Source: an uncultured delta proteobacterium
Lineage (GTDB): Bacteria > Desulfobacterota > Binatia > UBA9968
Direction: 5' to 3'
DNA: 64,000 bases
Assembly: GCA_963816145.1 (NCBI GenBank)
Contig: CAWFJP010000013.1
Coordinates: 128,001-192,000, forward strand
Part shown: one piece after another, positions 1 to 64,000 of the stretch
How the letters are laid out: every line of letters starts with the position of its first letter
Position numbering within the stretch: the first letter of the stretch is position 1
The notes under the pieces: generated by a model
Databases searched by the model: none
What the model was told of the DNA's origin: nothing
Seen by the model: only the letters and a program-made list of their open reading frames with translations
Program-made: the position numbers and the translations under genes

Positions 1-471
1 CCGCCAACATAGATCCGCTTACACTGCCAACTAGACTATCCGATAATCCTATGGCTATTTCGCTCCTTTCAGATCGACATCGACACTTATGGGGCGGACG
101 CAAGTTTAAACTGCCGTTACTCTATCAGCAACTATTTCTTGGCGGCAAGCCTTTTCTTGGAGTCAATTGCCGCTCTTTACGGTTGGCGGTTTGTAATTGC
201 CAAACAATTGTTTTTGGGCGTGAATTGCGAAGCTGGTCTTTTTGCCCCTGCGGCTGGCGCAAGGCCGAAAAGGTCCGTGGATTCGTACCCTAAACAACTT
301 CACGAGTTCGCGGATGTCATGCTCGATTCATTGGCATGGTGATCGGAGGCTCTACTATCGGTCGCTGGAGTTTTATCGGGAATGGCCTTGTCCCCGCAAA
401 GCTTACCATGTTAGGGTTCTTGCCTGCGTTATTGAACGGTCGTTTCCCTCGAACTAAAGGAGATTACGCTT

Positions 472-972
472 ATGCAATATAGGAAGTCGTCGCAATCACT
501 CGCAGTAGCGCTGGCTTTTTGCCTGGCAGCTTTTTTGGCAGCCTGTCAAAAGGGCCCCGACGACGCGGCGTTGACGACCAGCGTGAAATCGCAACTGACG
601 GCGCAGAGTCCGGCCTTAGCTTCCATGGTCAATGTCGAGACCAAGGAGGGAGTCGTGACTCTAACGGGCACGGTCGATAACGACGCGGCGAAGAGCCAGG
701 CGGAGCAAGCCGCAAAAGGCGTCGCCAATGTCAAATCGGTGGTCAACAACTTGAGCGTCAAGCCGCCGATCGTTGTTTCCGAGGATCCGAAGATCAAGAG
801 CGCGGTCGAGGCTGGCCTAGCTAAATACAACGTGAAAGGCGTAACCGCCGATGTCGCCGACGGACAAGTGACACTGACCGGCGAGATTCCCCGGGCAAAA
901 TTGCAGGATGCTATGAAGGCGGCCAACGAGGCCAATCCGAAGAAAGTTGTTAACCAACTCACTATCAAATAG
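472..972 (+). CDS. BON-domain lipoprotein (OsmY-like, two BON domains)
   Basis: Lipobox-like LAAC after a hydrophobic signal; two BON-like repeats (VETKEGVVTLTGTV, VADGQVTLTGEI); RBS AAGGAG upstream. Confidence 0.88.
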   Translation: MQYRKSSQSLAVALAFCLAAFLAACQKGPDDAALTTSVKSQLTAQSPALASMVNVETKEGVVTLTGTVDNDAAKSQAEQAAKGVANVKSVVNNLSVKPPIVVSEDPKIKSAVEAGLAKYNVKGVTADVADGQVTLTGEIPRAKLQDAMKAANEANPKKVVNQLTIK

Positions 973-983
973 GGAGGTGTCCC

Positions 984-1355
984 ATGCTGAGAGACAAGTA
1001 CCAATCGTTAATCGCCATGGCCGAAGGCAACGGAGTCGCCGACTTGAACATCCAGGAACAGGACAATGTGCTGCACATCCAGGGCACAGTGCCCAGTGAA
1101 GCCGTCAAGCAACAACTATGGGATGAATACAACCGCCTCGACCCGGATATGCGCTCCGGTGACATAGTTATGAACCTCGAGGTTGCCGCCGGAAGCGAAG
1201 TTTTTTACACCGTGGTGGCCGGTGATTCGCTAAGTAAGATTGCGACACAATATAAGGGTGTGACCTGGCAAAAGATCTTTGAAGCGAATCGTGATCAGAT
1301 CAAAAATCCGGATCTGATCCATCCGGGACAGAAACTACGAATCCCGACCGCGTAG
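984..1355 (+). CDS. LysM peptidoglycan-binding protein (Kbp/YgaU-like)
   Basis: C-terminal LysM motif YTVVAGDSLSKIA...IFEANRDQIKNPDLIHPGQKLRIP; RBS GGAGG; 11 bp after the BON gene. Confidence 0.9.
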   Translation: MLRDKYQSLIAMAEGNGVADLNIQEQDNVLHIQGTVPSEAVKQQLWDEYNRLDPDMRSGDIVMNLEVAAGSEVFYTVVAGDSLSKIATQYKGVTWQKIFEANRDQIKNPDLIHPGQKLRIPTA

Positions 1356-1432
1356 GTGCACCGGGTTACGCATGCCCGTTACACGGGAATTTTCTCGCTT
1401 TGTTCGTAGGGATTGTCGCCGCGTGTATTATG

Positions 1433-1464
1433 ACAGCAGAGCCCCCGAAGGGCTCTGCTGTTTT
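1433..1464 (+). terminator. Rho-independent terminator of the BON-LysM operon
   Basis: 12-bp stem ACAGCAGAGCCC / GGGCTCTGCTGT, 5-nt loop, then a short T run. Confidence 0.75.
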
Positions 1465-1554
1465 CAGACCTTAACGCTGCTTTGCCGGACCTGCCCCCTG
1501 CTGCCCCTGAAGTAGCAAAGCAAAGATGCGATCCTGCTACCCTAACTGCAATCA

Positions 1555-2190
1555 TTATTGGCGCCAGACCGCGCCGATGTCGGCGGCCGGCACGACATCG
1601 AAGAACGCCTGCTCCATCAATTTGAACGCCATGTCGTGCGCCTCGCGGTTACGCGAGCCGACGCAGTCTTTGAGCACGACGACATCGTAGCCGAGATTGC
1701 GCGTGCTGCGCGCTGTGCCCTCGACGCCGCCTTCGGTGGCGACACCGCCGATGACGAGCGTCTTGATGCCGTTGCTGCGCCGTATCAGGTCGAGGTCGGT
1801 GCCGACAAATCCATCGGGACGGCGCTTTTGAAAAACGATATCCTGTGGCTGCGGTTGCAGCTCGGCGATGATCTCGCGGTCATGGGGATCTTCTTTTTCG
1901 CTCAAAAGCTTCTGCGGATCGGCGGTTTTGGCCCGCTTCATCCTGATGCGCACCCAGATGCCGGCTTCTTCTTTGGCCAGGTCAAACGGGGTCTGCACCG
2001 AGTAGCAAATCCGCACGCCGCTGCGCCGTGCCAGCGCTGAAAGTTCTTGCAGCTTGGGCAACATGTCTTGACAATTGAACGCATTGGGGCCGATGGCGTA
2101 CTCCATGTCCCAAATGAGTAGCGCCGTGCGCGAAGGCTCGACGATCTCCGCCAGTGTGGTGGCGATTTTTTTACCAGCGATCTCGATCAT
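1555..2190 (-). CDS. Isochorismatase-family hydrolase (YecD-like)
   Basis: TALLIWDM, KRRPDGF, GVATEGGVEGTAR...GYDVVVLKDC motifs. Confidence 0.88.
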   Translation of the reverse strand: MIEIAGKKIATTLAEIVEPSRTALLIWDMEYAIGPNAFNCQDMLPKLQELSALARRSGVRICYSVQTPFDLAKEEAGIWVRIRMKRAKTADPQKLLSEKEDPHDREIIAELQPQPQDIVFQKRRPDGFVGTDLDLIRRSNGIKTLVIGGVATEGGVEGTARSTRNLGYDVVVLKDCVGSRNREAHDMAFKLMEQAFFDVVPAADIGAVWRQ

Positions 2191-2318
2191 CTTTCACCTC
2201 CATTTTAGACTTATCGGGAACATTGCTAAATCGCTCATCCACCAGCCGGGGCAACGAAGCAAGTCAAATTATTAAGGCAATGATCGTCCTGGCCAGGTCC
2301 CCATAGCCGTCGCATCTC

Positions 2319-3209
2319 CTACGACAAGTGACCCATCTTGCCGCTTCGGTAATCTTCCATCGCCTGGCGAATCTCTTGGGCAGTGTTCATGACGAACGGT
2401 CCTTGTCCGACAATCGGCTCATCAATCGGTTCGCCGCAAAGCAGTAAAGCCGTCGCGTCATTCACGCATTCGATGCTGATGTTTTTGCCGGCGCGGTCGA
2501 ACAGTCCGACCTCGGCCGTCGTGATTTCCTCGGAGCCGTTCACGCGCAGAGCGCCTTTGAGTACCACCAGTGCCGTCGTGTAACCATCGGGCACGGGAAG
2601 ATCTGTTCTCTGATTGGCGACGAAGCGTAGGTCGACAACCAGGATTGGCGTGAACGTCTTTGCCGGCCCCTTCGCGCCGGTGAACTCTCCGGCGATCACA
2701 CGGATCGTTCCTTGGCCGCCGGGCAGGCTGACGGTGGGAATCTGACTGTTGGTAATGCTCTGGTAACGCGGCGGCGCCAATTTATCCTTCGCCGGCAGGT
2801 TGACCCACAGTTGGACCATTTCGAACATCCCGCCGCGCTTTGCGAAATCGCGGCCGTGAAACTCCTCATGGACGATGCCGGACGCGGCGGTCATCCACTG
2901 CACGTCACCGGGGCCGATCCGGCCGCCGCCGCCGGAAGAGTCGCGGTGCTCGACTTCTCCCTCGTAAACGATGGTCACGGTCTCGAAGCCGCGATGTGGG
3001 TGCTCGCCGACGCCGAGGCGTTCCTTCGTCGGTGGAAATTCTCTTGGACCGGCGTAATCCAAAAGTAAAAACGGGCTGAGCACCGGCCCCAGGTTGGGAT
3101 ACGCGAACAGTGTCCGAACCGGGAAGCCGTTACCGACCCAATGCCGATCGACGCTACGCTGGATACAGCGAAGCTTCTTGACTAATTTCGTATCGCTTAC
3201 TGACGCCAT
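2319..3209 (-). CDS. Pirin-family protein
   Basis: PFLLLDY, HPHRGFETVT, VQWMTAASGIVHEE, QLWVNLP and GPFVMNT motifs. Confidence 0.95.
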   Translation of the reverse strand: MASVSDTKLVKKLRCIQRSVDRHWVGNGFPVRTLFAYPNLGPVLSPFLLLDYAGPREFPPTKERLGVGEHPHRGFETVTIVYEGEVEHRDSSGGGGRIGPGDVQWMTAASGIVHEEFHGRDFAKRGGMFEMVQLWVNLPAKDKLAPPRYQSITNSQIPTVSLPGGQGTIRVIAGEFTGAKGPAKTFTPILVVDLRFVANQRTDLPVPDGYTTALVVLKGALRVNGSEEITTAEVGLFDRAGKNISIECVNDATALLLCGEPIDEPIVGQGPFVMNTAQEIRQAMEDYRSGKMGHLS

Positions 3210-3439
3210 CGGTCACCTCGTTTTTCCAGGATAAGATTAACCGGTTGCATGCACAACCGTGCAAATTTCCGAGCCCATGAAGTTTTGGTGTAAATTCTTT
3301 GCCGCTGAACATTTGTCCTTGTCCGGGTGCTTCAATTACCCGCTGGACTTCCTCTAGCCCTGGCTGCGGTAAAGCGTTACGTTGAATAGGCAGGAAGCGA
3401 GAAGCTTACCAGGTCAGTAAACCATGAAAGGAAGTCGAA

Positions 3440-3652
3440 ATGAAACCTGCGGCATTCGGGTTTCTTATTGCGTTAGTCCTTTCGTTCATGGGCTGTACCG
3501 CCGCTCCTGACCGCATTCTATTGAAAGAACAGGGCGAGGATAATCACTGCCATATGAAGATCGAGACTTATGGCGATCCGGCCAATCCGACCGAACGCGA
3601 GGTTGTCGACTATTACGGGCCCTGTGATGAACGGCCCGGCCCCAGGCGTTAA
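3440..3652 (+). CDS. Small hypothetical lipoprotein
   Basis: RBS AAGGAAG; hydrophobic signal ending FMGC; two further Cys residues. Confidence 0.6.
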   Translation: MKPAAFGFLIALVLSFMGCTAAPDRILLKEQGEDNHCHMKIETYGDPANPTEREVVDYYGPCDERPGPRR

Positions 3653-3695
3653 CCTCGACGGCTTAGCCGACCTCTTTTCAATTCTTGACTAGTTT

Positions 3696-3820
3696 CTAGC
3701 CAACTTGCTTCGGCCGGTAAAACTCGATCGCATTCTTGTAAAAAACATTCCCCGCCTTTTCTTCTCCTAATGTTTCCAAACCAGCGTTGAGTCGCTATCG
3801 AGATAGGGCCTCGGCGCGCG
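3696..3820 (-). pseudogene. Relic of an amidohydrolase 3' end (copy 1)
   Basis: Aligns by eye to 8133-8258; encodes ...NVFYKNAIEFYRPKQVG*; carries an indel. Confidence 0.8.
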
Positions 3821-3945
3821 CACTCGCGGCATCCGCTGCCGCGATCGGAGTGCCGACAAAGAGTGACGTTGTATGACCGGCCTTCACCGCGAGCAACTCT
3901 TCAGCGAATGCGAAATTCTGCTGCGTTAGGCGCTTAGCCAATTCC
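3814..3945 (-). pseudogene. Relic of the AAA ATPase 3' region
   Basis: Aligns to 7072-7206 (ELAKRLTQQNFAFAEELLAVKA...SLFV vs DLAKRIKQQDFESAMEEVLAAKA...SLFV); joined to the amidohydrolase relic at a shared GCGCGCG. Confidence 0.75.
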
Positions 3946-4075
3946 CAGCGGCGGATTATTTCGTTCACGAGACCAAAGTCATGCGCTGTTATCGCCGTCG
4001 GCTTGCACTGACGACGCCTCGGTCCCAAAGCGCAAGTTGACGCGCCGGCACTCGCTGCGATTTGTGTCCGGCATC

Positions 4076-4282
4076 ATGGCGAAATACCTCCATCGATCCT
4101 GCCCCGAGTGCCGCGACTATTTCTGTGTTGAGGTATCCCAAAGAGCTAAGAGCGATGGCGAGTATTCCATTACCGGCTACTGTGTGGTGTGCGGCTATCA
4201 GCTCAATGGCTGGCGGGTAATTCCTGGCCGCAAGCAATCCGCGACCTTTTCCAGTGCCAAAAAGCTGGACGTAGCTCGGTAA
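4076..4282 (+). CDS. Small zinc-ribbon protein
   Basis: CPEC...CVVC pair in 68 aa; ATG at 4076 chosen as the likely start. Confidence 0.6.
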   Translation: MAKYLHRSCPECRDYFCVEVSQRAKSDGEYSITGYCVVCGYQLNGWRVIPGRKQSATFSSAKKLDVAR

Positions 4283-4340
4283 CTGCACGTTGGCGCGTCA
4301 CACATGTGCCCCCAGCGCCGCGTGGTCCAAGGCGTGATTT

Positions 4341-4988
4341 TCAGGCCGCCGGACGATTGTCCGCCTGCGGCGCCGTGAAAAACAATTCGTTCAATTGAGT
4401 GGGCTTGTGTCGTGCAAGGAAGGTCAGGTAACTGGAAATGCACGCTTCCTTATCAAACAACGATTGCATGAGCAGGGTTTGATCGCTGGTACCGTTCGCC
4501 TGGGTGAAACTTTGAACGTAATCAGCGATTTCAGGAAAGTTTTGTAATTCAGCAGGTTTGGCGACAATGGTTTTCAACTGCTCGAGCCGTGTCTTCATCG
4601 ACGCGGTTGTGATCAGGCGCGTCCAGTCGCGCGGCGGGTGGCTGCCGATGTCGCGCTGCAACAACCGAGCGATCCCGCAGTCTATATCGGGTGCCAGTGG
4701 GGGCTGCATCTCGCTGACAAAGGCAACCGGCTTGGGGTCGCTGATACTTGGCGCTTGAGGTCCGGTATCGGTCGCCAATTCTACGCGTGTCACTCGATTG
4801 AGTTGCCCTTGAAACGGCACGCCCCGCGACGACCACGCCTGCCCAGCAAGGTTAGGGTAGAGCGCGTTGCGAATTTTGTCGAAAAGATTGCCAATAATGG
4901 GAAATTTCCCGCGTCGCAGTGGCTGATGAATTCCCAATAATACACTAGCGTTGGGCATGATACCTTTGAAGTCGGACGGTGATTTCAT
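4341..4988 (-). CDS. Hypothetical protein (possibly a truncated fragment)
   Basis: ORF with RBS GAAGGAAG before ATG 4988; no recognisable motif. Confidence 0.5.
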   Translation of the reverse strand: MKSPSDFKGIMPNASVLLGIHQPLRRGKFPIIGNLFDKIRNALYPNLAGQAWSSRGVPFQGQLNRVTRVELATDTGPQAPSISDPKPVAFVSEMQPPLAPDIDCGIARLLQRDIGSHPPRDWTRLITTASMKTRLEQLKTIVAKPAELQNFPEIADYVQSFTQANGTSDQTLLMQSLFDKEACISSYLTFLARHKPTQLNELFFTAPQADNRPAA

Positions 4989-5482
4989 TGCGCTTCCTTC
5001 CAAAGAAATATTTCTGTTCTTATCGGTTACGATGGTGCAAACTCCGTATCTTAGGTGACGTTGCACGGAGCGCTGCGTCCATTGGCACGCTGCAAAAACT
5101 CCGCTGGCCGATACCTCGCAATTACTATCCACATTGCGGCAACCCGACTGATTGTCTCGGTTTTGGCTTTTTGTTAAGCAACGTCCGTACCAGAAGCATG
5201 TTCGCTATTGTAATCAGGTAAAAACCATTTCTTGGTTAAGTCCAGGTAAACTTTTGTTTACAGTTGGTGTATCCATTTGTTGTAGGATGGAGTCGTGGCC
5301 AGTCAGTCAATTGCCTTCAAAGAGTTGTCAGTTGGCTTTTTAGTCGCCAACGTTGTGCTGGCGCAGATGCTCATCGCGACGGGCATCATTAACGAACCGG
5401 AGTTTCAGAGAACGATAGCTGAGGAGCGAGCGAAGTATCAGCCGATGTTCAAATCGACACGACAATAGTCAAAGAGGATCAC

Positions 5483-6142
5483 ATGGCGACAGAAGTAGCA
5501 GAGATCGACAAGAAAAATCGGCGAGCTTACCTAAAACTTAGCTTCAGTGTAATTACCTGTGTTCTGGGGTTATGGGCCTCTGCCCCAGCGCAGCAGCCGA
5601 TTGCGCCTGTTGACTTCAGACCGTTCGTGGATGGGCGTAACTGGATCGTCCGCCAGCCGTTGGTTTACACGATCGGCGTGTCAAAGGACACGATTACTGT
5701 CCCGCCTGGATTCGTCACTGATTTCGCGAGTATCCCGCAGGTGCTTCATTCGCTGCTGCGCCAAAACGGCCTGTATTTGCTCCCCGCTGTAGTTCACGAT
5801 TATCTTTACTGGACGCAGAGCTGCTCGCGAGATCAAGCAGATCAGATTCTCAATTTGGGGATGATTGAAAACAAGGTTCCCGGCCCGCAGCGGCTCGCGA
5901 TCTACGGGGCGGTACGAGCCGCTGGCGGGTTTGCTTGGGACGCCAACGCAAAGGATCGCGCTGCAAAGCTGGTCCGCATACTGCCGCTAGATCGCTTGGA
6001 CATCGGGCCAAATAAACTTTGGCCAGATTATCAAAGGGAGCTGTCTAAAGCCGGTGTTCTCGAAGCGCCGTCGGCGGCGGTCTCACAGAACTTTTGCGCG
6101 CGTGGGGACTTGGCTACCAACGAAGCGTTGGGAACGAAGTGA
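5483..6142 (+). CDS. DUF1353-domain secreted protein
   Basis: VPPGFVTDFASIP...AVVHDYLY...ADQI motif; signal-peptide-like segment. Confidence 0.85.
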   Translation: MATEVAEIDKKNRRAYLKLSFSVITCVLGLWASAPAQQPIAPVDFRPFVDGRNWIVRQPLVYTIGVSKDTITVPPGFVTDFASIPQVLHSLLRQNGLYLLPAVVHDYLYWTQSCSRDQADQILNLGMIENKVPGPQRLAIYGAVRAAGGFAWDANAKDRAAKLVRILPLDRLDIGPNKLWPDYQRELSKAGVLEAPSAAVSQNFCARGDLATNEALGTK

Positions 6143-6708
6143 ACCAGAGAACGACACAGACCGGCTTGGCATTGCTTGGGATGTTGATGCTGACAATCGC
6201 CTGCGGCGCGAACGCGCCGGCTCCGCTGCACAACACAGCGGCCGACCTCGGCGGTACGTCTTGGCAGTTAGTCTGGTTTCACGGCGGCGACGACAAGTTG
6301 CTGACCCCCGACGATCCGGCGAAGTACACCCTCGCCTTCGGCGCCGACGGCAGTGTCAGCGCGCGGATCGACTGTAACCGTGGGCGCGGCACCTGGAAAT
6401 CTTCGGGACCGAGCCAGCTCCAGTTCGGTCCGCTCGCGCTCACTCGCGCACTGTGCCCGCCGGGTTCGCTCCATGATCGCATCGTCAAAGATTGGGAGTT
6501 TGTGCGGTCGTACATATTGAAAGATGGCCATCTTTTTCTGTCACTCATGGCCGATGGAGGGATTTACGAGTCGAGCCGATCGGTGGAGCAAAGGCGGCCA
6601 CGGCGGATTCCCGGACCTGGGGAACGACACTGTTTAATTTTGCCGCGCTTCGAGGGATCCCGGATGAACGTTCCCAGCGTGGTTCGAGGATCAGCGCGCA
6701 CTGAGTAG
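6139..6708 (+). CDS. META-domain (HslJ-like) lipoprotein with a probable frameshift near 6570
   Basis: GTG start overlapping the upstream stop; TIAC lipobox; LGGTSWQLV, DCNRGRG, LALTRALC; GGIYE is followed by a missing T (expected FEP). Confidence 0.78.
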   Translation: MNQRTTQTGLALLGMLMLTIACGANAPAPLHNTAADLGGTSWQLVWFHGGDDKLLTPDDPAKYTLAFGADGSVSARIDCNRGRGTWKSSGPSQLQFGPLALTRALCPPGSLHDRIVKDWEFVRSYILKDGHLFLSLMADGGIYESSRSVEQRRPRRIPGPGERHCLILPRFEGSRMNVPSVVRGSARTE

Positions 6709-6743
6709 TACTAAATCCTGACTTTTCAAATTTCGATCAGTGT

Positions 6744-6893
6744 CTACCCAACTATCTTCGGCCGATAAAACTCGATCGCATTCTTGTAAAAAACATTGGC
6801 TGCTTTTTATTCGCCCGAGGTTTCCAAGACCAGCAGGTAGTCGTTATCGAGATACGGCCCCGGCGCGCGGGTCGACGGCAGGTCGGTGCCGAA
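6744..6893 (-). pseudogene. Relic of an amidohydrolase 3' end (copy 2)
   Basis: Encodes FGTDLPSTRAPGPYLDNDYLLVLETSGE*KAANVFYKNAIEFYRPKIVG*; colinear with 8133-8282; internal TAA. Confidence 0.85.
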
Positions 6894-6968
6894 GCGATTC
6901 AGTGCGCGGTTCAGGGTTGCGACGTGGATGTGCGTTGTTTGCCGGGGCGTTATTCACGACCTCATAAT

Positions 6969-7973
6969 TCAATGCAGGAGCGCCAAGGCAACTGCCACGA
7001 ACGCTGTGATCAACGCGGTGCCGGCTAGCGCCAGCGCGATGAAAATTGCGCTGCGCCATTGCGGCTCCATCGCGCGCGCACTATCGGCATCGGCTACGTG
7101 AGTCTTGGTGTCGACGAAGAGCGACTGCTGCATGACCGCCTTGGCGGCGAGCACCTCTTCCATAGCGGATTCGAAATCCTGCTGCTTTATGCGCTTAGCC
7201 AAATCCGATCCCGGCTGAGCGGCCGCAAACGCGGCGGCCTTGAGAACCGCATTTTTGATATCGCCGCCGCTCACCGTGTAGCGCTCGGCGAGCTGCTGAA
7301 AATCCACATCCGACGCTAACGGGGTCTTCTTCGGGTGAATTTGCATCTCCCAGATGCGCGCGCGTTCTTTCGGTCCCGGGATCTCGAACAGTACATGGGC
7401 GCGGATGCGGCGCTCGAATGCGGGATCGAAATTCGCTGCCAGATTGGTCGCGAAAATCACGATGCCATTGAACGCCTCCAACTCGCGCAGGAGAACGTTA
7501 ACCGTCAAATTGCTTTCGCGTTCGTGCGGCAGCCCGGCGCCGGAGGAGCGGCGCATGGCGATCGCGTCTGCCTCGTCGAATAATAGGACGGCATTTTGCT
7601 CAGCCGCGGCGCGAAACGTGGCGACGATATTTTTCGGAGTCTCGCCGAACCACATCGACTCGGCCTCGGCATAGTTGACCACAAGAAGCTTCAAGCCGAG
7701 CTCATAGGCAATCGCTTCGGCGCAGATCGTCTTTCCCGTGCCCGGCTGTCCGGCAAAATTAAACGCCAGCCCGCGTCCCGAAGTATGCCGTTCGCCCAGT
7801 CCCCAGCGGTTAAAGATCAAGTGGTGATTGCGCACCTGCGCCAGCGCCTGTTCCAAGGTGCGGTGGGTTTGTGGCGCCAATACGACATCGGCCAACGTGC
7901 GCGCCGGTGTGACGGCTTCGACGACACGGCGCGAACCGAGGCCGGTAAAGAAAGACATCAGCGGACTAGCCAT
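6969..7973 (-). CDS. AAA+ ATPase with a C-terminal hydrophobic helix
   Basis: Walker A GQPGTGKT, Walker B LLFDEAD, ATN...DPAFERR; C-terminal AIFIALALAGTALITAFVAVALALLH. Confidence 0.92.
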   Translation of the reverse strand: MASPLMSFFTGLGSRRVVEAVTPARTLADVVLAPQTHRTLEQALAQVRNHHLIFNRWGLGERHTSGRGLAFNFAGQPGTGKTICAEAIAYELGLKLLVVNYAEAESMWFGETPKNIVATFRAAAEQNAVLLFDEADAIAMRRSSGAGLPHERESNLTVNVLLRELEAFNGIVIFATNLAANFDPAFERRIRAHVLFEIPGPKERARIWEMQIHPKKTPLASDVDFQQLAERYTVSGGDIKNAVLKAAAFAAAQPGSDLAKRIKQQDFESAMEEVLAAKAVMQQSLFVDTKTHVADADSARAMEPQWRSAIFIALALAGTALITAFVAVALALLH

Positions 7974-8132
7974 AACTGATTCTGGGCAATTTCATCCTGG
8001 GAATCTAGATCGACAGTGATAAGAATCAAAGCGGTAGACATGCTTACGGCTGCTGGCGGAAATTGATTCGACGATTTTAGACGCCTTGGCGCACAGCGGA
8101 GAGTCCTTCAGTTTTGCTATTTCATCAGCCCG

Positions 8133-8894
8133 CTACGTAACCTTCGTGGGCCGATAAAACTCAATAGCGTTCTTGTAGAAAACATTGGCTGCCTTATCTT
8201 CTCCCAATGTTTCTAAGACCAGCGTGTAGTCGCTATCGAGATAGGGCCTGGGCGCGCGGGTGGATGGCAGGTCGGTGCCGAACATGAGAGCTTTCGGATT
8301 GGCGGCGTAGAGTTCCTTGAGCGCTGAGCCGACGTCGAAGTCGACCCGTCCGAAGCCGGTGGCTTTGACGCGCACGCCCCTCTCCGCGAGTTTGAGCAGC
8401 GTTGGGAACCCGGCTTTGGAAAGACCGATATGGTCGATGCTGACCGCGGGCAGTGAAACGAGGGTGTCGAACAGACCGGCCGCGTCGGTGGAATCGATGT
8501 ATAACTCGGTGTGCCAGCCGACCAGTTTATGAACCCGCCGCGCGAAGCTTTCCAGATGCTTGACGTCTTCGGACCCGCCGCGCTTGACGTTGAATCGGAC
8601 GGCGCGCACGCCGGCGTCGTTGAGTTTCTGCAACTCCCGATCCGATATGGTCTGCGGCACTTGGGTGACGCCGACAAAGGTCGGGCCGAGCACTTTCAAG
8701 GCATGAAACAGATAGGATTGATCCAACTCCTGGAAAGAGCCGGACACCACCGCGCCGCCGCACAGATCGATCGCTTTGACCCGCTCTAGATAATCCTCGC
8801 TGGTAAAGGCGTCGGGCATGAATCCGTGGTTGGGCACCACCGGGAAGTTCTTGTCGATGATATGAAAATGGCAATCGAAATACTTTTGCTTCAA
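8133..8894 (-). CDS. Amidohydrolase-2 family protein (2-pyrone-4,6-dicarboxylate lactonase-like)
   Basis: DCHFH, GVRAVRFN, IDHIG, FGTDLP; TTG start after RBS GAGGAG. Confidence 0.9.
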   Translation of the reverse strand: MKQKYFDCHFHIIDKNFPVVPNHGFMPDAFTSEDYLERVKAIDLCGGAVVSGSFQELDQSYLFHALKVLGPTFVGVTQVPQTISDRELQKLNDAGVRAVRFNVKRGGSEDVKHLESFARRVHKLVGWHTELYIDSTDAAGLFDTLVSLPAVSIDHIGLSKAGFPTLLKLAERGVRVKATGFGRVDFDVGSALKELYAANPKALMFGTDLPSTRAPRPYLDSDYTLVLETLGEDKAANVFYKNAIEFYRPTKVT

Positions 8895-9069
8895 CGAAAT
8901 TCTCCTCTCAAGTGTCTTGAATCGATTATCGCAATCACGCGGGGCGATCAAGTGACGTACGGCCGCAGCCTTGTCGTCCGTCGATCAGGCCCCAGTGAGC
9001 AAATTCTTAATCATCCCGTGCGCAGCTTACGCAGCGTGCTCGAAATTCAGACGCGGCTTGAGCGTTTGG

Positions 9070-9342
9070 CTAAAAGGACTGAAATAGCTCGATCGAATTG
9101 CCGGACGGATCCTCGATGAGGATTTGCTTGCCACCGTTGCCGGTAACGATATTATTGCGAAAGTTCCCTCCTGAATTCTTCAGCTTATTGACCGTCGCTT
9201 CAATATCCTTGACTTCGATCTGGATTCGGTTCCAGCCGCCCGGCGCCGGAGACTGACCGTCGCCCATCGCTTGTCCAGCGCCGCCGGCGCCGGGTCGATT
9301 AAGCAGCAGCTGTAAATCGCCACGCGACAAGTTTTTGGCCAT
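9070..9342 (-). pseudogene. N-terminally truncated VOC/glyoxalase protein
   Basis: RGDLQLLLN, PGGWNRIQIEV, EDPSGNSIELFQ present; the first beta-alpha unit appears absent; a repeat lies immediately upstream. Confidence 0.7.
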
Positions 9343-9373
9343 GGGTAAAGATTAGAGACCTCGTGAACAATTT

Positions 9374-9463
9374 CGAATGTTCAAATTGTTCAATCGCTTC
9401 GCTCCGTTCAAGCCGTTTAAGTCCAGCGGTTTCTAATCGTTCATACCATTCAAGTCTTTCAAT
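9374..9463. repeat. GTTCAA-periodic intergenic repeat, copy A
   Basis: CGAATGTTCAAATTGTTCAATCGCTTCGCTCCGTTCAAGCCGTTT...; direct repeat of 10547-10666. Confidence 0.8.
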
Positions 9464-9581
9464 TCGACCAGCGAAGCGATCCGGCTCTTCGGGTCGGCCC
9501 CAGCTTGGAAAAAGGAAAGGAGCACCTACAATTTATGGTCTTGACCAACACCGACGATAGGGAGCAGTCTAGGTGTAAATA

Positions 9582-10538
9582 ATGGAGGTCGATATGAAAC
9601 GGATCAGCGTGCATGGAATCTTCGTCCTCGCTTTCTGGTGGATTGGCGTGCAACCCGCGGCGGCTCAGTCCACGACTCTACACGTCGGCTTCAACGGTTT
9701 TTACGGTGCAGCGCCCCTTTACGTCGCTCAAGACGCCGGCATCTTCCGCAAACACGGATTCACGCTCGAAATGGTTTTTATCGCGGGCGGTTCGCTTTCC
9801 ACGCAGGCGTTGATCGGAAAGAGTCTCGATCTCCTCCAGACCGGCGGCCCGCCTTTTCTGAACGCCTACCTAAGGGGGGCACGGCTCAAGATTATCGCGG
9901 GCGTTACCAATATTCTGCCTTATGTCTTGATAACGGGCAGTCGCATTACCAGCCCAGAGCAGTTGCGTGGCAAAAAGATCGGCATCAGCCGCTTCGGCAG
10001 CAACACCGATTTCGTGGTGCGGCTCGCGCTCGGGCAGCTGGGCTTGAATCCTGCGGACGTGACGGTCCTTCAGGTAGGAGGCTCGCAGTCCCGGTTGGTG
10101 GCGCTCAAAGCCGGAACCATCGACGCGACGGTCCTGAGCCCGGAGGAAGCGCTGGCGGCGCAGAAGGTCGGTTTGAACCCGCTCCTTGACTTCGTCGCCA
10201 AGGGCGTCGAATTCCCTCACGTGTGCATCGTGGCCCGTGAAGAATACCTGCAGGCGCAAGCGCCGCTCGTGAAGCGCTTCATGACCGCTTATGTCGAGGG
10301 GATCCGTTTTTTCAAAACGCGCAAGGAGGAATCGGTGCGTAAAATGATGGTGCTGAGCCGATTAAACGACCGGGAGATCGCGGAGAAAGCGTTTGACGTT
10401 TATAGTCGTTCCCTGCCGGACGATGGCCGACCCACGATGAAGGGGCTCGAATCGGTTCTGGCGGACGTTGCCCGAGACGAGCCGAAAGCCAAAGGTTTGA
10501 ACGTCGCACAAATCGTCGACCTCAGCTTCCTTCCATAA
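9582..10538 (+). CDS. ABC transporter substrate-binding protein, NMT1/THI5/SsuA-like
   Basis: Signal peptide; PLYVAQDAGIFRKHG, LRGKKIGISRFGSNTD, ALKAGTIDA. Confidence 0.9.
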   Translation: MEVDMKRISVHGIFVLAFWWIGVQPAAAQSTTLHVGFNGFYGAAPLYVAQDAGIFRKHGFTLEMVFIAGGSLSTQALIGKSLDLLQTGGPPFLNAYLRGARLKIIAGVTNILPYVLITGSRITSPEQLRGKKIGISRFGSNTDFVVRLALGQLGLNPADVTVLQVGGSQSRLVALKAGTIDATVLSPEEALAAQKVGLNPLLDFVAKGVEFPHVCIVAREEYLQAQAPLVKRFMTAYVEGIRFFKTRKEESVRKMMVLSRLNDREIAEKAFDVYSRSLPDDGRPTMKGLESVLADVARDEPKAKGLNVAQIVDLSFLP

Positions 10539-10546
10539 AATAGCGG

Positions 10547-10666
10547 CGAATGTTCAAATCGTTTATAGCCTGCCCTGAGTTGATCGAAGGATTCAACCAC
10601 TTCGCTCCGTTCAAGCCGTTTGAGTCCAGTGCGTTCCAATCGTTCAAACAGTTCAAGTCGTTCAAT
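10547..10666. repeat. GTTCAA-periodic intergenic repeat, copy B, with an internal CCCTGAGTTGATCGAAGG insert
   Basis: Direct repeat of 9374-9463 with about 30 extra bp. Confidence 0.8.
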
Positions 10667-10684
10667 GGCTGGCCTCCGATAGGA

Positions 10685-11443
10685 TCACCCCGCGCGCATC
10701 TTGAGCAGTATCGGAATATCTGTGGTCCCCTGATACAGACGGAGTTCTTTTTCTTTGCTCTGCGCGGCGAGCATGGCCATGCGGTCGGCGAGTTCGTTGC
10801 CTTCGGTGCCGACATGGGCGGCGACATGGGTAAGGTTGAGCTGTTTCTTGATGCGTAAAAAGATCGCGTAGCAGTCCTGGATAATTTCCAAATTCTTGAT
10901 CTCGCCGCCGGGTTTCTTCCAGCCTCTTTTTTCCCAACCCGGCGCCCAACTGCGAATGCAGTTGATCGAGTACGCCGAGTCGCTGCAAATCTCGACGCTG
11001 TTGCCGATGTTGATTTCCGCTTCGGCCATGCGCAAGGCGTGGTAGAGCGCGTTCAGCTCGGCGGTGTTGTTGGTGCCCATCGGGTGGTATAGGCCAAACC
11101 ACAATTGCGCGAGCTTGCCGGCGCGATAGACGACGATGCCGGAACCGGCATTACCCGGGTTGGGTTCGCAGGCACCGTCGCAATAAATGCTAATGTCGAA
11201 CTGGTGCGCGGTATGCGCGGCCCGATGAGTGCTGTTCCGCGTGCCGGCTTTGGTAACGCCTGCGGTTTTCGACGGATTCGTTGCGCTGGCGCCGCAACCG
11301 AAGGCCTGCTCGGCTTCCGCCCGGGTCGCGAAGGACTTGAAGCGTGCCCCGGCAAACTTGTCGACCGCCCGCTGAGCGGTTGGCCAATCGGTGAAAACAC
11401 CGGTCTGCCGTCCTGACCATACCACGTAGAATTTTTGCGCCAT
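10685..11443 (-). CDS. rnhA: Ribonuclease HI with an N-terminal hybrid-binding (Cauli_VI) domain
   Basis: FYVVWSGRQTGVFTDW N-domain; YCDGAC, TNNTAEL, SDSAY, HVAAHVGTEGNELADR catalytic motifs. Confidence 0.93.
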   Translation of the reverse strand: MAQKFYVVWSGRQTGVFTDWPTAQRAVDKFAGARFKSFATRAEAEQAFGCGASATNPSKTAGVTKAGTRNSTHRAAHTAHQFDISIYCDGACEPNPGNAGSGIVVYRAGKLAQLWFGLYHPMGTNNTAELNALYHALRMAEAEINIGNSVEICSDSAYSINCIRSWAPGWEKRGWKKPGGEIKNLEIIQDCYAIFLRIKKQLNLTHVAAHVGTEGNELADRMAMLAAQSKEKELRLYQGTTDIPILLKMRAG

Positions 11444-11652
11444 GCTGCGTCGATCCGTTTATCTTAGAAATGAGTTCTTCAGGCTTTGGTTTGAATGGTC
11501 TAGCACAGTCGGTTTGATTTTTTCACCACGAAGCACCCAACACGGCAGAGCCGCAACAGATTTAGCAAGAAAATGTCCACCACGAAGTGTCCGTGAGCTT
11601 ACGCCCGTCTACAGAGTATGAAATTCCAGCCCCCCCTGCACGCCCGCCGAGT

Positions 11653-11722
11653 CGTCATCCCGGCGAAGGCCGGCATCCTGGCGACAGAGGGGGGATGGAT
11701 ACCGGCTTTCGCCGGTATGACG
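11653..11722. repeat. REP-like inverted pair
   Basis: CGTCATCCCGGCGAAGGCCGGCATCC ... GGATACCGGCTTTCGCCGGTATGACG; each arm is itself palindromic; CACGAAG motifs nearby (about 11527, 11581, 11781). Confidence 0.8.
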
Positions 11723-11901
11723 GAAGTCCCATGCCAATTCGTCGCCCAGATCGTGCTTGGCATGTACATTCTAAGAAGGACACGAAGAGCACGAAGTTCG
11801 GAGTCTAGATTATTCGAACCCTTCGTTTCCAACGTGGAGAGAACACCTTCAAAGTAAACCCGCAAGCATCTAATAGCGTCAGATTTTGGTTCTAGCAATT
11901 C

Positions 11902-11918
11902 CGCGTCGCCCGGACGCG
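11902..11918 (-). promoter_or_regulatory. Putative bacterial SECIS hairpin for selO
   Basis: Minus strand CGCGTC-CGGGC-GACGCG starts 12 nt after the in-frame TGA at 11933-11931; G at loop position 2. Confidence 0.55.
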
Positions 11919-11921
11919 TGA

Positions 11922-13418
11922 TCAGGTGCCTCAAAAAGTTTGGTAGCGCGCTCCTCCTTCGGTCGCTGGTTCGGCAAAGGCGGCAAACTCTGGCTGATCG
12001 TCGAAAGGATGCTCCAGGATATGCAGCAGTGTTTCGAAAGGCGCGTAATCGCCGCGTTCGACGGCGGCGCTCAAGGCTTCCTCGACGCGCTGATTGCGCG
12101 GAATAAACGCGGGATTAACCCGGCGCATCGCCTGCGCCCGCGCCATGGGGTCCGCCGCCTCGCGCGCCAGGCGCGCCCGCCAGCGGCTGCGCCAGAGATC
12201 ATACGCCGACGGATCGGCAAACAGGGCGCGAATCAATTCGTCGTTGCCTAATGCTGCATCGGCGAGGTAACGGAACGCCAACGTGTAGTCGACGTGCCTG
12301 CCTTCCATGGCGCTGAGAAAGCCGGTGGCGAGGTTGATATCGGCCTCATCCGCGCCGGTCAGTCCCAGCTTGGCGCGCATGCCGGTCAGCCAGTGGCGCT
12401 GGTATTGGTCCGGAAAGGCATGAATCACATCGGTGGCGCGGGCGATGGCACGATTATTATCCTCATCGATCAGCGGTAGCAGCGTCTCGGCGAGCCGCGC
12501 CAGGTTCCACTGCGCGATGCTGGGCTGATTGGCGTAGGCGTAGCGGCCTCGCGTGTCGATGGAGCTGAAGACCGTTGCCGGATCGTAATGATCCATGAAG
12601 GCGCATGGGCCGTAGTCGATGGTCTCGCCTGAGATCGCCATATTGTCGGTGTTCATCACGCCATGGATGAAGCCGACATGCATCCAGCTGGCGACGAGAG
12701 CCGCTTGGCGGTCGCACACGCGCTCAAGCAATTCCAAGTAGGGGGCCGTGCGGCGTTTCAATTCCGGGTAGTGGCGCTCGATCACGTAATCGGCCAAACG
12801 GCGCACCTTGTCTTGTTCGCCGCGGGCGGCGAATAGTTGAAATGTGCCGACACGGATGTGGCTCGCGGCGATGCGCGTCAAAACCGCGCCCGGTAGCGCG
12901 GTCTCTCGATAGACCGGCTCGCCGGTGACTACTGCAGCGAGCGCCCGAGTCGTCGGGATACCCAGCGCGTGCATCGCTTCACCGATCAAATATTCCCGCA
13001 ATACCGGCCCGAGCGCCGCCCGACCGTCGCCCCTGCGCGAAAAAGGCGTGGGCCCTGAACCTTTGAGCTGAATGTCGCGACGCCGTCCGTTGCGGTCGAT
13101 TACCTCCCCCAGGAGCAGCGCGCGGCCGTCGCCCAGTTGCGGCGAGAAGCCGCCGAACTGATGGCCGGCGTAGGCTTGCGCTAGCGGCAGCGCTCCTCCG
13201 GGCGTCTCGTTGCCGGCAAAAATCCTGGCGCCTTCATCGGAATCGAGGGCCGCGGCGTCGAGCCCCAATTCATCGGCCAACTGAGGGTTGAATTTGACCA
13301 TCCTCGGCTGCGCCACTTGCGCTGCCTTCCACGGCACGTAGAGACCCTCGAGTGCGCGCGCGTAGGTGTTGTCGAAGACAAAGCGTGCGGCGCTGGTTTG
13401 GTTAGGGACTTGCGTCAT
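11922..13418 (-). CDS. selO: Protein adenylyltransferase SelO/YdiU with a putative C-terminal Sec (YQTF-U-GT)
   Basis: AYAGHQFG...QLGDGRA, QLKGSGPTPFSRRGDGRA, GFIHGVMNTDN, TIDYGP; the ORF track stops at TGA 11931 but GGC ACC TGA follows, matching the usual TFCGT end. Confidence 0.92.
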
Positions 13419-13604
13419 TGGCTTATTCCTTGGTCAGAGGGATCAGCGTCTCCTCGGCTCTCATTGTTCGCGAAATCAATAGAAATATCTAGAGCCGTTC
13501 GGAAGCACGGGCCGATTCCTCAGCATGACGCGCCCCTGGCGGCCAGTAAACTCGGCCACTTGGAATTTTTGACTTTGATGACGCCGCTCTGGTGATCGAA
13601 CGGT

Positions 13605-14585
13605 TTATGGCTTCCAACCAGCTTGGGTCAACTCGCTGTCGGCTTTCTTGGCAAAACTGAAATCGTAGGCGCGCTCGATGGCCACTTCCTTGGCGCCTTT
13701 GAGGACCTCGCGAACGATGTCGAGATCGTTTTTCTGGGTTTCTTCGTCGACCACGCCATTGGCGGTGAATGTACCGATCATGCCGTCGTAGGTGCGCGCG
13801 GCGAGATCTCTGTCCAACTCGGAGAATTTCATCATCGCCTCCATGGCGACCTCGCGGTTCTGCTTGACCAGGCGCAGGGCTTTGAGCAGGGCACGCGTGA
13901 ATCCTTGCATCAACTTGGGCTTGGTTTTGATGAATTGATCGTTGGTTGCGATGGTGCCCCAGGAATTTTTCACTTCTTTGCCGAGATACAGGATCTCTTT
14001 CATGCCTTGATCGAGGGCGGCAAAGCGTTCCTCCGAACTCAATAGCCCGGCATCCACGACTCCCGACTGAAGCGCCGCGAGGCGCTGCCCCGGCGGCAGG
14101 GCGAGAAAGGTCAAATCCTTGTTGGCGTCGAGGCCGTACTTTGCCGCAACCTTTTTCAACATAAACGTCGCCACCGCGGCGACGCCGGTTACGGCGATCT
14201 TCTTATTCTTCAGGTCTTTGAAAGCGCTGTACTGGGGCCGAACCATCAGCCATTGGAGCACCTGATCGGTGATGGCCAAGACGGTTTTTAGTGGCGCGTT
14301 GCCTTGAGTGACGGCGACCAGGGCGCTGCTGCCGGAACCGGTGAAATCCATTTCTCCGGCGAGCACCGCCTGAAGGCCGGGGGTGGAGGCCATGATGACG
14401 GTGTTGAGGTCGATCCCTTCCTCTTTCATGTAACCCCGCTCCTTGGCGAGCGGAAAGATAATGAATTGAAACGATTTCGACGGCAGGGTGACGTTGATTC
14501 TATCGAGGGCAAACACCGATTTGCCGGGCAGCAACAACATGCCGATCAGCAGCGGCGCGATCATCGACAGAGTGATTTTTTTCAT
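13605..14585 (-). CDS. ABC transporter substrate-binding protein, NMT1/THI5-like
   Basis: Signal peptide; LAKERGYMKEEGID, DLKNKKIAV, AALQSGVVDAG. Confidence 0.88.
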   Translation of the reverse strand: MKKITLSMIAPLLIGMLLLPGKSVFALDRINVTLPSKSFQFIIFPLAKERGYMKEEGIDLNTVIMASTPGLQAVLAGEMDFTGSGSSALVAVTQGNAPLKTVLAITDQVLQWLMVRPQYSAFKDLKNKKIAVTGVAAVATFMLKKVAAKYGLDANKDLTFLALPPGQRLAALQSGVVDAGLLSSEERFAALDQGMKEILYLGKEVKNSWGTIATNDQFIKTKPKLMQGFTRALLKALRLVKQNREVAMEAMMKFSELDRDLAARTYDGMIGTFTANGVVDEETQKNDLDIVREVLKGAKEVAIERAYDFSFAKKADSELTQAGWKP

Positions 14586-14782
14586 CGTTCAGTCCCTCCT
14601 GAAAATAGGCTACCGAGCAGGCACCGAAAACGTTTGACGCCCACATTATAAAAGCCAATTCTCTATGTCGAGGGGGAATTTTGCCGTTGAAAGGGGATGG
14701 GCTCGATCTGTTCCGGATTTCTCAGCGATCCAGCGTTTGCGCTGGTTCTATCAGTTCCGGATGTTGTTTGAAGCGCTCGCTT

Positions 14783-15802
14783 CTAAACGGCGTCGGCGAG
14801 CCGGTAGAGCAAGGCTTTGGTTTCCTCGAATCCGAGGCAGGCATCGGTAATGCTCTGACCGTATGTGACGGGGGAGTTCTGACGGCCGGCGACCAGGTGG
14901 CTCTCGATCATCAGCGCTCGAACCGGCGAAGTTCTCAGGTTCTTCATGATCGCGTCGGCCACATCGATCTGTCGGGCGGCGTCCTTGCCGCTGTTACCGT
15001 GGCTGCAGTCAACCATCACGATTTCGGCAAGATGCGCCGCGCGAAGCAGTCGCACTGCAGCTTCGATAGAAACCACATCGAAGTTCGGTCCGGTCTCGCT
15101 GCCGCCGCGAAGCACGAGATGCGCGTATGGATTGCCGGTGGTTTCCAGGATGGCAGGGGCGCCTTCCTTGGTGAGGGAGGGGAACAGGTGGCGGCTCCGG
15201 GCGGCCTGAATTGCGTCTACGGCCACCTGGACGTTACCGTCGGTGCGGTTCTTGATACCGACTGGCATCGACAAACCCGACGCCAGCTCTCGATGGATTT
15301 GGCTCTCAGCGGTGCGTGCGCCGATGGCGCCCCAGCTGATCAGATCGGTGTAGAACTGGCCGAAGGTGGTGTCGAGAAACTCGGTGCCGGCGGCGACGCC
15401 CAGCTCGAGAATATCGGCGAGCAACTGGCGTGCGAGCCGGAGGCCCTTGTTGATGTGATACGATTCATCTAAATCCGGATCGTTGATGAGCCCTTTCCAG
15501 CCGACGACCGTGCGCGGCTTTTCGAAGTAGACGCGCATGACAATCAGCAGCGCATCGGCGAGCGCGTCCGCAATCGGGCTGAGTTTACTCGCGTATTCGA
15601 GCGCGGCCCTGGTGTCGTGGATGGAACAAGGCCCGACGATCACTAGGAGCCGCGCATCCTTGCCGTCCAGAATCGCCTCGATGGCGCGGCGCGACTCGTA
15701 GACTTTTCCTGATGCAGCCTCGGTAAGTGGGATCTCCTCGGCAAGTATCGCCGGTGCGAGCAGGGGATGGGTTTTAACGATGCGTAGATCGTCGGTTTTC
15801 AT
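14783..15802 (-). CDS. DAHP synthase, class I-alpha (AroF/G/H family)
   Basis: GPCSIHD, RVYFEKPRT, WGAIGART, DCSHGNS, YGQSITDAC; start at MKTDDLRI. Confidence 0.95.
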   Translation of the reverse strand: MKTDDLRIVKTHPLLAPAILAEEIPLTEAASGKVYESRRAIEAILDGKDARLLVIVGPCSIHDTRAALEYASKLSPIADALADALLIVMRVYFEKPRTVVGWKGLINDPDLDESYHINKGLRLARQLLADILELGVAAGTEFLDTTFGQFYTDLISWGAIGARTAESQIHRELASGLSMPVGIKNRTDGNVQVAVDAIQAARSRHLFPSLTKEGAPAILETTGNPYAHLVLRGGSETGPNFDVVSIEAAVRLLRAAHLAEIVMVDCSHGNSGKDAARQIDVADAIMKNLRTSPVRALMIESHLVAGRQNSPVTYGQSITDACLGFEETKALLYRLADAV

Positions 15803-16007
15803 AGTCCGGGTTGCGTCAGCGGATACCCTAGAATTCTGCTGACCGCCGAGCGTCGCCGCCGTTCCAAAAACACAGTGGAATCGCCGGCGGAGCAAGGTGA
15901 ATCCGATTCGGCATTTCAATAGAGGGTAGTCGATTACGAGAAATTCTGTCAATCGAAGACCCAGACCCGTAGGATTGAAATTTGTCCTGAATCCAAAACT
16001 ACAAGAT

Positions 16008-16811
16008 TTATTTCAATCCGCTATTCAGCAACCAGGCCAATCTGAGACCGGCCTGAACGAGCCTGGTTTTTACAATCGAGCGGGCGTTCTCCACGTAATC
16101 GTCGGAGAGCTCGCCTGACGGTCCGGTGGGGTACGCGTGCGACCGGACCAGTGTCAACGATTCATCGGTCCACTGTTTGGGATCGCCGGCTTGCCATTGG
16201 AGACGCTCTTCTTCGGTGCGATTCGCGGTCAGCCGTTTGGCGATTTCCTCCTCATCGCCGGGTTCCAGCTCGACCAGCTCTCGGTCCCAGAAATAGTGCA
16301 GATTGGTCGACTGTTCCCTGTAGGAAATACGAATATCGACTCCGCCGCGATCGGCGGCGCGACCGGCGTGAAGCGGCTGGTGCATGTCGCCGACCAGGTG
16401 TGCGACGAACCGCAGGGCGAATCTCCTCGTCACGACCGGCGCGTTGTTATCAGCGACGACGGCAGAAAACCAGGCGAGAGCTTCGACCATGCAGTTTCGC
16501 TCCGGGCAGTCGCGTGGTCGATCGTAACCGGCGGCGTGCTCGGGAATGCTGACATAATGCAGCGGATCGAAATCGTGTATGGTTCGCCCCTCGTGATCCG
16601 GCCAGACGGAGGCGTCCGCGAGCGTCGTGTTGGCGGGAAGGATTTTTTCAATCTCGGTGCGCGCGGCAGCCGTGAGATACGCCTGAGCGATCAAACCGAC
16701 GACTCGATGGCCTTTGTCGAACCAGGAAAAAGCCGGCGTAACTAGGAGCAGATCGAAGAGCACTAAAGTCGCGAGGAAGGTAGCTGGCAAAGGAGCGAGC
16801 GCGGTCGGCAT
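16008..16811 (-). CDS. S1/P1 nuclease (secreted)
   Basis: Signal peptide then WFDKGH; WPD; HLVGDMHQPLH; NLHYFWD. Confidence 0.93.
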   Translation of the reverse strand: MPTALAPLPATFLATLVLFDLLLVTPAFSWFDKGHRVVGLIAQAYLTAAARTEIEKILPANTTLADASVWPDHEGRTIHDFDPLHYVSIPEHAAGYDRPRDCPERNCMVEALAWFSAVVADNNAPVVTRRFALRFVAHLVGDMHQPLHAGRAADRGGVDIRISYREQSTNLHYFWDRELVELEPGDEEEIAKRLTANRTEEERLQWQAGDPKQWTDESLTLVRSHAYPTGPSGELSDDYVENARSIVKTRLVQAGLRLAWLLNSGLK

Positions 16812-16904
16812 TATGAAATCAGTATTTTTTTATTTTCGATTTTGGATTGAGCCCGACAGATCTTCAATTAAAAATCCGAATCGGGGACAAGGACGGATGC
16901 TTGA

Positions 16905-17312
16905 TTAGGGGTTGGTATACATTGCTCTGCGATCCCGCAGCGCCAGCCAGCCGCGAACGATCCGGTAGATGACCCACACGCCGGCGCCGATGAAAACTCC
17001 GACCGCGAGCGGAATGCCGATCAACGTCACAAACAGAAAGCCACCGAGCAGGCACCAGAGCAGGCCGAACCAAAAGGTCCGAATCTGCCAGCGAAAGTGG
17101 GACTCGAGAAAGCTGCCGCGCGCCTCGCCTCGCTTCAAGTAGTTGATGACCACGGCGATGATCGAGGGCATGCCAAAGACGAAGGCGCCGATGATGGTCG
17201 CGGCGGTGGTTATGCCGATCAGCAGGCTCAGGGCGTGCAGGGCGTAGACCAGGTGTGTGACGGTGACGAGGGAGGGTGCTGGGTCGGCGTTGATTGGAAT
17301 TGGTTCGGCCAT
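16905..17312 (-). CDS. Membrane protein, DUF4870-like
   Basis: LVYALH...INYLKR...SHFRWQIRTFW...WVIYRIVRGW; 3-4 TM helices. Confidence 0.8.
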   Translation of the reverse strand: MAEPIPINADPAPSLVTVTHLVYALHALSLLIGITTAATIIGAFVFGMPSIIAVVINYLKRGEARGSFLESHFRWQIRTFWFGLLWCLLGGFLFVTLIGIPLAVGVFIGAGVWVIYRIVRGWLALRDRRAMYTNP

Positions 17313-17575
17313 GAGCGTTACCTCTCAGCGACTCACATTGTCATCCTGATCGACGATCGTCGCTAAATCAAGCCTATGGGGATTGGCCTTACGGTCTGCT
17401 GTTGTTCGCGTCGCGGAGGAGCTCGACGATGATACAAACGATTGTTGACAGAAGGGCGAGGCAGCATAAACCATGGCGAGTTTGGAATTCGGCAATCAGG
17501 GAATCTCGTGCCGGCTAAAATACCGCTGCTCATCTACGGCTTCAGATTAACCGCTATCTGTTTGTCGTGGGGTTT

Positions 17576-19321
17576 TCATTGCGGCAAAACTTCCGTGCGT
17601 TGCTTCAAGCGTTGCAGCTCTTGCTCGCAATGGAACTTGAACCCATCGCCGTCCTTCACGGCGCGCGTGATCAGGTCGGCCATATGACGCGCTGAATGCA
17701 GGCGCGCGATGTAAACGAAGTCGGCGCCCTGCTCGTAGAGTTCGATAGCCGACGAAATGCCGTCGGCGGCCACGATCACCCGCGCGTGCGGGCTAAGCCG
17801 CCGCGCCTGCTGCAGCAGCCGAAGATTGGACGTCCCGCGCAAGATCGCATCCGAGATCGTGCACGCAACGATCTTCGCCGAATGAATCTGGGCGTGATGC
17901 AGCGTGTCCATATGCGCAACGTCGCCGTAGAGACATTTGATGTCCCGCCGCTTGAGTTCTTGAAGCACCTGAGGATTGAAGTCGATCACCAAAATCTCGC
18001 CGAGGATTCCGCCGCCCTCCGCCCCGTTCGAGCTCGCCTCGATCTCGTGAAGAATGGAGCTGGCCTCGCGGAAGCAGCCGAGAAACACGATGGCATTTTC
18101 CGACGCCGCGTCGCCAAGGTCGTCGTTGTCCACGCCGTTGGAGAGTCCGAGCTTCAATAGAAGCGGGGTGAGCCGGCGCTGGATTTCGTGGTTGTAAGCG
18201 ATCAGGTATGTCGACAAAATCGAAGTGATGGCAAAGACAAAAGTGAGCGTCGCCATCAGTTCGGCGCTGATGTGTTTTAACGCCAGCCCCAATGCGGCGA
18301 TGACCAGTGAGAACTCGCTCATCTGCGCGAGATTGATGGACGGTATCAGGCTCGCTCGCAGGCCGTTGCCGAGCCCGTAAAGCACCGGAAAAACCGCGAC
18401 CAGGCGACTGGCCAGGACAAAAAGCGACATGCCGACGGCGCCACTGACGATTGCCAGCGTCGGCTGGGGGATTTGCATTCCAAGCGCGACGAAAAATAGC
18501 GTGACGAAAAAATCCCGGATATTGGTGACCTTTGCGACGACGTCGACGTTGTACGGAAAGGTAGACATGCCGACGCCCGCGATGAGAGCGCCCATCTCGC
18601 GGGAAAGCCCGAGGCCGGCAGCCGCGCCGCTCACCAAAAAACACCAGGCCAGAGCCGCGATCAACATAAGCTCCGGGACCTTGGCGGCGAAAGAAAACAA
18701 GCGCGGCAGCACGTACCGGCTCAAGCCCAAGGCCATGAGCACGAGCCCAGCACCTTTGATGAACGACTCCAGAAGAGTGCCGAGATGAGGATTGTAGAGG
18801 TTGGGCTGGAGCGCGAGAAAAGCGATGGCCCAGATATCCTGACACACCAGCACGCCGAGGGTAATCCGGCCGGGCAGGGTGGTGAGTTCAAATTTATCGT
18901 AGAGCAACTTGACGACGATCAGCGTGCTGCTCAACGCCAGGGTTACGGCCAAGTAAAGCCAATCGAAATTGCCGCGGCCCGGCGTAAATCCCATCAGAAA
19001 CGCCAGGACGATGCCGAGCCCAACACAGAGGAGAAATTGACTAATGCCCGTGACGAGCAAGGTCCGACCGGCGCTGAGAAGCTTTTTCAGGTCGATCTCT
19101 AATCCGATCATAAATAGGAGAAGAATTAAGCCGGTTTCGGAAATCAGCTCGATGGCTTCCTTATCCTTGATCCAGGCAAACCCGCTCTCAGGACCGATAG
19201 CGACGCCAGCGATCAGGTAGGCAAGAATCAAAGGTTGCTTGAAAAACTTGGCAACGAAAGCGAAGCCGGTCGCGATTACAAAGACCAGCGCTATATTCGA
19301 GAGAAGGCTCTGATGCTCCAC
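17576..19321 (-). CDS. CPA2 cation:proton antiporter with a TrkA-N/RCK domain (KefC-like)
   Basis: LLFMIGLE, LALSST, LVCQDI, AQMSEFS; C-terminal IDFNP...YGD; GTG start at 19321 inferred. Confidence 0.9.
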   Translation of the reverse strand: MEHQSLLSNIALVFVIATGFAFVAKFFKQPLILAYLIAGVAIGPESGFAWIKDKEAIELISETGLILLLFMIGLEIDLKKLLSAGRTLLVTGISQFLLCVGLGIVLAFLMGFTPGRGNFDWLYLAVTLALSSTLIVVKLLYDKFELTTLPGRITLGVLVCQDIWAIAFLALQPNLYNPHLGTLLESFIKGAGLVLMALGLSRYVLPRLFSFAAKVPELMLIAALAWCFLVSGAAAGLGLSREMGALIAGVGMSTFPYNVDVVAKVTNIRDFFVTLFFVALGMQIPQPTLAIVSGAVGMSLFVLASRLVAVFPVLYGLGNGLRASLIPSINLAQMSEFSLVIAALGLALKHISAELMATLTFVFAITSILSTYLIAYNHEIQRRLTPLLLKLGLSNGVDNDDLGDAASENAIVFLGCFREASSILHEIEASSNGAEGGGILGEILVIDFNPQVLQELKRRDIKCLYGDVAHMDTLHHAQIHSAKIVACTISDAILRGTSNLRLLQQARRLSPHARVIVAADGISSAIELYEQGADFVYIARLHSARHMADLITRAVKDGDGFKFHCEQELQRLKQRTEVLPQ

Positions 19322-19560
19322 GGCAGGATCATTACTGCAAAGCGGACAAAAAGCGAGAGGACGGCGCAAAGCGCATGCACCTCGCAAGGAGGTGCCCGAC
19401 GCTGGTGTTGTTCAGAAACCCATTCGCACAAAATTCGCCGAGAGTGTCCGTAGTTTTTTGCGCCGCGCTCGTGTTGGTTGGTAAGATCTCTGCTGGTCAT
19501 GGCGAGCTTGGCACGACAAGCGTTGTCGATTCTGACTTAGAGCGGGGAGAAAGTGTTGTC

Positions 19561-19775
19561 CATGGCGGAGTGGGGAAATGGCGCAATGGAGTAATGGAGT
19601 AATGGAATAAAGGGCCTCTTGAACGATGCTGAGTGTTTGTCGTTTTTTAGTGCGGCTGCTCGGTTAAGCGAAAGTAATTTCTCGCTGTGCTCGAAATGAC
19701 AAGATTGCTGGGCATTGCGTGTATTAGATACCCAGACTCGACGCCGTCCGAACCCAATACTCCACCACCCCATTC
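19561..19775. repeat. Intergenic repeat cluster (GGAGTAAT 8-mers, GTCATTTCGAG-type REP arm, TACTCC motif)
   Basis: ATGGAGTAATGGAGTAATGGA at about 19586-19606; ATTTCTCGCTGTGCTCGAAATGACA at about 19677-19701. Confidence 0.6.
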
Positions 19776-19778
19776 TTT

Positions 19779-20450
19779 TCAGCCAACGTGTCGCGCCAAG
19801 AATTCGAGCGTGCGAGTGCGCGCGAGCTGGCAGGCTTCGCAATGAAACCTATCGATGCGGCTCGGGTTGTCGAAGCCATGCTGCGCGCCGGGATACAAAT
19901 GGATCGGAATAGTCTTCTGCGCTTGGCGAAATCGCTCGATTCGCTCTTGCGGCATCGTTGTATCTTGGTCGCCGATATGCGCGATGACCGGGCAACTTGA
20001 AGTTTCATCGGCGAAGTCAGGCATCATAGAGCCGTAGTACGCGACCGCGGCGGTGTAGTCGCGGCGGCAGGCGGCGAGCCATGCGAGAGTTCCGCCCCAG
20101 CAGAAGCCGACGATGGCCACTTTCCCCGCTTCCAGGACGATATTCTTGCCGGCGTCAAGATCGTCGAGGGCGTGGTCCCAGTTCCAGTTTTTATAAATCG
20201 TCTGGGCGCGGTCGTGATTTTCCTTGTTGTATTCCAGGACAAGGTTTCGCTGGCGGCGGTCGTAGAGCGCCGGCGCGATGGTGAGATAACCCTGCGCGGC
20301 GTAGAAATCGCAGGTGTCGCGCAGATAGCTCGTGACGCCGTACATTTCTTGGGCGATGACGACGCCACCCCGAGGTTTGTTTGCAGGCCGCGCCAGATAG
20401 GCGTCGAGAACATGGCCGTCGCGGGCAGTGATCTGGATCATGGTGCCCAT
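19779..20450 (-). CDS. Dienelactone hydrolase family protein
   Basis: QEMYGV, GFCWGG nucleophile motif, GDQD, GAQHGF. Confidence 0.92.
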   Translation of the reverse strand: MGTMIQITARDGHVLDAYLARPANKPRGGVVIAQEMYGVTSYLRDTCDFYAAQGYLTIAPALYDRRQRNLVLEYNKENHDRAQTIYKNWNWDHALDDLDAGKNIVLEAGKVAIVGFCWGGTLAWLAACRRDYTAAVAYYGSMMPDFADETSSCPVIAHIGDQDTTMPQERIERFRQAQKTIPIHLYPGAQHGFDNPSRIDRFHCEACQLARTRTLEFLARHVG

Positions 20451-20475
20451 GGGTTTCTGGGTCGGATTCGAATTA

Positions 20476-20559
20476 TTCTCCCGCAAAGGCGCAAAGACGC
20501 TAAGTTCGGAAAAATCCTTGGTCTTCTTTCTTTGCGAGCTTTGCGCCTTGGCGGGAGAA
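20476..20559. repeat. Intergenic inverted repeat (CGCAAAG-type)
   Basis: TTCTCCCGCAAAGGCGCAAAGACGCTAAG ... CTTTGCGAGCTTTGCGCCTTGGCGGGAGAA. Confidence 0.75.
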
Positions 20560-20565
20560 ATCGGC

Positions 20566-21933
20566 TTAAGCCGGTGTCAGCAGGCTCGCCAGCTTTTGCA
20601 TGTTGTCGACGGTTTCAAGATTCCGCACGGCTGTGACTAAATTTCGGGCGCAATCCTCGGAGAGCACGGCCTTGACGTTGCCGCGAAATTTCTCGGTCAC
20701 TTCTTCTTCCGTCATGGGGTTGCGCGGGTCGCCTTTGGCGATTTTCGCCGTGTAACTATGACGGGTGCCGTCTTTCAGCTCGACGCTGACCGGACAGTAG
20801 GGCCCGGGCTCGGGGATCGACTCGTCGCAGATAACCTGGACTTTGCTGAAGGCGTCTTGAACTTCCGGCCGGTTGACCTTTTCGTCGGTGAACGTTGCGA
20901 TCTCCAACTTGCCATCGAGGAAGCACATGGCGACGACGTAATTGATGGCGAACTTGCCGCGCAGGCCGGTTTTGACCTCGGCTGAGTAATGGCGCGCGTA
21001 GCGCTTAGGCGGGATGCTCACTGCCATCTTGGCGACATCGGCGAAATTAATTTTATGCTCGCGTTTCAAATACAAGGCCGCGTCGGCGGCGAGGAACTGC
21101 GGCGCGCTGCATGGGTGCCATTTGAGACCGATGCCGGGAGTTTCGAGAAAGTATGGCTTGCCGATATTCTCGACCATCTTGTTATAGTCGCAGGTGTCGG
21201 GGCCGAAAAAGGTGTCGCAGAAGCCGCGCGGCGCTTCGAAGATGGCGGCGTCGGCGGTGAATCCTTTGCTGGCCAGGATTGCCGCTTCGGCGCCGTTGCG
21301 CGCGGAATTGCCGGCATGAAACGGTTTGACCATCGACCCCTGCTGGCGATGGATGCCGCCGGCGCCGGAGGCGGCGATACCTAGAGCAGTTTTGATTTTG
21401 TCGACCGGGAGTTTCAATAAGCTGGCGCAGGCGACGGTGGCGCCCAGGCTGCCGAACACCGGCGTGCTGTGAAAGCCGCGGTCCTGCACGTTGGGCGCGT
21501 TGGCGGCGATTTTACAGATCACTTCTATGCCGAGCACGTAGGCTCTGAGCAAATCCTTGCCGGTCGCGCCGATATGCTCCGCCAGCGGCAGTGCGGCACC
21601 GACGATCATGCTGGTCGGGTGGCCGACATGGATGAAGGCGTCCCAGTCATCGTAGTCGAGGGCGTGGGCGAGCAGGCCATTGGCGAAGGCGGCGGTGCTG
21701 ACTGAGGCTTTCGCATGGCTGCCCCAGATCGAAGATTCGGCGGAAGCGCCGAGGCCTTTGCAATAATCCAACGCGATTTCGGCTGCCTCTGTGGAAGCGC
21801 CGGCAAGCGCCACGCCCAGGGTGTCGAGGATATGCATCTTGGCATTGGCCAATGTCTCGTCCGAAATGGCCGAAAGCTCGGTATCGCTGATAAAGCGCGC
21901 GAGTAGGTCGGTGACCGGTGGAGGTGTTGCCAT
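20566..21933 (-). CDS. MmgE/PrpD family protein
   Basis: ILDTLGVALAG, AHALDYDD, HP, KPFHAG, KGDPRNPM. Confidence 0.93.
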   Translation of the reverse strand: MATPPPVTDLLARFISDTELSAISDETLANAKMHILDTLGVALAGASTEAAEIALDYCKGLGASAESSIWGSHAKASVSTAAFANGLLAHALDYDDWDAFIHVGHPTSMIVGAALPLAEHIGATGKDLLRAYVLGIEVICKIAANAPNVQDRGFHSTPVFGSLGATVACASLLKLPVDKIKTALGIAASGAGGIHRQQGSMVKPFHAGNSARNGAEAAILASKGFTADAAIFEAPRGFCDTFFGPDTCDYNKMVENIGKPYFLETPGIGLKWHPCSAPQFLAADAALYLKREHKINFADVAKMAVSIPPKRYARHYSAEVKTGLRGKFAINYVVAMCFLDGKLEIATFTDEKVNRPEVQDAFSKVQVICDESIPEPGPYCPVSVELKDGTRHSYTAKIAKGDPRNPMTEEEVTEKFRGNVKAVLSEDCARNLVTAVRNLETVDNMQKLASLLTPA

Positions 21934-21984
21934 CTTGTTCTCCTGCGAAATGGGAGATATGAAAGTTTCTTATCCGAAGGCCGA

Positions 21985-22012
21985 GGCAACAGGCAATAGG
22001 CAGCAGGCAATA
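21985..22012. repeat. 7-mer tandem repeat (GGCAATA-like x4)
   Basis: GGCAACA GGCAATA GGCAGCA GGCAATA in the divergent intergenic region. Confidence 0.6.
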
Positions 22013-22042
22013 GTCGGAAAAAAAAGATCAAGGGAGAAGTGA

Positions 22043-23218
22043 ATGAAAGGTTGTTTGGACGGCATCAGGGTATTGGAGTTGGGTAATTTTATTTCCGGGC
22101 CCTACGGCGCGATGTTGCTGGCGGATATGGGCGCGGAAGTCATCAAAGTGGAAAACCCCAAGGGCGGCGACCCGTTTCGCGGCTGGGACTTCGGCGGCGA
22201 TCAACCGAACTTTTGGGCTTACAATCGCGGCAAGAAAAGCATCACGCTGAACTTGCAGACCCCCGAAGGCAAGGAAGTGTTCTACGGCCTGGTGAAAAAG
22301 GCCGACGTGGTAATGGACAACTATCGCCCCGGCGTGACCAAGAAGTTGGCGATCGATTTCGAGTCCTTGAGCAAGATCAATCCGAAAATCATTTGCTGCT
22401 CGATCACCGGCACCGGCCCGTCCGGTCCCTATGTCAAGCGTCCGGCGTACGACACCGTCGGGCAAGGCATGGGCGGCATGATGAGCGTGCTGATGGATCC
22501 AAAGGATCCCAAGCCGGTCGGTCCGGCCTACGCAGATTGCTTGAGCGGCATGTTCTCGGCCTTAGGAGTTTTGGGCGCGCTGATGGCGCGCACAACGACG
22601 GGCAAGGGACAGCAGGTCGACGCGACCATGGTGGGATCGATCCTGGCCTTCTTGAACGCGCCGGCGACCGAAACCATGGCGCATGGGCGGATTCCCGGAC
22701 CGTACACGCGGCCGCGCCAGTCGCAAACCTACGCATTCGCTTGCGCAGACGGCGCGATGCTGGCGATTCATTTGTCGTCGCCGCAAAAATTTTGGGAGGG
22801 GTTGTGCAAATCGGTCGGCCGTCCCGAAATGATCGACGACCCGCGTTTCCACACGCGTCCGAACCGGCGCGCCAACTACGACGAACTGAACAAGACCTTC
22901 GCGGTATTTTTCAAAGATAAACCGCGCGCCCACTGGGTCGAACAGCTCGAGGCCAACGACGTGCCGCACACGCCGGTGTACAACTTGAAAGAAGTCTTCG
23001 ACGATCCGCAGGTGAAACATATGGGCATGCAGATCGCCATCGAACGCAAAGACAAGCCGACGATCAACACGGTAAAATTTCCGCTCACCCACAGCGACAC
23101 CCCATCGCCGTTCCCCGCGCCGCCGCCGGAGCTGGGCGAGAACAACAGCGAGTTTTTAAAATCGCTCGGTTACGACGAGGCGAAGATCGCCGAGTTTAAG
23201 GAAAAGGGGATTATCTAA
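22043..23218 (+). CDS. Class III CoA-transferase (CaiB/BaiF), copy 1
   Basis: LADMGAEVIKVENP.GGDPFR, NRGKKS, DNYRPG, AYAD (catalytic Asp), PPELGE. Confidence 0.95.
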   Translation: MKGCLDGIRVLELGNFISGPYGAMLLADMGAEVIKVENPKGGDPFRGWDFGGDQPNFWAYNRGKKSITLNLQTPEGKEVFYGLVKKADVVMDNYRPGVTKKLAIDFESLSKINPKIICCSITGTGPSGPYVKRPAYDTVGQGMGGMMSVLMDPKDPKPVGPAYADCLSGMFSALGVLGALMARTTTGKGQQVDATMVGSILAFLNAPATETMAHGRIPGPYTRPRQSQTYAFACADGAMLAIHLSSPQKFWEGLCKSVGRPEMIDDPRFHTRPNRRANYDELNKTFAVFFKDKPRAHWVEQLEANDVPHTPVYNLKEVFDDPQVKHMGMQIAIERKDKPTINTVKFPLTHSDTPSPFPAPPPELGENNSEFLKSLGYDEAKIAEFKEKGII

Positions 23219-23317
23219 GATACCAGACCTAGAAGTTTAATGATCAAGTAAAGCGTTGGCTTGGATTTCTCCCTTTGGAAAAGGGGGGGAGGCTAGTACC
23301 AAAATTCGGGAGTCACA

Positions 23318-24493
23318 ATGAACGGCTGTCTAGAAGGCATCAAAGTTTTGGAGTTGGGCAATTTTATTTCAGGACCTTACGGCGCGATGTTGCTGGCGGA
23401 CATGGGCGCGGAGGTGATCAAAGTTGAAAATCCCAAGGGCGGCGATCCGTTTCGTGGTTGGGATCTGGGCGGCGATGAGCCGAACTTCTGGGCCTACAAT
23501 CGCGGCAAGCGAAGTATCACGCTGAACCTTCAGACTCTCGAGGGCAAAGAGATTTTTCTCAAACTCGCCAACAAGGTCGATGTGGTACTCGACAATTATC
23601 GGCCCGGGGTCATGAAGCGGTTGGGCATCGACTATGACACGGTGAGCAAAACCAATCCCGGTGTAATTTATCTTTCGATCACCGGGACCGGGCCGACGGG
23701 ACCTTACGTCAAGCGGCCGGCGTACGACACGGTGGGCCAAGGGCTTGGCGGTATGCTGAGCCTGCTCATGGACGCCAAGAATCCCCGGCCCATCGGACCC
23801 AACTACGCCGATAGCTTGAGCGGCATGTTCGCCTGTATCGGCGTGCTCGGCGCCATCGCGGCGCGCGCCAAGACCGGCAAAGGGCAGCAGGTCGACACGA
23901 CGATGGCAGGTTCGATCTTGGCGTTCTTGATCGCGCCGGCGACCGATTCGTTGGCGACCGGAAAGATTCCCGGTCCGTACACCCGGCCGATTCAATCGCA
24001 GACCTACGCGTTCACGGGTTCCGACGGCGCCATGTTCGCGATTCACCTATCGTCGCCGCAAAAATTCTGGGAAGGCTTGTGTAAAGCCGCTGGCCATCCA
24101 GAACTGATCGACGACCCACGTTTCAGCACCCGGCCGAACCGGCGCAAGAATTATGACGACCTGGCCAAAACCTTCGGCGAGTTCTTCAAGGAAAAACCGC
24201 GAGTCTACTGGATGGAACGGCTCGAAGCTGAGGATGTGCCGCACACGCCGGTCTACAACATGCAGGAAGTTTTCCAGGATCCGCAGATCAAACATATGGG
24301 TCTGGAGATCACCCTCGAACGCAAGGACAAACCGAACATTCGCACCGTGGCGTTCCCGAACCAGTACAGCGATGACAAGATTCCTCATCCACTGCCGCCG
24401 CCGGAGCTGGGTGAGCACAACGCCGAGTATCTGAAGCCGCTGGGATATACCGATCAACAGATTGGCGAGTTCAAGGACAAGGGGATCATTTAA
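23318..24493 (+). CDS. Class III CoA-transferase (CaiB/BaiF), copy 2 (tandem paralog)
   Basis: Same length (391 aa) and colinear with copy 1. Confidence 0.95.
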   Translation: MNGCLEGIKVLELGNFISGPYGAMLLADMGAEVIKVENPKGGDPFRGWDLGGDEPNFWAYNRGKRSITLNLQTLEGKEIFLKLANKVDVVLDNYRPGVMKRLGIDYDTVSKTNPGVIYLSITGTGPTGPYVKRPAYDTVGQGLGGMLSLLMDAKNPRPIGPNYADSLSGMFACIGVLGAIAARAKTGKGQQVDTTMAGSILAFLIAPATDSLATGKIPGPYTRPIQSQTYAFTGSDGAMFAIHLSSPQKFWEGLCKAAGHPELIDDPRFSTRPNRRKNYDDLAKTFGEFFKEKPRVYWMERLEAEDVPHTPVYNMQEVFQDPQIKHMGLEITLERKDKPNIRTVAFPNQYSDDKIPHPLPPPELGEHNAEYLKPLGYTDQQIGEFKDKGII

Positions 24494-24518
24494 GGCTTAG
24501 TACCTGGAGGTACGTTAT

Positions 24519-25157
24519 ATGAAACTCTACTACCATCCGATTTCTTCATACTCTCAGAAAACTCTCATGGCCTTCTACGAAAAGGGCTGCGCCTTCGAGC
24601 CGGTGCTGGTCAATTTGATGGATGAGCAGGCGAAGGCTGAGTACAAGAAAATCTATCCAATGGGCAAAGTGCCGTTTCTGCGCATCGAGGAGAAGTCGTG
24701 GAGTGTGCCGGAGTCGAGCATTATTATTGAATACATCGACCGCCACTGCCCCGGCGGGACCAAGCTGATTCCTGACGATCCCGATTTGGCCAGGCAAGTG
24801 CGCATGCGCGATCGGTTCTTAGATTTTTACGTCAACGACCCGATGGTGAAGATTTTCTTCGATGGTTTTCGCCCGGAAGGACAGAAAGACCCTTACGGCG
24901 TGCAGCAGGCTAAGGATCGTCTCGACTCGGCCTTCGCAATTCTCGATCAAGAAATGGCGAACCAAAGCTGGGCGATGGGCGATCTGTTCTCGATGGCCGA
25001 TTGCGCGGCGGCGCCGGCGCTCAGTTATTGCCGCATGGTTTACCCGTTTACCAAGCATAAGAACGTCGTTGCTTACATGCATCGCCTCGCCGAGCGGCCA
25101 TCTTTTCAGCGCGTGGCCCAGGAAGCCGCGCCTTATCTGGCGGCGTTCAAGAAGTAA
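24519..25157 (+). CDS. Glutathione S-transferase family protein
   Basis: SSYSQK, PMGKVPFL, ESSIIIEYI, FSMADC. Confidence 0.93.
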   Translation: MKLYYHPISSYSQKTLMAFYEKGCAFEPVLVNLMDEQAKAEYKKIYPMGKVPFLRIEEKSWSVPESSIIIEYIDRHCPGGTKLIPDDPDLARQVRMRDRFLDFYVNDPMVKIFFDGFRPEGQKDPYGVQQAKDRLDSAFAILDQEMANQSWAMGDLFSMADCAAAPALSYCRMVYPFTKHKNVVAYMHRLAERPSFQRVAQEAAPYLAAFKK

Positions 25158-25177
25158 AGCTGGCGCTCTACTGGTTA

Positions 25178-26356
25178 ATGGTTGACTTCGACGTAGCGGT
25201 CATCGGCGGCGGCGCTGCGGGGCTGATGTGCGCCATCGAGGCGGGGAAGCGTGGCCGGCGCGTTGTCGTCATCGAACACAGCGATCGCACCGGCAAAAAA
25301 ATTCTCATTTCCGGCGGCGGCCGCTGCAATTTCACCAACCTCAACGTCACGCCGGAAAATTTTCTCTCGGCCAATCCGCACTTCTGCAAGTCGGCGCTGG
25401 CGCGCTACACGCAGTGGGATTTCATCGCGCTGGTGGAGCGCCATGGCATCGCCTACCACGAAAAAGAGTTAGGGCAGTTGTTCTGCAATCAGTCGGCGAA
25501 ATTGATCGTGAAGATGTTGGCGGACGAATGCCGCCAGGCTGGCGTGCAGATTACGACCGGCTGCAATGTGACAGGCGTGGAGCACGGTGCGGCTGGGTTT
25601 GTCATAAAGACCAACCGCGGTGCGGTGTCAGCCTCGTCGATGGTGGTCGCCTCGGGCGGCCTTTCGGTGCCGAAGATGGGCGCGACTGCCTTTGGCTACG
25701 AACTCGCGAAAAAACTCGGCCACCGAATCGTTCCGACGAGAGCCGGTCTCGTGCCGCTCACGTTCGGTCCTGACGATCTGGTTCGCTATCGGGGTTTGTC
25801 CGGCGTGTCGTTGCCGGTGCAAGTCAGTTGTCGTCGCCAGGTCTTTGCCAACGCGATGTTATTTACTCATCGCGGGATCAGCGGCCCGGCGATTCTGCAA
25901 ATTTCCTCTTACTGGCAACCGGGCGACGCGCTCGCCGTGAATCTCCTGCCGCTGACGGATGCCTCCGATTGGTTAAAGAATCGGCGAGCGTCTCGATCCG
26001 ATTCGGAGCTAAAAACGGTGCTCGGTGAATTTTTGCCGAAACGATTGGCGCAGCGATTATGTGAAGGCGAGCTCGGTAGCCGGCCCGTGCGCCAGTATGC
26101 GCCGCAGGAGCTGCGCGAAGTTTGCGAGCGATTGCAAAGTTGGCACTTCTTGCCCAACGATACGGAAGGATACCGGACAGCGGAGGTCACCCTCGGCGGT
26201 GTCGATACGGACGAACTATCATCAACGACGATGGAGTCGAAAATTATTCCCGGTCTTTATTTTGTCGGCGAGGTGGTCGACGTCACCGGCCATCTCGGCG
26301 GCTTCAATTTTCAATGGGCCTGGTCTTCCGGGTGGGCGGCGGGGCAGGTAGTATAA
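25178..26356 (+). CDS. HI0933/YhiN/BaiN-family flavoprotein
   Basis: GGGAAG, KILISGGGRCNFTN, LFTHRGISGP, AEVTLGGV, GGFNFQWAWSSG. Confidence 0.95.
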   Translation: MVDFDVAVIGGGAAGLMCAIEAGKRGRRVVVIEHSDRTGKKILISGGGRCNFTNLNVTPENFLSANPHFCKSALARYTQWDFIALVERHGIAYHEKELGQLFCNQSAKLIVKMLADECRQAGVQITTGCNVTGVEHGAAGFVIKTNRGAVSASSMVVASGGLSVPKMGATAFGYELAKKLGHRIVPTRAGLVPLTFGPDDLVRYRGLSGVSLPVQVSCRRQVFANAMLFTHRGISGPAILQISSYWQPGDALAVNLLPLTDASDWLKNRRASRSDSELKTVLGEFLPKRLAQRLCEGELGSRPVRQYAPQELREVCERLQSWHFLPNDTEGYRTAEVTLGGVDTDELSSTTMESKIIPGLYFVGEVVDVTGHLGGFNFQWAWSSGWAAGQVV

Positions 26357-26534
26357 GATAACCAAGAATAGGTTGTCAGGATTCGTCTGGGAGATCGTCC
26401 GGTTTTGACGGACACCATAAGAAAGCAGGACAAAAATTATTCTTTGCCTCCAACGTTTTTCCAATTGGAACTTAGCGAAGCCGAGCTCATGCTAAAACCC
26501 ATTTTAACTATGACTCCGATGAAGGGCCAATTTT

Positions 26535-28442
26535 ATGAGCGGCATTGTCTGCGTCTATAGCGAGGCTGGAATTGCCCAAGACGCCCCTCGCTATCTCGCC
26601 GCGCTGCGGCGCTTGCATCATCGCGGCCGTGACGGCGAGGGCTCGCTTCTTCGACAGAATCTTTTCCTCGGGGTGCGAACCTCTTATGTGGGTCCAGGGG
26701 CGGTGAAAGAGCAACCACTCGTTGGCGCAGATGGCAAGATCATCGTTGCCCTGGATGGTCATATCCATAACCGGAGAGAACTAGCCGAGAGTCTTCAGGC
26801 GAAAGGACACCCGGTCCATGATACGTCGTCCGATGCGGCGCTGCTTCTCTGCGCTTACGCGGAATACGGCGAGCGCTGCTTCGAGAGTCTTAAGGGTGTG
26901 TGGGCGATCGTCGTTTGGGACGAACGCTCACATCGGTTGGTCGTTAGTCGCGATCGCCTGGGGGTGCGGCCGCTATATTTGTTCTCTGACGGGCGCTCTT
27001 TTCTGCTAGCCTCGGAGATTAAAGGCATATTAGCTCTTGATCCGAGCGCGGGTCTCATGAACCACGAGCGCGTGCGCGACTTCGTGTGCAACGGTCGCAT
27101 CGACGACTGGACCGGCACTCTCTTCGCTCGAATTCAGCCGGTACCTCCAGGCACGGTCCTCAGTATCCACGCGGATCAGGTTGCCAGCAGGCGGTACTGG
27201 AACCTCCGTCCATCTACCGACCCAAGCCTGACGCCGGCCGCTGTCCTCGATGAGCTCGCAGCCGCAGTTGAGCGCCAAACCCCACCGGACGTTTCGATCG
27301 GTCTTTCATTGAGCGGAGGCATCGACAGCTCCACCATCGCCGGCATCTTGGCCCGCTCTTCACGGTGGGACCGGCAAAACCTCCGGGCGTTTAGTATCAC
27401 ACCGCCGAAAACCACCGACGAATCCTTCCTCATCGACGCCACGATTCGACACACGGGTATTCGCCATTCCTATGTGTCACTGGATGACCTGGATTACCCC
27501 CGTTTACTCACCGAGGTTATCGACTTTCATGATGAACCGATCCAGTTCTCTGGGGTGTTTTACCAATACGTTCTGCGCCAGCGAATGGCGCAGGCAGGGT
27601 GCCGAGCCACTGTTGTGGGTTACGGGGCCGACGAGATTTTCAGCGGCTACGAATATCTCGCCGTCCCCTTTCTGGCAGCCCTTCTGGCCGGCGGGCATCT
27701 GGCCGACTCGGTCCGGTTTGTGTTCGGCGCACCAGATTTTTTGCAGATGCCGGCGTACCGTATCGTCGAAAATACGCTTCGTTATCTCTTGGCAGAGCCC
27801 ATCAAGCGCGCCATCGGCGAGGAAAGATTGAGACGATGGAGGGGCATTGCTCCGCCCGGATGGGATATATTAACGCCTTTAACCGAAGCAACGCAGCCGA
27901 CAACATCGACAAGTCCGACGGACTATGAGCTCGACGACATTCCTCAGGGGCGGGCATTCTTTAGAGCTTTGTTCCAGTGCTACCGTACAAACATCGCCCT
28001 GCTTGTAAGATTGGAAGACCGCAACGCGATGGCAAACGGGTTGGAGCTGTGCGCCCCGTTCATGGATCACGAACTCGTCGAGACGGCGCTGGGATTGCCC
28101 TATCATCTGTTCATGGAGGGTGGGCGAAATAAAGCCGTGCTTCGGAACGCGGCGCATGAGCTGCTTGCGGCAGAGGTCAGCGGATACCCCCGCAAACTGG
28201 CCACACCCGGAAGTGACGCCTTCCTCGCGTTCGAGGTCCTTCAGCCGCAGTTCCTGGATATGCTCAGTTCCCCGTCGTTCTACGCCAGCGGGCTTTGGTC
28301 GCGCCGGTGTGAGCAGTTGTACAAGTCGGATATGGTTCGCGGCAGCCGCGCCGCGATTTGGTTCCGTGTGTACATGGTGCAAAAATGGTACGAGAGAGTG
28401 GTTCAACCTATGCACGCTTCGACCAGCACAGTTGAGAATTAA
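26535..28442 (+). CDS. Asparagine synthetase B-like protein with a degenerate glutaminase domain
   Basis: SRDRLGVRPLY, ASEIKG, SGGIDSS PP-loop, GYGADEIFSGY, EDRNAMA...PFMD; N-terminus MSGI instead of MCGI. Confidence 0.88.
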   Translation: MSGIVCVYSEAGIAQDAPRYLAALRRLHHRGRDGEGSLLRQNLFLGVRTSYVGPGAVKEQPLVGADGKIIVALDGHIHNRRELAESLQAKGHPVHDTSSDAALLLCAYAEYGERCFESLKGVWAIVVWDERSHRLVVSRDRLGVRPLYLFSDGRSFLLASEIKGILALDPSAGLMNHERVRDFVCNGRIDDWTGTLFARIQPVPPGTVLSIHADQVASRRYWNLRPSTDPSLTPAAVLDELAAAVERQTPPDVSIGLSLSGGIDSSTIAGILARSSRWDRQNLRAFSITPPKTTDESFLIDATIRHTGIRHSYVSLDDLDYPRLLTEVIDFHDEPIQFSGVFYQYVLRQRMAQAGCRATVVGYGADEIFSGYEYLAVPFLAALLAGGHLADSVRFVFGAPDFLQMPAYRIVENTLRYLLAEPIKRAIGEERLRRWRGIAPPGWDILTPLTEATQPTTSTSPTDYELDDIPQGRAFFRALFQCYRTNIALLVRLEDRNAMANGLELCAPFMDHELVETALGLPYHLFMEGGRNKAVLRNAAHELLAAEVSGYPRKLATPGSDAFLAFEVLQPQFLDMLSSPSFYASGLWSRRCEQLYKSDMVRGSRAAIWFRVYMVQKWYERVVQPMHASTSTVEN

Positions 28443-28519
28443 CGGGGCGAATTTGAAAACCGTGGAGGTCCGCCGAGGTAATTGCTATGGGCAATCTCGA
28501 AGCGCGTTGACCGGGATTG

Positions 28520-29230
28520 CTATCCGTTGTCGAGTTGAAGCGCTAAAAAGTTCGTCATCAGCTCCCACGCCTGTTCGGCCAACCCTGGATCGTAGCAGTC
28601 GCCGTCGGCCATGGCGAAGCCGTGGCCGGCGCGGTGGAAGAAGTGCCAGTCGAGCGGCTGGCCGTTGGCCTGAAAGGCCGCCATCAGTTTTTGCTGCACC
28701 GGAATGCTCGCGACATGGTCGTTGCCGCCTAGGAATATCTGCGACGGGCATTTGAAGTCTGTGACGGCGTCATTGGGATGGCGCGGCCGGAGTTTGCTCG
28801 GCCCTTCGTCGCGGACTGACGGGTAATAGCCGACGAAGGCGCGCGCGCTCGGGGTCGCGGCGACGAAGTGAATGCCGATGCGCCCGCCCATGCAGTAACC
28901 GACCACGGCGCAGCGCTTGGCGTCGACCTCCGGCCGGCTGGTGAGATAGTTCCAGGAACGGGTAAGGATCTCGATGAACTGGCCGTCGGTGGTGGTCTTT
29001 TGCGCTTCATGCACGCCGTCGGCGGCGCCGAGCATTTTATATAAATCGGGAACGATCGTCGTGTAGCCGAGCTTGGCGTAGTCGCAGACTTTGACCTTCA
29101 TGTTGCCCGTGCAGCCGTAGTGGTGATGCACGATCATGATGCCGGGGCCAGGCTCTTTACGGTCGGGATGAGCGAGGTAGCCAGGCACGCCGTCTTTCTC
29201 TGCGGACAGGTCTCGATTGATGATTTTCAT
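28520..29230 (-). CDS. Dienelactone hydrolase family protein
   Basis: GYCMGG, GGND, AGHGF, AEQAW. Confidence 0.9.
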   Translation of the reverse strand: MKIINRDLSAEKDGVPGYLAHPDRKEPGPGIMIVHHHYGCTGNMKVKVCDYAKLGYTTIVPDLYKMLGAADGVHEAQKTTTDGQFIEILTRSWNYLTSRPEVDAKRCAVVGYCMGGRIGIHFVAATPSARAFVGYYPSVRDEGPSKLRPRHPNDAVTDFKCPSQIFLGGNDHVASIPVQQKLMAAFQANGQPLDWHFFHRAGHGFAMADGDCYDPGLAEQAWELMTNFLALQLDNG

Positions 29231-29321
29231 GAGAACGATCCTCCCTCCAAGCTAGTGGGCTTTTGTTATTACGAGCGAGATCAAAACTCAACTGCAAAAT
29301 TGCCAGCGTGCGGCGAGCGAG

Positions 29322-30419
29322 TCAGGGCTCAAAGCGTTTGCCGTCGAGAAAAAGATGCAGGCGCTCACCGTCGACGTTGAGTCCGATCCGTTCCCCCGAT
29401 CCTGCGCCTGTGTCTCGCCCAGCCCGGGCGACCAGATCGACATCGCCGCATTTGACGTGAAAAAATCGTTCCGACCCCAGATCATCGATGAATTCGACGA
29501 TGCCGTTGATCGGCGCTCGGTCGACACTGGTTACGCGAAGATCCTCGGGGCGAACGCCAAGCGTTAAAGTTTGTCCCGCCAGCCGAGCGAGATTTTCTCG
29601 GAGCAGACCCGCAAGATCCAGCTGGACATCCTTGCTGCGAAAAATCGTGCCGTTATCGTCGACAATGCCATCGATGAAATTCATCTGCGGCGTACCGACG
29701 AAGCGCGCCACCGTGGTATTGGCGGGCCGCTGATAAATCTCCAAGGCGGGGTCAATTTGTTGGATGATTCCCCGGTCGAGCACGATGATCTTCTCGCCGA
29801 GCGTTAGAGCCTCCACCTGGTCATGGGTGACGTAAACGATCGTCGCTTTGAGCCGCCGGTGCAGCCGCGCCAGCTCGACGCGCATCGTCGCGCGGAGCGC
29901 CGCATCCAAGTTCGACAACGGTTCGTCAAAGAGGAATATCTTCGGCTGGCGCACGATCGCCCGGCCCAAGGCGACGCGCTGGCGCTGGCCGCCGCTGAGC
30001 GCGCCCGGGCGGCGGTGCAGAAGCTCGCCAATCTCCAACAGACGGGCCGCCTCCGTCACTGCCACGTCAATTTCGTGTGCGGTCCGACCGCGCAGGCGCA
30101 ATGAAAACGCCAGATTGTCGAAAACGGTCATATGCGGATAGAGCGCATAGTTTTGAAAGACGAAGGCGATGTCGCGGTCGCGCGGCGGCAGCCCATCGAT
30201 GCGCCGGCCGTCGACGGCGATTTCCCCCGCGCTCGGCTGTTCCAGCCCCGCAATCAGCCGCAGGATCGTCGACTTGCCGCAGCCCGAGGGGCCGAGCAAG
30301 ATGCAGAATTCGCCTTCGGTGACTTCGAACGCAATGTCCGTGAGGACTTGGTTAGCACCGAACCGCTTGGATAATTTCTTGACCGAGAGCACAGCGATAA
30401 TTCCTCCGTTTCGATTCAA
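29322..30419 (-). CDS. Sugar ABC transporter ATP-binding protein (MalK-like)
   Basis: GPSGCGKS, FQNYALYPHM, LSGGQRQR, DEPLSNLD, VTHDQ. Confidence 0.95.
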   Translation of the reverse strand: MNRNGGIIAVLSVKKLSKRFGANQVLTDIAFEVTEGEFCILLGPSGCGKSTILRLIAGLEQPSAGEIAVDGRRIDGLPPRDRDIAFVFQNYALYPHMTVFDNLAFSLRLRGRTAHEIDVAVTEAARLLEIGELLHRRPGALSGGQRQRVALGRAIVRQPKIFLFDEPLSNLDAALRATMRVELARLHRRLKATIVYVTHDQVEALTLGEKIIVLDRGIIQQIDPALEIYQRPANTTVARFVGTPQMNFIDGIVDDNGTIFRSKDVQLDLAGLLRENLARLAGQTLTLGVRPEDLRVTSVDRAPINGIVEFIDDLGSERFFHVKCGDVDLVARAGRDTGAGSGERIGLNVDGERLHLFLDGKRFEP

Positions 30420-31249
30420 CCTTTCACCGCGCCCGCCGACAAGCCGCGCACGATGCCGTGTTGAAAAATCAGCGTGAGCAAGATCAGCGGCAAGGTAGCG
30501 ATCGTCGACGCCGCGGCGATCTCGCCCCAGGGCATCGTATATTCACCGGGGAACAGGGCGATACCAACGGGTAGGGTTTGAACGTTGGGATCGGTCATGA
30601 TGATCAAGGCGAAAAAGAACTCATTCCAGGCGTAAATGAAAACCAGCAGGGCGGCGGTGAGGATTCCGGGCGCCGCCAGCGGCAGCACGACTTTATAGAG
30701 TGCCTGCAGCCGGCTGCAGCCGTCGATTAGCGCAGCCTCTTCGATCTCGACGGGCACATCGCGGAAAAACGTCGCGAGAATCCATGTCGCCAGCGGCAAG
30801 CACAAGGCGACGTAGGCCGTCACCAGGCCTTGGTACGTGTTCAGCCACTGCAAGCGGTCTAGGATCGTCCAGACCGGACCGGCGATGGCGATCTGTGGAA
30901 ACATGGAAATCGCGAGCAGCAGGAGCAGGTAGAAATGCGTCCACTTCGACTGAAAACGCGCGATGGCGTAAGCAGCCAGCGAACCAACCGCGACGGTGAC
31001 CATCGTCGCCGAGGCGGCGACGATGATGCTGTTGGCGATGTAGTGGAGCAAGCCGTAGTTCTCCAATGCCGAGCGATAGAAGCTCAAATGAAATGACGGC
31101 AGTAAGATCGGCGGGATAGCAGTCAATTCCGTGCCACTCTTGAGGGAAGTAAGCACAAACCAGACAAACGGCACCAGACAATAGAGCGCAATGCCGCCGG
31201 AAAAGAGCGCCAAAGCAGCGGTGCGTTTCACAGCCCGGCCTCTTTCCAA
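30416..31249 (-). CDS. Carbohydrate ABC permease (MalG-like)
   Basis: EAA motif IEEAALIDG; AWNEFFFA. Confidence 0.95.
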   Translation of the reverse strand: MERGRAVKRTAALALFSGGIALYCLVPFVWFVLTSLKSGTELTAIPPILLPSFHLSFYRSALENYGLLHYIANSIIVAASATMVTVAVGSLAAYAIARFQSKWTHFYLLLLLAISMFPQIAIAGPVWTILDRLQWLNTYQGLVTAYVALCLPLATWILATFFRDVPVEIEEAALIDGCSRLQALYKVVLPLAAPGILTAALLVFIYAWNEFFFALIIMTDPNVQTLPVGIALFPGEYTMPWGEIAAASTIATLPLILLTLIFQHGIVRGLSAGAVKG

Positions 31250-32115
31250 CGGCTGGTTCTGAGCAGGTGTAGATAGACGAGCGCGAGAGTCAACGAAAGT
31301 AGAAACACCGTCACCGCGATCGCCGAGCCGTAGCCGATCATGCCTTCGGCGAAGGTTTTCTTATAACCATAGAACTGCAGCACGTTGGTGGCGTCGGCCG
31401 GACCGCCTTGGGTCATGACGTAGACGAGATCGAACACGCGTAGAGAATCGACGGTGCGAAACAACAACGCCAAAAGCAACGCCGGCTTGAGCAACGGCAG
31501 CGTGACATGGCGGAATTTCTGCCAGGACGTGGCGCCGTCGACGCTCGCCGCCTCGTAGAGCTCGTCGGCAATACTTTGCAGTCCGGCCAATATGATCAGC
31601 GCGGCAAAGGGCGTAGTCTTCCAAATCTCCGCGATCATGATCGCGGCCAAGGCAAGATAGGGATCGGCGAGCGGCGCCAGGTAGCTCGACGTATCGGCGC
31701 CGAACAGCATGAAATTCACCAAGCCGTAGCGGTCGTTGAAGATGAAGCGCCACATCTGCGATGCCACCACCGTCGGGATCGCCCAGGGGACGAGCACCAC
31801 GGCGCGCAACAGTCCCCGGCCGCGAAAGGCTTCGTTGAGCACCAGCGCGATGCCCAGACCGAGGAGCAATTCCAGCGGGATGGTGACGCCAATGAATAGT
31901 AACGTGGTCACGAGAGCGTCGCGCGCGACGGGATCGGTGGCGAGGTCGGCGTAGTTTTCCCAGCCGACCATGCGCTGGCCGAGCCAGGGCAGAGTTAAAA
32001 TCATGCGATAGAAACTCAAGCGCATCGATTCGACGATGGGAAAAAGCGAAAACAGCGCGACGAAGCAGAAACTCGGCAGCAAAAACCACAGCGCGGCGTC
32101 TTGAGATCTTTTCAT
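31228..32115 (-). CDS. Carbohydrate ABC permease (MalF-like)
   Basis: LYEAASVDGA EAA motif; PWAIPTVV; TQGGP. Confidence 0.95.
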   Translation of the reverse strand: MKRSQDAALWFLLPSFCFVALFSLFPIVESMRLSFYRMILTLPWLGQRMVGWENYADLATDPVARDALVTTLLFIGVTIPLELLLGLGIALVLNEAFRGRGLLRAVVLVPWAIPTVVASQMWRFIFNDRYGLVNFMLFGADTSSYLAPLADPYLALAAIMIAEIWKTTPFAALIILAGLQSIADELYEAASVDGATSWQKFRHVTLPLLKPALLLALLFRTVDSLRVFDLVYVMTQGGPADATNVLQFYGYKKTFAEGMIGYGSAIAVTVFLLSLTLALVYLHLLRTSRWKEAGL

Positions 32116-33398
32116 GGTGTTGACCTATCGCGCAGCAAATCGAGTACTCGGTTCATATCGCGCCCGGCGAAGGATGCGCGTTTGTCGATATCGGTATTGT
32201 GCAGCGCCAGGACCGAGCTGAAGTAACGCTGCATGATGTTCGACAACGGCGCATAGACCGGTGTGACCGGCCGCGGCGCCGCCTGCTTGAATGTTTCAAG
32301 CAGGGATTTCAGTTGCGGCATCTTCTTGTCAATTTCCGGATCATCATAGAGCGCGCGGCGGGTCGGCGCCCGACCGGTCGCCAGAGCGATGCGCTTCTGC
32401 ATGTTCGCGCCGGTCATAAACGCGGCGAAGCGCCAAGCGAGCTCCGGCTGGAGCGAATAACGGCTGACGCCGATCTGCCAACCGCCGAGCGCGGCCGCGC
32501 CCTGGGCCGGCGAGAATCCCGGTAACGGCGCCATGCCGACCCTGCCGGCGACCTTCGATCTCTCGGAGTCGTTGGCAACTGCCCAGGCATAGGGCCAGTT
32601 GCGGTGAAAAATCGCCCGCCCCTCGGTGAAGAGCGCCAGAGACTCGGGCTCTTCATAGGCGAGCACGCCGCGATGGGAAACCTCGCCGATGATGCGGTCG
32701 CGCACGAAGCGCACTGCCGCACGCGCCGCCGGCTGTTCCAGAGCGCTGACCATGGCCACTTCATCCCACAACTTGCCGCCGTTGCCGAGAATAAACTCCA
32801 TCATGTTGCAGATCAGGCCTTCATACTGCTTGAACTGGCCGGAGTAGCCGATCAATTGCGGGTCGTTTGCGGCGGTGAGGATCTTCTTGGCGGCATCGAC
32901 CAACTCCGGCCAGGTGCGCGGCGGCGCGACGCGATACTTGGTCAAAAGATCCTTCCGGTAGTAGAGCAAACCGGCGTCGATGAACAGAGGCACGCCGAAG
33001 ATCGGACCGCGGTAGCGATTGGCGGCGATCGGCGCGTCGAGAAACCGCTGCTGTTCGCTCTTAGAGAAGTAACGGTCCAGCGGCAAAGTCCAGCCGGCGG
33101 AGCCGAACTCGGCGGGCCAGATGACGTCCATGACGAAGACGTCCAGACGCGGGTCCCGATTCTTCAGCTTCTGCGTGAGCAGGTCGTGGAGTTGGGTCGA
33201 AGATTGCGGCCCGATCTCGCTAATGACCTTGACGCCCGGGTTCTGCCGCTCGAAATCGGCGATACCCTGGTTCCAAACTTCGGGCGCTTCCGAACGCCAG
33301 GTAACAAAGCGCAGTTCCGTCGTCTGGGCGTAAGCGACGCCGACGTAAACGCCAAGCACCAACGCAAGCATGACAGGGATCGCACGCGCGATAAACAT
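32112..33398 (-). CDS. Sugar-binding protein (trehalose/maltose-type)
   Basis: DVIWPAEF, DAGLLYYRKDLL, QYEGL, RNWPYAW, LGGWQ. Confidence 0.9.
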   Translation of the reverse strand: MFIARAIPVMLALVLGVYVGVAYAQTTELRFVTWRSEAPEVWNQGIADFERQNPGVKVISEIGPQSSTQLHDLLTQKLKNRDPRLDVFVMDVIWPAEFGSAGWTLPLDRYFSKSEQQRFLDAPIAANRYRGPIFGVPLFIDAGLLYYRKDLLTKYRVAPPRTWPELVDAAKKILTAANDPQLIGYSGQFKQYEGLICNMMEFILGNGGKLWDEVAMVSALEQPAARAAVRFVRDRIIGEVSHRGVLAYEEPESLALFTEGRAIFHRNWPYAWAVANDSERSKVAGRVGMAPLPGFSPAQGAAALGGWQIGVSRYSLQPELAWRFAAFMTGANMQKRIALATGRAPTRRALYDDPEIDKKMPQLKSLLETFKQAAPRPVTPVYAPLSNIMQRYFSSVLALHNTDIDKRASFAGRDMNRVLDLLRDRSTP

Positions 33399-33501
33399 GA
33401 GTCCAACATTCTACAGCGGGACTACGGTGACGCTGCCTCAGCGTAATTCTATGAGAATCTGTTGCTTAAGTAAGTAGGGAATGAAGCTTTGCGCCAGTCG
33501 G

Positions 33502-34341
33502 TTAATTCGGCAACGGCCAGTTCAACCACTCGGCGAGGCCGCGACCCATGATCCACTCGAACTCCGTGCTGGACAGCGATTTCATCTCTTCGGTGAAGAA
33601 CGTCACCACTTGTTTATAGGGGCATGGCAGATGCGAAAGATCGGTGCCCCAAAAACATCGCTGCGGGCCGAAGGCGTCGACGACGCGGCGCACCAGCGGA
33701 TGTAAGGTCGGAAATGGATAAGGCTCGGCGACGTAGCAGGGCAGCGCTGAAACCTTCACGGCGACATTCTTGTGGCGCGCGAGTTTGATCACGGCATCGA
33801 CCGAAGGGGTTAGATCCTTGCCGCGCAATACCGAATTGAGCCCCATGTGATCGACGATTAAACGTAGTCCTGGATGACGCTCGGCAACTTCGCCGAGCTT
33901 GGGCACGTCGGCCGGCGCCAGCGTCATGACCGGGATGTCGTATTTCTCGGCGGCGTCCCAGAACCAATCGGCGGTGCCATCATTCAACCATTGCGCCGAT
34001 TGTCCGCGATTGAAAACCATGCGGATGCCCAACATGTACGGCTGCTCTTTCCAGGTCGCCATCAATGCCGGGCCATTCGGATTGGTCAACGCTAGTTTGC
34101 CCATGACGCGGAAGCGATCGGGGTGCAGGCGCGCCGCTTCCAGTGATGTATCGTTCCGGTCGGCTTCCCAGGTCGGCGGCACGAGAATGCAGCGGGACAC
34201 TCCGGCGCCGTCCATCTCGCGCAACAATTCGTCATGGCCTAAGGGCACAGCGCGATGGGGCGCCGACGCATTTGCTTTGGCGTATGGCTTTTCCGGCGTC
34301 TCAGGGGCCCAGATATGCACTTGGGAGTCGATGATAAACAT
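33502..34341 (-). CDS. Amidohydrolase-2 family protein
   Basis: IIDSQVHIW, IVDHMG, VAVKVS, FWGTDL. Confidence 0.9.
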   Translation of the reverse strand: MFIIDSQVHIWAPETPEKPYAKANASAPHRAVPLGHDELLREMDGAGVSRCILVPPTWEADRNDTSLEAARLHPDRFRVMGKLALTNPNGPALMATWKEQPYMLGIRMVFNRGQSAQWLNDGTADWFWDAAEKYDIPVMTLAPADVPKLGEVAERHPGLRLIVDHMGLNSVLRGKDLTPSVDAVIKLARHKNVAVKVSALPCYVAEPYPFPTLHPLVRRVVDAFGPQRCFWGTDLSHLPCPYKQVVTFFTEEMKSLSSTEFEWIMGRGLAEWLNWPLPN

Positions 34342-34423
34342 TCTCTGGCAATGCTCCACGCGGCTGCGGCTATACCGAATTCATAATCCGGTAATCGTGC
34401 GGGCGTCAAGTTGGAATGGAAAG

Positions 34424-34451
34424 AAAGATTTCTCCCTGCGGTCGAAATGAC
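34424..34451. repeat. REP-like arm (AGATTTCTCCCTGCGGTCGAAATGACA)
   Basis: Same family as the arm at about 19677-19701. Confidence 0.55.
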
Positions 34452-34488
34452 AAAATGAGTTTCGACCGTCCGCAGCGGGTGGTGCGCT

Positions 34489-35914
34489 CTACGAATTCGC
34501 CAGGACGGCGGCGACGGTGTTCTCTGCCGCCTCTTCGCCGGTGCGGACACAGTCGGAGATGCCGACGCCATGGTAGGCGCTGCCGGCGAGGGCAAGAGTC
34601 GGGAACTGTCGCAATGCCGCTTCGATTCGCTGCACCCGCGCTTGGTGGCCGACATGATACTGCGGCATCGATTCGGGGTGGCGCCAGATGCGCGAAAATA
34701 TCGGTGCGGCGGTGACGCCAAGCAAGCTCGCTAGTTCGCCGCGAACGCTGCTCTCCATCTCGCTGTCGCTTGCGCTGAGCAGTTCCGGCTGCAAACTGCC
34801 ACCGACGAAGGCGCGCAGTAAGATCTTATCTTGCGGCGCCCGGCCGGGATATTTCAGACTGCTGAAAGTGCAGGCCATGATCTTACGCTTCTCGATGGCC
34901 GGTACGACGAAGCCGAAGCTGTTCGGCGCTCGGGGGAAATCTTCGCGACGGTAGGCGAGGCTGACCGTGGCGGTTGAGGCGTAGGCGATCCCTGTCAATT
35001 CGCCGGTGGCGCTGCTATCGATCTGCCTGAGCAGAGCGCCGGTGCGATATGCCGGTGAGGCGAGTATGACCGCATCGGCTTCGATAATTTGTTCGCTGCC
35101 GATGGCGATGCGCCAAGTATTGTCGGCGTGATGCTGCAACTCGGTCGCCGCGGCGTTCAAGCGCATCGCGCCTTGTGGCAATCGCTGGGCGAGATTGTCG
35201 ACCAGCTCTTGCATGCCGCCGGCGAGGGTGACGAACAGACTCCAGCGCGCGCCGCTGCCGGTTTCGGCTTTCTTGGCGCGCTGGCGCTGGGCCGACCACA
35301 TGGCGTAGATAACGCTTCGGCTGCTTTTTTCCATTTCTTTGAAGCGCGGCATGGTGGCGCCGAGACTGAGCTTGTCGGGATCGGACGCGTAAATACCGCC
35401 GACCAACGGCTGAGCGACCCGTTCCAGCGCTTCGTCGCCAAAGCGGCGACGCACGAATGCGCCGAGACTTTCGTCGCCGTTCGAATCGGCTGCGCGGCAA
35501 AAATAGCTCGCTCGCCATGCGCAGCTTGGCGGGCCAGGAGAACAGCGGCGTCTGGATAAACGGCCAGAGGCGCGTCGGCGCGAGCAGGAAAAACCCTTCC
35601 GGCAGCGCGACCAGCTTGCCGTCATGGACGATGTAGATTTTCTGATAGGCCGATTGGGTTGAGACCAGTCGGGCGGTCAAGCCGATACGCTCGCATAACT
35701 TTAGCGCCCAAGGCTTTTCAGTGATGAAGGAATCGGGACCAGCCTCGACGAGAAAATCGTTGACACGCTCTGTCGCGATGGAGCCTCCTAGACGAGGCGC
35801 GGCTTCGAGCAGAGTTGTTTTAACGTCGAGCGACTTTGCCCGGTTCAGCTCAACGATGCGATGAGCGGCGGCGAGGCCGGCGATGCCGCCGCCGATGATG
35901 ACGATGTGCTTCAT
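34489..35914 (-). CDS. hemY: Protoporphyrinogen/coproporphyrinogen oxidase HemY, frameshifted at about 35491
   Basis: N-part IGGGIAGL, EAGPDSF (ORF 35015-35914); C-part DESLGAFVRRRFG...MPQYHVGH...GVGISDC (ORF 34489-35625); removing one base at CCG CGC (A)GCC GAT joins them. Confidence 0.88.
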
Positions 35915-35923
35915 GATTAACTA

Positions 35924-35984
35924 GATCGAGGATGGATGATGGAGGATCGAGGGTTGCGATCGTCCATTCTCTACCCTCTATCCT
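35924..35984. repeat. GATGGAG-type short repeat / imperfect hairpin between hemH and hemY
   Basis: GATCGAGGATGGATGATGGAGGATCGAGGG ... CCATTCTCTACCCTCTATCCTT. Confidence 0.5.
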
Positions 35985-36915
35985 TGACCGAATTCATCTC
36001 ATCCCCAATGACATCCGCCATCATACGCACGAACGTCGGATGATCGTTCGGGCAGCCGGCACGGATCATTTTGACGCCCAATCCATCGGCGATTTTTTTC
36101 GCTTCGATGTCCAGGTCATAAAGCACTTCGACATGGTCGCAGACGAAGCCGATGGGTGCGACGACGACTTCTTTAGATCCTGCAGCGGCCAGCGTTCTTA
36201 TGGCGTCGCCGATATCGGGTTCCAGCCAAGGATCGCTGGGGCGGCCGCTGCGGCTTTGGTAGGCCTGGGACCAGTTTGGCTGGCCGAGCTTTTGCGCGAT
36301 CAAACGCGCGCTGGTTTGCAATTGCTCGACGTAACCGGATTTCGCTGCCATCGCCGTTGGCAGGCTGTGCGCCGTGAAGATTACCGGCGTCGAACGTGGA
36401 ATCGCCGGGTCGATCTTTGTCAGGGCTGCTTGGATCAGTTCCACCCAGCTTTGAACGAACAGCGGATGGTCGTGCCAGCCGCCGCAATAATCGACTTCAG
36501 GCGCGCCGGCGCCAAGCTCAACGCGGGCGTCGGCGATATTTTTCTGATAGCGCTCCCAGCTCGCTTCGGTGCGATGTGAGGAGAGAATGAAACCGAGAGC
36601 GTTCTTCACACCGTCCTCGGCCATGAGTTGCAACGTTGCGTTAAAAAACGGGCTTGCGTTGCGCATGCCGACATAAACGGGAATTTTGCGATCTTGGCGC
36701 TTGAGCAACTGTTCCAGGGCGCGCGCTTGGCGAAAGGTAATTTCGTTGATTGGGGATTTGCCGCCGACCGCTTCGTAATGTTGCGCGACTTCTTCGAGAC
36801 GCTGTGGAGGGAATGGCAGCCCCTGGGTTACCCGCGCGAGAAAGGGCCTGATTTCTTCGGCACAGTTTGGACCACCGAAGGCGATCAACAAAACAGCGTC
36901 ATAGGGTTTCGACAT
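35971..36915 (-). CDS. hemH: Ferrochelatase
   Basis: GGKSPI, FTAHSLP, AYQSRSG...WLEP, PIGFVCDHVEVLYDLD. Confidence 0.95.
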   Translation of the reverse strand: MSKPYDAVLLIAFGGPNCAEEIRPFLARVTQGLPFPPQRLEEVAQHYEAVGGKSPINEITFRQARALEQLLKRQDRKIPVYVGMRNASPFFNATLQLMAEDGVKNALGFILSSHRTEASWERYQKNIADARVELGAGAPEVDYCGGWHDHPLFVQSWVELIQAALTKIDPAIPRSTPVIFTAHSLPTAMAAKSGYVEQLQTSARLIAQKLGQPNWSQAYQSRSGRPSDPWLEPDIGDAIRTLAAAGSKEVVVAPIGFVCDHVEVLYDLDIEAKKIADGLGVKMIRAGCPNDHPTFVRMMADVIGDEMNSVKDRG

Positions 36916-36924
36916 ATCGCCGAT

Positions 36925-37959
36925 TCAGCGTGCGCTGAGTTCATGCACGGCTTCGACCATGGCGATGACGTGATCGACCGGGGTTTCCGGCAAGACGCCG
37001 TGGCCGAGATTGAAAATATGGCCGGGACGAGCGCCAGCGCGGCGCAAAACTTCCGCCACTCGACTTTTTATTTCTTTCGGCGATGCGAAAAGGGCAACCG
37101 GATCGAGGTTGCCTTGCACCGCGACATCGTGGCCAACGGCGCCCCAGCCTTCGTCCAAATTGACACGCCAGTCGAGGCCGATGACGTCGCCGCCGGCGGC
37201 GCGAACATGCTTTAACAAGCCGGCGGTTCCGGTGCTGAAATTGATCACAGGTATCCCCGGAGTCACCGCGTCGATCACCGCTTTGGTGTAGGGCTGAACG
37301 AACTGCTCGTAGTCGGCCGGCGACAGGCATCCTGCCCAGCTGTCGAAAATTTGCACCGCTTGGGCGCCGGCGGCGATTTGGCAGTTCAAATAGTCGCCAA
37401 TGACTTTAACGAGCTTTCCCATTAACCGTTTCCACGCTTCCGGGGCGGAGTAGAAGAGCCGCTTGGTATGAACATAGTTGCGCGAACCGCTGCCTTCGAT
37501 CAGATACGATGCCAAGGTAAACGGCGCGCCGGCAAAGCCGATGAGCGGCACCTTGTTCTTCAACTCCTTGCGGATCTTTTTGACCGACTCATAAACGTAA
37601 GCGAGTTCGGTTTCGACCTTGAAATCTTTCAGTCCATCGACGTCTTTGCCGCTGCGCACCGGGTGGTGCAGTACCGGGCCATCGCCTTTGGAATATTCCA
37701 AACCGACACCCATCGGTTCGAGAATCAGCAAGATATCGGCGAATAGAATCGCCGCGTCGACGTTGAGTTTGTACACTGGTGTGACCGTGATCTCGGTGGC
37801 GAGATCGGGGTTTTTGCACAGTGCGAGAAAATCATGTTGGGCGCGCAGCTTGCGGTATTCTTCCATGTAACGGCCGGCCTGGCGCATGAGCCACACCGGC
37901 GTATAGGAGGTCGACTCGCGGCGGCAGGCGGCGAGAAACGGATGATTCGTAGTAGCCAT
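36925..37959 (-). CDS. hemE: Uroporphyrinogen decarboxylase
   Basis: PVWLMRQAGRY, AILFADIL, GFAGAPFTLASY, QIFDSW, NLGHGV. Confidence 0.97.
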   Translation of the reverse strand: MATTNHPFLAACRRESTSYTPVWLMRQAGRYMEEYRKLRAQHDFLALCKNPDLATEITVTPVYKLNVDAAILFADILLILEPMGVGLEYSKGDGPVLHHPVRSGKDVDGLKDFKVETELAYVYESVKKIRKELKNKVPLIGFAGAPFTLASYLIEGSGSRNYVHTKRLFYSAPEAWKRLMGKLVKVIGDYLNCQIAAGAQAVQIFDSWAGCLSPADYEQFVQPYTKAVIDAVTPGIPVINFSTGTAGLLKHVRAAGGDVIGLDWRVNLDEGWGAVGHDVAVQGNLDPVALFASPKEIKSRVAEVLRRAGARPGHIFNLGHGVLPETPVDHVIAMVEAVHELSAR

Positions 37960-38004
37960 AAAATTAGTCGGAATGGAAAACAGTATGAAGCTTTGGCGGC
38001 AAAA

Positions 38005-39126
38005 TCAACTCGATCGCTTGCGCGGCGTGGCGGCGCCGATGGTTTGCTCGCCATATTTCCGGCGCAGCTTGTCGATGCCTTTGTACAGCCGCTCAAAGGC
38101 ATTGCGCCGCTCGCCATCGAGCAACGGTTCCTGCCAGCCCGAATCTTGCAGCGCGCTGGCGCTGACACCCAATAAGCGCACGGCGCGGCCCTGAGTAATA
38201 TTCTGACGCAGTAAATCGCGCACCGCCTGAAAGATTTCCTTGTCGAAGCAAGTGGGCGCGGCCAGCGTGCGCGATCGCGTGATTGTCTGGAAATTGCTGT
38301 AGCGAATCTTTACCGTCAAACAGCGCGCGAACAGTTCTTCACGGCGCAACCGGCCGCCGACTTCTTCGACCAACTCCCAGAGCACTTGTTCCATTGCCGT
38401 GATGGTCTTAAGAGGCGCGCTCAAGGTTGTTTCGTTGCCGATGGAATGATTATGGTGGCGATGGTGTTCCGCGGTTTCGCTGAGATCGAGATAGCGCGCC
38501 GCCAGTTCCGGTCTGGCGAGCAGATCGCCGATGGTCTTGATGCCGCGCTGGAGCATGGTTTTTTGGGTCTTGGGGCCGACGCCAGGGATCGTTTCTACCT
38601 TCTGCGGCGAGAGAAAATTAATTTCCGCGCCAGCCGGAATGTAAATGAGACCATGGGGTTTTGCCAAAGTCGCGGCGATCTTGGCGACGACGCGATGAGT
38701 CGACAAACCGCCGGATGAAGGCAATCCCACCTCTTGTTCAATTTGCCGGATGATCTTGTCGGTGATCTTGAGCGGCGGACCGAGGAGCCGCTCGGTGCCG
38801 GTGAGATCGACGAGCGCTTCGTCAATGGACAGCTTGTGCACTGCGGGGGAATACTGTTCGAGGATGGCGAAGACTTTGGCGGAGCATTCTCCATAAGTTC
38901 GGCGCCGGTTGGGCAAAAAGATTCCTTGCGGGCAAAGCTTTTTGGCTTGAAAGCCCGGCATGGCCGAATGAACCCCGAACTTTCTCGCCTCGTATGACGC
39001 TGAGGTCACCACGCCGCGGCCGTTGCGGCCGCCGACGATCACCGGTTTCCCTTTCAAGCTCGGATCGAGGGCCTGTTCGACCGACGCATAGAAGGCGTCC
39101 ATGTCGATGTGGAGGTACCAAGACAT
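38005..39126 (-). CDS. dinB: DNA polymerase IV
   Basis: HIDMDAFYASVEQ, SYEARKFGV, SIDEA, AKIA...KPHG. Confidence 0.95.
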   Translation of the reverse strand: MSWYLHIDMDAFYASVEQALDPSLKGKPVIVGGRNGRGVVTSASYEARKFGVHSAMPGFQAKKLCPQGIFLPNRRRTYGECSAKVFAILEQYSPAVHKLSIDEALVDLTGTERLLGPPLKITDKIIRQIEQEVGLPSSGGLSTHRVVAKIAATLAKPHGLIYIPAGAEINFLSPQKVETIPGVGPKTQKTMLQRGIKTIGDLLARPELAARYLDLSETAEHHRHHNHSIGNETTLSAPLKTITAMEQVLWELVEEVGGRLRREELFARCLTVKIRYSNFQTITRSRTLAAPTCFDKEIFQAVRDLLRQNITQGRAVRLLGVSASALQDSGWQEPLLDGERRNAFERLYKGIDKLRRKYGEQTIGAATPRKRSS

Positions 39127-39141
39127 TTTGGCTGATGTTTA

Positions 39142-39216
39142 ACCACGAAGGACACGAAGCTCGGACAAAGCAATCTTCTAAAATCTTTCTTCTCTTACAT
39201 TCGTGTTCTTCGTGGT
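39142..39216. repeat. Intergenic inverted repeat (ACCACGAAG-type)
   Basis: ACCACGAAGGACACGAA ... TTCGTGTTCTTCGTGGT; same family as the motifs at 11524-11798. Confidence 0.7.
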
Positions 39217-39229
39217 GAACATTCTCTCA

Positions 39230-40222
39230 TCATCGTTTGTAGAGCCCGTCGATGAAACCGGCGGCGTCGATCTTTTGCACGAAAGAGTTGTCGTAGAAAA
39301 CCTCCGGTTTGGCCTGGACGCCCTTGGGACTTTTGACGACATCGAGGACCGCTTGGACTTCCTGGCGTGTTATCAGCGGCACACGTTGATAAGCGCTGCC
39401 ATAGTCGTCGTAAATACTTTCTAAAGTCTGGCGGTTATCGGTTTTCAAAAATTTGCCTATGGCTTTGTAGGTGGTCTCTTTGTCGCTACGAATGATCGCC
39501 AGCGCTTCGATATAGGCTCTGAGAAAACGGTGAATATGATCGGGCTTCTGTTGAATCATCTTGCGCGTCGTGCAGACGCCGACGAAGACGAAGGGTATAT
39601 TCAACTCGGTGACATTGAGAATCGGCTTCAACCCCAACTCCAGGGCTTGGATAGTCGTCGGTGCCGACATCAGGCCGGCGGCGGCATTGCCGGATTTCAC
39701 CGTGGTGACTAAAGCCGGCATGCTGCCGGTGAAAAGAATTTTTACATCTTTATCCGGGACCAGACCGAAACGGCGCAATACAATGCGTGTCGCATAGTCG
39801 GTGGATGCGGCGGCCTGGGTAGCTGCGACGGTTTTGCCTTTGAGATCTTGCACGGTTTTGATCGCCGGATCGCCGAAGAGTTGGAAGACGAATCGGTTGA
39901 TGTTGCCGGCGACGTAGATGGTATCCGCGCCCTCGAGGGCGACATCGATGCATTGGTTGCCGACCATGCCGATATCCTCGCTGCCGGCGACAATGGCTTG
40001 CACCGAAGTGGTGGCGGCGAGATAGTTCAAATTATGTTGCAAGCCATGCTTGGCGAACAGGCCGAGTTCTTGCCCCAACCATAGCGGCGCCATGGAGCCG
40101 CCGAGGGCGTTGTAGACAATGCGGATGCTTTGAGCGTCAGCCGCAAATGACTTCGACACGAACACTTGACCAGCGAGGAGGGCGACGAACACAACCGAGG
40201 CGAGCTTTGTCGACAATTTCAT
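39230..40222 (-). CDS. ABC transporter substrate-binding protein, NMT1/THI5-like
   Basis: Signal peptide; PLWLGQELGLFAKHGL, DLKGKTVA. Confidence 0.88.
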   Translation of the reverse strand: MKLSTKLASVVFVALLAGQVFVSKSFAADAQSIRIVYNALGGSMAPLWLGQELGLFAKHGLQHNLNYLAATTSVQAIVAGSEDIGMVGNQCIDVALEGADTIYVAGNINRFVFQLFGDPAIKTVQDLKGKTVAATQAAASTDYATRIVLRRFGLVPDKDVKILFTGSMPALVTTVKSGNAAAGLMSAPTTIQALELGLKPILNVTELNIPFVFVGVCTTRKMIQQKPDHIHRFLRAYIEALAIIRSDKETTYKAIGKFLKTDNRQTLESIYDDYGSAYQRVPLITRQEVQAVLDVVKSPKGVQAKPEVFYDNSFVQKIDAAGFIDGLYKR

Positions 40223-40333
40223 AATGCCTCCTCCAGCGAACTATGGATCGGAGAGTAGGAGAGCCGGCCGGCTGGTGTCAAGGGAATTGGCCGCTCGGAA
40301 TCGTTCAAAACCTTTAAATTCGCTCCTGCGCGA

Positions 40334-41794
40334 TCAATTCTCTTTGCGCGTGCCGCGCACGGCGGAGGAAAAGACCGCCAGAACGGTGAAGCAGCTGAGC
40401 GCGAAGATGGTGGTGGAGAAGCCGCGCATGAAAATTTCCGGCGCGGCGCGCCAGCCTTCGGGGGAATTGACCTGACTACTGGTCAAGCCGGCGGCGTTGA
40501 GAAGATAGCCGAAGAGTGTCGCCGATAAGGCCACGCCGATGGCGCCGCCGGTGCGCGCCGTGGTCGCGATCATACCGGCGGCGGCGCCGATTCGCTCTTG
40601 ACTCACGGCGCCGAGGATCGAGCTCTGGTTCGGGGCATTGAAGAGCGCCCAGCCGATCCCCCAAATGACCAGCGGCAACATGATGCGCACCAGCGAGGAA
40701 TGGAGGTCGAGGGTGGCGAGAAAAATTTGCGCCACGGCGATCACGGCAACGCCGATGGTGCACAGCAGCCGCGAGCCCAGGCGATCGGAAAGCGCGCCGG
40801 CGATCGGCGCCATGATCATGATGATCACCGAATCAGCGACGATGATCCAGCCCACTTGCGATGGCGTATACCCTAACAGGTTCTGGAGAAAAAACGGCAG
40901 CAAAAAATTGATCGCCGAGAGCGTGGCGGCGATCAGAAATAGGCTCATGACGCCGGCGCTGAACTGGCGGATGCGGAACATCGACAGCGTCAGGATCGGC
41001 AGTCTTGACTTAGCTTCGACCCGCAGTAGGAAAATCCCTGCGACGATGGCGCAGGCGAAGCTAATAAGAAAGTTCGGATGGCGCCAGCCGCCGCGCGGCA
41101 ATTGGTCGATGGCGTAAATAAATAGTCCGTTGGTTAACAGCAGCAGCAATGCGCCCGGAACGTCGATGGGACTGCTCTTCGCACCCGCCGCTTTGGCCAT
41201 GCGGGTTTCGGGCACGACTTTCCAAGCGAGAAAAGCTCCGGCGAGGCTGAACGGCAAATTGATATAGAAGATCCAACGCCAGCCGATGCTGTCGATCAGA
41301 AAGCCGCCGAGCGAAGGGCCGGTGAGAAAGCCGACATGAAACGCGGTCGATGTGAGCCCGAGGGCCCGGCCCCGGTCTTCCACCGGCAAGTTGACCGACA
41401 CGATGGCGCGGCCGTTGGCCGCGATCATCGAACCGCCGATCGCCTGCACGGCGCGGAAAAAAATCAACTGTCCGGTGGTTTGAGTGAGGCCGCAGATCGC
41501 CGAAGCGGTGACGAAAATTACAAAACCGAGTGTGTAAAAACGGCGCCGGCCGAACAGATCGCCAAGCCGGCCCATGGTGATGATCAGACCGATTAAAACC
41601 AGATCGTAAACCAGGATAGTCCATTGGATGGTTGTGAATGGGGTGGCAAAAATTTTTGCCAAGGTCGGCAGGGCGACGGTGATAGCGCGCTGATCGAGGC
41701 CGACCAGGGCCTGGCCGAGACAGACGCTCAGCAAGATCAAATTCGCGGCGCGCTTGGAGTGGGTTACTTGACTGGATTCGGTTGGCGGATTCAT
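40334..41794 (-). CDS. MFS transporter, DHA2 (EmrB/QacA-like)
   Basis: GRLGDLFGRRR, GPSLGG, WRWIFYINLP; start at MNPPTES. Confidence 0.92.
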   Translation of the reverse strand: MNPPTESSQVTHSKRAANLILLSVCLGQALVGLDQRAITVALPTLAKIFATPFTTIQWTILVYDLVLIGLIITMGRLGDLFGRRRFYTLGFVIFVTASAICGLTQTTGQLIFFRAVQAIGGSMIAANGRAIVSVNLPVEDRGRALGLTSTAFHVGFLTGPSLGGFLIDSIGWRWIFYINLPFSLAGAFLAWKVVPETRMAKAAGAKSSPIDVPGALLLLLTNGLFIYAIDQLPRGGWRHPNFLISFACAIVAGIFLLRVEAKSRLPILTLSMFRIRQFSAGVMSLFLIAATLSAINFLLPFFLQNLLGYTPSQVGWIIVADSVIIMIMAPIAGALSDRLGSRLLCTIGVAVIAVAQIFLATLDLHSSLVRIMLPLVIWGIGWALFNAPNQSSILGAVSQERIGAAAGMIATTARTGGAIGVALSATLFGYLLNAAGLTSSQVNSPEGWRAAPEIFMRGFSTTIFALSCFTVLAVFSSAVRGTRKEN

Positions 41795-41805
41795 CGCGTG
41801 GTTGG

Positions 41806-43242
41806 CTAATCTTTGCGCGCGCCGCGCATGGCGGCGAATACGACCGACAGGATGCCGATGGCCGTGATCAAATGGGTCGTGTACCTGAAGGATTGCAAAA
41901 ATACTTCCGGCGCTGCCGCCCAACTGGCTGGCGACTCGATCTGCTCAGGGGTGAGACCGTTGGCACCCAATGCGAAGGTCATCACCGCGCCGGAGATAGC
42001 GATGCCCATCGCGCCGCCGATTCTGCCGGTGGTCAGCGTCATGCCAGAGGCGGCGCCGACCTTGTCGCGCGGCACCGTGCTCATGATTGCGCTCTGATTG
42101 GGTGAGTTGAATAGCCCCCAGCCCACGCCGATCAAGATTTGCGGCATGATCATTTGGAAGATCGTGGAGTGCAAAGTCAGCGAGCCGATCAAGTATTGTC
42201 CGACGATCATGATCGCGGCGCCGACCGTGCAGAGAATTCGCGAGCCGAAACGGTCCGACAAGCGGCCGGCAACCGGGGCTAACACGATGATCACGACTGA
42301 ACCGCCGATCAAGATCCAGCCCATTTGCGTCGGCGTGAAGCCCATGAGGTTTTGCAAATAGAAAGGAATCAACACGCTGACTGCGGATTGTGAGGACGTG
42401 AGAAAGAACAGACTGAGATTGGCCGCGGTGAACAACCGGTTGCGAAACAGCGACAGGCTCAGGATCGGCGTCGGCGCTTTTTGCTCGGCGCGAATGAAGA
42501 GATAGAGCGTCACTGCGGCGACGACGAAGAAGATGATGACGAGGCTGTCTTGGGCGCCGCGGTGGGGCAACCGATTAAGCGCGTAGAGGAAACAGATATT
42601 GGTCAGCAGCAGATAGGCGGCGCCGGCGAAGTCTACTTGGACATGAGTTTCGCTGGCGGGCCGTTCTTTGAGAATTTTCCAGCCGAAATAGGCGCAGGCC
42701 AAGCCCAGCGGAATGGTCAAAAAAAACACCCAGCGCCAGCCCGCGGCATCGATGATGAAACCGCCCAGCGTCGGCCCGGTGATGTAGCCGACGTGAAAAG
42801 CCATTGAAGTTATCCCCAACGCTTTGCCGCGCTCGGACACCGGCGAATTGACCGTGACCAGGGCGCGGCCGTTGGCCATGATCATGGCGCCGCCGATGCC
42901 TTGGAGGACGCGGAACAAAATCAATTGAGTTGACGATTGTGCCGCGCCGCACAGCGCCGAGCCGGCGACAAAGGTCAGAAAGCCAAAAATATAGATCCAT
43001 TTACGGCCGAACAGATCGCCTAGCCGTCCCAGTGTCAGTACCAGACCGATGACGCAGAGGTCGTAGACCAGGAGTACCCACTGAATAAATGACAGGTCGG
43101 TGCGAAAAACATGGGTCAGGGTGGGCAAAGCAATCTGAATCGCGCGATGGTTGATCGCGACCAAGGCCAGCCCTAGTGAAACTTGATAAAGCACCAACCG
43201 GGAGTGGCGCTTCTGATCGTCGCTAACGCTTGAGTCGGCCAT
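41806..43242 (-). CDS. MFS transporter, DHA2 (paralog of the adjacent gene)
   Basis: GRLGDLFGRK, GPTLGG, WRWVFF. Confidence 0.92.
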   Translation of the reverse strand: MADSSVSDDQKRHSRLVLYQVSLGLALVAINHRAIQIALPTLTHVFRTDLSFIQWVLLVYDLCVIGLVLTLGRLGDLFGRKWIYIFGFLTFVAGSALCGAAQSSTQLILFRVLQGIGGAMIMANGRALVTVNSPVSERGKALGITSMAFHVGYITGPTLGGFIIDAAGWRWVFFLTIPLGLACAYFGWKILKERPASETHVQVDFAGAAYLLLTNICFLYALNRLPHRGAQDSLVIIFFVVAAVTLYLFIRAEQKAPTPILSLSLFRNRLFTAANLSLFFLTSSQSAVSVLIPFYLQNLMGFTPTQMGWILIGGSVVIIVLAPVAGRLSDRFGSRILCTVGAAIMIVGQYLIGSLTLHSTIFQMIMPQILIGVGWGLFNSPNQSAIMSTVPRDKVGAASGMTLTTGRIGGAMGIAISGAVMTFALGANGLTPEQIESPASWAAAPEVFLQSFRYTTHLITAIGILSVVFAAMRGARKD

Positions 43243-43248
43243 GAATCT

Positions 43249-43292
43249 AAAAAAATGAAGAGGGGGCAGTCGATATCGGCTGCCCCCTCTTC
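43249..43292 (-). terminator. Rho-independent terminator after clpB and the small ORF
   Basis: Near-perfect stem GAAGAGGGGGCAGTCGA / TCGGCTGCCCCCTCTTC followed on the minus strand by ATTTTTTT. Confidence 0.85.
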
Positions 43293-43319
43293 TGATGGTC
43301 AGTTTTCAGAAGAAATTTG

Positions 43320-43481
43320 TCAGTCGCCGTCGCTCAGTTGCTCTTTGAGCTCGCGGCGCAACCCAGCTTTGGCGCGCTTACGCAAAACGTCTTTCTTGTT
43401 CTGCAAGATTTTCCCCGGCGGCGGCAGGTCTTTGCGGACTTTCGCTAGGCCGATGGGGATCTTTTTCGCCGCTGGACTCAA
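43320..43481 (-). CDS. Small basic protein (53 aa), not in the ORF track
   Basis: TTG overlaps the clpB stop (TTGA); [53 protein letters not shown]; ends just before the terminator. Confidence 0.65.
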
Positions 43482-46108
43482 TGCAGGGTCCTCTGCTCCA
43501 ACGTCTCGGTGCTTGCCGCCGGCTGACCGTGGGTGAACGCTAGCTCGTCGTCTTCGACCTCCACTTTCACGGTGTCGCCTTCCTTGAACTCCCCGGCAAG
43601 GATCTTAACCGCCAGCGGGTCCTGAATCAATCGCTGAATCGTGCGTTTGAGCGGGCGCGCGCCGTACACCGGATCGTAACCCTTTTCGGCGAGCAAGGCT
43701 TTGGCCGGCTCGGCGATCTCCAAGGCCATCTTGCGGTTTGCCAAGTTCTGGCGCAACCGCTTGAGCTGAATGTCGACGATCGACTTGATCTCGTCGCGGC
43801 CGAGGCTGCTAAAAATGATCGTCTCGTCGACCCGGTTCAAAAATTCCGGCTTGAAGGCTTCGCGCAGGGCGTTGCCGACGAGCTGTTCCATCTGCTTGCG
43901 ATCTTTTTTGCCGCCCAGTTCTTGTATGAACTGGCTGCCGAGATTCGAAGTCATGATGATGACGGTATTCTTGAAATCGACGGTGCGTCCCTGGCCGTCG
44001 GTCATGCGGCCGTCTTCGAGCACCTGCAAGAGCGCATTGAACACGTCGGGGTGGGCCTTCTCGATTTCATCGAAGAGCACCACGGAGTAAGGCCGGCGGC
44101 GCACCGCTTCGGTCAGTTGTCCGCCCTCATCATAGCCGACGTAGCCTGGAGGGGCGCCGATCAGCCGCGATACGGAGTGTTTTTCCATATACTCCGACAT
44201 ATCGAGGCGGACCATCGCCTGTTCGTCGTCGAAGAGAAACTCGGCCAATGCCCGGCAAAGTTCGGTTTTACCGACCCCGGTAGGTCCGAGAAAGATAAAC
44301 GAGCCGATCGGCCGATTCTGATCCTGCAGGCCGGCGCGGGCTCGGCGCACAGCATTGGACACGGCGATGATCGCATTTTCCTGGCCGACCACGCGGAGCT
44401 TCAACCGGTCTTCCATCTTGAGCAGCTTCTGCACCTCGCCTTCGAGCATCTTCGAAACTGGAATGCCGGTCCATTTGGCGACCACTTCGGCGATGTCCTC
44501 GGCGTCGACTTCTTCCTTGAGCATCTTTTGATGGGTTTGCAATTCGGCGAGTTTCCGATTGACGGCTTCGCTTTCTTTCTGCAGTTGGCTCAAGGTGCCG
44601 TAGCGCAGCTCGGCGGCCTTGTTGAGATCGCCTACCCGTTGAGCTTTTTGTTCTTCGATTTTGGTCGCTTCGATCTTTTCTTTGATCGCGCGCAGCTGTT
44701 GGATCGCCGCTTTTTCATTCTGCCAATGGGCTTTGAGGCCGGTCGAAGTCTCTTTCAAATTGTGAATTTCCTGTTCGAGGTGAGCCAAGCGCTCCTTCGA
44801 GGCTTTGTCCTCTTCACGCTTGAGCGCCTGGCGTTCGATTTCCAGCTGCATGATTTTGCGCTCGACCTCGTCGATCTCGATGGGCATGCTGTCGATTTCA
44901 ATTCTCAATCGCGAGGCTGCTTCATCGATTAAATCGATGGCTTTGTCCGGCAAGAAGCGGTCGCTGATATAGCGGTGCGACAACGTCGCCGCGGCGATGA
45001 TCGCCGGGTCGGTAATGCGCACGCCATGATGGACTTCGTAGCGTTCCTTCAAGCCGCGCAGGATGGCGATGGTGTCTTCAACCGAAGGCTCGCCGACGTA
45101 GACTTGTTGAAAGCGCCGTTCCAGCGCCGGATCCTTTTCCACTCGTTTGCGGTATTCGTCCAGGGTTGTCGCCCCGACGCAGCGCAGCTCGCCGCGCGCC
45201 AACGCCGGCTTTAACATGTTCGACGCGTCCATGGCGCCTTCGGCCGCGCCGGCGCCAACCAGCGTGTGCAGCTCATCGATGAACAACACGATCTGGCCGT
45301 TGGCTTCGGTGACTTCTTTCAATACGGCTTTGAGCCGGTCTTCAAACTCGCCGCGAAATTTTGCCCCGGCGACCAGGGCGCTGAGGTCCAGAGAGATCAG
45401 CTTTTTGTCCTTCAATCCTTCGGGCACATCGCCGTTGACGATGCGCAACGCGAGGCCTTCGACGATGGCGGTTTTGCCGACGCCCGGTTCGCCGATCAGC
45501 ACCGGATTGTTCTTGGTGCGGCGCGACAACACTTGGATGACCCGGCGAATTTCATCGTCACGGCCGATCACCGGATCGAGCTTGCCCTTGCGCGCCAGGT
45601 CGGTGAGGTCGCGGCCGTACTTTTCCAACGCTTGATATTTTTCTTCTGGATTCGGATCGGTGATGCGCTGGGAGCCGCGAATGCTGACCAGGGCGCCGAG
45701 AATTTTATCCCGGGTCGCGCCTAGCTCTTTGAGAACTTTACCGGTTTCACCTGTGTCTTGCACCATGGCGAGGAGCAAATGCTCGGTGGAAACATAATCG
45801 TCTTTTAGTGTTTCCGCTTCGGCTTCGGCGCTTTCGATGATTTTCTTGAGCCGTGGCGTGATATAGCTTTGCCCGCTGGTGCCGGTCACTTGGGGCAGGC
45901 GGTCCAGGGCCTTTTGCAGCCGGTCGGTCAACTGGGTCAGCGGCACGCCGAGTTTTTGCAGCAACGACAAGACCACCCCTTCCTTCTGTCCTAACAGTGA
46001 AAAAAGCAGGTGTTCGGCGTCGAGGGCCTGGTGGTTGCGCTTGTCGGCAAGGGATTGGGCTTCGCGCAATGCTTCTTGGGATTTGGTGGTTAGTTTTTCT
46101 AAACGCAT
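43478..46108 (-). CDS. clpB: Chaperone/disaggregase ClpB
   Basis: Two AAA modules ([16 protein letters not shown]), long M-domain with [16 protein letters not shown]. Confidence 0.97.
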
Positions 46109-46266
46109 ATATTTCTCCGCTGCTGAGACCTCGTCGCAATGGCGAGAACTCCGCTACCTGCAATCCTGAGTTTAGCAAAGGACTTAGTCTTGTCGCCTAC
46201 TTACGAAATCGGGATTTCTCGGTTTCGTGTCGGCTTGACAGTTACGACAACGTCTCTGTTCGTCGG

Positions 46267-46295
46267 AAGTTAAGCATCGTTGGGCGGAGTGTCAA
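46267..46295 (-). promoter_or_regulatory. sigma70-type promoter for clpB
   Basis: Minus strand TTGACA-N17-TAACTT, about 160 bp upstream of the ATG. Confidence 0.55.
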
Positions 46296-46355
46296 GAAAA
46301 CTATCGGCACTGGGAGTAGCCGCAACCCGGGGGAAATTTAAGCGCTTGCCGGCCG

Positions 46356-47138
46356 CTAGTTTCGCGGCTTGGTTGGATCGAAGTATTCGAACATCGGCGC
46401 CGGTGAACTTGCCGCAGCCGGCGCCGATTCGGGCCGGTCAATGACAATTCCCCGGTCCTGCTGCAGCGTGAACTTATGTTTTACGGGTGTGATGGCGACA
46501 CCGCGCATTTTCTTAACGGTCACGGTGCGCTCATAGCCGGCTGCGCTTTCGGTCATCTTAAAGATTAACACGCCAGCGGCGAGATGCTCTTCGATCCCAA
46601 CAGTGGCACTCTGCGCGCCGTCGGGGCAGCGCTGCGCGGTGAAAAGGTTGGTGACGCCGATTTGAGTTTGCACCAATTGAATCAGCGAGCGCGCTTGGTC
46701 CTGTGGTGGACTGGTCACGTCCGGGGGGAGGATGAACGGTGTTACCGGATCGATAATCAGCAGCGTCGCGCCCAACCGTCTGACATAGTTGCCAAGATCG
46801 GCGACGATTTTTTGTGGATCGATGCCTTTTTCGCCGCCGCCGCGGGCGCCGAAATAAGGCGCGGCGTCGAGGACGATCAATTGTTTGTCTTGGATATAGG
46901 GTTGCAGGTTCCAGCCCAAAGCTGCGGCGGACTCCAAGATCTCCGAAGGCCGCTCATCGACGGTAACGTAGACCGCCTTATCGCCCTCTTTCAGGCGAAT
47001 TGCGACGAACTGCAAACAGGCGATGGTTTTGCCCGTGCCCGCTTCGCCGGCGAACAGATACGTGCGTCCGCGGTTGAACCCACCATTCAGCAATGTATCC
47101 AAGCCGGCGATGCCGGTGGAGATTCGCTCGTTGCTCAT
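46356..47138 (-). CDS. Single-domain KaiC-like (RecA-superfamily) ATPase B
   Basis: ISTGIAGLDTLLNGG, GEAGTGKT, YVTVDE, IIDP, KKMRG; start at MSNERI. Confidence 0.9.
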   Translation of the reverse strand: MSNERISTGIAGLDTLLNGGFNRGRTYLFAGEAGTGKTIACLQFVAIRLKEGDKAVYVTVDERPSEILESAAALGWNLQPYIQDKQLIVLDAAPYFGARGGGEKGIDPQKIVADLGNYVRRLGATLLIIDPVTPFILPPDVTSPPQDQARSLIQLVQTQIGVTNLFTAQRCPDGAQSATVGIEEHLAAGVLIFKMTESAAGYERTVTVKKMRGVAITPVKHKFTLQQDRGIVIDRPESAPAAASSPAPMFEYFDPTKPRN

Positions 47139-47161
47139 AGGGAAAGATGTCCCGCGACCGG

Positions 47162-47890
47162 CTAACGTGTCGGCTGAATCACTAAACCTTCGCCCTTGAC
47201 GATGTCGAACTCCAATTGCGTCGGCTTGACGTTGGTGCAGCGCATTTTTTCGACGATCAGGCTGCGCGCCAGCTGGCCATCGTTGCGCCAAATCATTTCC
47301 AGGACGATGGCCCCCGCGACCATATATTCTTCGACGCCATGCATGCTGCGCTCGCCGGTTCGCGGCACGGCGTAGGAAGTGAGAACGTTGGTGGTGGCCA
47401 TCGAAGAACGCAGCAATTTGATCAGTAAGCGGCTCTGATCCTGGATCCGTGTTGCGACGTCGCGCAATAGGACAAACGGTCCGGCGGGATCGAGGACCAA
47501 ACGCTCGGCACTGACTTGATTGACGAAGGCGGCCAAGTCGCTCACCGCTTTTTGCAGGTCGATCTGGCGTTCGCGGCCGGTACCGGGAAGCGAACTCAAG
47601 TAAGTCCCGGCGTTAAGGATCGCCAACTCTTTGGTCTCGACATAGCGCTCGAAGTCCCAACCGAGGGAAGCCGCCTGTTCGAGGATGTCCAGCGGGCCTT
47701 CGTCGGCGGTAACGAAGACACCTTTCTCACCGCGCGCCAGTCCCTCGGCGAGAAACTGCAGGGCGAAGATGGTCTTGCCGGTTCCCGGCTCGCCGGTCAC
47801 AAGAATCGAACGACCCTTGGGAAAGCCGCCTTCGATCAATGGGTCCAAGCCCTTGATCCCACTGGTTACCCGTTCTGTTTGTATCATCAT
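47162..47890 (-). CDS. Single-domain KaiC-like (RecA-superfamily) ATPase A
   Basis: SGIKGLDPLIEGGFP, GEPGTGKTIFALQF, FVTADE, VLDP, VEKMR. Confidence 0.92.
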   Translation of the reverse strand: MMIQTERVTSGIKGLDPLIEGGFPKGRSILVTGEPGTGKTIFALQFLAEGLARGEKGVFVTADEGPLDILEQAASLGWDFERYVETKELAILNAGTYLSSLPGTGRERQIDLQKAVSDLAAFVNQVSAERLVLDPAGPFVLLRDVATRIQDQSRLLIKLLRSSMATTNVLTSYAVPRTGERSMHGVEEYMVAGAIVLEMIWRNDGQLARSLIVEKMRCTNVKPTQLEFDIVKGEGLVIQPTR

Positions 47891-47965
47891 CGTCCTTCGC
47901 TTTGCTGCTGTTTTTGCGTCACGGTTCGATCGCCTTGCGGTTGCTACGGCATATTCTCGAAGGTG

Positions 47966-50900
47966 CTATGAGCGCCAGCGCCGTTTCCAGCCAAAACCGC
48001 TTTGCCAACGCCGTCCTGACGGCGCTGGATAGCTGGTATCGTCGCCGGAGCGGACCGCTTTGGCCAGGTCATCGAGTTTGCGCAATTGTTCCCGCTGTGC
48101 CTCGGTCAAGTTAGGTTCGCCCATGACAAATGCGCCGTCGACCGGTGCGGCTGGGTGTTCCTTCTCCGCAAGCTGTTGGCGCAAGGATTCGATTTGTTGG
48201 CGATGTTCTTGCTCTATCCCGGCAATGATCGCCTGGCGCTCTTCCAGAGCCCATTCTTTTTGACTGAGTTCGGCTTGCAGCAGGGCCAATTGCGCCTGGT
48301 ATTCCGTACGCATGCGCTCGGCATCGTCGCTGGCACTGCTTTCGGCTTGAATGGCGTTTGTCTGCAGCTGCGTGAAGCGCTCGCTCAAGCTGTCCAGTTC
48401 ACCTTTAACCCGCACCAACTCGTCGTTGCGGTTATGCAGAATTTGATTGCGTTCTTGGGCTTCGCCGATCAGCCGGTCGATCTGGCTACGGAGCGCCTGC
48501 TCGATGTCGGAACTAATGCCGACGCGGTCGTGAAGCTGGGCGGCGTTATCGGCGAGCTCGTGGCTGAGCGCATCGACCCGCGCTTGATATTCTTGGCGCA
48601 GTTGTTCGGTCCGGCTGTTGGCGCTTAGTTCACCCTGCTGCAACGCGGCTTGCAGTTCTTCGACGCGGCCTTGCAATAGGGAGATTTGCGCTTGCGCCTG
48701 GTCGATTTCCCGCCGCCGTTCTTCACTGGACCTTTGAATTTCGCTCAGATTGGCTTCAAGTTGTTCAACCTGGCTGCGATGACGCGCGGCCAGGTCATCG
48801 ATGGCCGATTGTTGTTTCATTGCGGCCGCGGATTTCTGTTGTAGCTCGTCGCGCAGGCTCGCGAGGTCGCTCTCCAGACTAGATTTGGCCTGGCTGATTT
48901 CGCGCGCTTCGCTTTCGGTGCGCGCGGTGAACGATTCCAACTGCATGATGCGATTCTGAACCGCCGTCATTTCCGCGCGGAGGCGGTCGAGTTCATCCTC
49001 ACGGCTTTGCAGCGCCGCCGTGCGCGAGTGCATTTCGTTATTGAGGCGGGTGATCTCGGCGCGCAGGCTTTCCTCGACGTTGGCCCGTACCGCGCCGCTC
49101 TTGGCCAACTCCGCCGACTTGGCGGCCAGCAAGGCGTTGGCGCTGTCCAAACGAACCGCGTATTCCTGGCGAATCTGTTCAACTTGGCTAGCGCCGGCAG
49201 CCTGGGTTTGCCGCAGTTCGGCACGGAGTTCTTCGACCTGCTGCTGCGAGGCGTCAGCTTGACTGAGAGCTTGCTCCAGTTCGCGAGTCTGCCGTTCGGT
49301 GACCGGTTGTGACTCGCTTAGCCGCGCTTCCAATTTTCGGATTTGCTCGCGGTGGACCTGTGCGAGGTTTTCGACACTCGCCTGCTGCTGTGCCAGCGAC
49401 CAGGCTTTTTGCTGCAACTCGCCGCGCAGCTCAGTGAGTTCGGTTTCCAAGGCTTTGCGCACCTCCGCGAGTTCGCTGGCAGCCTCCGCCTTGCTCCTGT
49501 CATGGAGCGTTTCGATCTCTTTGAGAGAACTGCGCAATCGGGCGTGATCGGAATCGATCGCCGCCTTGGCGGCTTCACTGCTTTGCAGAAGCTCTTCAAT
49601 TTCGGCTGTACGGTTTTTCGCTTCTTGGAGTTCGCCACGCAGGCCGGCGTTGGCGCCGCGTGCCTGGTCGAGCTGAACCTCCAACGCGGTCTGGGCGCGG
49701 GAGAGCTCTTCGCGTGCGGCGCTTAACTGAGCGATCTGGTTGTTGTGTTGGGCCTCGGTGTTTTGCCAGAGGCCCAGAGCCTGCGCATAATGGTCGTCTT
49801 TTTCGCTGAGCTGCTCGCTCAGTTGACTGACGGTCGTTCTTAGGTCGCCGATTTCGTTAGCCCGGCTGTCGGCCAACAACTGTTTCTCGGCCAATTGTAG
49901 CTGGAGCTCGTTGACCCGGTTGGACAGTTGTTCGCTCTGACCGGTGGCGCTTGCGCGCAAGCCTTCGATCTCGTTATCCTTTTGTCTGAGCTCGGCTTCG
50001 AGGGCTTCACGGCTCGTGGCGAGCTCGGCATGGGCTTGGCGTACTTCGTCGCCGGCGCTCGCAGCAGAGCTGCGTTCCTGGGCCAGCTGCTGGTGCAGCG
50101 TGGCGATTTCCACGCCCAGGCGCGCTTCGAGGTCAGCGAAAGCGCGTTCACGCTCAGCGACTTGTAACCGCAAGTTTTCAACTTGCTGGGACAGCTGTTC
50201 GGTTTGTTTTGCAGTGTTTGCGCGCAGGCTGTCGATTTCGTTATCTTTGAGTTTGAGCTGAGCGTCGAGTCGTTCGCGGGTTGCATTGAGCTCAGCATGG
50301 GATTGTAGAAGCTCCTTGCTAGCCGTTGTCGCGCTGTTGCGTTCTTGCGCCAGCTGCTGGTGCAGCGTGGCAATTTCCACGCCCAGGCGCGCTTCGAGAT
50401 CGGCGGCGCTCCGTTGACGCTCAGCGAGTTGCAATCGCAAGTCGTCAACCTGCTTGGCCAGCTCTTCGGTTTGGCCTGCGGCGTTTGCGCGCAGGCTGTC
50501 GATTTCGCTGTCTTTGACTTTGAGCTGGACGGCGAGTGCTTCACGGGCTGCCGCGAATTCGGCTTGGCGTTGAACCAGCTCTTCCTGGGCGTGACCGGCG
50601 GCGCTCCGTTCTCGCGCCAATTGCTGGTGTAGCGCCTCAATTTCTGCGCGCAAGCGCGCGTCGAGGTCGGCGACGTGGCGCTCACGCTCGGAAAGTTGTT
50701 GCGCCAACTCGCCAACACGGTGTGACAGCTGCTCGGTTTCCTTGCTGGCGCTTGCGCGCAGATCGTCAATTTCGTTTTCTTTTTGGGCCAGCTGGGCCGC
50801 GAGTTGTTCGCGCGTCGCGGCGAGCGCGGCGTGAGCTTGGCGTACTTCGTCATTGGCGCTTGCAGCAGCGCTGCGTTCTTGCTCCAGCTGCTGTTGCAGG

Positions 50901-52291
50901 GTGGCGATTTCCGCGCCTAAGTTTGCTTCGATTTCACCGATGGCCCGCTCTCGCCCGGCCAGCAGGTACTCCTTCTGTGCCAAGTCGGCGCGCAGGCGAA
51001 TGAGATCGTTTTCCAGTTGCTGCCGGGCGCTATCGAGCAGACTGATGTCGGATTGAGCGCGTTCCAAATCAACGATGCGGCTTTGCAGGGCAGCGGTCTC
51101 GGCGCGGTGGCTTTGCAGCTCCGCTTCATGGGCGGTCGAGGCTTCATGCGCGCGGGCGAGTTCCTGTTGCAGCGCCTGAATGCGCCCGTGCAAGGCGAGC
51201 TCGACGGCGGTTACCGCTTCGTAGCGGTGCGTCAGTTCTTTTTCCTTGACCTCAACTTCATGCTGAAGATTCGCCACCTCTTCGGCCAGGGCGCGGCGAA
51301 TACTATCGATCTCTGCGCCGGCGGCCGCGGCCTGGCGGTGCGCCAATTCTAGATCGGCAACTCGCTGTTGGAGGGCGGCGATCTGTGTCCCGGCGGCGCG
51401 CAATTCGTCGTCACGAACCGCCAGATAGGCTTGTTTTTGCTCCAGCTCGTTGCGCAGTGTGGCGATCTCGCTTCTCAGGCCGCGCTCGATTTCCAACAAT
51501 GAGGTCTGGCTCTCCACGACCGTGCGGTCGCGTTCGGCCAGGGTGGTGCGCAGGCTCACCAATTCGCTTTCAAAACGGCCACGCGCCTGTTCGAGTTCGC
51601 GCGCCGCGTTCGCTTGCAGCTCATCTTGGAGCGCTTCGAGCGACCCCAGATGCTGGCGCAGCGCCGCGATCTCTTGTTGAGCCTTGCGCAACTCATCGGC
51701 GGTGCCGAAGGCGTTGGCTTGGTGCTCCGCGACTTGGTTTTCCAGCCGCTGCAACTGTTCGCGCAGGCCGCTTTCGATTTCCCGCCCGGCCAGTTGCTGT
51801 TGGTGAAACTCGCGTCGGTTTTTCGCCAATTCTTGATTGAGAGCAGCGATCTCCGCGCTAAGGCTTTCCCTGATCGCGTTGGTCTCGCGGGCGGCGCGCA
51901 CGGCCGCGTTATTCTCGCCTTCGAGCTGGTTGATGCGGTTTTGCAGCGCGATGATTTCGCTACTGGAGCGCTGGAGTCCGGCCTCATGTCCGGATAGGAG
52001 CTGTTGTTTCTCGTTGAGCTCGCGCTGGAGCTGCTCGACGGTTGAGCTCAGATTGCGGTCGACGGCGACGACTGGGCGCTCTTGCAGTTGTTTTTCTTTG
52101 GCGGCGAGATCGGCGCGCAGGATTGCCAGCTCGGATTCATAGTTCTCATGAAGGCGCGCTTTTTCATTCGCCGCGGTGGCCTGCGCTTGCTTGAGGTAGA
52201 GCTCCATCAGGCGAGTCTGCGCCAACAGGATGTCTATCTCGTTTAGCAGAAGAATCGCCGGATCGCTCTTTTGATATTTGGGTGTGTCCAT
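47966..52291 (-). CDS. Giant coiled-coil protein (1441 aa) with internal repeats
   Basis: E/Q/L/A/R-rich heptad-like sequence almost throughout, with no Walker motifs or TM segments; basic/aromatic tail GRRWQSGFGWKRRWRS. Confidence 0.9.
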   Translation of the reverse strand: MDTPKYQKSDPAILLLNEIDILLAQTRLMELYLKQAQATAANEKARLHENYESELAILRADLAAKEKQLQERPVVAVDRNLSSTVEQLQRELNEKQQLLSGHEAGLQRSSSEIIALQNRINQLEGENNAAVRAARETNAIRESLSAEIAALNQELAKNRREFHQQQLAGREIESGLREQLQRLENQVAEHQANAFGTADELRKAQQEIAALRQHLGSLEALQDELQANAARELEQARGRFESELVSLRTTLAERDRTVVESQTSLLEIERGLRSEIATLRNELEQKQAYLAVRDDELRAAGTQIAALQQRVADLELAHRQAAAAGAEIDSIRRALAEEVANLQHEVEVKEKELTHRYEAVTAVELALHGRIQALQQELARAHEASTAHEAELQSHRAETAALQSRIVDLERAQSDISLLDSARQQLENDLIRLRADLAQKEYLLAGRERAIGEIEANLGAEIATLQQQLEQERSAAASANDEVRQAHAALAATREQLAAQLAQKENEIDDLRASASKETEQLSHRVGELAQQLSERERHVADLDARLRAEIEALHQQLARERSAAGHAQEELVQRQAEFAAAREALAVQLKVKDSEIDSLRANAAGQTEELAKQVDDLRLQLAERQRSAADLEARLGVEIATLHQQLAQERNSATTASKELLQSHAELNATRERLDAQLKLKDNEIDSLRANTAKQTEQLSQQVENLRLQVAERERAFADLEARLGVEIATLHQQLAQERSSAASAGDEVRQAHAELATSREALEAELRQKDNEIEGLRASATGQSEQLSNRVNELQLQLAEKQLLADSRANEIGDLRTTVSQLSEQLSEKDDHYAQALGLWQNTEAQHNNQIAQLSAAREELSRAQTALEVQLDQARGANAGLRGELQEAKNRTAEIEELLQSSEAAKAAIDSDHARLRSSLKEIETLHDRSKAEAASELAEVRKALETELTELRGELQQKAWSLAQQQASVENLAQVHREQIRKLEARLSESQPVTERQTRELEQALSQADASQQQVEELRAELRQTQAAGASQVEQIRQEYAVRLDSANALLAAKSAELAKSGAVRANVEESLRAEITRLNNEMHSRTAALQSREDELDRLRAEMTAVQNRIMQLESFTARTESEAREISQAKSSLESDLASLRDELQQKSAAAMKQQSAIDDLAARHRSQVEQLEANLSEIQRSSEERRREIDQAQAQISLLQGRVEELQAALQQGELSANSRTEQLRQEYQARVDALSHELADNAAQLHDRVGISSDIEQALRSQIDRLIGEAQERNQILHNRNDELVRVKGELDSLSERFTQLQTNAIQAESSASDDAERMRTEYQAQLALLQAELSQKEWALEERQAIIAGIEQEHRQQIESLRQQLAEKEHPAAPVDGAFVMGEPNLTEAQREQLRKLDDLAKAVRSGDDTSYPAPSGRRWQSGFGWKRRWRS
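49880..50950 (-). repeat. Four tandem 267-bp (89-aa) intragenic repeats
   Basis: TGGC(G/A)ATTTCC-like anchor recurs at 50101, 50368, 50635 and 50902; peptide unit ADLEARLGVEIATLHQQLAQER...KDNEIDSLRA...EQLS. Confidence 0.9.
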
Positions 52292-52370
52292 AAATACCGC
52301 CCGCGCTTAGCCAAACGCTGGGTAAATCCTCATCATTGGATGTACAGCTGTCGCTTCGCGCAAGAAGCAT

Positions 52371-52386
52371 AGCCAAAAACATGCCA
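52371..52386 (-). promoter_or_regulatory. Putative sigma54 (-24/-12) promoter
   Basis: Minus strand TGGCATG-TTTT-TGGCT (GG-N10-GC), 80 bp upstream of the coiled-coil gene ATG. Confidence 0.6.
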
Positions 52387-52410
52387 TTGATAGAAACTAG
52401 AGTCGTTAAA

Positions 52411-52423
52411 AATCAGATAGTTA
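52411..52423 (+). promoter_or_regulatory. Putative IHF-binding site
   Basis: AATCAGATAGTTA matches WATCARNNNNTTR in an AT-rich patch just upstream of the -24 element. Confidence 0.55.
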
Positions 52424-52638
52424 TGATTATCCCGAAAGAGCAATTTAGCAAAGACTACTGCAAGACAGATGATTTCTGGACATATTCGGGAATTGCTGGA
52501 CAAAAATGTCTTCGTGGGAGTCTGAACGCCTTCGTTTCTGTTCGGATGACGCCGGCGGCAAAATCGCGCATTCATAAGACCGTATTGTCCCATGCAGGGA
52601 TTTGAAATGCCGCTAGGCTGTCGTTAGAATCCGGCGTC

Positions 52639-53694
52639 ATGGCCAATTACTTTCGTAGCAACATCCAGTTGATGTCGGGCTACGTGCCGGGCGAACAGCC
52701 GGGCGACGATGGTTTCATCAAACTCAACACCAACGAAAATCCGTATCCACCATCGCCCAAAGTCTACGCCGCATTGCGTAGGGAGATCGGCGCTTCGCTG
52801 CGTCTCTATCCGCAGCCGATGAGCGATAGTCTCTGCGCTGCGGCGGCTGCCGCCTATGGGATCAAAAAAGAAACTATCATGGCCGGTAACGGTTCCGATG
52901 AGCTGCTGTCGATCATCCTGCGATGCTTCGTCGAAGTCGGCGACCGGGTTGCCTATGCGACACCGACCTATTCGCTTTACGATACCTTGGTCGAAATCCA
53001 AGCGGGAGTCGCTGTTCGAGTGCCATTCCCGGAAGATTTTGCCGTGCCGGAAGAGCTGGCGCGGCAAGACGCGCCGCTGACGATTCTCTGCAATCCCAAT
53101 GCGCCGTCCGGGACGCTGGTGCCGTTGCCGGAAATCGCCAAGCTCGCCCGCGAGGTTGCCGGCATACTCGTGGTCGACGAAGCCTATGTCGATTTCGCCG
53201 CCAGTGAAGGCGCCTCGGCGATTCCGCTGATCCCGCACTTGCCCAACCTGATCGTGCTGCGGACGTTGTCGAAGTCGTTTTCACTCGCCGGCATGCGCAT
53301 CGGTCTTGCCTTTGCATCACCGGAGATTGTCGCCGGCATGCACAAGGTGCGCGATTCTTATAACCTCGATCGCATGAGCATCGCCGCCGGCACCGCGGCG
53401 CTCGAAGACCTGGCCTGGATGAAACGCAATGCCGCACGCATTCAGCGCAGCCGCCAGCGGCTCGCCAATGGGCTCAAGCGCTTGGGCTATCAGGTCTACC
53501 CGTCCCACACCAATTTCATTCTGGCGCGCCAGCGCGACAAAAATCTCAAACCGGTTTACGAGGAACTGAAGCGACGAAAGATTTTGGTGCGTTACTTCGA
53601 CACGCCGGGTCTGCGCGACTGCTTGCGCATCACGGTGGGCACGCCGAAGGAATTACGGGCTGTATTGAACGAGCTGGCGGCGCTCCCGGTGTAG
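52639..53694 (+). CDS. hisC: Histidinol-phosphate aminotransferase
   Basis: YVPGEQP, KLNTNENPY, GNGSDE, NPNAPSG, DEAYVDF, RTLSKSFSLAGMRIG. Confidence 0.95.
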   Translation: MANYFRSNIQLMSGYVPGEQPGDDGFIKLNTNENPYPPSPKVYAALRREIGASLRLYPQPMSDSLCAAAAAAYGIKKETIMAGNGSDELLSIILRCFVEVGDRVAYATPTYSLYDTLVEIQAGVAVRVPFPEDFAVPEELARQDAPLTILCNPNAPSGTLVPLPEIAKLAREVAGILVVDEAYVDFAASEGASAIPLIPHLPNLIVLRTLSKSFSLAGMRIGLAFASPEIVAGMHKVRDSYNLDRMSIAAGTAALEDLAWMKRNAARIQRSRQRLANGLKRLGYQVYPSHTNFILARQRDKNLKPVYEELKRRKILVRYFDTPGLRDCLRITVGTPKELRAVLNELAALPV

Positions 53695-53733
53695 TCGCCA
53701 GAATCTACCGGCGCAGGCGAAAGGAGTTGGATT

Positions 53734-54147
53734 ATGGGCAAATTCAGAATTACCACGCTTGATCATATCGTACTCAACGTCGGCGACATTGATCGGGCGT
53801 TGCAGTTTTACACCGGAGTCTTGGGCTTGACGGGCGAGCGGGTGGAACTATTTAAGTCCGGCAAAGTCGGTTTTCCGTCCGTTCGCATCAACGACGACAC
53901 GATCATCGATCTTTTCCCGCGCAAGACTTTCGACGGTCGCTCGATTACGGAGAAGGTCGACGGCAATCTCAATCATGTTTGTTTGGTCGTTGATGCTGTT
54001 GACTTTGCTGGCGTCCTCGAAGACTTGAAGACAAACCGAATCGCGATTCGCGAGGGACCGGTGTCGCGTTGGGGCGCGCGGGGACAGGCGACTTCGGTGT
54101 ATTTTCTCGATCCTGAAGGTAATGAAATAGAAATTCGCTGCTACTGA
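53734..54147 (+). CDS. VOC/glyoxalase family protein
   Basis: LDHIVLNV, NHVCL, SVYFLDPEGNEIE. Confidence 0.9.
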   Translation: MGKFRITTLDHIVLNVGDIDRALQFYTGVLGLTGERVELFKSGKVGFPSVRINDDTIIDLFPRKTFDGRSITEKVDGNLNHVCLVVDAVDFAGVLEDLKTNRIAIREGPVSRWGARGQATSVYFLDPEGNEIEIRCY

Positions 54148-54189
54148 AGCATGGAGTGATGCGGTCCAATCCTCGATTGCCGCAGCACG

Positions 54190-55503
54190 CTAGGCGGTTT
54201 TGTTTTCCTCGACTTTGATTTTGACGATGCGCCGGCCTTCCATGTCGACGATAGTGAGTTTGTAGCCGTTTTGATCGATCCATTCGCCGCCGCGCGGAAT
54301 TCTTTTCAACCGCGCCAGCATGAGGCCAGCGAGTGTGTGATAGTCCGGCGATTCTTCGAATGGCAGTGCAAAATCGGTTTTGAGGTCCTTGAGCAGCGCC
54401 GAGCCGGCGATCACCATGGAGCCGTCGGGCAGGCGCTCCACAGGGCCCCGTTCTTCGCGGTCGTATTCGTCGCGGATCTCACCGACGATCTCCTCGACCA
54501 GGTCTTCGAGAGTGGCGATGCCTTCGATCTCACCGAATTCGTTGACCACCAGGGCCATGGCCAGGCGGCGCCGTTGCAACTGTTTCAACAGTTCGCTGAT
54601 GGGCAGTGTGCTCGGCACGAAGAATGCGGGATGCAAATGATCGCGCACGCGAAAGTCGCTATCCTCTTGCAGGGCTTTAAAGACATCTTTGTAGTAAAGA
54701 ATGCCGATGACTTTGTCCAAGTCGCCGTCGTAGACCGGCACACGGGAAAAGCCGCTGTCGACGAAATTTTTCGCCACTTCCGCCAGTGACGCATGCACTT
54801 CGAGGGCGTGAATCTCGGTGCGCGGCTTCATGACCGCTTTGACCGGGGTATCGGTAAATTCGAAAACACTATGGATGAGTTCCTTTTCGGTCTCGTTGAA
54901 GATGCCCTTGGCGGCGCCTTCGCGGATCAACGATTTAACTTCATCGGCGGAGATAAAACTGGCGCCGCCGGCGTCTTTGCCGCCAAATAGTTTAAGCACT
55001 AAATTGCTTGATCCGGTAAGAAGTTTGACGAAGATCGCGCTGGATCGCGCGAGCAGTTCGATGGGCCGGGCGACCGCGCAAGCGATTTGTTCGGAAAATC
55101 TCAAGGCGAGGGATTTGGGCACAAGTTCGCCGAGCACCAGCGAGAAGTAAGAGATCGGCAGGACGACGATGGTCAGTGCCATGGCTTCCGCCCAGCGTGG
55201 CGCCCAAGCAAACGGCAAAGCGGCGATCTGCGGTTTCAAGTAGCCGATGGCGGCGGCGCCGCCGAGCGCCGACGCGAACGAGCTGATGACCGTGACGCCG
55301 ACCTGGACGGTGGCCAAGAAGCGATCCGGGTCGGCTTTCAGCCGGGCCACCGCCGCGGCGGATCGGACGCCTTTGTCGAGGAGCGCGTCGATGCGGCTTT
55401 TGCGCATGGCGATCATGGCAATCTCCGACGCGGCGAAGAAGCCGTTGGCGAAAATCAACGCAAGAATCAAAATCGCTTCAAACCAAAAGTTCTCTAGGGT
55501 CAT
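54190..55503 (-). CDS. Hemolysin-family CNNM-CBS-CorC protein
   Basis: NGFFAASEIA, FLATVQVGVT, GELVPKS, FSRVPVY, TLEDLVEEIVGEIRDEYD. Confidence 0.93.
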   Translation of the reverse strand: MTLENFWFEAILILALIFANGFFAASEIAMIAMRKSRIDALLDKGVRSAAAVARLKADPDRFLATVQVGVTVISSFASALGGAAAIGYLKPQIAALPFAWAPRWAEAMALTIVVLPISYFSLVLGELVPKSLALRFSEQIACAVARPIELLARSSAIFVKLLTGSSNLVLKLFGGKDAGGASFISADEVKSLIREGAAKGIFNETEKELIHSVFEFTDTPVKAVMKPRTEIHALEVHASLAEVAKNFVDSGFSRVPVYDGDLDKVIGILYYKDVFKALQEDSDFRVRDHLHPAFFVPSTLPISELLKQLQRRRLAMALVVNEFGEIEGIATLEDLVEEIVGEIRDEYDREERGPVERLPDGSMVIAGSALLKDLKTDFALPFEESPDYHTLAGLMLARLKRIPRGGEWIDQNGYKLTIVDMEGRRIVKIKVEENKTA

Positions 55504-55708
55504 CGGTGGCGTCTCCTCATTGGCTTCGCATCGCTGAACGAAGCGCAAATCAGGGTGGCGATACTAGCAAATCGACCGGTATTGGCGTGGCCGCGGGCTG
55601 CGAGTGGGCATGGAGGTTGACAAGAATTCTAGCGGCCCGCTCGGAAAAGGCAAGGGGGCGATTTACGCTGTGATCACTTTCAAGTAGGATCGCCCTAGGG
55701 AGTATTTC

Positions 55709-57967
55709 TTGGCGGATAAACAGAACGAACTCACGTCCATCCAAGGCACTATCAGCCGGATCACTTATCAGCATCCCGAGAGCCACTACACGGTGGCGCG
55801 CCTGGACGAAGACGGCGGACCGGCGGCGACCGTGGTCGGCGTGCTGTATCCTGTTTCCGAAGGCGAAGAGATTAAAGTCACCGGCGTCTGGAAGCGCCAT
55901 CCGCGGTACGGCCTGCAATTTCAGGTCGACCATTGGACCAAGGTCGATCCGGCGACTCTTGAAGGGATCGAAAAATACTTAGGCTCGGGCATGATCAAGG
56001 GCATCGGGCCGACGTACGCCAAGCGTTTGGTCGGTGCCTTCGGTCTCGAAACGCTGCGGGTGTTATCCGACGAACCGCTGCGGATTCTCGATGTCGAAGG
56101 CATCGGCGAAGTGCGGGCGCGTCGGATCATGGAGGCGTGGCAATCCCAGCGCGGCATGCAGGATGTCATGGTGTTTCTCCAGGGCCATGGCGTCGGCGCT
56201 TCCCTGGCACTGCGCATCTATCGGGTTTACGGCGCAGGTACGGTTGCACAGGTGAGAGAAAATCCCTATGCGCTGGCCCAGCAGGTGCACGGCATCGGCT
56301 TTCTGCTTGCCGACCGGCTCGCCGGCCATATCGGTATTCGCGGCGATTTCCCGTTGCGGGTGCAAGCCGGCGTTCTGCATGTTTTGCGCGAATCCGCGGA
56401 ACGCGGCCATTGCTATCTGCCTTTAGGCGCGTTGGCTAAAAGCGCTTGCCAACTGCTCGAAGTCGACGATGAGCGCGTTGACATAGCAGTCGAGAAACTC
56501 GCCGAGCGCGGCGAGGTGGTTTTGCAGAGCGCGCGCGATCCGCACCTCACGCGCTTGTATCTGGCGAATTTGTTCGAGGCCGAAAACCGCGTGGCCCAGG
56601 CAATTGCCCGGCTTCTGACCACGCCGTCGTTTCTCCAAGGCGAGCGGCGGCCACGACCTTGGGAGAAAGATCAGCAGGTCAGCCGCGGCGCCATCGATCT
56701 GTTGAGCGGTGCGTTGTTCTCCGATTTGCCGATCACCCTCGATGAAGATCAGGTCAATGCGGCGCGGCGCGCTTTGCAAGAGAAGGTCTTCGTCATCACC
56801 GGCGGGCCGGGAACGGGTAAAACAACCTTGCTGATGTCTCTGCTGGCGATCCTGCGGCGCGCCAAAGTAACCTTCGCGCTGGCCGCGCCAACCGGGCGGG
56901 CGGCAAAACGGATGACCGAAAGCACCGGCGAAGAGGCGGCCACGCTGCACCGCCTGCTCGAATACACGCCGCGCGAAGGCGGATTCCAGCGCAACGCCGA
57001 TAACCCGCTGCAGGTCGATGTCATCATCGTCGACGAAGCCTCGATGGTCGATATTGCGCTGATGGATCATTTGCTAGCGGCCATCGAACCGCACACTCAT
57101 TTGATTCTAGTGGGTGACGTGGATCAGCTCCCCTCGGTGGGGCCGGGCAGCGTGCTCAAGGACTTGATCGACTCGCAGTCGGTGCCGGTGGCGATCCTGC
57201 GGCGCATCTTTCGCCAGGACCAACAAAGTTTGATCGTGGTCAATGCGCACCGAATCCTCCAGGGACAAAATCTGCAGTTCTCCGATGCGCGCGAGCGGCG
57301 CGACTTCGATTTCATCGCCCGCGAGAGCGAGGAAGACATACTTGAGACGATCAAGGAACTGTTGCGCGAGCGCATCCCGCAATGGCTCGGCGTTCAGCCG
57401 GAGGATATCGTCCAGTCGGTGCAACTCCTGACGCCGATGCATCGCGGTTTGCTCGGTACGATTCAACTCAATCGCGATCTGCAAACGCTGTTCAATCCAA
57501 TCGGCCAAGCGATCGAGCGGGGCGGCATGACTTTGCGCGTGCGCGACAAGGTCATGCAATTGCGCAACAACTACGATAAAGGGGTTTTCAACGGCGATCT
57601 CGGACGAATCGTCTCGATCGACCGCGAGGATGGCAAGATTCGCGTCGATTACGACGAGCGGGTGGTCGAATACGAGGCCGATGAGTGGGATGAGATAAGT
57701 TTGGCCTACGCGACCTCGATCCATAAGAGCCAGGGCAGCGAATATCCCGTGGTGATCTTACCGCTGCACACCTCGCACTACATCATGCTTTACCGCAGCA
57801 TTCTCTACACCGCAGTGACGCGCGGCAAGAAACTCGTCATCGTCGTCGGCAGCCACAAGGCGCTCGGCATGGCGATCCGCAACGTCAGAGTGGAGATTCG
57901 CAACACCGGGCTCAAAGAAAGGCTGATTGCGGCGCTAGAGGATAATCGTCATTGGCGGTTAATTTGA
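55709..57967 (+). CDS. recD2: RecD2-like ATP-dependent DNA helicase
   Basis: YLGSGMIKGIG HhH region, TGGPGTGKT, APTGRAA, VDEASM, GDVDQLPSVGPG, IHKSQGSEY. Confidence 0.95.
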   Translation: MADKQNELTSIQGTISRITYQHPESHYTVARLDEDGGPAATVVGVLYPVSEGEEIKVTGVWKRHPRYGLQFQVDHWTKVDPATLEGIEKYLGSGMIKGIGPTYAKRLVGAFGLETLRVLSDEPLRILDVEGIGEVRARRIMEAWQSQRGMQDVMVFLQGHGVGASLALRIYRVYGAGTVAQVRENPYALAQQVHGIGFLLADRLAGHIGIRGDFPLRVQAGVLHVLRESAERGHCYLPLGALAKSACQLLEVDDERVDIAVEKLAERGEVVLQSARDPHLTRLYLANLFEAENRVAQAIARLLTTPSFLQGERRPRPWEKDQQVSRGAIDLLSGALFSDLPITLDEDQVNAARRALQEKVFVITGGPGTGKTTLLMSLLAILRRAKVTFALAAPTGRAAKRMTESTGEEAATLHRLLEYTPREGGFQRNADNPLQVDVIIVDEASMVDIALMDHLLAAIEPHTHLILVGDVDQLPSVGPGSVLKDLIDSQSVPVAILRRIFRQDQQSLIVVNAHRILQGQNLQFSDARERRDFDFIARESEEDILETIKELLRERIPQWLGVQPEDIVQSVQLLTPMHRGLLGTIQLNRDLQTLFNPIGQAIERGGMTLRVRDKVMQLRNNYDKGVFNGDLGRIVSIDREDGKIRVDYDERVVEYEADEWDEISLAYATSIHKSQGSEYPVVILPLHTSHYIMLYRSILYTAVTRGKKLVIVVGSHKALGMAIRNVRVEIRNTGLKERLIAALEDNRHWRLI

Positions 57968-58667
57968 ACTGAACAATCGGCCCAGTCGGTTGTCGGTATG
58001 ATGAATTCCCATCTTTTTTAAGCAGGCCCAAATCGTCGCTTGATTGCTATTGATCACCGGTTTAGCCAAATCGCGCTCCAAGTCGGCGATCGTTTCGATC
58101 ATGCGGGTATTCGTACAGCTCAAGAAATAGCCGTCGGCATCGGCGCGCAGATTCTCTTTGACGACTTTTTTCCATTCCTCAGGCGTGATCGTGGAATAGG
58201 CTTGTGATTCCAACGCCAGCCCTTTCTCGTGCAACACGGTGTAGCCGGTCTCACTCAGATAATTCACTTCGAGCTGATTGGTGGCCTGCACATAAGGGCT
58301 GATCAGCACGAGTTTCTTGATGCCGACGCGGTCGAACGCCTGGGTCAGAGCCTGGGCGGTGGTGATGGTCGGACAGCCGCTGGCTTGCTCGATGATATCG
58401 ACGATCGCCTTTTCGTGCGCCAAGCCGCTCTCCATCGAGTTCGCCGTGCAGTGAAACACGATGACGCTCGGTTTGATGTCGGAGAGCGCTTCGGCGGCCT
58501 CGAATCAATTCCGGCTTCAATATTTCGAGCGGCTTGCGATGTTTCCCCGCCATGCGCAAGCGCGTGACATAGGCCTCGACGCCGCTCGGCAGATAAGCGT
58601 GAAACTGCGGTTCGGTGAGCCGGTTGGCCGACGGAATGATTAAGCCGATGCTCGGTGGAGTTGCCAT
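57959..58667 (-). CDS. Maleate isomerase / arylmalonate decarboxylase (Asp/Glu racemase) family, frameshifted at about 58504
   Basis: N-part IGLIIPSAN; C-part FHCTANS, ISPY, LSCTN, NSNQA; removing one T at TTG AT(T)C GAG GCC joins them. Confidence 0.85.
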
Positions 58668-58844
58668 GAAAAATTCTCCTAATGGAATTTGGCGAACTGG
58701 TTTATGGTTCTCGGAATACGACCGACTATTTCACGGTGACCCCAGGGGTTGTCAAGGCCAGGGTCGTCTCTCAGGCGACCCTAGTCTTGCGGCGAAAAGC
58801 AAATTTATGCTAGGTGCGGGAATGCTGATGCCAAAAGACATTGC

Positions 58845-59402
58845 ATGACTCCGCAAGAACAATCTCTCATCACCGGTTGCATTCGCGGCGACAAAGCGGC
58901 GTGGGATGCTTTCGTGCAACAATATTCCCCTCTTGTTTATCACACGATTCGAAAGACCTTCGTCACCTATCACGCTGAATCGACCTCGGATTTGGTCGAC
59001 GACCTGTTTCAAGATTTTTTTCTCGCCATCGTTGCCGACGAGTTCAAAAAATTGCGGCAGTTCCGCGGCGATAACGGCTGCACGCTGGCAAGCTGGCTCC
59101 GGATGGTCGCCGCTCGTTTGACAATCGACGAGCTGCGAAAGCGGGTCACTTCACGTGCCGACGCACCGCTCGAATTGGCGCAACCCGATGACACAGACTG
59201 CGCGGCGATAACGGACGAACAGCTAAATGCGCTTAGCCAAGCGATCGAGTCGCTGCCGCCAAAAGACCGGCTGCTGATTCAATTTTGCTTTCGCCAAAAC
59301 CTTTCCCCGCCAGATGTTGCGAAGCTGCTAAAGACATCGGTCCCTGCAGTCTACACCCAGAAAAGCCGCATTCTCAGCAAACTCCGCGCGATACTTAAAT
59401 AA
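58845..59402 (+). CDS. ECF sigma-70 factor
   Basis: GDKAAWDAFVQQY, DDLFQDFF, SWLRMVAARLTIDELR (region 2); LPPKDRLLI...VAKLL...VYTQKSR (region 4). Confidence 0.9.
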   Translation: MTPQEQSLITGCIRGDKAAWDAFVQQYSPLVYHTIRKTFVTYHAESTSDLVDDLFQDFFLAIVADEFKKLRQFRGDNGCTLASWLRMVAARLTIDELRKRVTSRADAPLELAQPDDTDCAAITDEQLNALSQAIESLPPKDRLLIQFCFRQNLSPPDVAKLLKTSVPAVYTQKSRILSKLRAILK

Positions 59403-59414
59403 GTTACCGTCTCG

Positions 59415-59445
59415 GTAAGATTTTCGCGTCTATCCGTCTATTTCC
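59415..59445 (+). promoter_or_regulatory. Putative ECF promoter, copy 1
   Basis: GTAAGA-N14-CGTCTATTTCC just after the sigma gene stop. Confidence 0.55.
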
Positions 59446-59652
59446 ACAGTCGAGCTGTACAAACCTTTTGTCGGCTTTTGTGATCGTGCGTTTGTTCCAA
59501 CGCGCATGATGGAAGAGGGCAGAACAAGAAGCCTCCGATTTTTGGTGGTGAATCATGAGAGTTTAGCCTGACTCAAGACTTGGCCGCGCGCGGCTCCTGC
59601 GAATCGAAATATCGAGAATGGGCAGAGCAACGTCGGGAAAGGATGATTTAGT

Positions 59653-60276
59653 ATGAAGCGTCTTTTGATGTTGATGCTCTTGGTTGGACTGTTAGGCAGT
59701 GAGGCTTTAGCTCAGGAGTCCGCCCCGGCACCTGTGTTTAAAGACGGCGATACCTGGCGAATCAATATTTCACGGATGGGCCAGGTCAGCAGTACGACGG
59801 ATCAAAACGAAGGTATCTATGAGCTGGTTTTCACCCAAGGCAAAGTAAAGGTGTTTGCGGTGGATGGCGATCAGAAAAAGGAGTTGGAAATCCAGCCGGA
59901 CAGCACCGCGGAGACATTGTTGGGCGTAGTCGGCAAGAGTGAGCGGCGTCCGGATCTCAAATTCCCGCTCACGATGGGAAAAAAATGGGATTATCAGTTC
60001 ATCAATAAACCAGCGGGTGCTCGTCAAGAGCAGCGCAGGGCGGTTGAAGTCGCCGTTGTCGGACAGGAGCAAATAACGGTGCCGGCCGGCTCATTCAAGG
60101 TATTTAAGCTGGTCAGAACCGAACAGTGGTCTGTTGGTCGGACTGGCGTAAACACCAGCACATCGACGTTCTATTATAGCCCGGAGACCAAGAGTATCGT
60201 TAAACGCATCACCGAGAGCTCCAACAATCCGGGTATCTTGACAAATGATCTGTTGAAATTCACGCCGGGAAGCTAG
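59653..60276 (+). CDS. Secreted beta-rich hypothetical protein
   Basis: Signal peptide; APAPVFKDGDTW, FPLTMGKKW, ITVPAGSFKVFK, YYSPE. Confidence 0.85.
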   Translation: MKRLLMLMLLVGLLGSEALAQESAPAPVFKDGDTWRINISRMGQVSSTTDQNEGIYELVFTQGKVKVFAVDGDQKKELEIQPDSTAETLLGVVGKSERRPDLKFPLTMGKKWDYQFINKPAGARQEQRRAVEVAVVGQEQITVPAGSFKVFKLVRTEQWSVGRTGVNTSTSTFYYSPETKSIVKRITESSNNPGILTNDLLKFTPGS

Positions 60277-60294
60277 AATCGAGAAAGGAAAAAA

Positions 60295-62631
60295 ATGATC
60301 TATAAACGCTGGTTACCTGGCCGACGAGTCACCAAGTTGATCGTGGCAGCGGCTCTATTAGTTTTAACCCCATACGGTTTGACCAGCGCCGCTTACGGCG
60401 CTTCGCCAATCATATCGAACGAAAGAGTTCAGCTTAGAACCCTGGCCGATGGAACCGTTGGCGTAGTTATCTCTGCTACGGTTGAGGACGCCGATGGGAT
60501 TGCCTCACTCAAGGTCGCCATCGAGCGGCCGGGCGTGTTTGGCCCTTTTCCCCTTCAGTCAGGCCTGTATCTTTCACCAGGTGACACCCCAACGCTGGAT
60601 GGCTTTAGCGTCACAATCGGTCCTGAGTTTATCCCCGCAGCACAAAGGGCGGGCAACTACCTCATAACTGTGAACGACGGCGTCACGACAGTTTCAACGA
60701 CGGTGACGCTGCCCGCCGGGCTTGTTGAACTTCCCGCGGGCGGGCCAACCGGTGTTGATACGAGCACGGGGCTACTCCGCCCTACCATCTCGATTCCTCC
60801 CATTCCTGGGGCGGCAAGCTATCGGATTTCGATCCAGAACGACTCCGATTCGACTATTCAGAGCTTCGATGGGGTGGCGGGTGCCGACCTATCGCCGGTA
60901 CCAAGCATACGGGTTGGAAGCAACATTCTCGAAGCGGGGAAATTTTACCGATTCAACATTGATGCATTTGACGCCTCGCAGGTCGCTCTGTCTGACCGCC
61001 GGAGCGAAAGCGCGGATATCTGTTACGATCCAGCCACCGGTAATACCAACATCCCCTGCATTGTTCAGAGGGACGTGCACCTTGTTACTCAAGTCGACGG
61101 CAGCGCAGTGATCCAGGCGCTTGGCGGTGTGCTGGACCGGGACGATCTGGAGTCTCTCAAGAACCCGTGCAAGTGGTTGACGGATCAAACCGGAACGAAT
61201 CTGTGCCTAACGATGCCCGCCCCTCCACCGCCTCCCTTTACCGTTACGCGTGGGGCATTCGGGCCGTTCGCGCTCACGGCGAGCCCGTTGATCACTTTGG
61301 ACCTTGATTCAGCGGTGAGAGATAATTTTACGAGCGCGCGAAACCCGCTCGATGCGACTGAAATTCCCGTGGACCAAAGGGCTGGGGATTATATTTTCAG
61401 GGCGCAAGACTCGACCGGTAACGTCGTTACCGCAACACGAGCATTCCCGGCAGGTCTAGTACCTATGCCCCCCGCCGGTCCTGTGACGATCGATACTTCA
61501 TCGGGGGTGTTCACTCCGACTGTAAGTATGCCACCCGTTCCAGGGGCGACGCATTACAGAGTGATCGTTTTCAACGACACGGATTCCTTTCGTATTAACT
61601 TCGACAACCTCCCGGGTGGCACATTATCCGAGTCACCCACGATGAAGTTGTTCGAAGGCGTCATCGAACCAAATAAGGCCTATCGAATTCACATGGACGC
61701 GTTCAACGCCGCGACCTTCCAAACAAGCACTGTACGCAGCCGCAGTGGATCTCAAGTCTATGACCCGTCCAACCTCGATGCCGACGGTGACGGCATTCAA
61801 AGCACCATCGACGGTCTGTTCGCGGGCGGGTTTGTCGATCAAAGCGCCGCTCCGTCAAGCAATTTTACAAATCAACATCTAGGGGGAACTGTTTCCGGTT
61901 CTATTATCGACCGCGCGGATTTAAAAGTCGTGGTCGTCGCTCCCACGGACCCTGCCAACGGGTTGAGACTAGGGGCCACCGGCGGCTCGGGAACCGCGAC
62001 GGTCAACGCTTGTTTGCCGACAGTCGATATAAGACTCCGGGACCGGTCGTCCGCAGCCATCGACTGCGGATCGCTCGAAGTCGACGTGCTCGAAGGGGTG
62101 GTCGAACTCCGACTGGGTAACGGCAGCGTTGTGACCGCACCCGCGGGCGCGGCATTGACGATCAACGAGCCGTCCCCTGGGCAATATTCCGTCGAAAATC
62201 TAGCGTTGAGTTTTGTTCCCGTGACGCTGACAGTTCAAGGAGTATCGATCCCGGTCAACCCCGGGACCGCTTCGGTATCGATCGTCGACGCGAAAATCGA
62301 AATCAGCCCCTTGCTGCCCAATATTATATTCCCAAAATTTAAACTACCCGTGTTTGTCGCCATTTTTTCCGGCATTGGTTTCAACGCGCCGGTAGAAGTC
62401 GATCAGTCCACTGTCACGTTCGGCAGGACTGGGTTGGAGGCCAAGTCAAAACAATGCTGGAAGTTGGACCTGAACCGAGATCGCAAGACCGATCTGCTGT
62501 GCGCTTTCGCTACTCAGGAAAGCGGCTTTCAGTCTGGCGACAAGGTTGGTCTACTCAGAGGTAAGACCTTTGCTGGCAAACTGATTCAGGGTAGTGATCG
62601 CGTTAAAATCATCTCGGGAATCAGAAAATAA
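60295..62631 (+). CDS. Large secreted protein with a tandem duplicated domain and Ca-binding-like DxDxDG motifs
   Basis: Signal peptide; two homologous units of about 220-240 aa; DADGDG; C-terminal DQSTVTFG...DLNRDRKTDL. Confidence 0.85.
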   Translation: MIYKRWLPGRRVTKLIVAAALLVLTPYGLTSAAYGASPIISNERVQLRTLADGTVGVVISATVEDADGIASLKVAIERPGVFGPFPLQSGLYLSPGDTPTLDGFSVTIGPEFIPAAQRAGNYLITVNDGVTTVSTTVTLPAGLVELPAGGPTGVDTSTGLLRPTISIPPIPGAASYRISIQNDSDSTIQSFDGVAGADLSPVPSIRVGSNILEAGKFYRFNIDAFDASQVALSDRRSESADICYDPATGNTNIPCIVQRDVHLVTQVDGSAVIQALGGVLDRDDLESLKNPCKWLTDQTGTNLCLTMPAPPPPPFTVTRGAFGPFALTASPLITLDLDSAVRDNFTSARNPLDATEIPVDQRAGDYIFRAQDSTGNVVTATRAFPAGLVPMPPAGPVTIDTSSGVFTPTVSMPPVPGATHYRVIVFNDTDSFRINFDNLPGGTLSESPTMKLFEGVIEPNKAYRIHMDAFNAATFQTSTVRSRSGSQVYDPSNLDADGDGIQSTIDGLFAGGFVDQSAAPSSNFTNQHLGGTVSGSIIDRADLKVVVVAPTDPANGLRLGATGGSGTATVNACLPTVDIRLRDRSSAAIDCGSLEVDVLEGVVELRLGNGSVVTAPAGAALTINEPSPGQYSVENLALSFVPVTLTVQGVSIPVNPGTASVSIVDAKIEISPLLPNIIFPKFKLPVFVAIFSGIGFNAPVEVDQSTVTFGRTGLEAKSKQCWKLDLNRDRKTDLLCAFATQESGFQSGDKVGLLRGKTFAGKLIQGSDRVKIISGIRK

Positions 62632-62903
62632 TCAAGCCTTTTGACCCTCGGATGCTCGGTGTCAGGGCTCTGGTTCGGAGTTCCTGGCACCGTGGGGTTT
62701 CTGTCCTGTGTTTAGGAATTGAGAAAGAAGTTGGTCGTTGCTCGACTCGCCATCGATCTTGTCACGAAGCGGCTCAATCTCCGTTTTTTTCGTTAGGCGT
62801 GGCGTATATCTCACAACAAGAGAATCCTGCCACCCTTAGGCCGTAAATCAGCGCGATTATGTGCTGCTCGGTTGCGCGACATCATAAAAGCGGCTCAGCT
62901 CGT

Positions 62904-62936
62904 GTAAGAAACCGCGACCACTCCCGTCTATTTTCC
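62904..62936 (+). promoter_or_regulatory. Putative ECF promoter, copy 2
   Basis: GTAAGA-N15-CGTCTATTTTCC. Confidence 0.55.
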
Positions 62937-63113
62937 CAAAGCGGCGATCTCATAGGGTCGTAGTGTGTTCAGAATCCGTGCGGGATCTTCCCGGATTCTT
63001 TGCGTAGCCGAGAATCTCGTCATGGCACGGACTGTCCATTGCGGAGTGAAGACTAGAGCCAGCTGGATGTGCGAAGTGATTTCCAAATAGGTTTGGTAAT
63101 AGAGGAAAGCTCC

Positions 63114-64000
63114 ATGAACAGAAAACAAAGTCCACTTCACATGTTACAGCCAGTCTTCAGTCTGCTGCTTGTTTTGTTCGCCGCCGGCACGGCGGCAGCG
63201 CAGACGATCGAGATCGTCAAGGACTTTATCGGCTACGGCACGCGGCCGCAGGCCCCGTTGATCCTCGGCAGCGATGGTTTCTTGTATGGGACGACGTATC
63301 AAGGCGGCGCGGGCGGAAGCTCTACCGGCAACGGCACGGTTTTCAAAGTTGCCACCGATGGGAGCGGCTATCAGATCATCAAGCATTTTCGGTGCACTGT
63401 TGGGGACGATGGCTGTTTGCCGCTGGCGGGACTAGTTCAATTGAGTGACGGGTTTCTGTACGGCACGACGAGCAGCAGTGCTGTCACCGGGGGCTCCAAC
63501 CCTGCGGGGACCATCTTTAAGGTGGCACCGGATGGCAGCGGTTATCAAGTTCTAAAAGCGTTTACTATTTCTGGATCAGATGGCAAAGAGCCGCGTGCAG
63601 GATTGATTCTCGGCACCGACGGATTTCTTTACGGAACCACGTACGCAGGCGGTGTGAACGGGGGCGGGACAGTTTTTAAGATTGCCCCAAATGGCGGGAT
63701 TTTTCAGGTCATCAAGGCCTTTCAATGTGGCAACAACGCCGGGAATGCCTGTAATCCTCAAGCCACGCTGCTGCAATTGAGCGACAATTTCTTGTATGGC
63801 ACGACCAATCTCGGCGGTGCGAACGATCAGGGCACGGTCTTTCGAATCTCGATGGATGGCAGCGTATTTGAAATCTTACATTCTTTCGAGTGTGGTAATC
63901 TGCCGGCCAACGGTTGCAACCCGCAGGCCGAGTTGACGCTACATACCGGCCTTCTGTACGGCACGACCAACCTCGGTGGCGCGAATAACCAAGGTACAAT
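63114..64000 (+). CDS. Secreted tandem-repeat beta-propeller-like protein (GloVer/TIGR03803-like repeats), runs off the window end
   Basis: Not in the ORF track; MNRKQSPLHMLQPVFSLLLVLFAAGTAAAQ signal, then repeats of LxxxxDGFLYGTTxxGG...GTVFK; RBS AGAGGA. Confidence 0.88.
   Translation, partial: MNRKQSPLHMLQPVFSLLLVLFAAGTAAAQTIEIVKDFIGYGTRPQAPLILGSDGFLYGTTYQGGAGGSSTGNGTVFKVATDGSGYQIIKHFRCTVGDDGCLPLAGLVQLSDGFLYGTTSSSAVTGGSNPAGTIFKVAPDGSGYQVLKAFTISGSDGKEPRAGLILGTDGFLYGTTYAGGVNGGGTVFKIAPNGGIFQVIKAFQCGNNAGNACNPQATLLQLSDNFLYGTTNLGGANDQGTVFRISMDGSVFEILHSFECGNLPANGCNPQAELTLHTGLLYGTTNLGGANNQGT

Follow-up and report, generated by a model that had tools for sequence, protein, structure and literature searches.

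A predicted selenocysteine codon and a candidate 3'-UTR SECIS hairpin in the SelO gene of an uncultured Binatia-type soil bacterium

Among selenoprotein/pseudokinase families, SelO is to our knowledge the one conserved most widely. A SelO gene on the minus strand of the DNA analyzed here, a stretch of 64,000 nucleotides from an uncultured Binatia-type soil bacterium (the window), raises the question of whether its first in-frame UGA ends the protein or encodes selenocysteine (Sec). Read directly, the strand runs CGC TAC CAA ACT TTT TGA (11933-11931) GGC ACC TGA (11924-11922) TCA and then enters a hairpin. The first-pass annotation of this locus had described an ending of YQTF-[UGA]-GT-stop with a 6-bp hairpin 12 nt on, and that description is exact. 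Under translation table 11 the open reading frame (11931..13418, minus strand) starts at the ATG at 13418 and yields 495 aa, and translating TGA as U gives 498 residues with the C-terminus ...RYQTF-U-GT. The features of the locus are collected in Table 1. Statements drawn below from PMC7278666, PMC3994087, PMC10778597, PMC12013277 and PMC13188914 refer to excerpts of those papers.

Table 1. Features of the SelO locus, in positions of the window
Feature	Position	Strand	Basis or detail
SelO/YdiU protein adenylyltransferase coding sequence, read through UGA	11925..13418	-	498 codons, M1...F495-U496-G497-T498
In-frame UGA, predicted Sec codon (U496)	11931..11933	-	aligned codon in unique 3' ends of orthologs: TGA 26, TGC 19
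Gly497 and Thr498 codons after the Sec codon	11925..11930	-	GGN ACN conservation; Cys forms likewise end ...CGT
True stop codon UGA	11922..11924	-	direct reading; stop there in all orthologs
Possible ribosome-binding site AAGGAA, 7 nt before the ATG at 13418	13426..13431	-	motif read directly; putative assignment
Predicted bacterial SECIS hairpin	11902..11918	-	arms 11918-11913 and 11907-11902; loop CGGGC 11912-11908

The window protein matches the Pfam SelO model PF02696 over residues 19-467 with 398.5 bits (cut-off 22.8) and the NCBIfam YdiU family model NF000658 with 584.6 bits (cut-off 431). It falls under the cut-offs of two equivalog models, NF045949 (444 against 850) and NF040880 (414 against 900), and is thus a member of the family and not an equivalog of either subgroup. 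Alignment to four solved bacterial SelO sequences, all Cys-type proteins like those of E. coli and P. syringae (6k20, 6iii, 9jym and 6eac), gives about 350 bits over residues 12-496, with 355 bits for the match to PDB 6eac. The stretches GHQFG, IQLKGSG, HGVMNTDN and IDYGP, which we take to be the kinase-like active site of SelO, are identical or nearly so in 6eac and the E. coli-type chains. Cys-type SelO thus has in common with the window protein its GHQFG, LKG(S/A)G, HGVMNTDN and D(Y/F)GP motifs and the C-terminal Cys-x-x-end layout, and differs in carrying Cys where the window protein has the predicted Sec. To judge by these matches, the gene product, predicted to have 498 residues, is a SelO/YdiU protein with predicted AMPylase activity.

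In the alignment the predicted Sec, U496, falls on Cys486/488 of P. syringae SelO (6eac), on Cys476/478 of the E. coli-type protein (6k20), on Cys480 of 6iii and on Cys489 of 9jym. Cys476 of E. coli SelO is in turn given as the Sec position of higher eukaryotes in a review (PMC7278666, excerpt), in line with the first-pass annotation, which had equated the C-terminal Cys of many bacterial SelO proteins with the Sec of vertebrate SELENOO. The eukaryotic proteins belong to the same family and, as in the window, have Sec third from the C-terminus (PMC3994087, PMC7278666); in human SelO this is Sec667 of 669, within a CxxU motif (PMC3994087). They differ in their decoding apparatus, which combines a eukaryotic SECIS with EFSec and SBP2, whereas the window has a 17-nt SelB-type hairpin 12 nt past the UGA.

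The surroundings of this residue differ as well. The E. coli enzyme is described as being regulated by a disulfide between Cys272 of the activation loop and Cys476 (PMC7278666, excerpt of a review). In the window protein the residue aligned with E. coli Cys272 is Phe284, and the protein has instead another activation-segment Cys, its own Cys272 in DYGPC, which is present in the window protein and in 51/51 sequences of the tree set. Human SELENOO has a Cys at -3 relative to Sec (CxxU), whereas in the window protein residue -5 is Arg and a Cys close by is lacking; the Cys-form sisters of the window protein mostly have a C-x4-C arrangement. A Cys occupies position -5 in 13 of 18 Cys and 1 of 24 Sec forms of the tree ingroup described below, and in 54 of 66 Cys forms and 0 of 53 shortened Sec-type forms among the closest 120 database clusters, neither set of counts being phylogenetically independent. 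On supported branches there are only two independent contrasts for TGA against Cys at -5, too few for a test. We infer that Sec496 is a redox-sensing residue regulating the AMPylase.

The hairpin CGCGUC-CGGGC-GACGCG comprises 17 nt with a perfect 6-bp stem, begins 12 nt past the first TGA, and starts 3 nt after the true stop, which places it wholly in the 3' UTR. Its loop has G at position 2, and the UGA-to-apical-loop distance of 18 nt falls inside the published range of 16-37 nt (PMC10778597, excerpt). Minimum-free-energy folding also returns the 11918..11902 hairpin, and the fold energy of the 66-nt segment is ordinary (z -0.28; 71 of 200 shuffles fold as well). Under an ad hoc criterion (stem of at least 6 bp, at least 5 G-C pairs, offset of 10-14 nt and a G-bearing loop), an equally good hairpin follows 28 of the 3021 (0.9%) TGA-ended open frames of at least 200 codons in the same genome. 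The hairpin observed in this single sequence is by itself suggestive only, and given the ordinary fold and the 0.9% background, the case rests on genome context and on relatives, the comparison with relatives being what lifts it above chance. A scan against Rfam found no match to a SECIS family, its sole hit being a spurious lncRNA (E 5.1). Neither a terminator-like site nor a U-tract was found at 11500-12100, and a reading of the hairpin as an intrinsic terminator was rejected on that account.

An untranslated position for such an element has a counterpart in engineered genes. Bacterial SECIS elements placed in the 3' UTR are functional in mammalian thioredoxin reductase (TrxR) constructs expressed in E. 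coli, which likewise combine a Sec near the C-terminus with an untranslated SelB-binding hairpin past the stop (PMC10778597, excerpt). Those constructs were engineered with an fdhF-derived SECIS (PMC10778597), whereas the arrangement in Binatia SelO is natural and conserved across a clade. The 15-nt core of the hairpin, near-invariant as GCGUC-CGGGN-GACGC in an alignment of 27 sequences, has no second exact copy genome-wide among 51 sites with at most two mismatches. Two of its near-copies lie 13-15 nt after a TGA; one belongs to a 27-codon frame and the other to the 5' leader of an Hsp90-like gene, so that neither lies in a gene, and both were dismissed as selenoprotein sites. For a third near-copy there is no TGA at a suitable distance.

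The genomic context was assessed in the 7.8 Mb assembly (31 contigs). It contains a tRNA-Sec (74.2 bits), to which ARAGORN assigns the anticodon tca (UCA), and profile matches to selA (616 bits), selB (417 bits) and selD (380 bits), all together on one contig, C30. A search for selA, selB, selC and selD had been proposed with the first-pass annotation, and all four are present. The selD gene is of the Sec type and carries its own in-frame TGA, and among the matches to AhpC-TSA and CMD in the same genome, 12 of 22 and 5 of 18, respectively, also contain a single in-frame TGA. Hairpins after these candidate selenoprotein TGAs start 10-15 nt on and have G-rich loops; direct reading gives GGUC-CGGGU-GACC at +12 for selD, GCAUC-CGGGGC-GAUGC at +12 for one CMD gene and CAGCU-CGGGA-AGCUG at +15 for one Prx gene. 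The SelO hairpin at +12 belongs to this type. Of 18 candidate-selenoprotein TGA sites (SelO included), 12 are followed by a criterion hairpin at +10 to +14, against 104 of 3021 (3.4%) TGA-ended frames.

Relatives were surveyed in a census of the GTDB order, comprising 123 genomes including that of the window. SelO occurs in 48 of them, and among the 44 with a readable C-terminus the aligned codon is TGA in 25 and TGC in 19, followed in all 44 by Gly-Thr-stop. The stop after Gly-Thr is TGA in 27/27 Sec forms, and TGA, TAA or TAG in Cys forms. When 27 unique 3' ends of the TGA type are aligned, the codons GGN ACN after the TGA differ at third positions only, and free variation is seen both in the 3-5 nt spacer past the stop and downstream of the hairpin. 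The core is kept in 26/26 unique TGA forms: sixteen of these Sec 3' ends match the 15-nt core exactly and eight have one mismatch, while one has two mismatches (changing a stem U-A pair to U-G) and one a 1-nt loop insertion. An intact hairpin was found in none of the 19 Cys forms of the order. Four of these 19 come within four mismatches of the 15-mer, compared with 24 of 7923 (0.3%) control frames, and these near-matches are apparent relics of the hairpin. Covariation in the stem is not significant (four of six pairs are constant, and the observed score is equalled or exceeded in 137 of 500 shuffles), since the stem is almost invariant. The alignment of 3' ends suggested at the outset therefore bore out the alternation of TGA with TGC and, within this clade, the restriction of the hairpin to TGA forms, and it yielded no support for covariation.

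How often the codon has changed was assessed on a protein tree of 51 rows, in whose 42-row ingroup 24 Sec and 18 Cys rows are interleaved; the hairpin is intact in 24/24 of the former and 0/18 of the latter. A minimum of 10 changes between Sec and Cys is needed on this tree, of which well-supported branches require at least 2, and the AU test rejects a topology that unites all Sec rows in one clade (p 0.028). The association of TGA with the hairpin is drawn from related sequences, with two independent contrasts on well-supported branches and nine on the best tree, too few for a test. Because selB is retained in 5/5 Cys-form Binatia-type genomes tested, the switch from Sec to Cys is specific to the SelO gene; loss of the Sec trait as the cause of the Cys forms was rejected, with selB present in these 5/5 and in 6/6 Reyranellaceae Cys-form genomes tested. 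Beyond the order, a C-terminal TGA is absent from the SelO genes in 22 of 400 other genomes of a phylum sample, and 8/8 genes of the phylum outgroup in which the C-terminal motif was found use TGT or TGC, without such a hairpin. On the strength of the relics and the outgroup, we infer one gain of Sec and SECIS near the base of the clade, followed by repeated reversion from Sec to Cys with decay of the SECIS. The ancestral state of SelO in the Binatia-type clade is probably the Sec form.

A second Sec-SelO lineage emerged from a pattern scan over one genome per species, which detects only endings of the form ...Y-x-T-[FY]-U-G-T-TGA and misses Sec-SelO genes with other C-terminal motifs or stops. 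It returned 47 loci. Twenty were discarded as chance matches, and the remaining 27 are SelO genes of the TGA type, 26 Binatia-type and one in a Reyranella MAG. SelO is present in 106 of 121 genomes of the Reyranella family, among them one with 1 TGA at 68% identity, and the C-terminus was read in 29 genes. Five of the 29 are TGA forms, and each carries a hairpin of another sequence, CUGCUC(C)-loop-(G)GAGCGG. The same hairpin is kept in 11 Cys forms (9 TGT, 2 TGC), among which a U-A pair is replaced by C-G in a compensatory variant, and 13 are Cys forms without the hairpin. All Reyranellaceae genomes tested contain selB. Recoding of TGT as Sec was considered and rejected, since tRNA-Sec is normal, with anticodon UCA, in 5/5 TGT-form genomes tested. 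The Reyranellaceae hairpin either outlasts Sec use, precedes it, or has a second function. Its retention in 11 Cys forms means that Sec insertion cannot be concluded from a hairpin after SelO alone; the case in the window is little weakened by this, because its own clade loses the hairpin together with the TGA.

Taken together, the UGA at 11933-11931 is very probably a real selenocysteine codon, with insertion predicted to be assisted by the hairpin. The first-pass annotation had read it in this way, and that reading is sustained by the Sec machinery, the alternation of TGA with TGC, the TGA-linked hairpin and the variation confined to third positions after the TGA. It seems improbable that the TGA is a genuine stop, with a protein ending at Phe495 and a hairpin that acts as a 3'-end RNA element for stability or termination unrelated to recoding. 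Gene callers do stop there: the called protein (P0003) has 495 aa, and 53 of the closest 120 database clusters are likewise called 3 residues short, at the TGA, and end in ..T[FY], which is the truncation that the first-pass annotation had anticipated. The hairpin also lacks covariation and has an ordinary fold energy, and its equivalent in 11 Reyranellaceae Cys forms suggests that another role may exist. A genuine stop, however, would leave unexplained why two codons and a stop past it are conserved in 27 sequences next to a freely varying spacer, why it coincides with the very codon at which 19 sister genomes and all solved SelO structures have Cys, and why the hairpin decays wherever that codon is TGC in this clade; as a terminator, the hairpin would have neither a U-tract nor a terminator-like site.

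Readthrough of the UGA by a near-cognate tRNA (Cys or Trp), or by some other mechanism independent of SelB, would also give a longer protein, and we regard it as very improbable. The genome has a complete Sec machinery, the offset and G-rich loop of the hairpin match those after other in-frame TGAs including that of selD, and the site is that of a redox Cys which is Sec in eukaryotic SELENOO. A sequencing or assembly error, with TGC or TGT as the true codon, has next to no probability. The first-pass annotation had pointed to indel errors elsewhere in the assembly, with the remark that a substitution would be needed here; the TGA stands at the same codon in 24 other genomes of the order, and independent public contigs all show it. 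Three DNA runs, each from a different study (wetland, soil), provide Logan contigs over 11769-12300; these show 0, 0 and 2 differences from the window, and 11931-11933 is identical in every one. A 169-nt contig from a sediment metatranscriptome matches 11807-11975 without differences and spans the TGA, the stop and the hairpin; it is a weak sign of expression, as contaminating DNA could be its source.

If the UGA is a Sec codon, its decoding would follow the bacterial SelB/SECIS system. By analogy, SelB carrying Sec-tRNA(Sec) would bind the 17-nt hairpin when the ribosome reaches the UGA; Sec would be inserted, Gly and Thr added, and translation would end at the second UGA. The Sec would thereby replace the conserved C-terminal Cys that forms the regulatory disulfide in E. 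coli SelO, and would most likely give the AMPylase a redox sensor or switch of higher reactivity. A broader reading, tentative and on balance doubtful, joins these observations with the Reyranellaceae hairpin and the C-x4-C sisters and treats the C-terminal redox residue of bacterial SelO as an evolutionary toggle between Cys and Sec. Single base changes would take the codon from Cys (TGC/TGT) to Sec (TGA) or back, perhaps in step with the selenium supply of soils, and since a SECIS in the 3' UTR is free of coding constraint, lineages could flip in either direction. Under the toggle, the Reyranellaceae hairpin may stand ready for Sec use, or even predate it. In the Binatia-type clade the Sec forms are without the -5 Cys of most Cys forms, which under this reading suggests that selenium changes the AMPylase redox switch from a local dithiol to a lone selenol.

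A review of 2020 gives all prokaryotes as having Cys at this position of SelO (PMC7278666, excerpt). The deep-Sep study of 2025 describes Sec-containing SelO homologs as "first detected in certain bacteria", with D. ganghwensis as the example, and reports TGA-containing SelO homologs elsewhere too (PMC12013277, excerpt); a 2026 review of the prokaryotic selenoproteome lists a SelO-like family (PMC13188914, excerpt). The novelty implied by the first-pass annotation was accordingly too high, because a bacterial Sec-SelO had been predicted in 2025 (PMC12013277), and the Binatia case is a new lineage of a recently predicted family. The Selenoprotein O-like protein of Desulfosediminicola ganghwensis IMCC35004 (COG0397/PF02696) is also bacterial and has one predicted Sec, Cys homologs and a bSECIS-like structure past the UGA, as in the window (PMC12013277). 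It differs in coming from an isolate of another lineage and in its length of 538 aa, against 498 aa in the uncultured Binatia-type soil bacterium, and the first 400 of its 538 sequence characters contain no U (excerpt of PMC12013277). A clade-level analysis of SelO with SECIS conservation and Sec/Cys switching is given here and does not appear in the excerpt of PMC12013277. What is added by the present analysis is a natural predicted 3'-UTR SECIS, repeated Sec/Cys switching and a widespread shortened annotation. The NCBI taxonomy places Binatia in the phylum Candidatus Binatota. Our literature search turned up no paper that connects selenocysteine or selenoproteins with Binatia or Binatota.

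The finding extends from one gene to an entire clade of bacteria, uncultured and abundant in soils and wetlands, with a predicted Sec in SelO, and the shortened database clusters expose a systematic mis-annotation of Sec-SelO. With a natural predicted 17-nt SECIS in the 3' UTR and sister pairs that carry predicted Sec or Cys at the same position, the contribution of selenium to the SelO redox switch becomes testable in bacteria.

The genome of the window (G000) carries selA, selB and selD consecutively, with a tRNA-Sec gene approximately 10 kb away. Its selD itself contains an in-frame TGA (..VKAAG-U-AAKLG..), from which a hairpin, GGUC-CGGGU-GACC, is found at +12.

The residue five positions before the terminal Sec or Cys of SelO differs between the two forms. 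Most Cys-form orthologs carry C-Y-x-T-F-C, a C-x4-C arrangement, whereas Sec forms have Arg or His at this position, which in the window is Arg491 (codon 11946-11948). Cys at -5 was identified in 54 of 66 Cys forms versus none of 53 Sec-type members among the closest database clusters, and in 13/18 versus 1/24 within the tree set, both being phylogenetically non-independent counts. Sec-type SelO is also found in a second bacterial lineage, the Reyranellaceae (loci L144-L173; L080 is a Reyranella sp. MAG), where it accounts for 5 of the 29 genes read. The 3'-UTR hairpin of this family differs from that of the window's clade, and it is kept, with a compensatory change, behind 11 Cys forms (TGT/TGC) in genomes that are Sec-competent.

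Among related genomes, two with the Cys form contain a second, partial SelO copy comprising the C-terminal ~80 codons, ending in ..TFCGT and sharing 72-75% identity. G478 encodes an additional full-length SelO (60% identity). In G018 (L042/L049) and G027 (L045/L048) the gene appears as 2-3 frame-shifted pieces per assembly, which may reflect assembly indels or pseudogenes; the TGA and hairpin are intact in both. Three Binatia-type Sec-SelO records in the 77-86% identity band (L052, L053, L084) bear the titles Candidatus Acidiferrales, Pseudomonadota and Chloroflexota; these probably stem from the labels given by submitters or from contigs binned wrongly, and not from transfer.

No obvious redox partner for SelO was found among the neighboring genes (window 9582-15952). 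A dispersed family of short intergenic repeats is represented about 100 nt 3' of the SelO stop, and this region coincides with breaks in public contigs and spikes in depth.

Features of the window, its genome and related genomes
Feature	Location	Strand	Remark
selA-selB-selD	G000 C30:562492-566803
tRNA-Sec	G000 C30:576761-576851
Candidate selenoprotein gene	G000 C13:117236-117427		closely upstream of window
Candidate selenoprotein gene	G000 C13:123533-123811		closely upstream of window
NMT1/THI5-like substrate-binding protein, first	window 9582-10538	plus	SelO neighbor
RNase H	window 10685-11443	minus	SelO neighbor
Repeat region	window 11655-11810
Repeat segment	window 11700-11729		~74 genome-wide matches (blastn-short)
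Repeat core	window 11780-11805		~100 genome-wide matches (blastn-short)
NMT1/THI5-like substrate-binding protein, second	window 13605-14585	minus	SelO neighbor
DAHP synthase	window 14783-15952	minus	SelO neighbor
Partial SelO copy L140	G004:C9:295000-295600		3-5 kb from full gene (range for L140 and L141)
Partial SelO copy L141	G003:C29:435700-436300		as for L140

Across many contigs of G000, a single in-frame TGA is present in each of 12 of the 22 AhpC-TSA matches and in each of 5 of the 18 CMD (AhpD-like) matches. Two of these candidate selenoprotein genes are on the contig that holds the window. These in-frame codons point to a candidate selenoproteome that would be large.

Follow-up and report, generated by a model that had tools for sequence, protein, structure and literature searches.

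A probable σ54-dependent operon of a long coiled-coil rod protein and single-domain KaiC-like ATPases in an uncultured bacterial lineage

Bacteria and archaea commonly encode single-domain KaiC-like ATPases, almost none of which, to our knowledge, has a known partner or output. For the archaeal representatives PH0186, PH0284 and SSO2452, for example, we know of no rod partner. The closest functional precedent, by analogy, for the combination of rod and ATPase described here comes from the archaellum motor, in which the KaiC-like protein FlaH (ArlH) binds the C-terminal domain within FlaX (ArlX), a membrane-anchored coiled-coil scaffold (PMC5019145, as excerpted). Archaeal KaiC-like ATPases have also been described as signalling hubs with a two-component context, including a KaiC-REC fusion in Methanosarcinaceae, and the excerpted part of that account (PMC5847659, citing Makarova et al. 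2017) mentions no coiled-coil partner.

The locus described here lies in a stretch of 64,000 nucleotides (the window) from a lineage of uncultured soil and wetland bacteria, which public records label mostly as Candidatus Binatia. It consists of a gene for a long coiled-coil protein (CC), followed by genes for two KaiC-like ATPases (A and B), with clpB downstream (Table 1). The ORF coordinates agree with the earlier note, which had placed the three genes on the same strand with gaps of 75 bp (CC-A) and 23 bp (A-B). A search for terminator-like sites in the CC-A, A-B and B-clpB gaps found none. One RNA-library contig (258 nt, 1 mismatch) spans the A-B junction, which is weak evidence of co-transcription since such contigs are strandless and the libraries can contain DNA. 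B can also be read as a frame of 311 aa from a TTG that overlaps A, although this extension is unnecessary. The note had not recognised the trio as a described system, and no counterpart of CC-A-B was matched in the family libraries or found in the literature searched; as far as sampled, the operon is limited to one uncultured lineage.

Table 1. Features of the CC-A-B locus (window coordinates)
Feature	Position	Strand	Basis or description
CC gene	47966-52291	-	ORF, 1441 aa, coiled-coil rod protein
ATPase A gene	47162-47890	-	ORF, 242 aa, single-domain KaiC-CI-type ATPase
ATPase B gene	46356-47138	-	ORF, 260 aa counted from ATG, paralogue of A
clpB	43478-46108	-	247 bp beyond B
Tandem 267-bp (89-aa) repeats within rod	50082..50782	-	2.2-2.6 copies, 76-78% matches
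Conserved CC N-terminus, 52 residues (LLLNEIDILLAQTRLMELYLKQAQATAA)	52136..52291	-	alignment, 64% mean column identity
Arg/Trp-rich CC C-terminal tail (RRWQSGFGWKRRWRS)	47969..48013	-	alignment
-24/-12 element TGGCATGTTTTTGGCT	52371..52386	-	σ54-type, 95 nt ahead of CC start codon
Two enhancer-like boxes GACATTTTTGTCCAG and ATATGTCCAGAAAT	52472..52510	-	TGTCCA cores ~115 and ~95 nt upstream of the -24 element
clpB promoter candidate (TTTCTTGACA, 17 nt, TAACTT)	46267..46298	-	operon's downstream limit

CC is best explained as an uninterrupted α-helical rod of ~1300 residues. No Pfam or NCBIfam family attains its cut-off on CC, residues 74-1379 contain a single proline, and a hydrophobic periodicity of 3.5 residues exceeds the 95th percentile of shuffled sequences in 42 of 50 56-residue windows. 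Its peak 19-residue hydropathy is 1.11, compared to 2.08 in the control membrane protein CNNM, which argues that CC has no transmembrane helix. Family search, periodicity and hydropathy thus agree with the initial description of a nearly pure coiled coil lacking head, hinge and transmembrane segment, and in the structure models neither end has a head-like ATPase fold, both being plain helix or coil.

Conservation in CC is confined to an N-terminal helix of about 50 residues and the last 15 residues, and the length of the rod ranges from 315 to 1685 aa among relatives, a five-fold variation that speaks against the rod having a fixed geometric role. In the structure model the N-terminus begins a single long helix (pLDDT > 90 for residues 11-60), and a search of 1.84 billion representatives with its profile yields 109 protein clusters, in which the match almost invariably sits at the extreme N-terminus. 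The C-terminal tail is non-helical in the structure model and contains W, K, R and W residues that are invariant in all 23 sequences; within this genome, an Arg/Trp-rich tail of this kind is found only in CC and its paralogue.

A and B each contain one PF06745 stretch (6.4e-57 and 193 bits for A, 2.6e-49 and 168 bits for B; cut-off 26.6) that covers 228-229 of the 231 profile positions, which makes both of them single-domain KaiC/GvpD/RAD55-type proteins. Both align best with KaiC, specifically with its N-terminal (CI) half, over the whole domain (8zn5; 7.5e-48 and 4.4e-43). In common with the KaiC CI structures (8zn5, 1tf7 and 4tl6 among others) they have Walker A and Walker B, a second catalytic Glu, an EE sensor pair and the KxR arginine. 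KaiC differs in having two domains, whereas A and B have one, with Asp in place of the first catalytic Glu. The motifs and deviations reported initially are all present, namely Walker A GxxGTGKT, D-E in place of the E-E of KaiC CI, a Walker B ending in DP, EExxxAG and KMR, and these residues vary little or not at all among 35 A-type and 31 B-type sequences. A is 73-91% identical within the related loci of the core clade and is the constant core of the operon. B forms a sister clade to A in the tree and ends in a conserved peptide, [FL]E[YF]F[DEQ][LP]xK, behind a variable linker.

Lacking a CII domain, A and B have no KaiC phosphosites, and they score far below the cut-off of the NCBIfam KaiC equivalogs (135 bits for A and 120 for B, against 408). 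The absence of kaiB, previously noted for the window, extends to the whole genome (99.5% complete), in which PF07689 has 0 matches, with Synechococcus positive as a control. A circadian KaiABC oscillator was rejected on these grounds: A and B are single-domain and CI-like, their EExxxAG has no Ser/Thr pair, and the genome gives no KaiB match. The archaeal proteins PH0186 (2zts), PH0284 (2dr3) and SSO2452 (2w0m) resemble A in size and in having a single domain, and align with it over the full length (2.4e-38, 4.8e-29 and 1.2e-29 respectively); the NCBIfam hypothetical equivalogs for archaeal proteins of this type stay under their cut-off (136 against 248 bits).

The archaellum comparison holds in part. 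Chemotaxis genes adjoin a paralogous unit in this genome, as described below, but FlaX has ~250 aa and an N-terminal transmembrane helix and forms rings, whereas CC has 1441 residues and no such helix. In vitro, FlaH shows no ATP hydrolysis, while A retains the full set of catalytic residues, and the ArlH/FlaH model NF052589 gives 41.4 bits for A and 38.3 for B, well short of its cut-off of 215. ArlI/ArlJ-type partners are absent from the locus, where the neighbours are aminotransferase, clpB and MFS genes.

Upstream of CC, the -24/-12 element reads TGGCATG-N4-TGGC, with GG at -24 and GC at -12 at a fixed spacing. TGGCAY-N5-TNGC occupies the equivalent position in 20 of 20 CC-bearing loci, and a σ54-type element is found in all 32 related loci that have a complete upstream side. 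Genome-wide, the -24/-12 pattern occurs 14 times against 18 expected, and a lone match is unremarkable by itself. The genome contains one rpoN (Sigma54_DBD match, 1.2e-62). Further upstream, boxes of the form [TC]GTCC[AGC] near -115 and -95 are present in 29 of 34 related loci, including those without CC; they are 20 nt apart, and a few loci have them ~10 nt closer. In the window the double box is found once (0.09 expected), and the layout of two boxes and -24/-12 element precedes CC, or A where CC is missing. With a positionally conserved -24/-12 element, rpoN in the genome and activator-like sites upstream, the region has the make-up of a σ54 promoter, and the best explanation of CC, A and B is that they form one enhancer-dependent (σ54) operon. 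Among the window genes scanned (26.5-62.6 kb), none encodes a bacterial enhancer-binding protein.

The genome also contains a second, paralogous rod and ATPase unit, in a signalling context beside cheA and REC genes, which has a similar promoter and a single ATPase. Both units carry a σ54-type element with a TGTCCA box ~90-95 nt upstream of it, and the rod gene directly precedes the KaiC-like ATPase gene in 26 of 32 loci for the CC unit and in 15 of 20 for the cheA-side unit. The case for homology between the two rod families consists of a like architecture and a weak 17-column profile match (hhalign probability 7.6%, E 0.0046). The earlier interpretation of the locus stands in part: linkage of rod and ATPase genes beyond chance, a common σ54-type promoter and two paralogous units speak for it, but A is kept without CC in some loci, and the A-like ATPases of more distant genera are not linked to a coiled coil.

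The reading we favour, which is plausible rather than probable, is that a KaiC-type nucleotide switch acts on a rod tethered to the membrane. The strong constraint on the catalytic residues of A suggests, together with its homology, that A most likely forms a ring with ATP binding and slow hydrolysis, like KaiC CI. The Arg/Trp-rich tail, judging by its composition, may anchor CC at the inner face of the cytoplasmic membrane; it also contains two glycines and has no clean amphipathic pattern, and nucleic acid or an acidic protein surface are equally possible targets. The rod would then be a scaffold or tether, with the ATPase as a nucleotide-dependent switch upon it, a model that follows ArlH on its coiled-coil scaffold ArlX by analogy and not by homology, and B would be an optional second ATPase with a docking-like C-terminal peptide. 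The ring, the membrane anchor and the physical contact of the rod with the ATPases are what we infer. Against a switch acting on the rod, CC is dispensable for the retention of A (3 absent and 3 remnant of 32 loci).

It is unlikely, though possible, that CC instead forms a cytoskeleton-like or polar filament of the intermediate-filament type, with its assembly controlled by an A/B hetero-oligomer, as was first proposed. Crescentin, FilP and Scy, which are coiled-coil-rich or intermediate-filament-like, have the same head-rod-tail layout as CC, whose long heptad rod is flanked by short, conserved ends outside the heptad pattern; such ends could serve head-to-tail assembly. The internal repeats of CC fit this comparison, and the ATPase genes share its operon; CC itself matches no Pfam or NCBIfam model of such proteins, and we know of none of them beside KaiC-like ATPase genes or behind σ54 promoters. 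An obligatory A/B pair does not survive the comparison of loci, however, since 8 of 32 lack B and the paralogous unit has a single ATPase, and a rod that varies so widely in length and is repeatedly lost or truncated also counts against a filament.

The same pattern of loss bears on the possibility, which we consider improbable, that rod and ATPases are not physically coupled, and that CC is a fast-evolving, dispensable passenger on the common promoter of a KaiC-type signalling unit. CC is at least 300 aa long in 26 of the 32 related loci, and its presence varies even inside one genus (G040 and G041). In the six loci in which it is a remnant or absent, A is 74-80% identical and as conserved as elsewhere. 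In more distant sister genera, an A-like ATPase at the same chromosomal spot is linked to a REC-KaiC fusion and a hybrid (REC-containing) histidine kinase, a pairing that fits the two-component context of archaeal KaiC-like proteins as given in the excerpted source (PMC5847659), with the difference that in these bacteria REC comes first, followed by KaiC. A mere passenger is difficult to reconcile, on the other hand, with the clear constraint on both rod ends and with two paralogous rod and ATPase units that retain gene order and promoter type over many genera.

We consider it very unlikely that CC-A-B works with the neighbouring ClpB disaggregase as a module for stress or protein quality control. 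Of 32 related loci, 31 have clpB behind the ATPase genes, as do more distant genera, and one report describes improved stress resistance through KaiC-like proteins in environmental Pseudomonas (bioRxiv 10.1101/2022.01.26.477890). The separate promoter that had been proposed for clpB is, however, conserved in all 32 aligned upstream regions, distant genera included, where the block TTTCTTGACA...TG.TTA..TT is at least 80% conserved, which argues that clpB is a neighbour and not a member of the operon. The flanks are syntenic as a whole (recD2-CNNM-glyoxalase-aminotransferase ... clpB-MFS-MFS), so that the adjacency reflects inherited gene order among unrelated genes; in addition, clpB is missing beside the operon in one locus (L076), and a second ClpB (64% identity) is encoded elsewhere in the genome.

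It is highly improbable that the genes encode an SMC-like or defence-type system (Lamassu- or Wadjet-style) whose rod acts on DNA: SMC, Rad50, MukB, LmuB and JetC are likewise long, antiparallel-capable coiled coils, and CC gives partial matches to the PADLOC LmuB (4.1e-13) and JetC models and to NCBIfam SMC/Rad50 models, and A a weak one to mad8 (2.2e-6), but the CC matches (SMC, Rad50 and ASRP included) are confined to coil segments, no head, hinge, nuclease or effector domain is present, B has no PADLOC match, and the locus is inherited vertically in fixed synteny and is not mobile. Membership of the PADLOC Lamassu, Wadjet and MADS systems was rejected on these matches, as was an SMC/Rad50/MukB-like identity, given the lack of head halves, hinge and zinc hook (no match to Pfam SMC_N, hinge or Rad50 zinc hook) and a best SMC score of 76 bits against a cut-off of 567.

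Returning to the nucleotide switch on a tethered rod, a wider and decidedly doubtful extension would have one enhancer-binding regulator serve both rod and KaiC-like units through the TGTCCA box, as a bacterial counterpart of ArlX/ArlH in which the ring sets a tethered rod of adjustable length and one copy is wired to the Che pathway. If one unit is indeed wired in this way, it may be a hitherto unrecognised output device of σ54 and chemosensory signalling, for positioning, motility or an envelope-associated assembly.

For a family of ATPases so poor in known partners, the candidates are explicit here: a rod conserved at its two short ends only, a second ATPase with a short conserved tail peptide, and a σ54 enhancer architecture common to two units. 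The elements concerned are small and defined (a 50-residue helix, a 15-residue tail, an 8-residue peptide and a 6-bp DNA box), and genomes without CC or without B provide natural knock-outs next to a natural series of rod lengths. Should the rod be neither tethered nor ATPase-controlled, the locus would be a lineage-specific signalling operon of limited reach; if it is membrane-tethered and controlled by the ATPase, the ArlH/ArlX principle would reach from archaea into bacteria.

The genes for the coiled-coil rod (CC) and the two single-domain KaiC-family ATPases (A and B) form a conserved operon with a sigma-54-type promoter, in which ATPase A is the constant element and the rod and B are frequent yet dispensable companions. 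The genome (G000; 7.8 Mb, 31 contigs, 99.5% complete; the window is C13:128001-192000) has two paralogous rod-plus-ATPase units, and clpB, the next gene downstream, lies outside the operon. The ORF positions confirm the three-gene row and its two short gaps as described in an earlier note made from the sequence alone. Divergent genes for an aminotransferase, a glyoxalase-family protein, a CNNM/CorC transporter and recD2 lie on the upstream side of CC, two MFS transporter genes lie downstream of clpB, and metabolic and transport genes make up the remainder of the scanned 26.5-62.6 kb. Within the stretch 58845-62631, an ECF-type sigma factor gene is followed by genes of 207 and 778 aa without Pfam match at 1e-5.

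Positions of the operon and of features discussed in the text (window coordinates unless a contig of G000 is named)
Feature	Position	Strand	Remarks
Sigma-54-type element TGGCATGTTTTTGGCT	52386-52371	minus	95 nt before CC start
CC	47966-52291	minus	1441 aa, first of four consecutive genes
89-aa tandem repeat in CC	50082-50782
A	47162-47890	minus	242 aa, 75 bp after CC
B	46356-47138	minus	260 aa, 23 bp after A
clpB leader	46109-46266		conserved promoter to start codon
clpB	43478-46108	minus	247 bp after B
ECF-type sigma factor gene	58845-59402
Second full-length ClpB-like gene	G000:C23:73527-76103		64% identical to the window's clpB
Box pair plus sigma-54-type element	G000:C4:577226-578087

No Pfam or NCBIfam family matches CC at its cut-off. 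Matches of the SMC, Rad50, ASRP, LmuB and JetC models are confined to coil segments, and partly for this reason both an SMC reading and, from LmuB and JetC, a defence-system reading were dropped. Five residue types (A, E, L, Q and R) account for 63% of its sequence, and residues 74-1379 contain one proline in all. Heptad-type periodicity exceeds the 95th percentile of shuffles in 42 of 50 windows and a search for a TM-like stretch in CC found none, in agreement with the nearly pure coiled coil without TM helix that had been proposed. The tandem repeat within the gene is recent. AlphaFold2 models predict a single long helix from residue 11 at the N-terminus (pLDDT >90 at 11-60) and, at the other end, a rod that stops near residue 1378 and is followed by a linker, a short helix at about 1397-1414 and a non-helical 27-residue end; an ESM Atlas look-up with residues 1-90 gave no match at ≥0.9.

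Conservation along CC is restricted to its two ends. The first 52 residues have a mean column identity of 64%, and the last 15 read RRWxxGFxWKRRW[KR], where 23/23 sequences agree at W, K, R and W; a weaker motif, FV[LM]GEPxLT, lies ~45 residues ahead of the end. Searched against 1.84 billion representatives, a profile of the N-terminal motif retrieves 109 clusters; the match is almost always at the extreme N-terminus, in proteins ranging from fragments to 1564 aa. Phylum-wide, the window's own gene is the only match among 401 genomes, a sample that included just one other genome of the family and thus bounds the range of the motif rather than its frequency. The Arg/Trp tail type is found within G000 only in CC and its paralogue. 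Short Arg/Trp-rich peptides, for example RRWQWR, are membrane binders, and the CC tail is therefore proposed as a membrane anchor.

A and B each consist of one PF06745 domain, whose nearest counterparts are KaiC, in its CI half, and PH0186, PH0284 and SSO2452. The motifs reported earlier (Walker A, the D-E pair and KMR) recur across the alignments: 35 A-type sequences show no variation at GTGK of Walker A, at D63 of the D-E pair, at the Asp of Walker B, at the EE pair or at K-M-R, and almost none at E64, and the same set is kept in 31 B-type sequences at lower overall conservation. At its C-terminus, behind a variable linker, B has a short peptide that is conserved, [FL]E[YF]F[DEQ][LP]xK. The absence of kaiB from the window extends to the whole G000 genome, in which no member of the KaiB family was found. 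In a tree of 99 KaiC-like domains, built by a quick method with a midpoint root, A groups in one clade with the ATPase of the paralogous unit and that of locus L093, B forms a separate sister clade, and REC-fused domains are a distant outgroup. Complex prediction for A with the N-terminal 89 residues of CC, run without controls, gave no answer for or against contact (score 0.00, mark 0.32).

MAG records contain close relatives of A, 75-91% identical, under organism labels that disagree with one another, Candidatus Binatia being the commonest source name, and environmental protein collections add 762 matches at E ≤1e-20 under generic names only. The A subfamily is present in 92 of 123 genomes of the GTDB order of G000, distributed over its families as 88/89 (f1), 3/5 (f2) and 0/28 (f3); these tallies take in four unpublished genomes (G052, G055, G074 and G093), of which the locus-level claims are independent. 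Elsewhere in the phylum, matches at E ≤1e-25 came from only 5 of some 400 sampled genomes; all are ~30% identical, and four of the five lie within frames of at least 500 aa.

Gene linkage was assessed in 60 flanking regions with ORFs labelled by comparison with the window's proteins, and counted in the 32 loci whose A belongs to the core clade (67-89% identity) and whose upstream side is complete. Linkage of A to a long coiled-coil gene, for which the earlier note had suggested a neighbourhood search, is borne out: CC of at least 300 aa is present in 26 loci, in 16 as a single unbroken ORF that keeps both conserved ends and in 10 split, cut by masked bases or with one end missing. Three further loci retain a short remnant (L072, L073, L081) and three have no room for CC (L060, L079, L088). 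B is present in 24 loci and absent from eight, so that an obligate A/B pair is not supported, and clpB is the next gene in 31 (exception L076). Five more loci, ended by contig limits, retain the C-terminal part of CC. Gene content differs even within one genus, G040 being without CC and G041 having a 1641-aa CC, and conservation of A is equal in loci with and without the rod.

Several loci have altered rods. One natural short form of CC is an orthologue of 529 aa. At L057 (positions 1-7190; G075, same as L001), CC is reduced to its last 255 aa, and ~7 kb of other genes stand in place of its upstream part; an integrase-like ORF among them suggests insertion of a mobile element within the rod gene. 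In genus g23, L066 and L069 encode a 348-aa rod with the N-terminal motif and without the tail, B also being absent, and L080 and L087 a rod of 315-391 aa with the tail and without the N-terminal motif. L091 (G090:C51) is a second A copy, 72% identical, on another contig and in a different gene context, with a sigma-54-type element.

The promoter element is conserved in position as well as sequence, with TGGCAY-N5-TNGC at the equivalent place in 20/20 CC-bearing loci, 14 of which fit the strict pattern and the others a variant −12. In loci without CC, the element stands ahead of A. Ten loci that are of the REC-KaiC type or have more distant A-like genes (L095, L097-L099, L102-L104, L111-L113) gave no match to the same pattern. 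Across G000 the pattern occurs no more often than chance would give (14 sites vs 18 expected), and two of these 14 sites precede the two rod genes. A box pair, [TC]GTCC[AGC], lies near −115 and −95 in 29/34 loci, CC-less ones included, and is separated from the −24 element by a conserved AT-rich stretch. Judged from sequence, the boxes, the −24/−12 element and rpoN, which is present in G000, correspond to the usual arrangement of enhancer-dependent promoters. A sigma-70 consensus scan gave no minus-strand site near the genes (total 2 vs 2.0 in shuffles). Terminator-like sites number 17 vs 16.9 in shuffles, with none in the three intergenic gaps. Contig C4 holds the only other genome site with a GTCC...TGTCCA pair and a sigma-54-type element 60-130 nt on; it precedes a gene for a 219-aa membrane protein with an N-terminal hydrophobic segment, and may be a further regulon member or a chance match.

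Membership of clpB in the operon is ruled out by its own conserved promoter: TTTCTTGACA-N17-TAACTT-like blocks are common to 32/32 aligned clpB upstream regions, distant genera included, and the separate promoter previously put forward as a candidate is thereby upheld as a conserved element. The recD2-to-MFS block is syntenic as a whole across loci, so that the adjacency of A and clpB is an inherited order of unrelated genes and no evidence of common function. The clpB leader is about 160 nt in the window, comparably long in L056, L077, L082 and L083 and about 15-30 nt in most others, the extra stretch being an insertion. G000 has a second full-length ClpB-like gene on contig C23.

The paralogous unit, on contig C4, consists of a 615-aa coiled-coil gene directly ahead of a 238-aa KaiC-like gene, whose product is 49% identical to A (47-49% according to the alignment used). 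The pair is divergent from a REC gene, cheA is close by, and the rod gene is preceded at 81 nt by a sigma-54-type element, which has a TGTCCA box 91 nt upstream of it. Of 20 paralogue loci in other genomes, 15 have the rod gene ahead of the ATPase, 19 have the sigma-54-type element and 11 have cheA within the fetched stretch. Rods of this family have conserved ends of their own, DVLYGWLVGRAAADLGLAQA... and ...SGRWKVR. The N-terminal motifs of the two families give a weak profile-profile match (17 columns, probability 7.6%, E 0.0046), from which homology is not claimed; a relationship between the rods is supported by their shared architecture and by L093, a bridging locus whose clpB-linked site is occupied by a rod like that of the paralogue (CC2-like).

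Runs holding the stretch come from wetland, soil and sediment metagenomes. Four RNA libraries yield short low-depth contigs on CC, A, B and the 5' region, one of which (258 nt, 1 mismatch) spans the A-B junction; uncovered stretches are uninformative. These contigs are a weak hint of transcription, since contigs do not show the strand and DNA may be present in libraries of this kind. High clpB depth in the same libraries is due to other organisms with sequences 90-95% alike. The contig at 52034-52400 extends upstream of the predicted start, and may be DNA carry-over or an antisense signal.

By homology to KaiC CI, A and B would be ring-forming ATPases with slow hydrolysis. The rod would be tethered to the membrane, and the ATPase would act on it in a nucleotide-dependent manner. 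The nearest functional precedent, by analogy, is the action of ArlH/FlaH on FlaX, in which FlaH binds the scaffold FlaX via the FlaX C-terminal domain (PMC5019145); CC and FlaX are scaffolds without homology. On this precedent, contact with A would be expected at the C-terminal region of CC. CC may instead form a filament, as the earlier note supposed, a reading that the results neither support nor exclude. Literature on KaiC-like, coiled-coil and sigma-54 operons and on Binatia KaiC, in a search with most subscription journals outside its coverage, describes no such operon, in keeping with the first impression that the trio did not correspond to a described system.

In several more distant genera, the aminotransferase-clpB spot is occupied by an A-like ATPase, a REC-KaiC fusion and a REC-HisKA-HATPase hybrid kinase, in this order at L098, L099, L102, L104 and L106. 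The fusion keeps Walker A, has DD in place of the DE of A and is devoid of the KMR motif. The gene next to this trio is clpB in some loci, and in others the trio adjoins ABC transporter genes instead. The presence of the REC-KaiC fusion and the hybrid kinase at the same spot places the ATPase lineage within two-component signalling, a theme of which the rod with its sigma-54 promoter is one variant.
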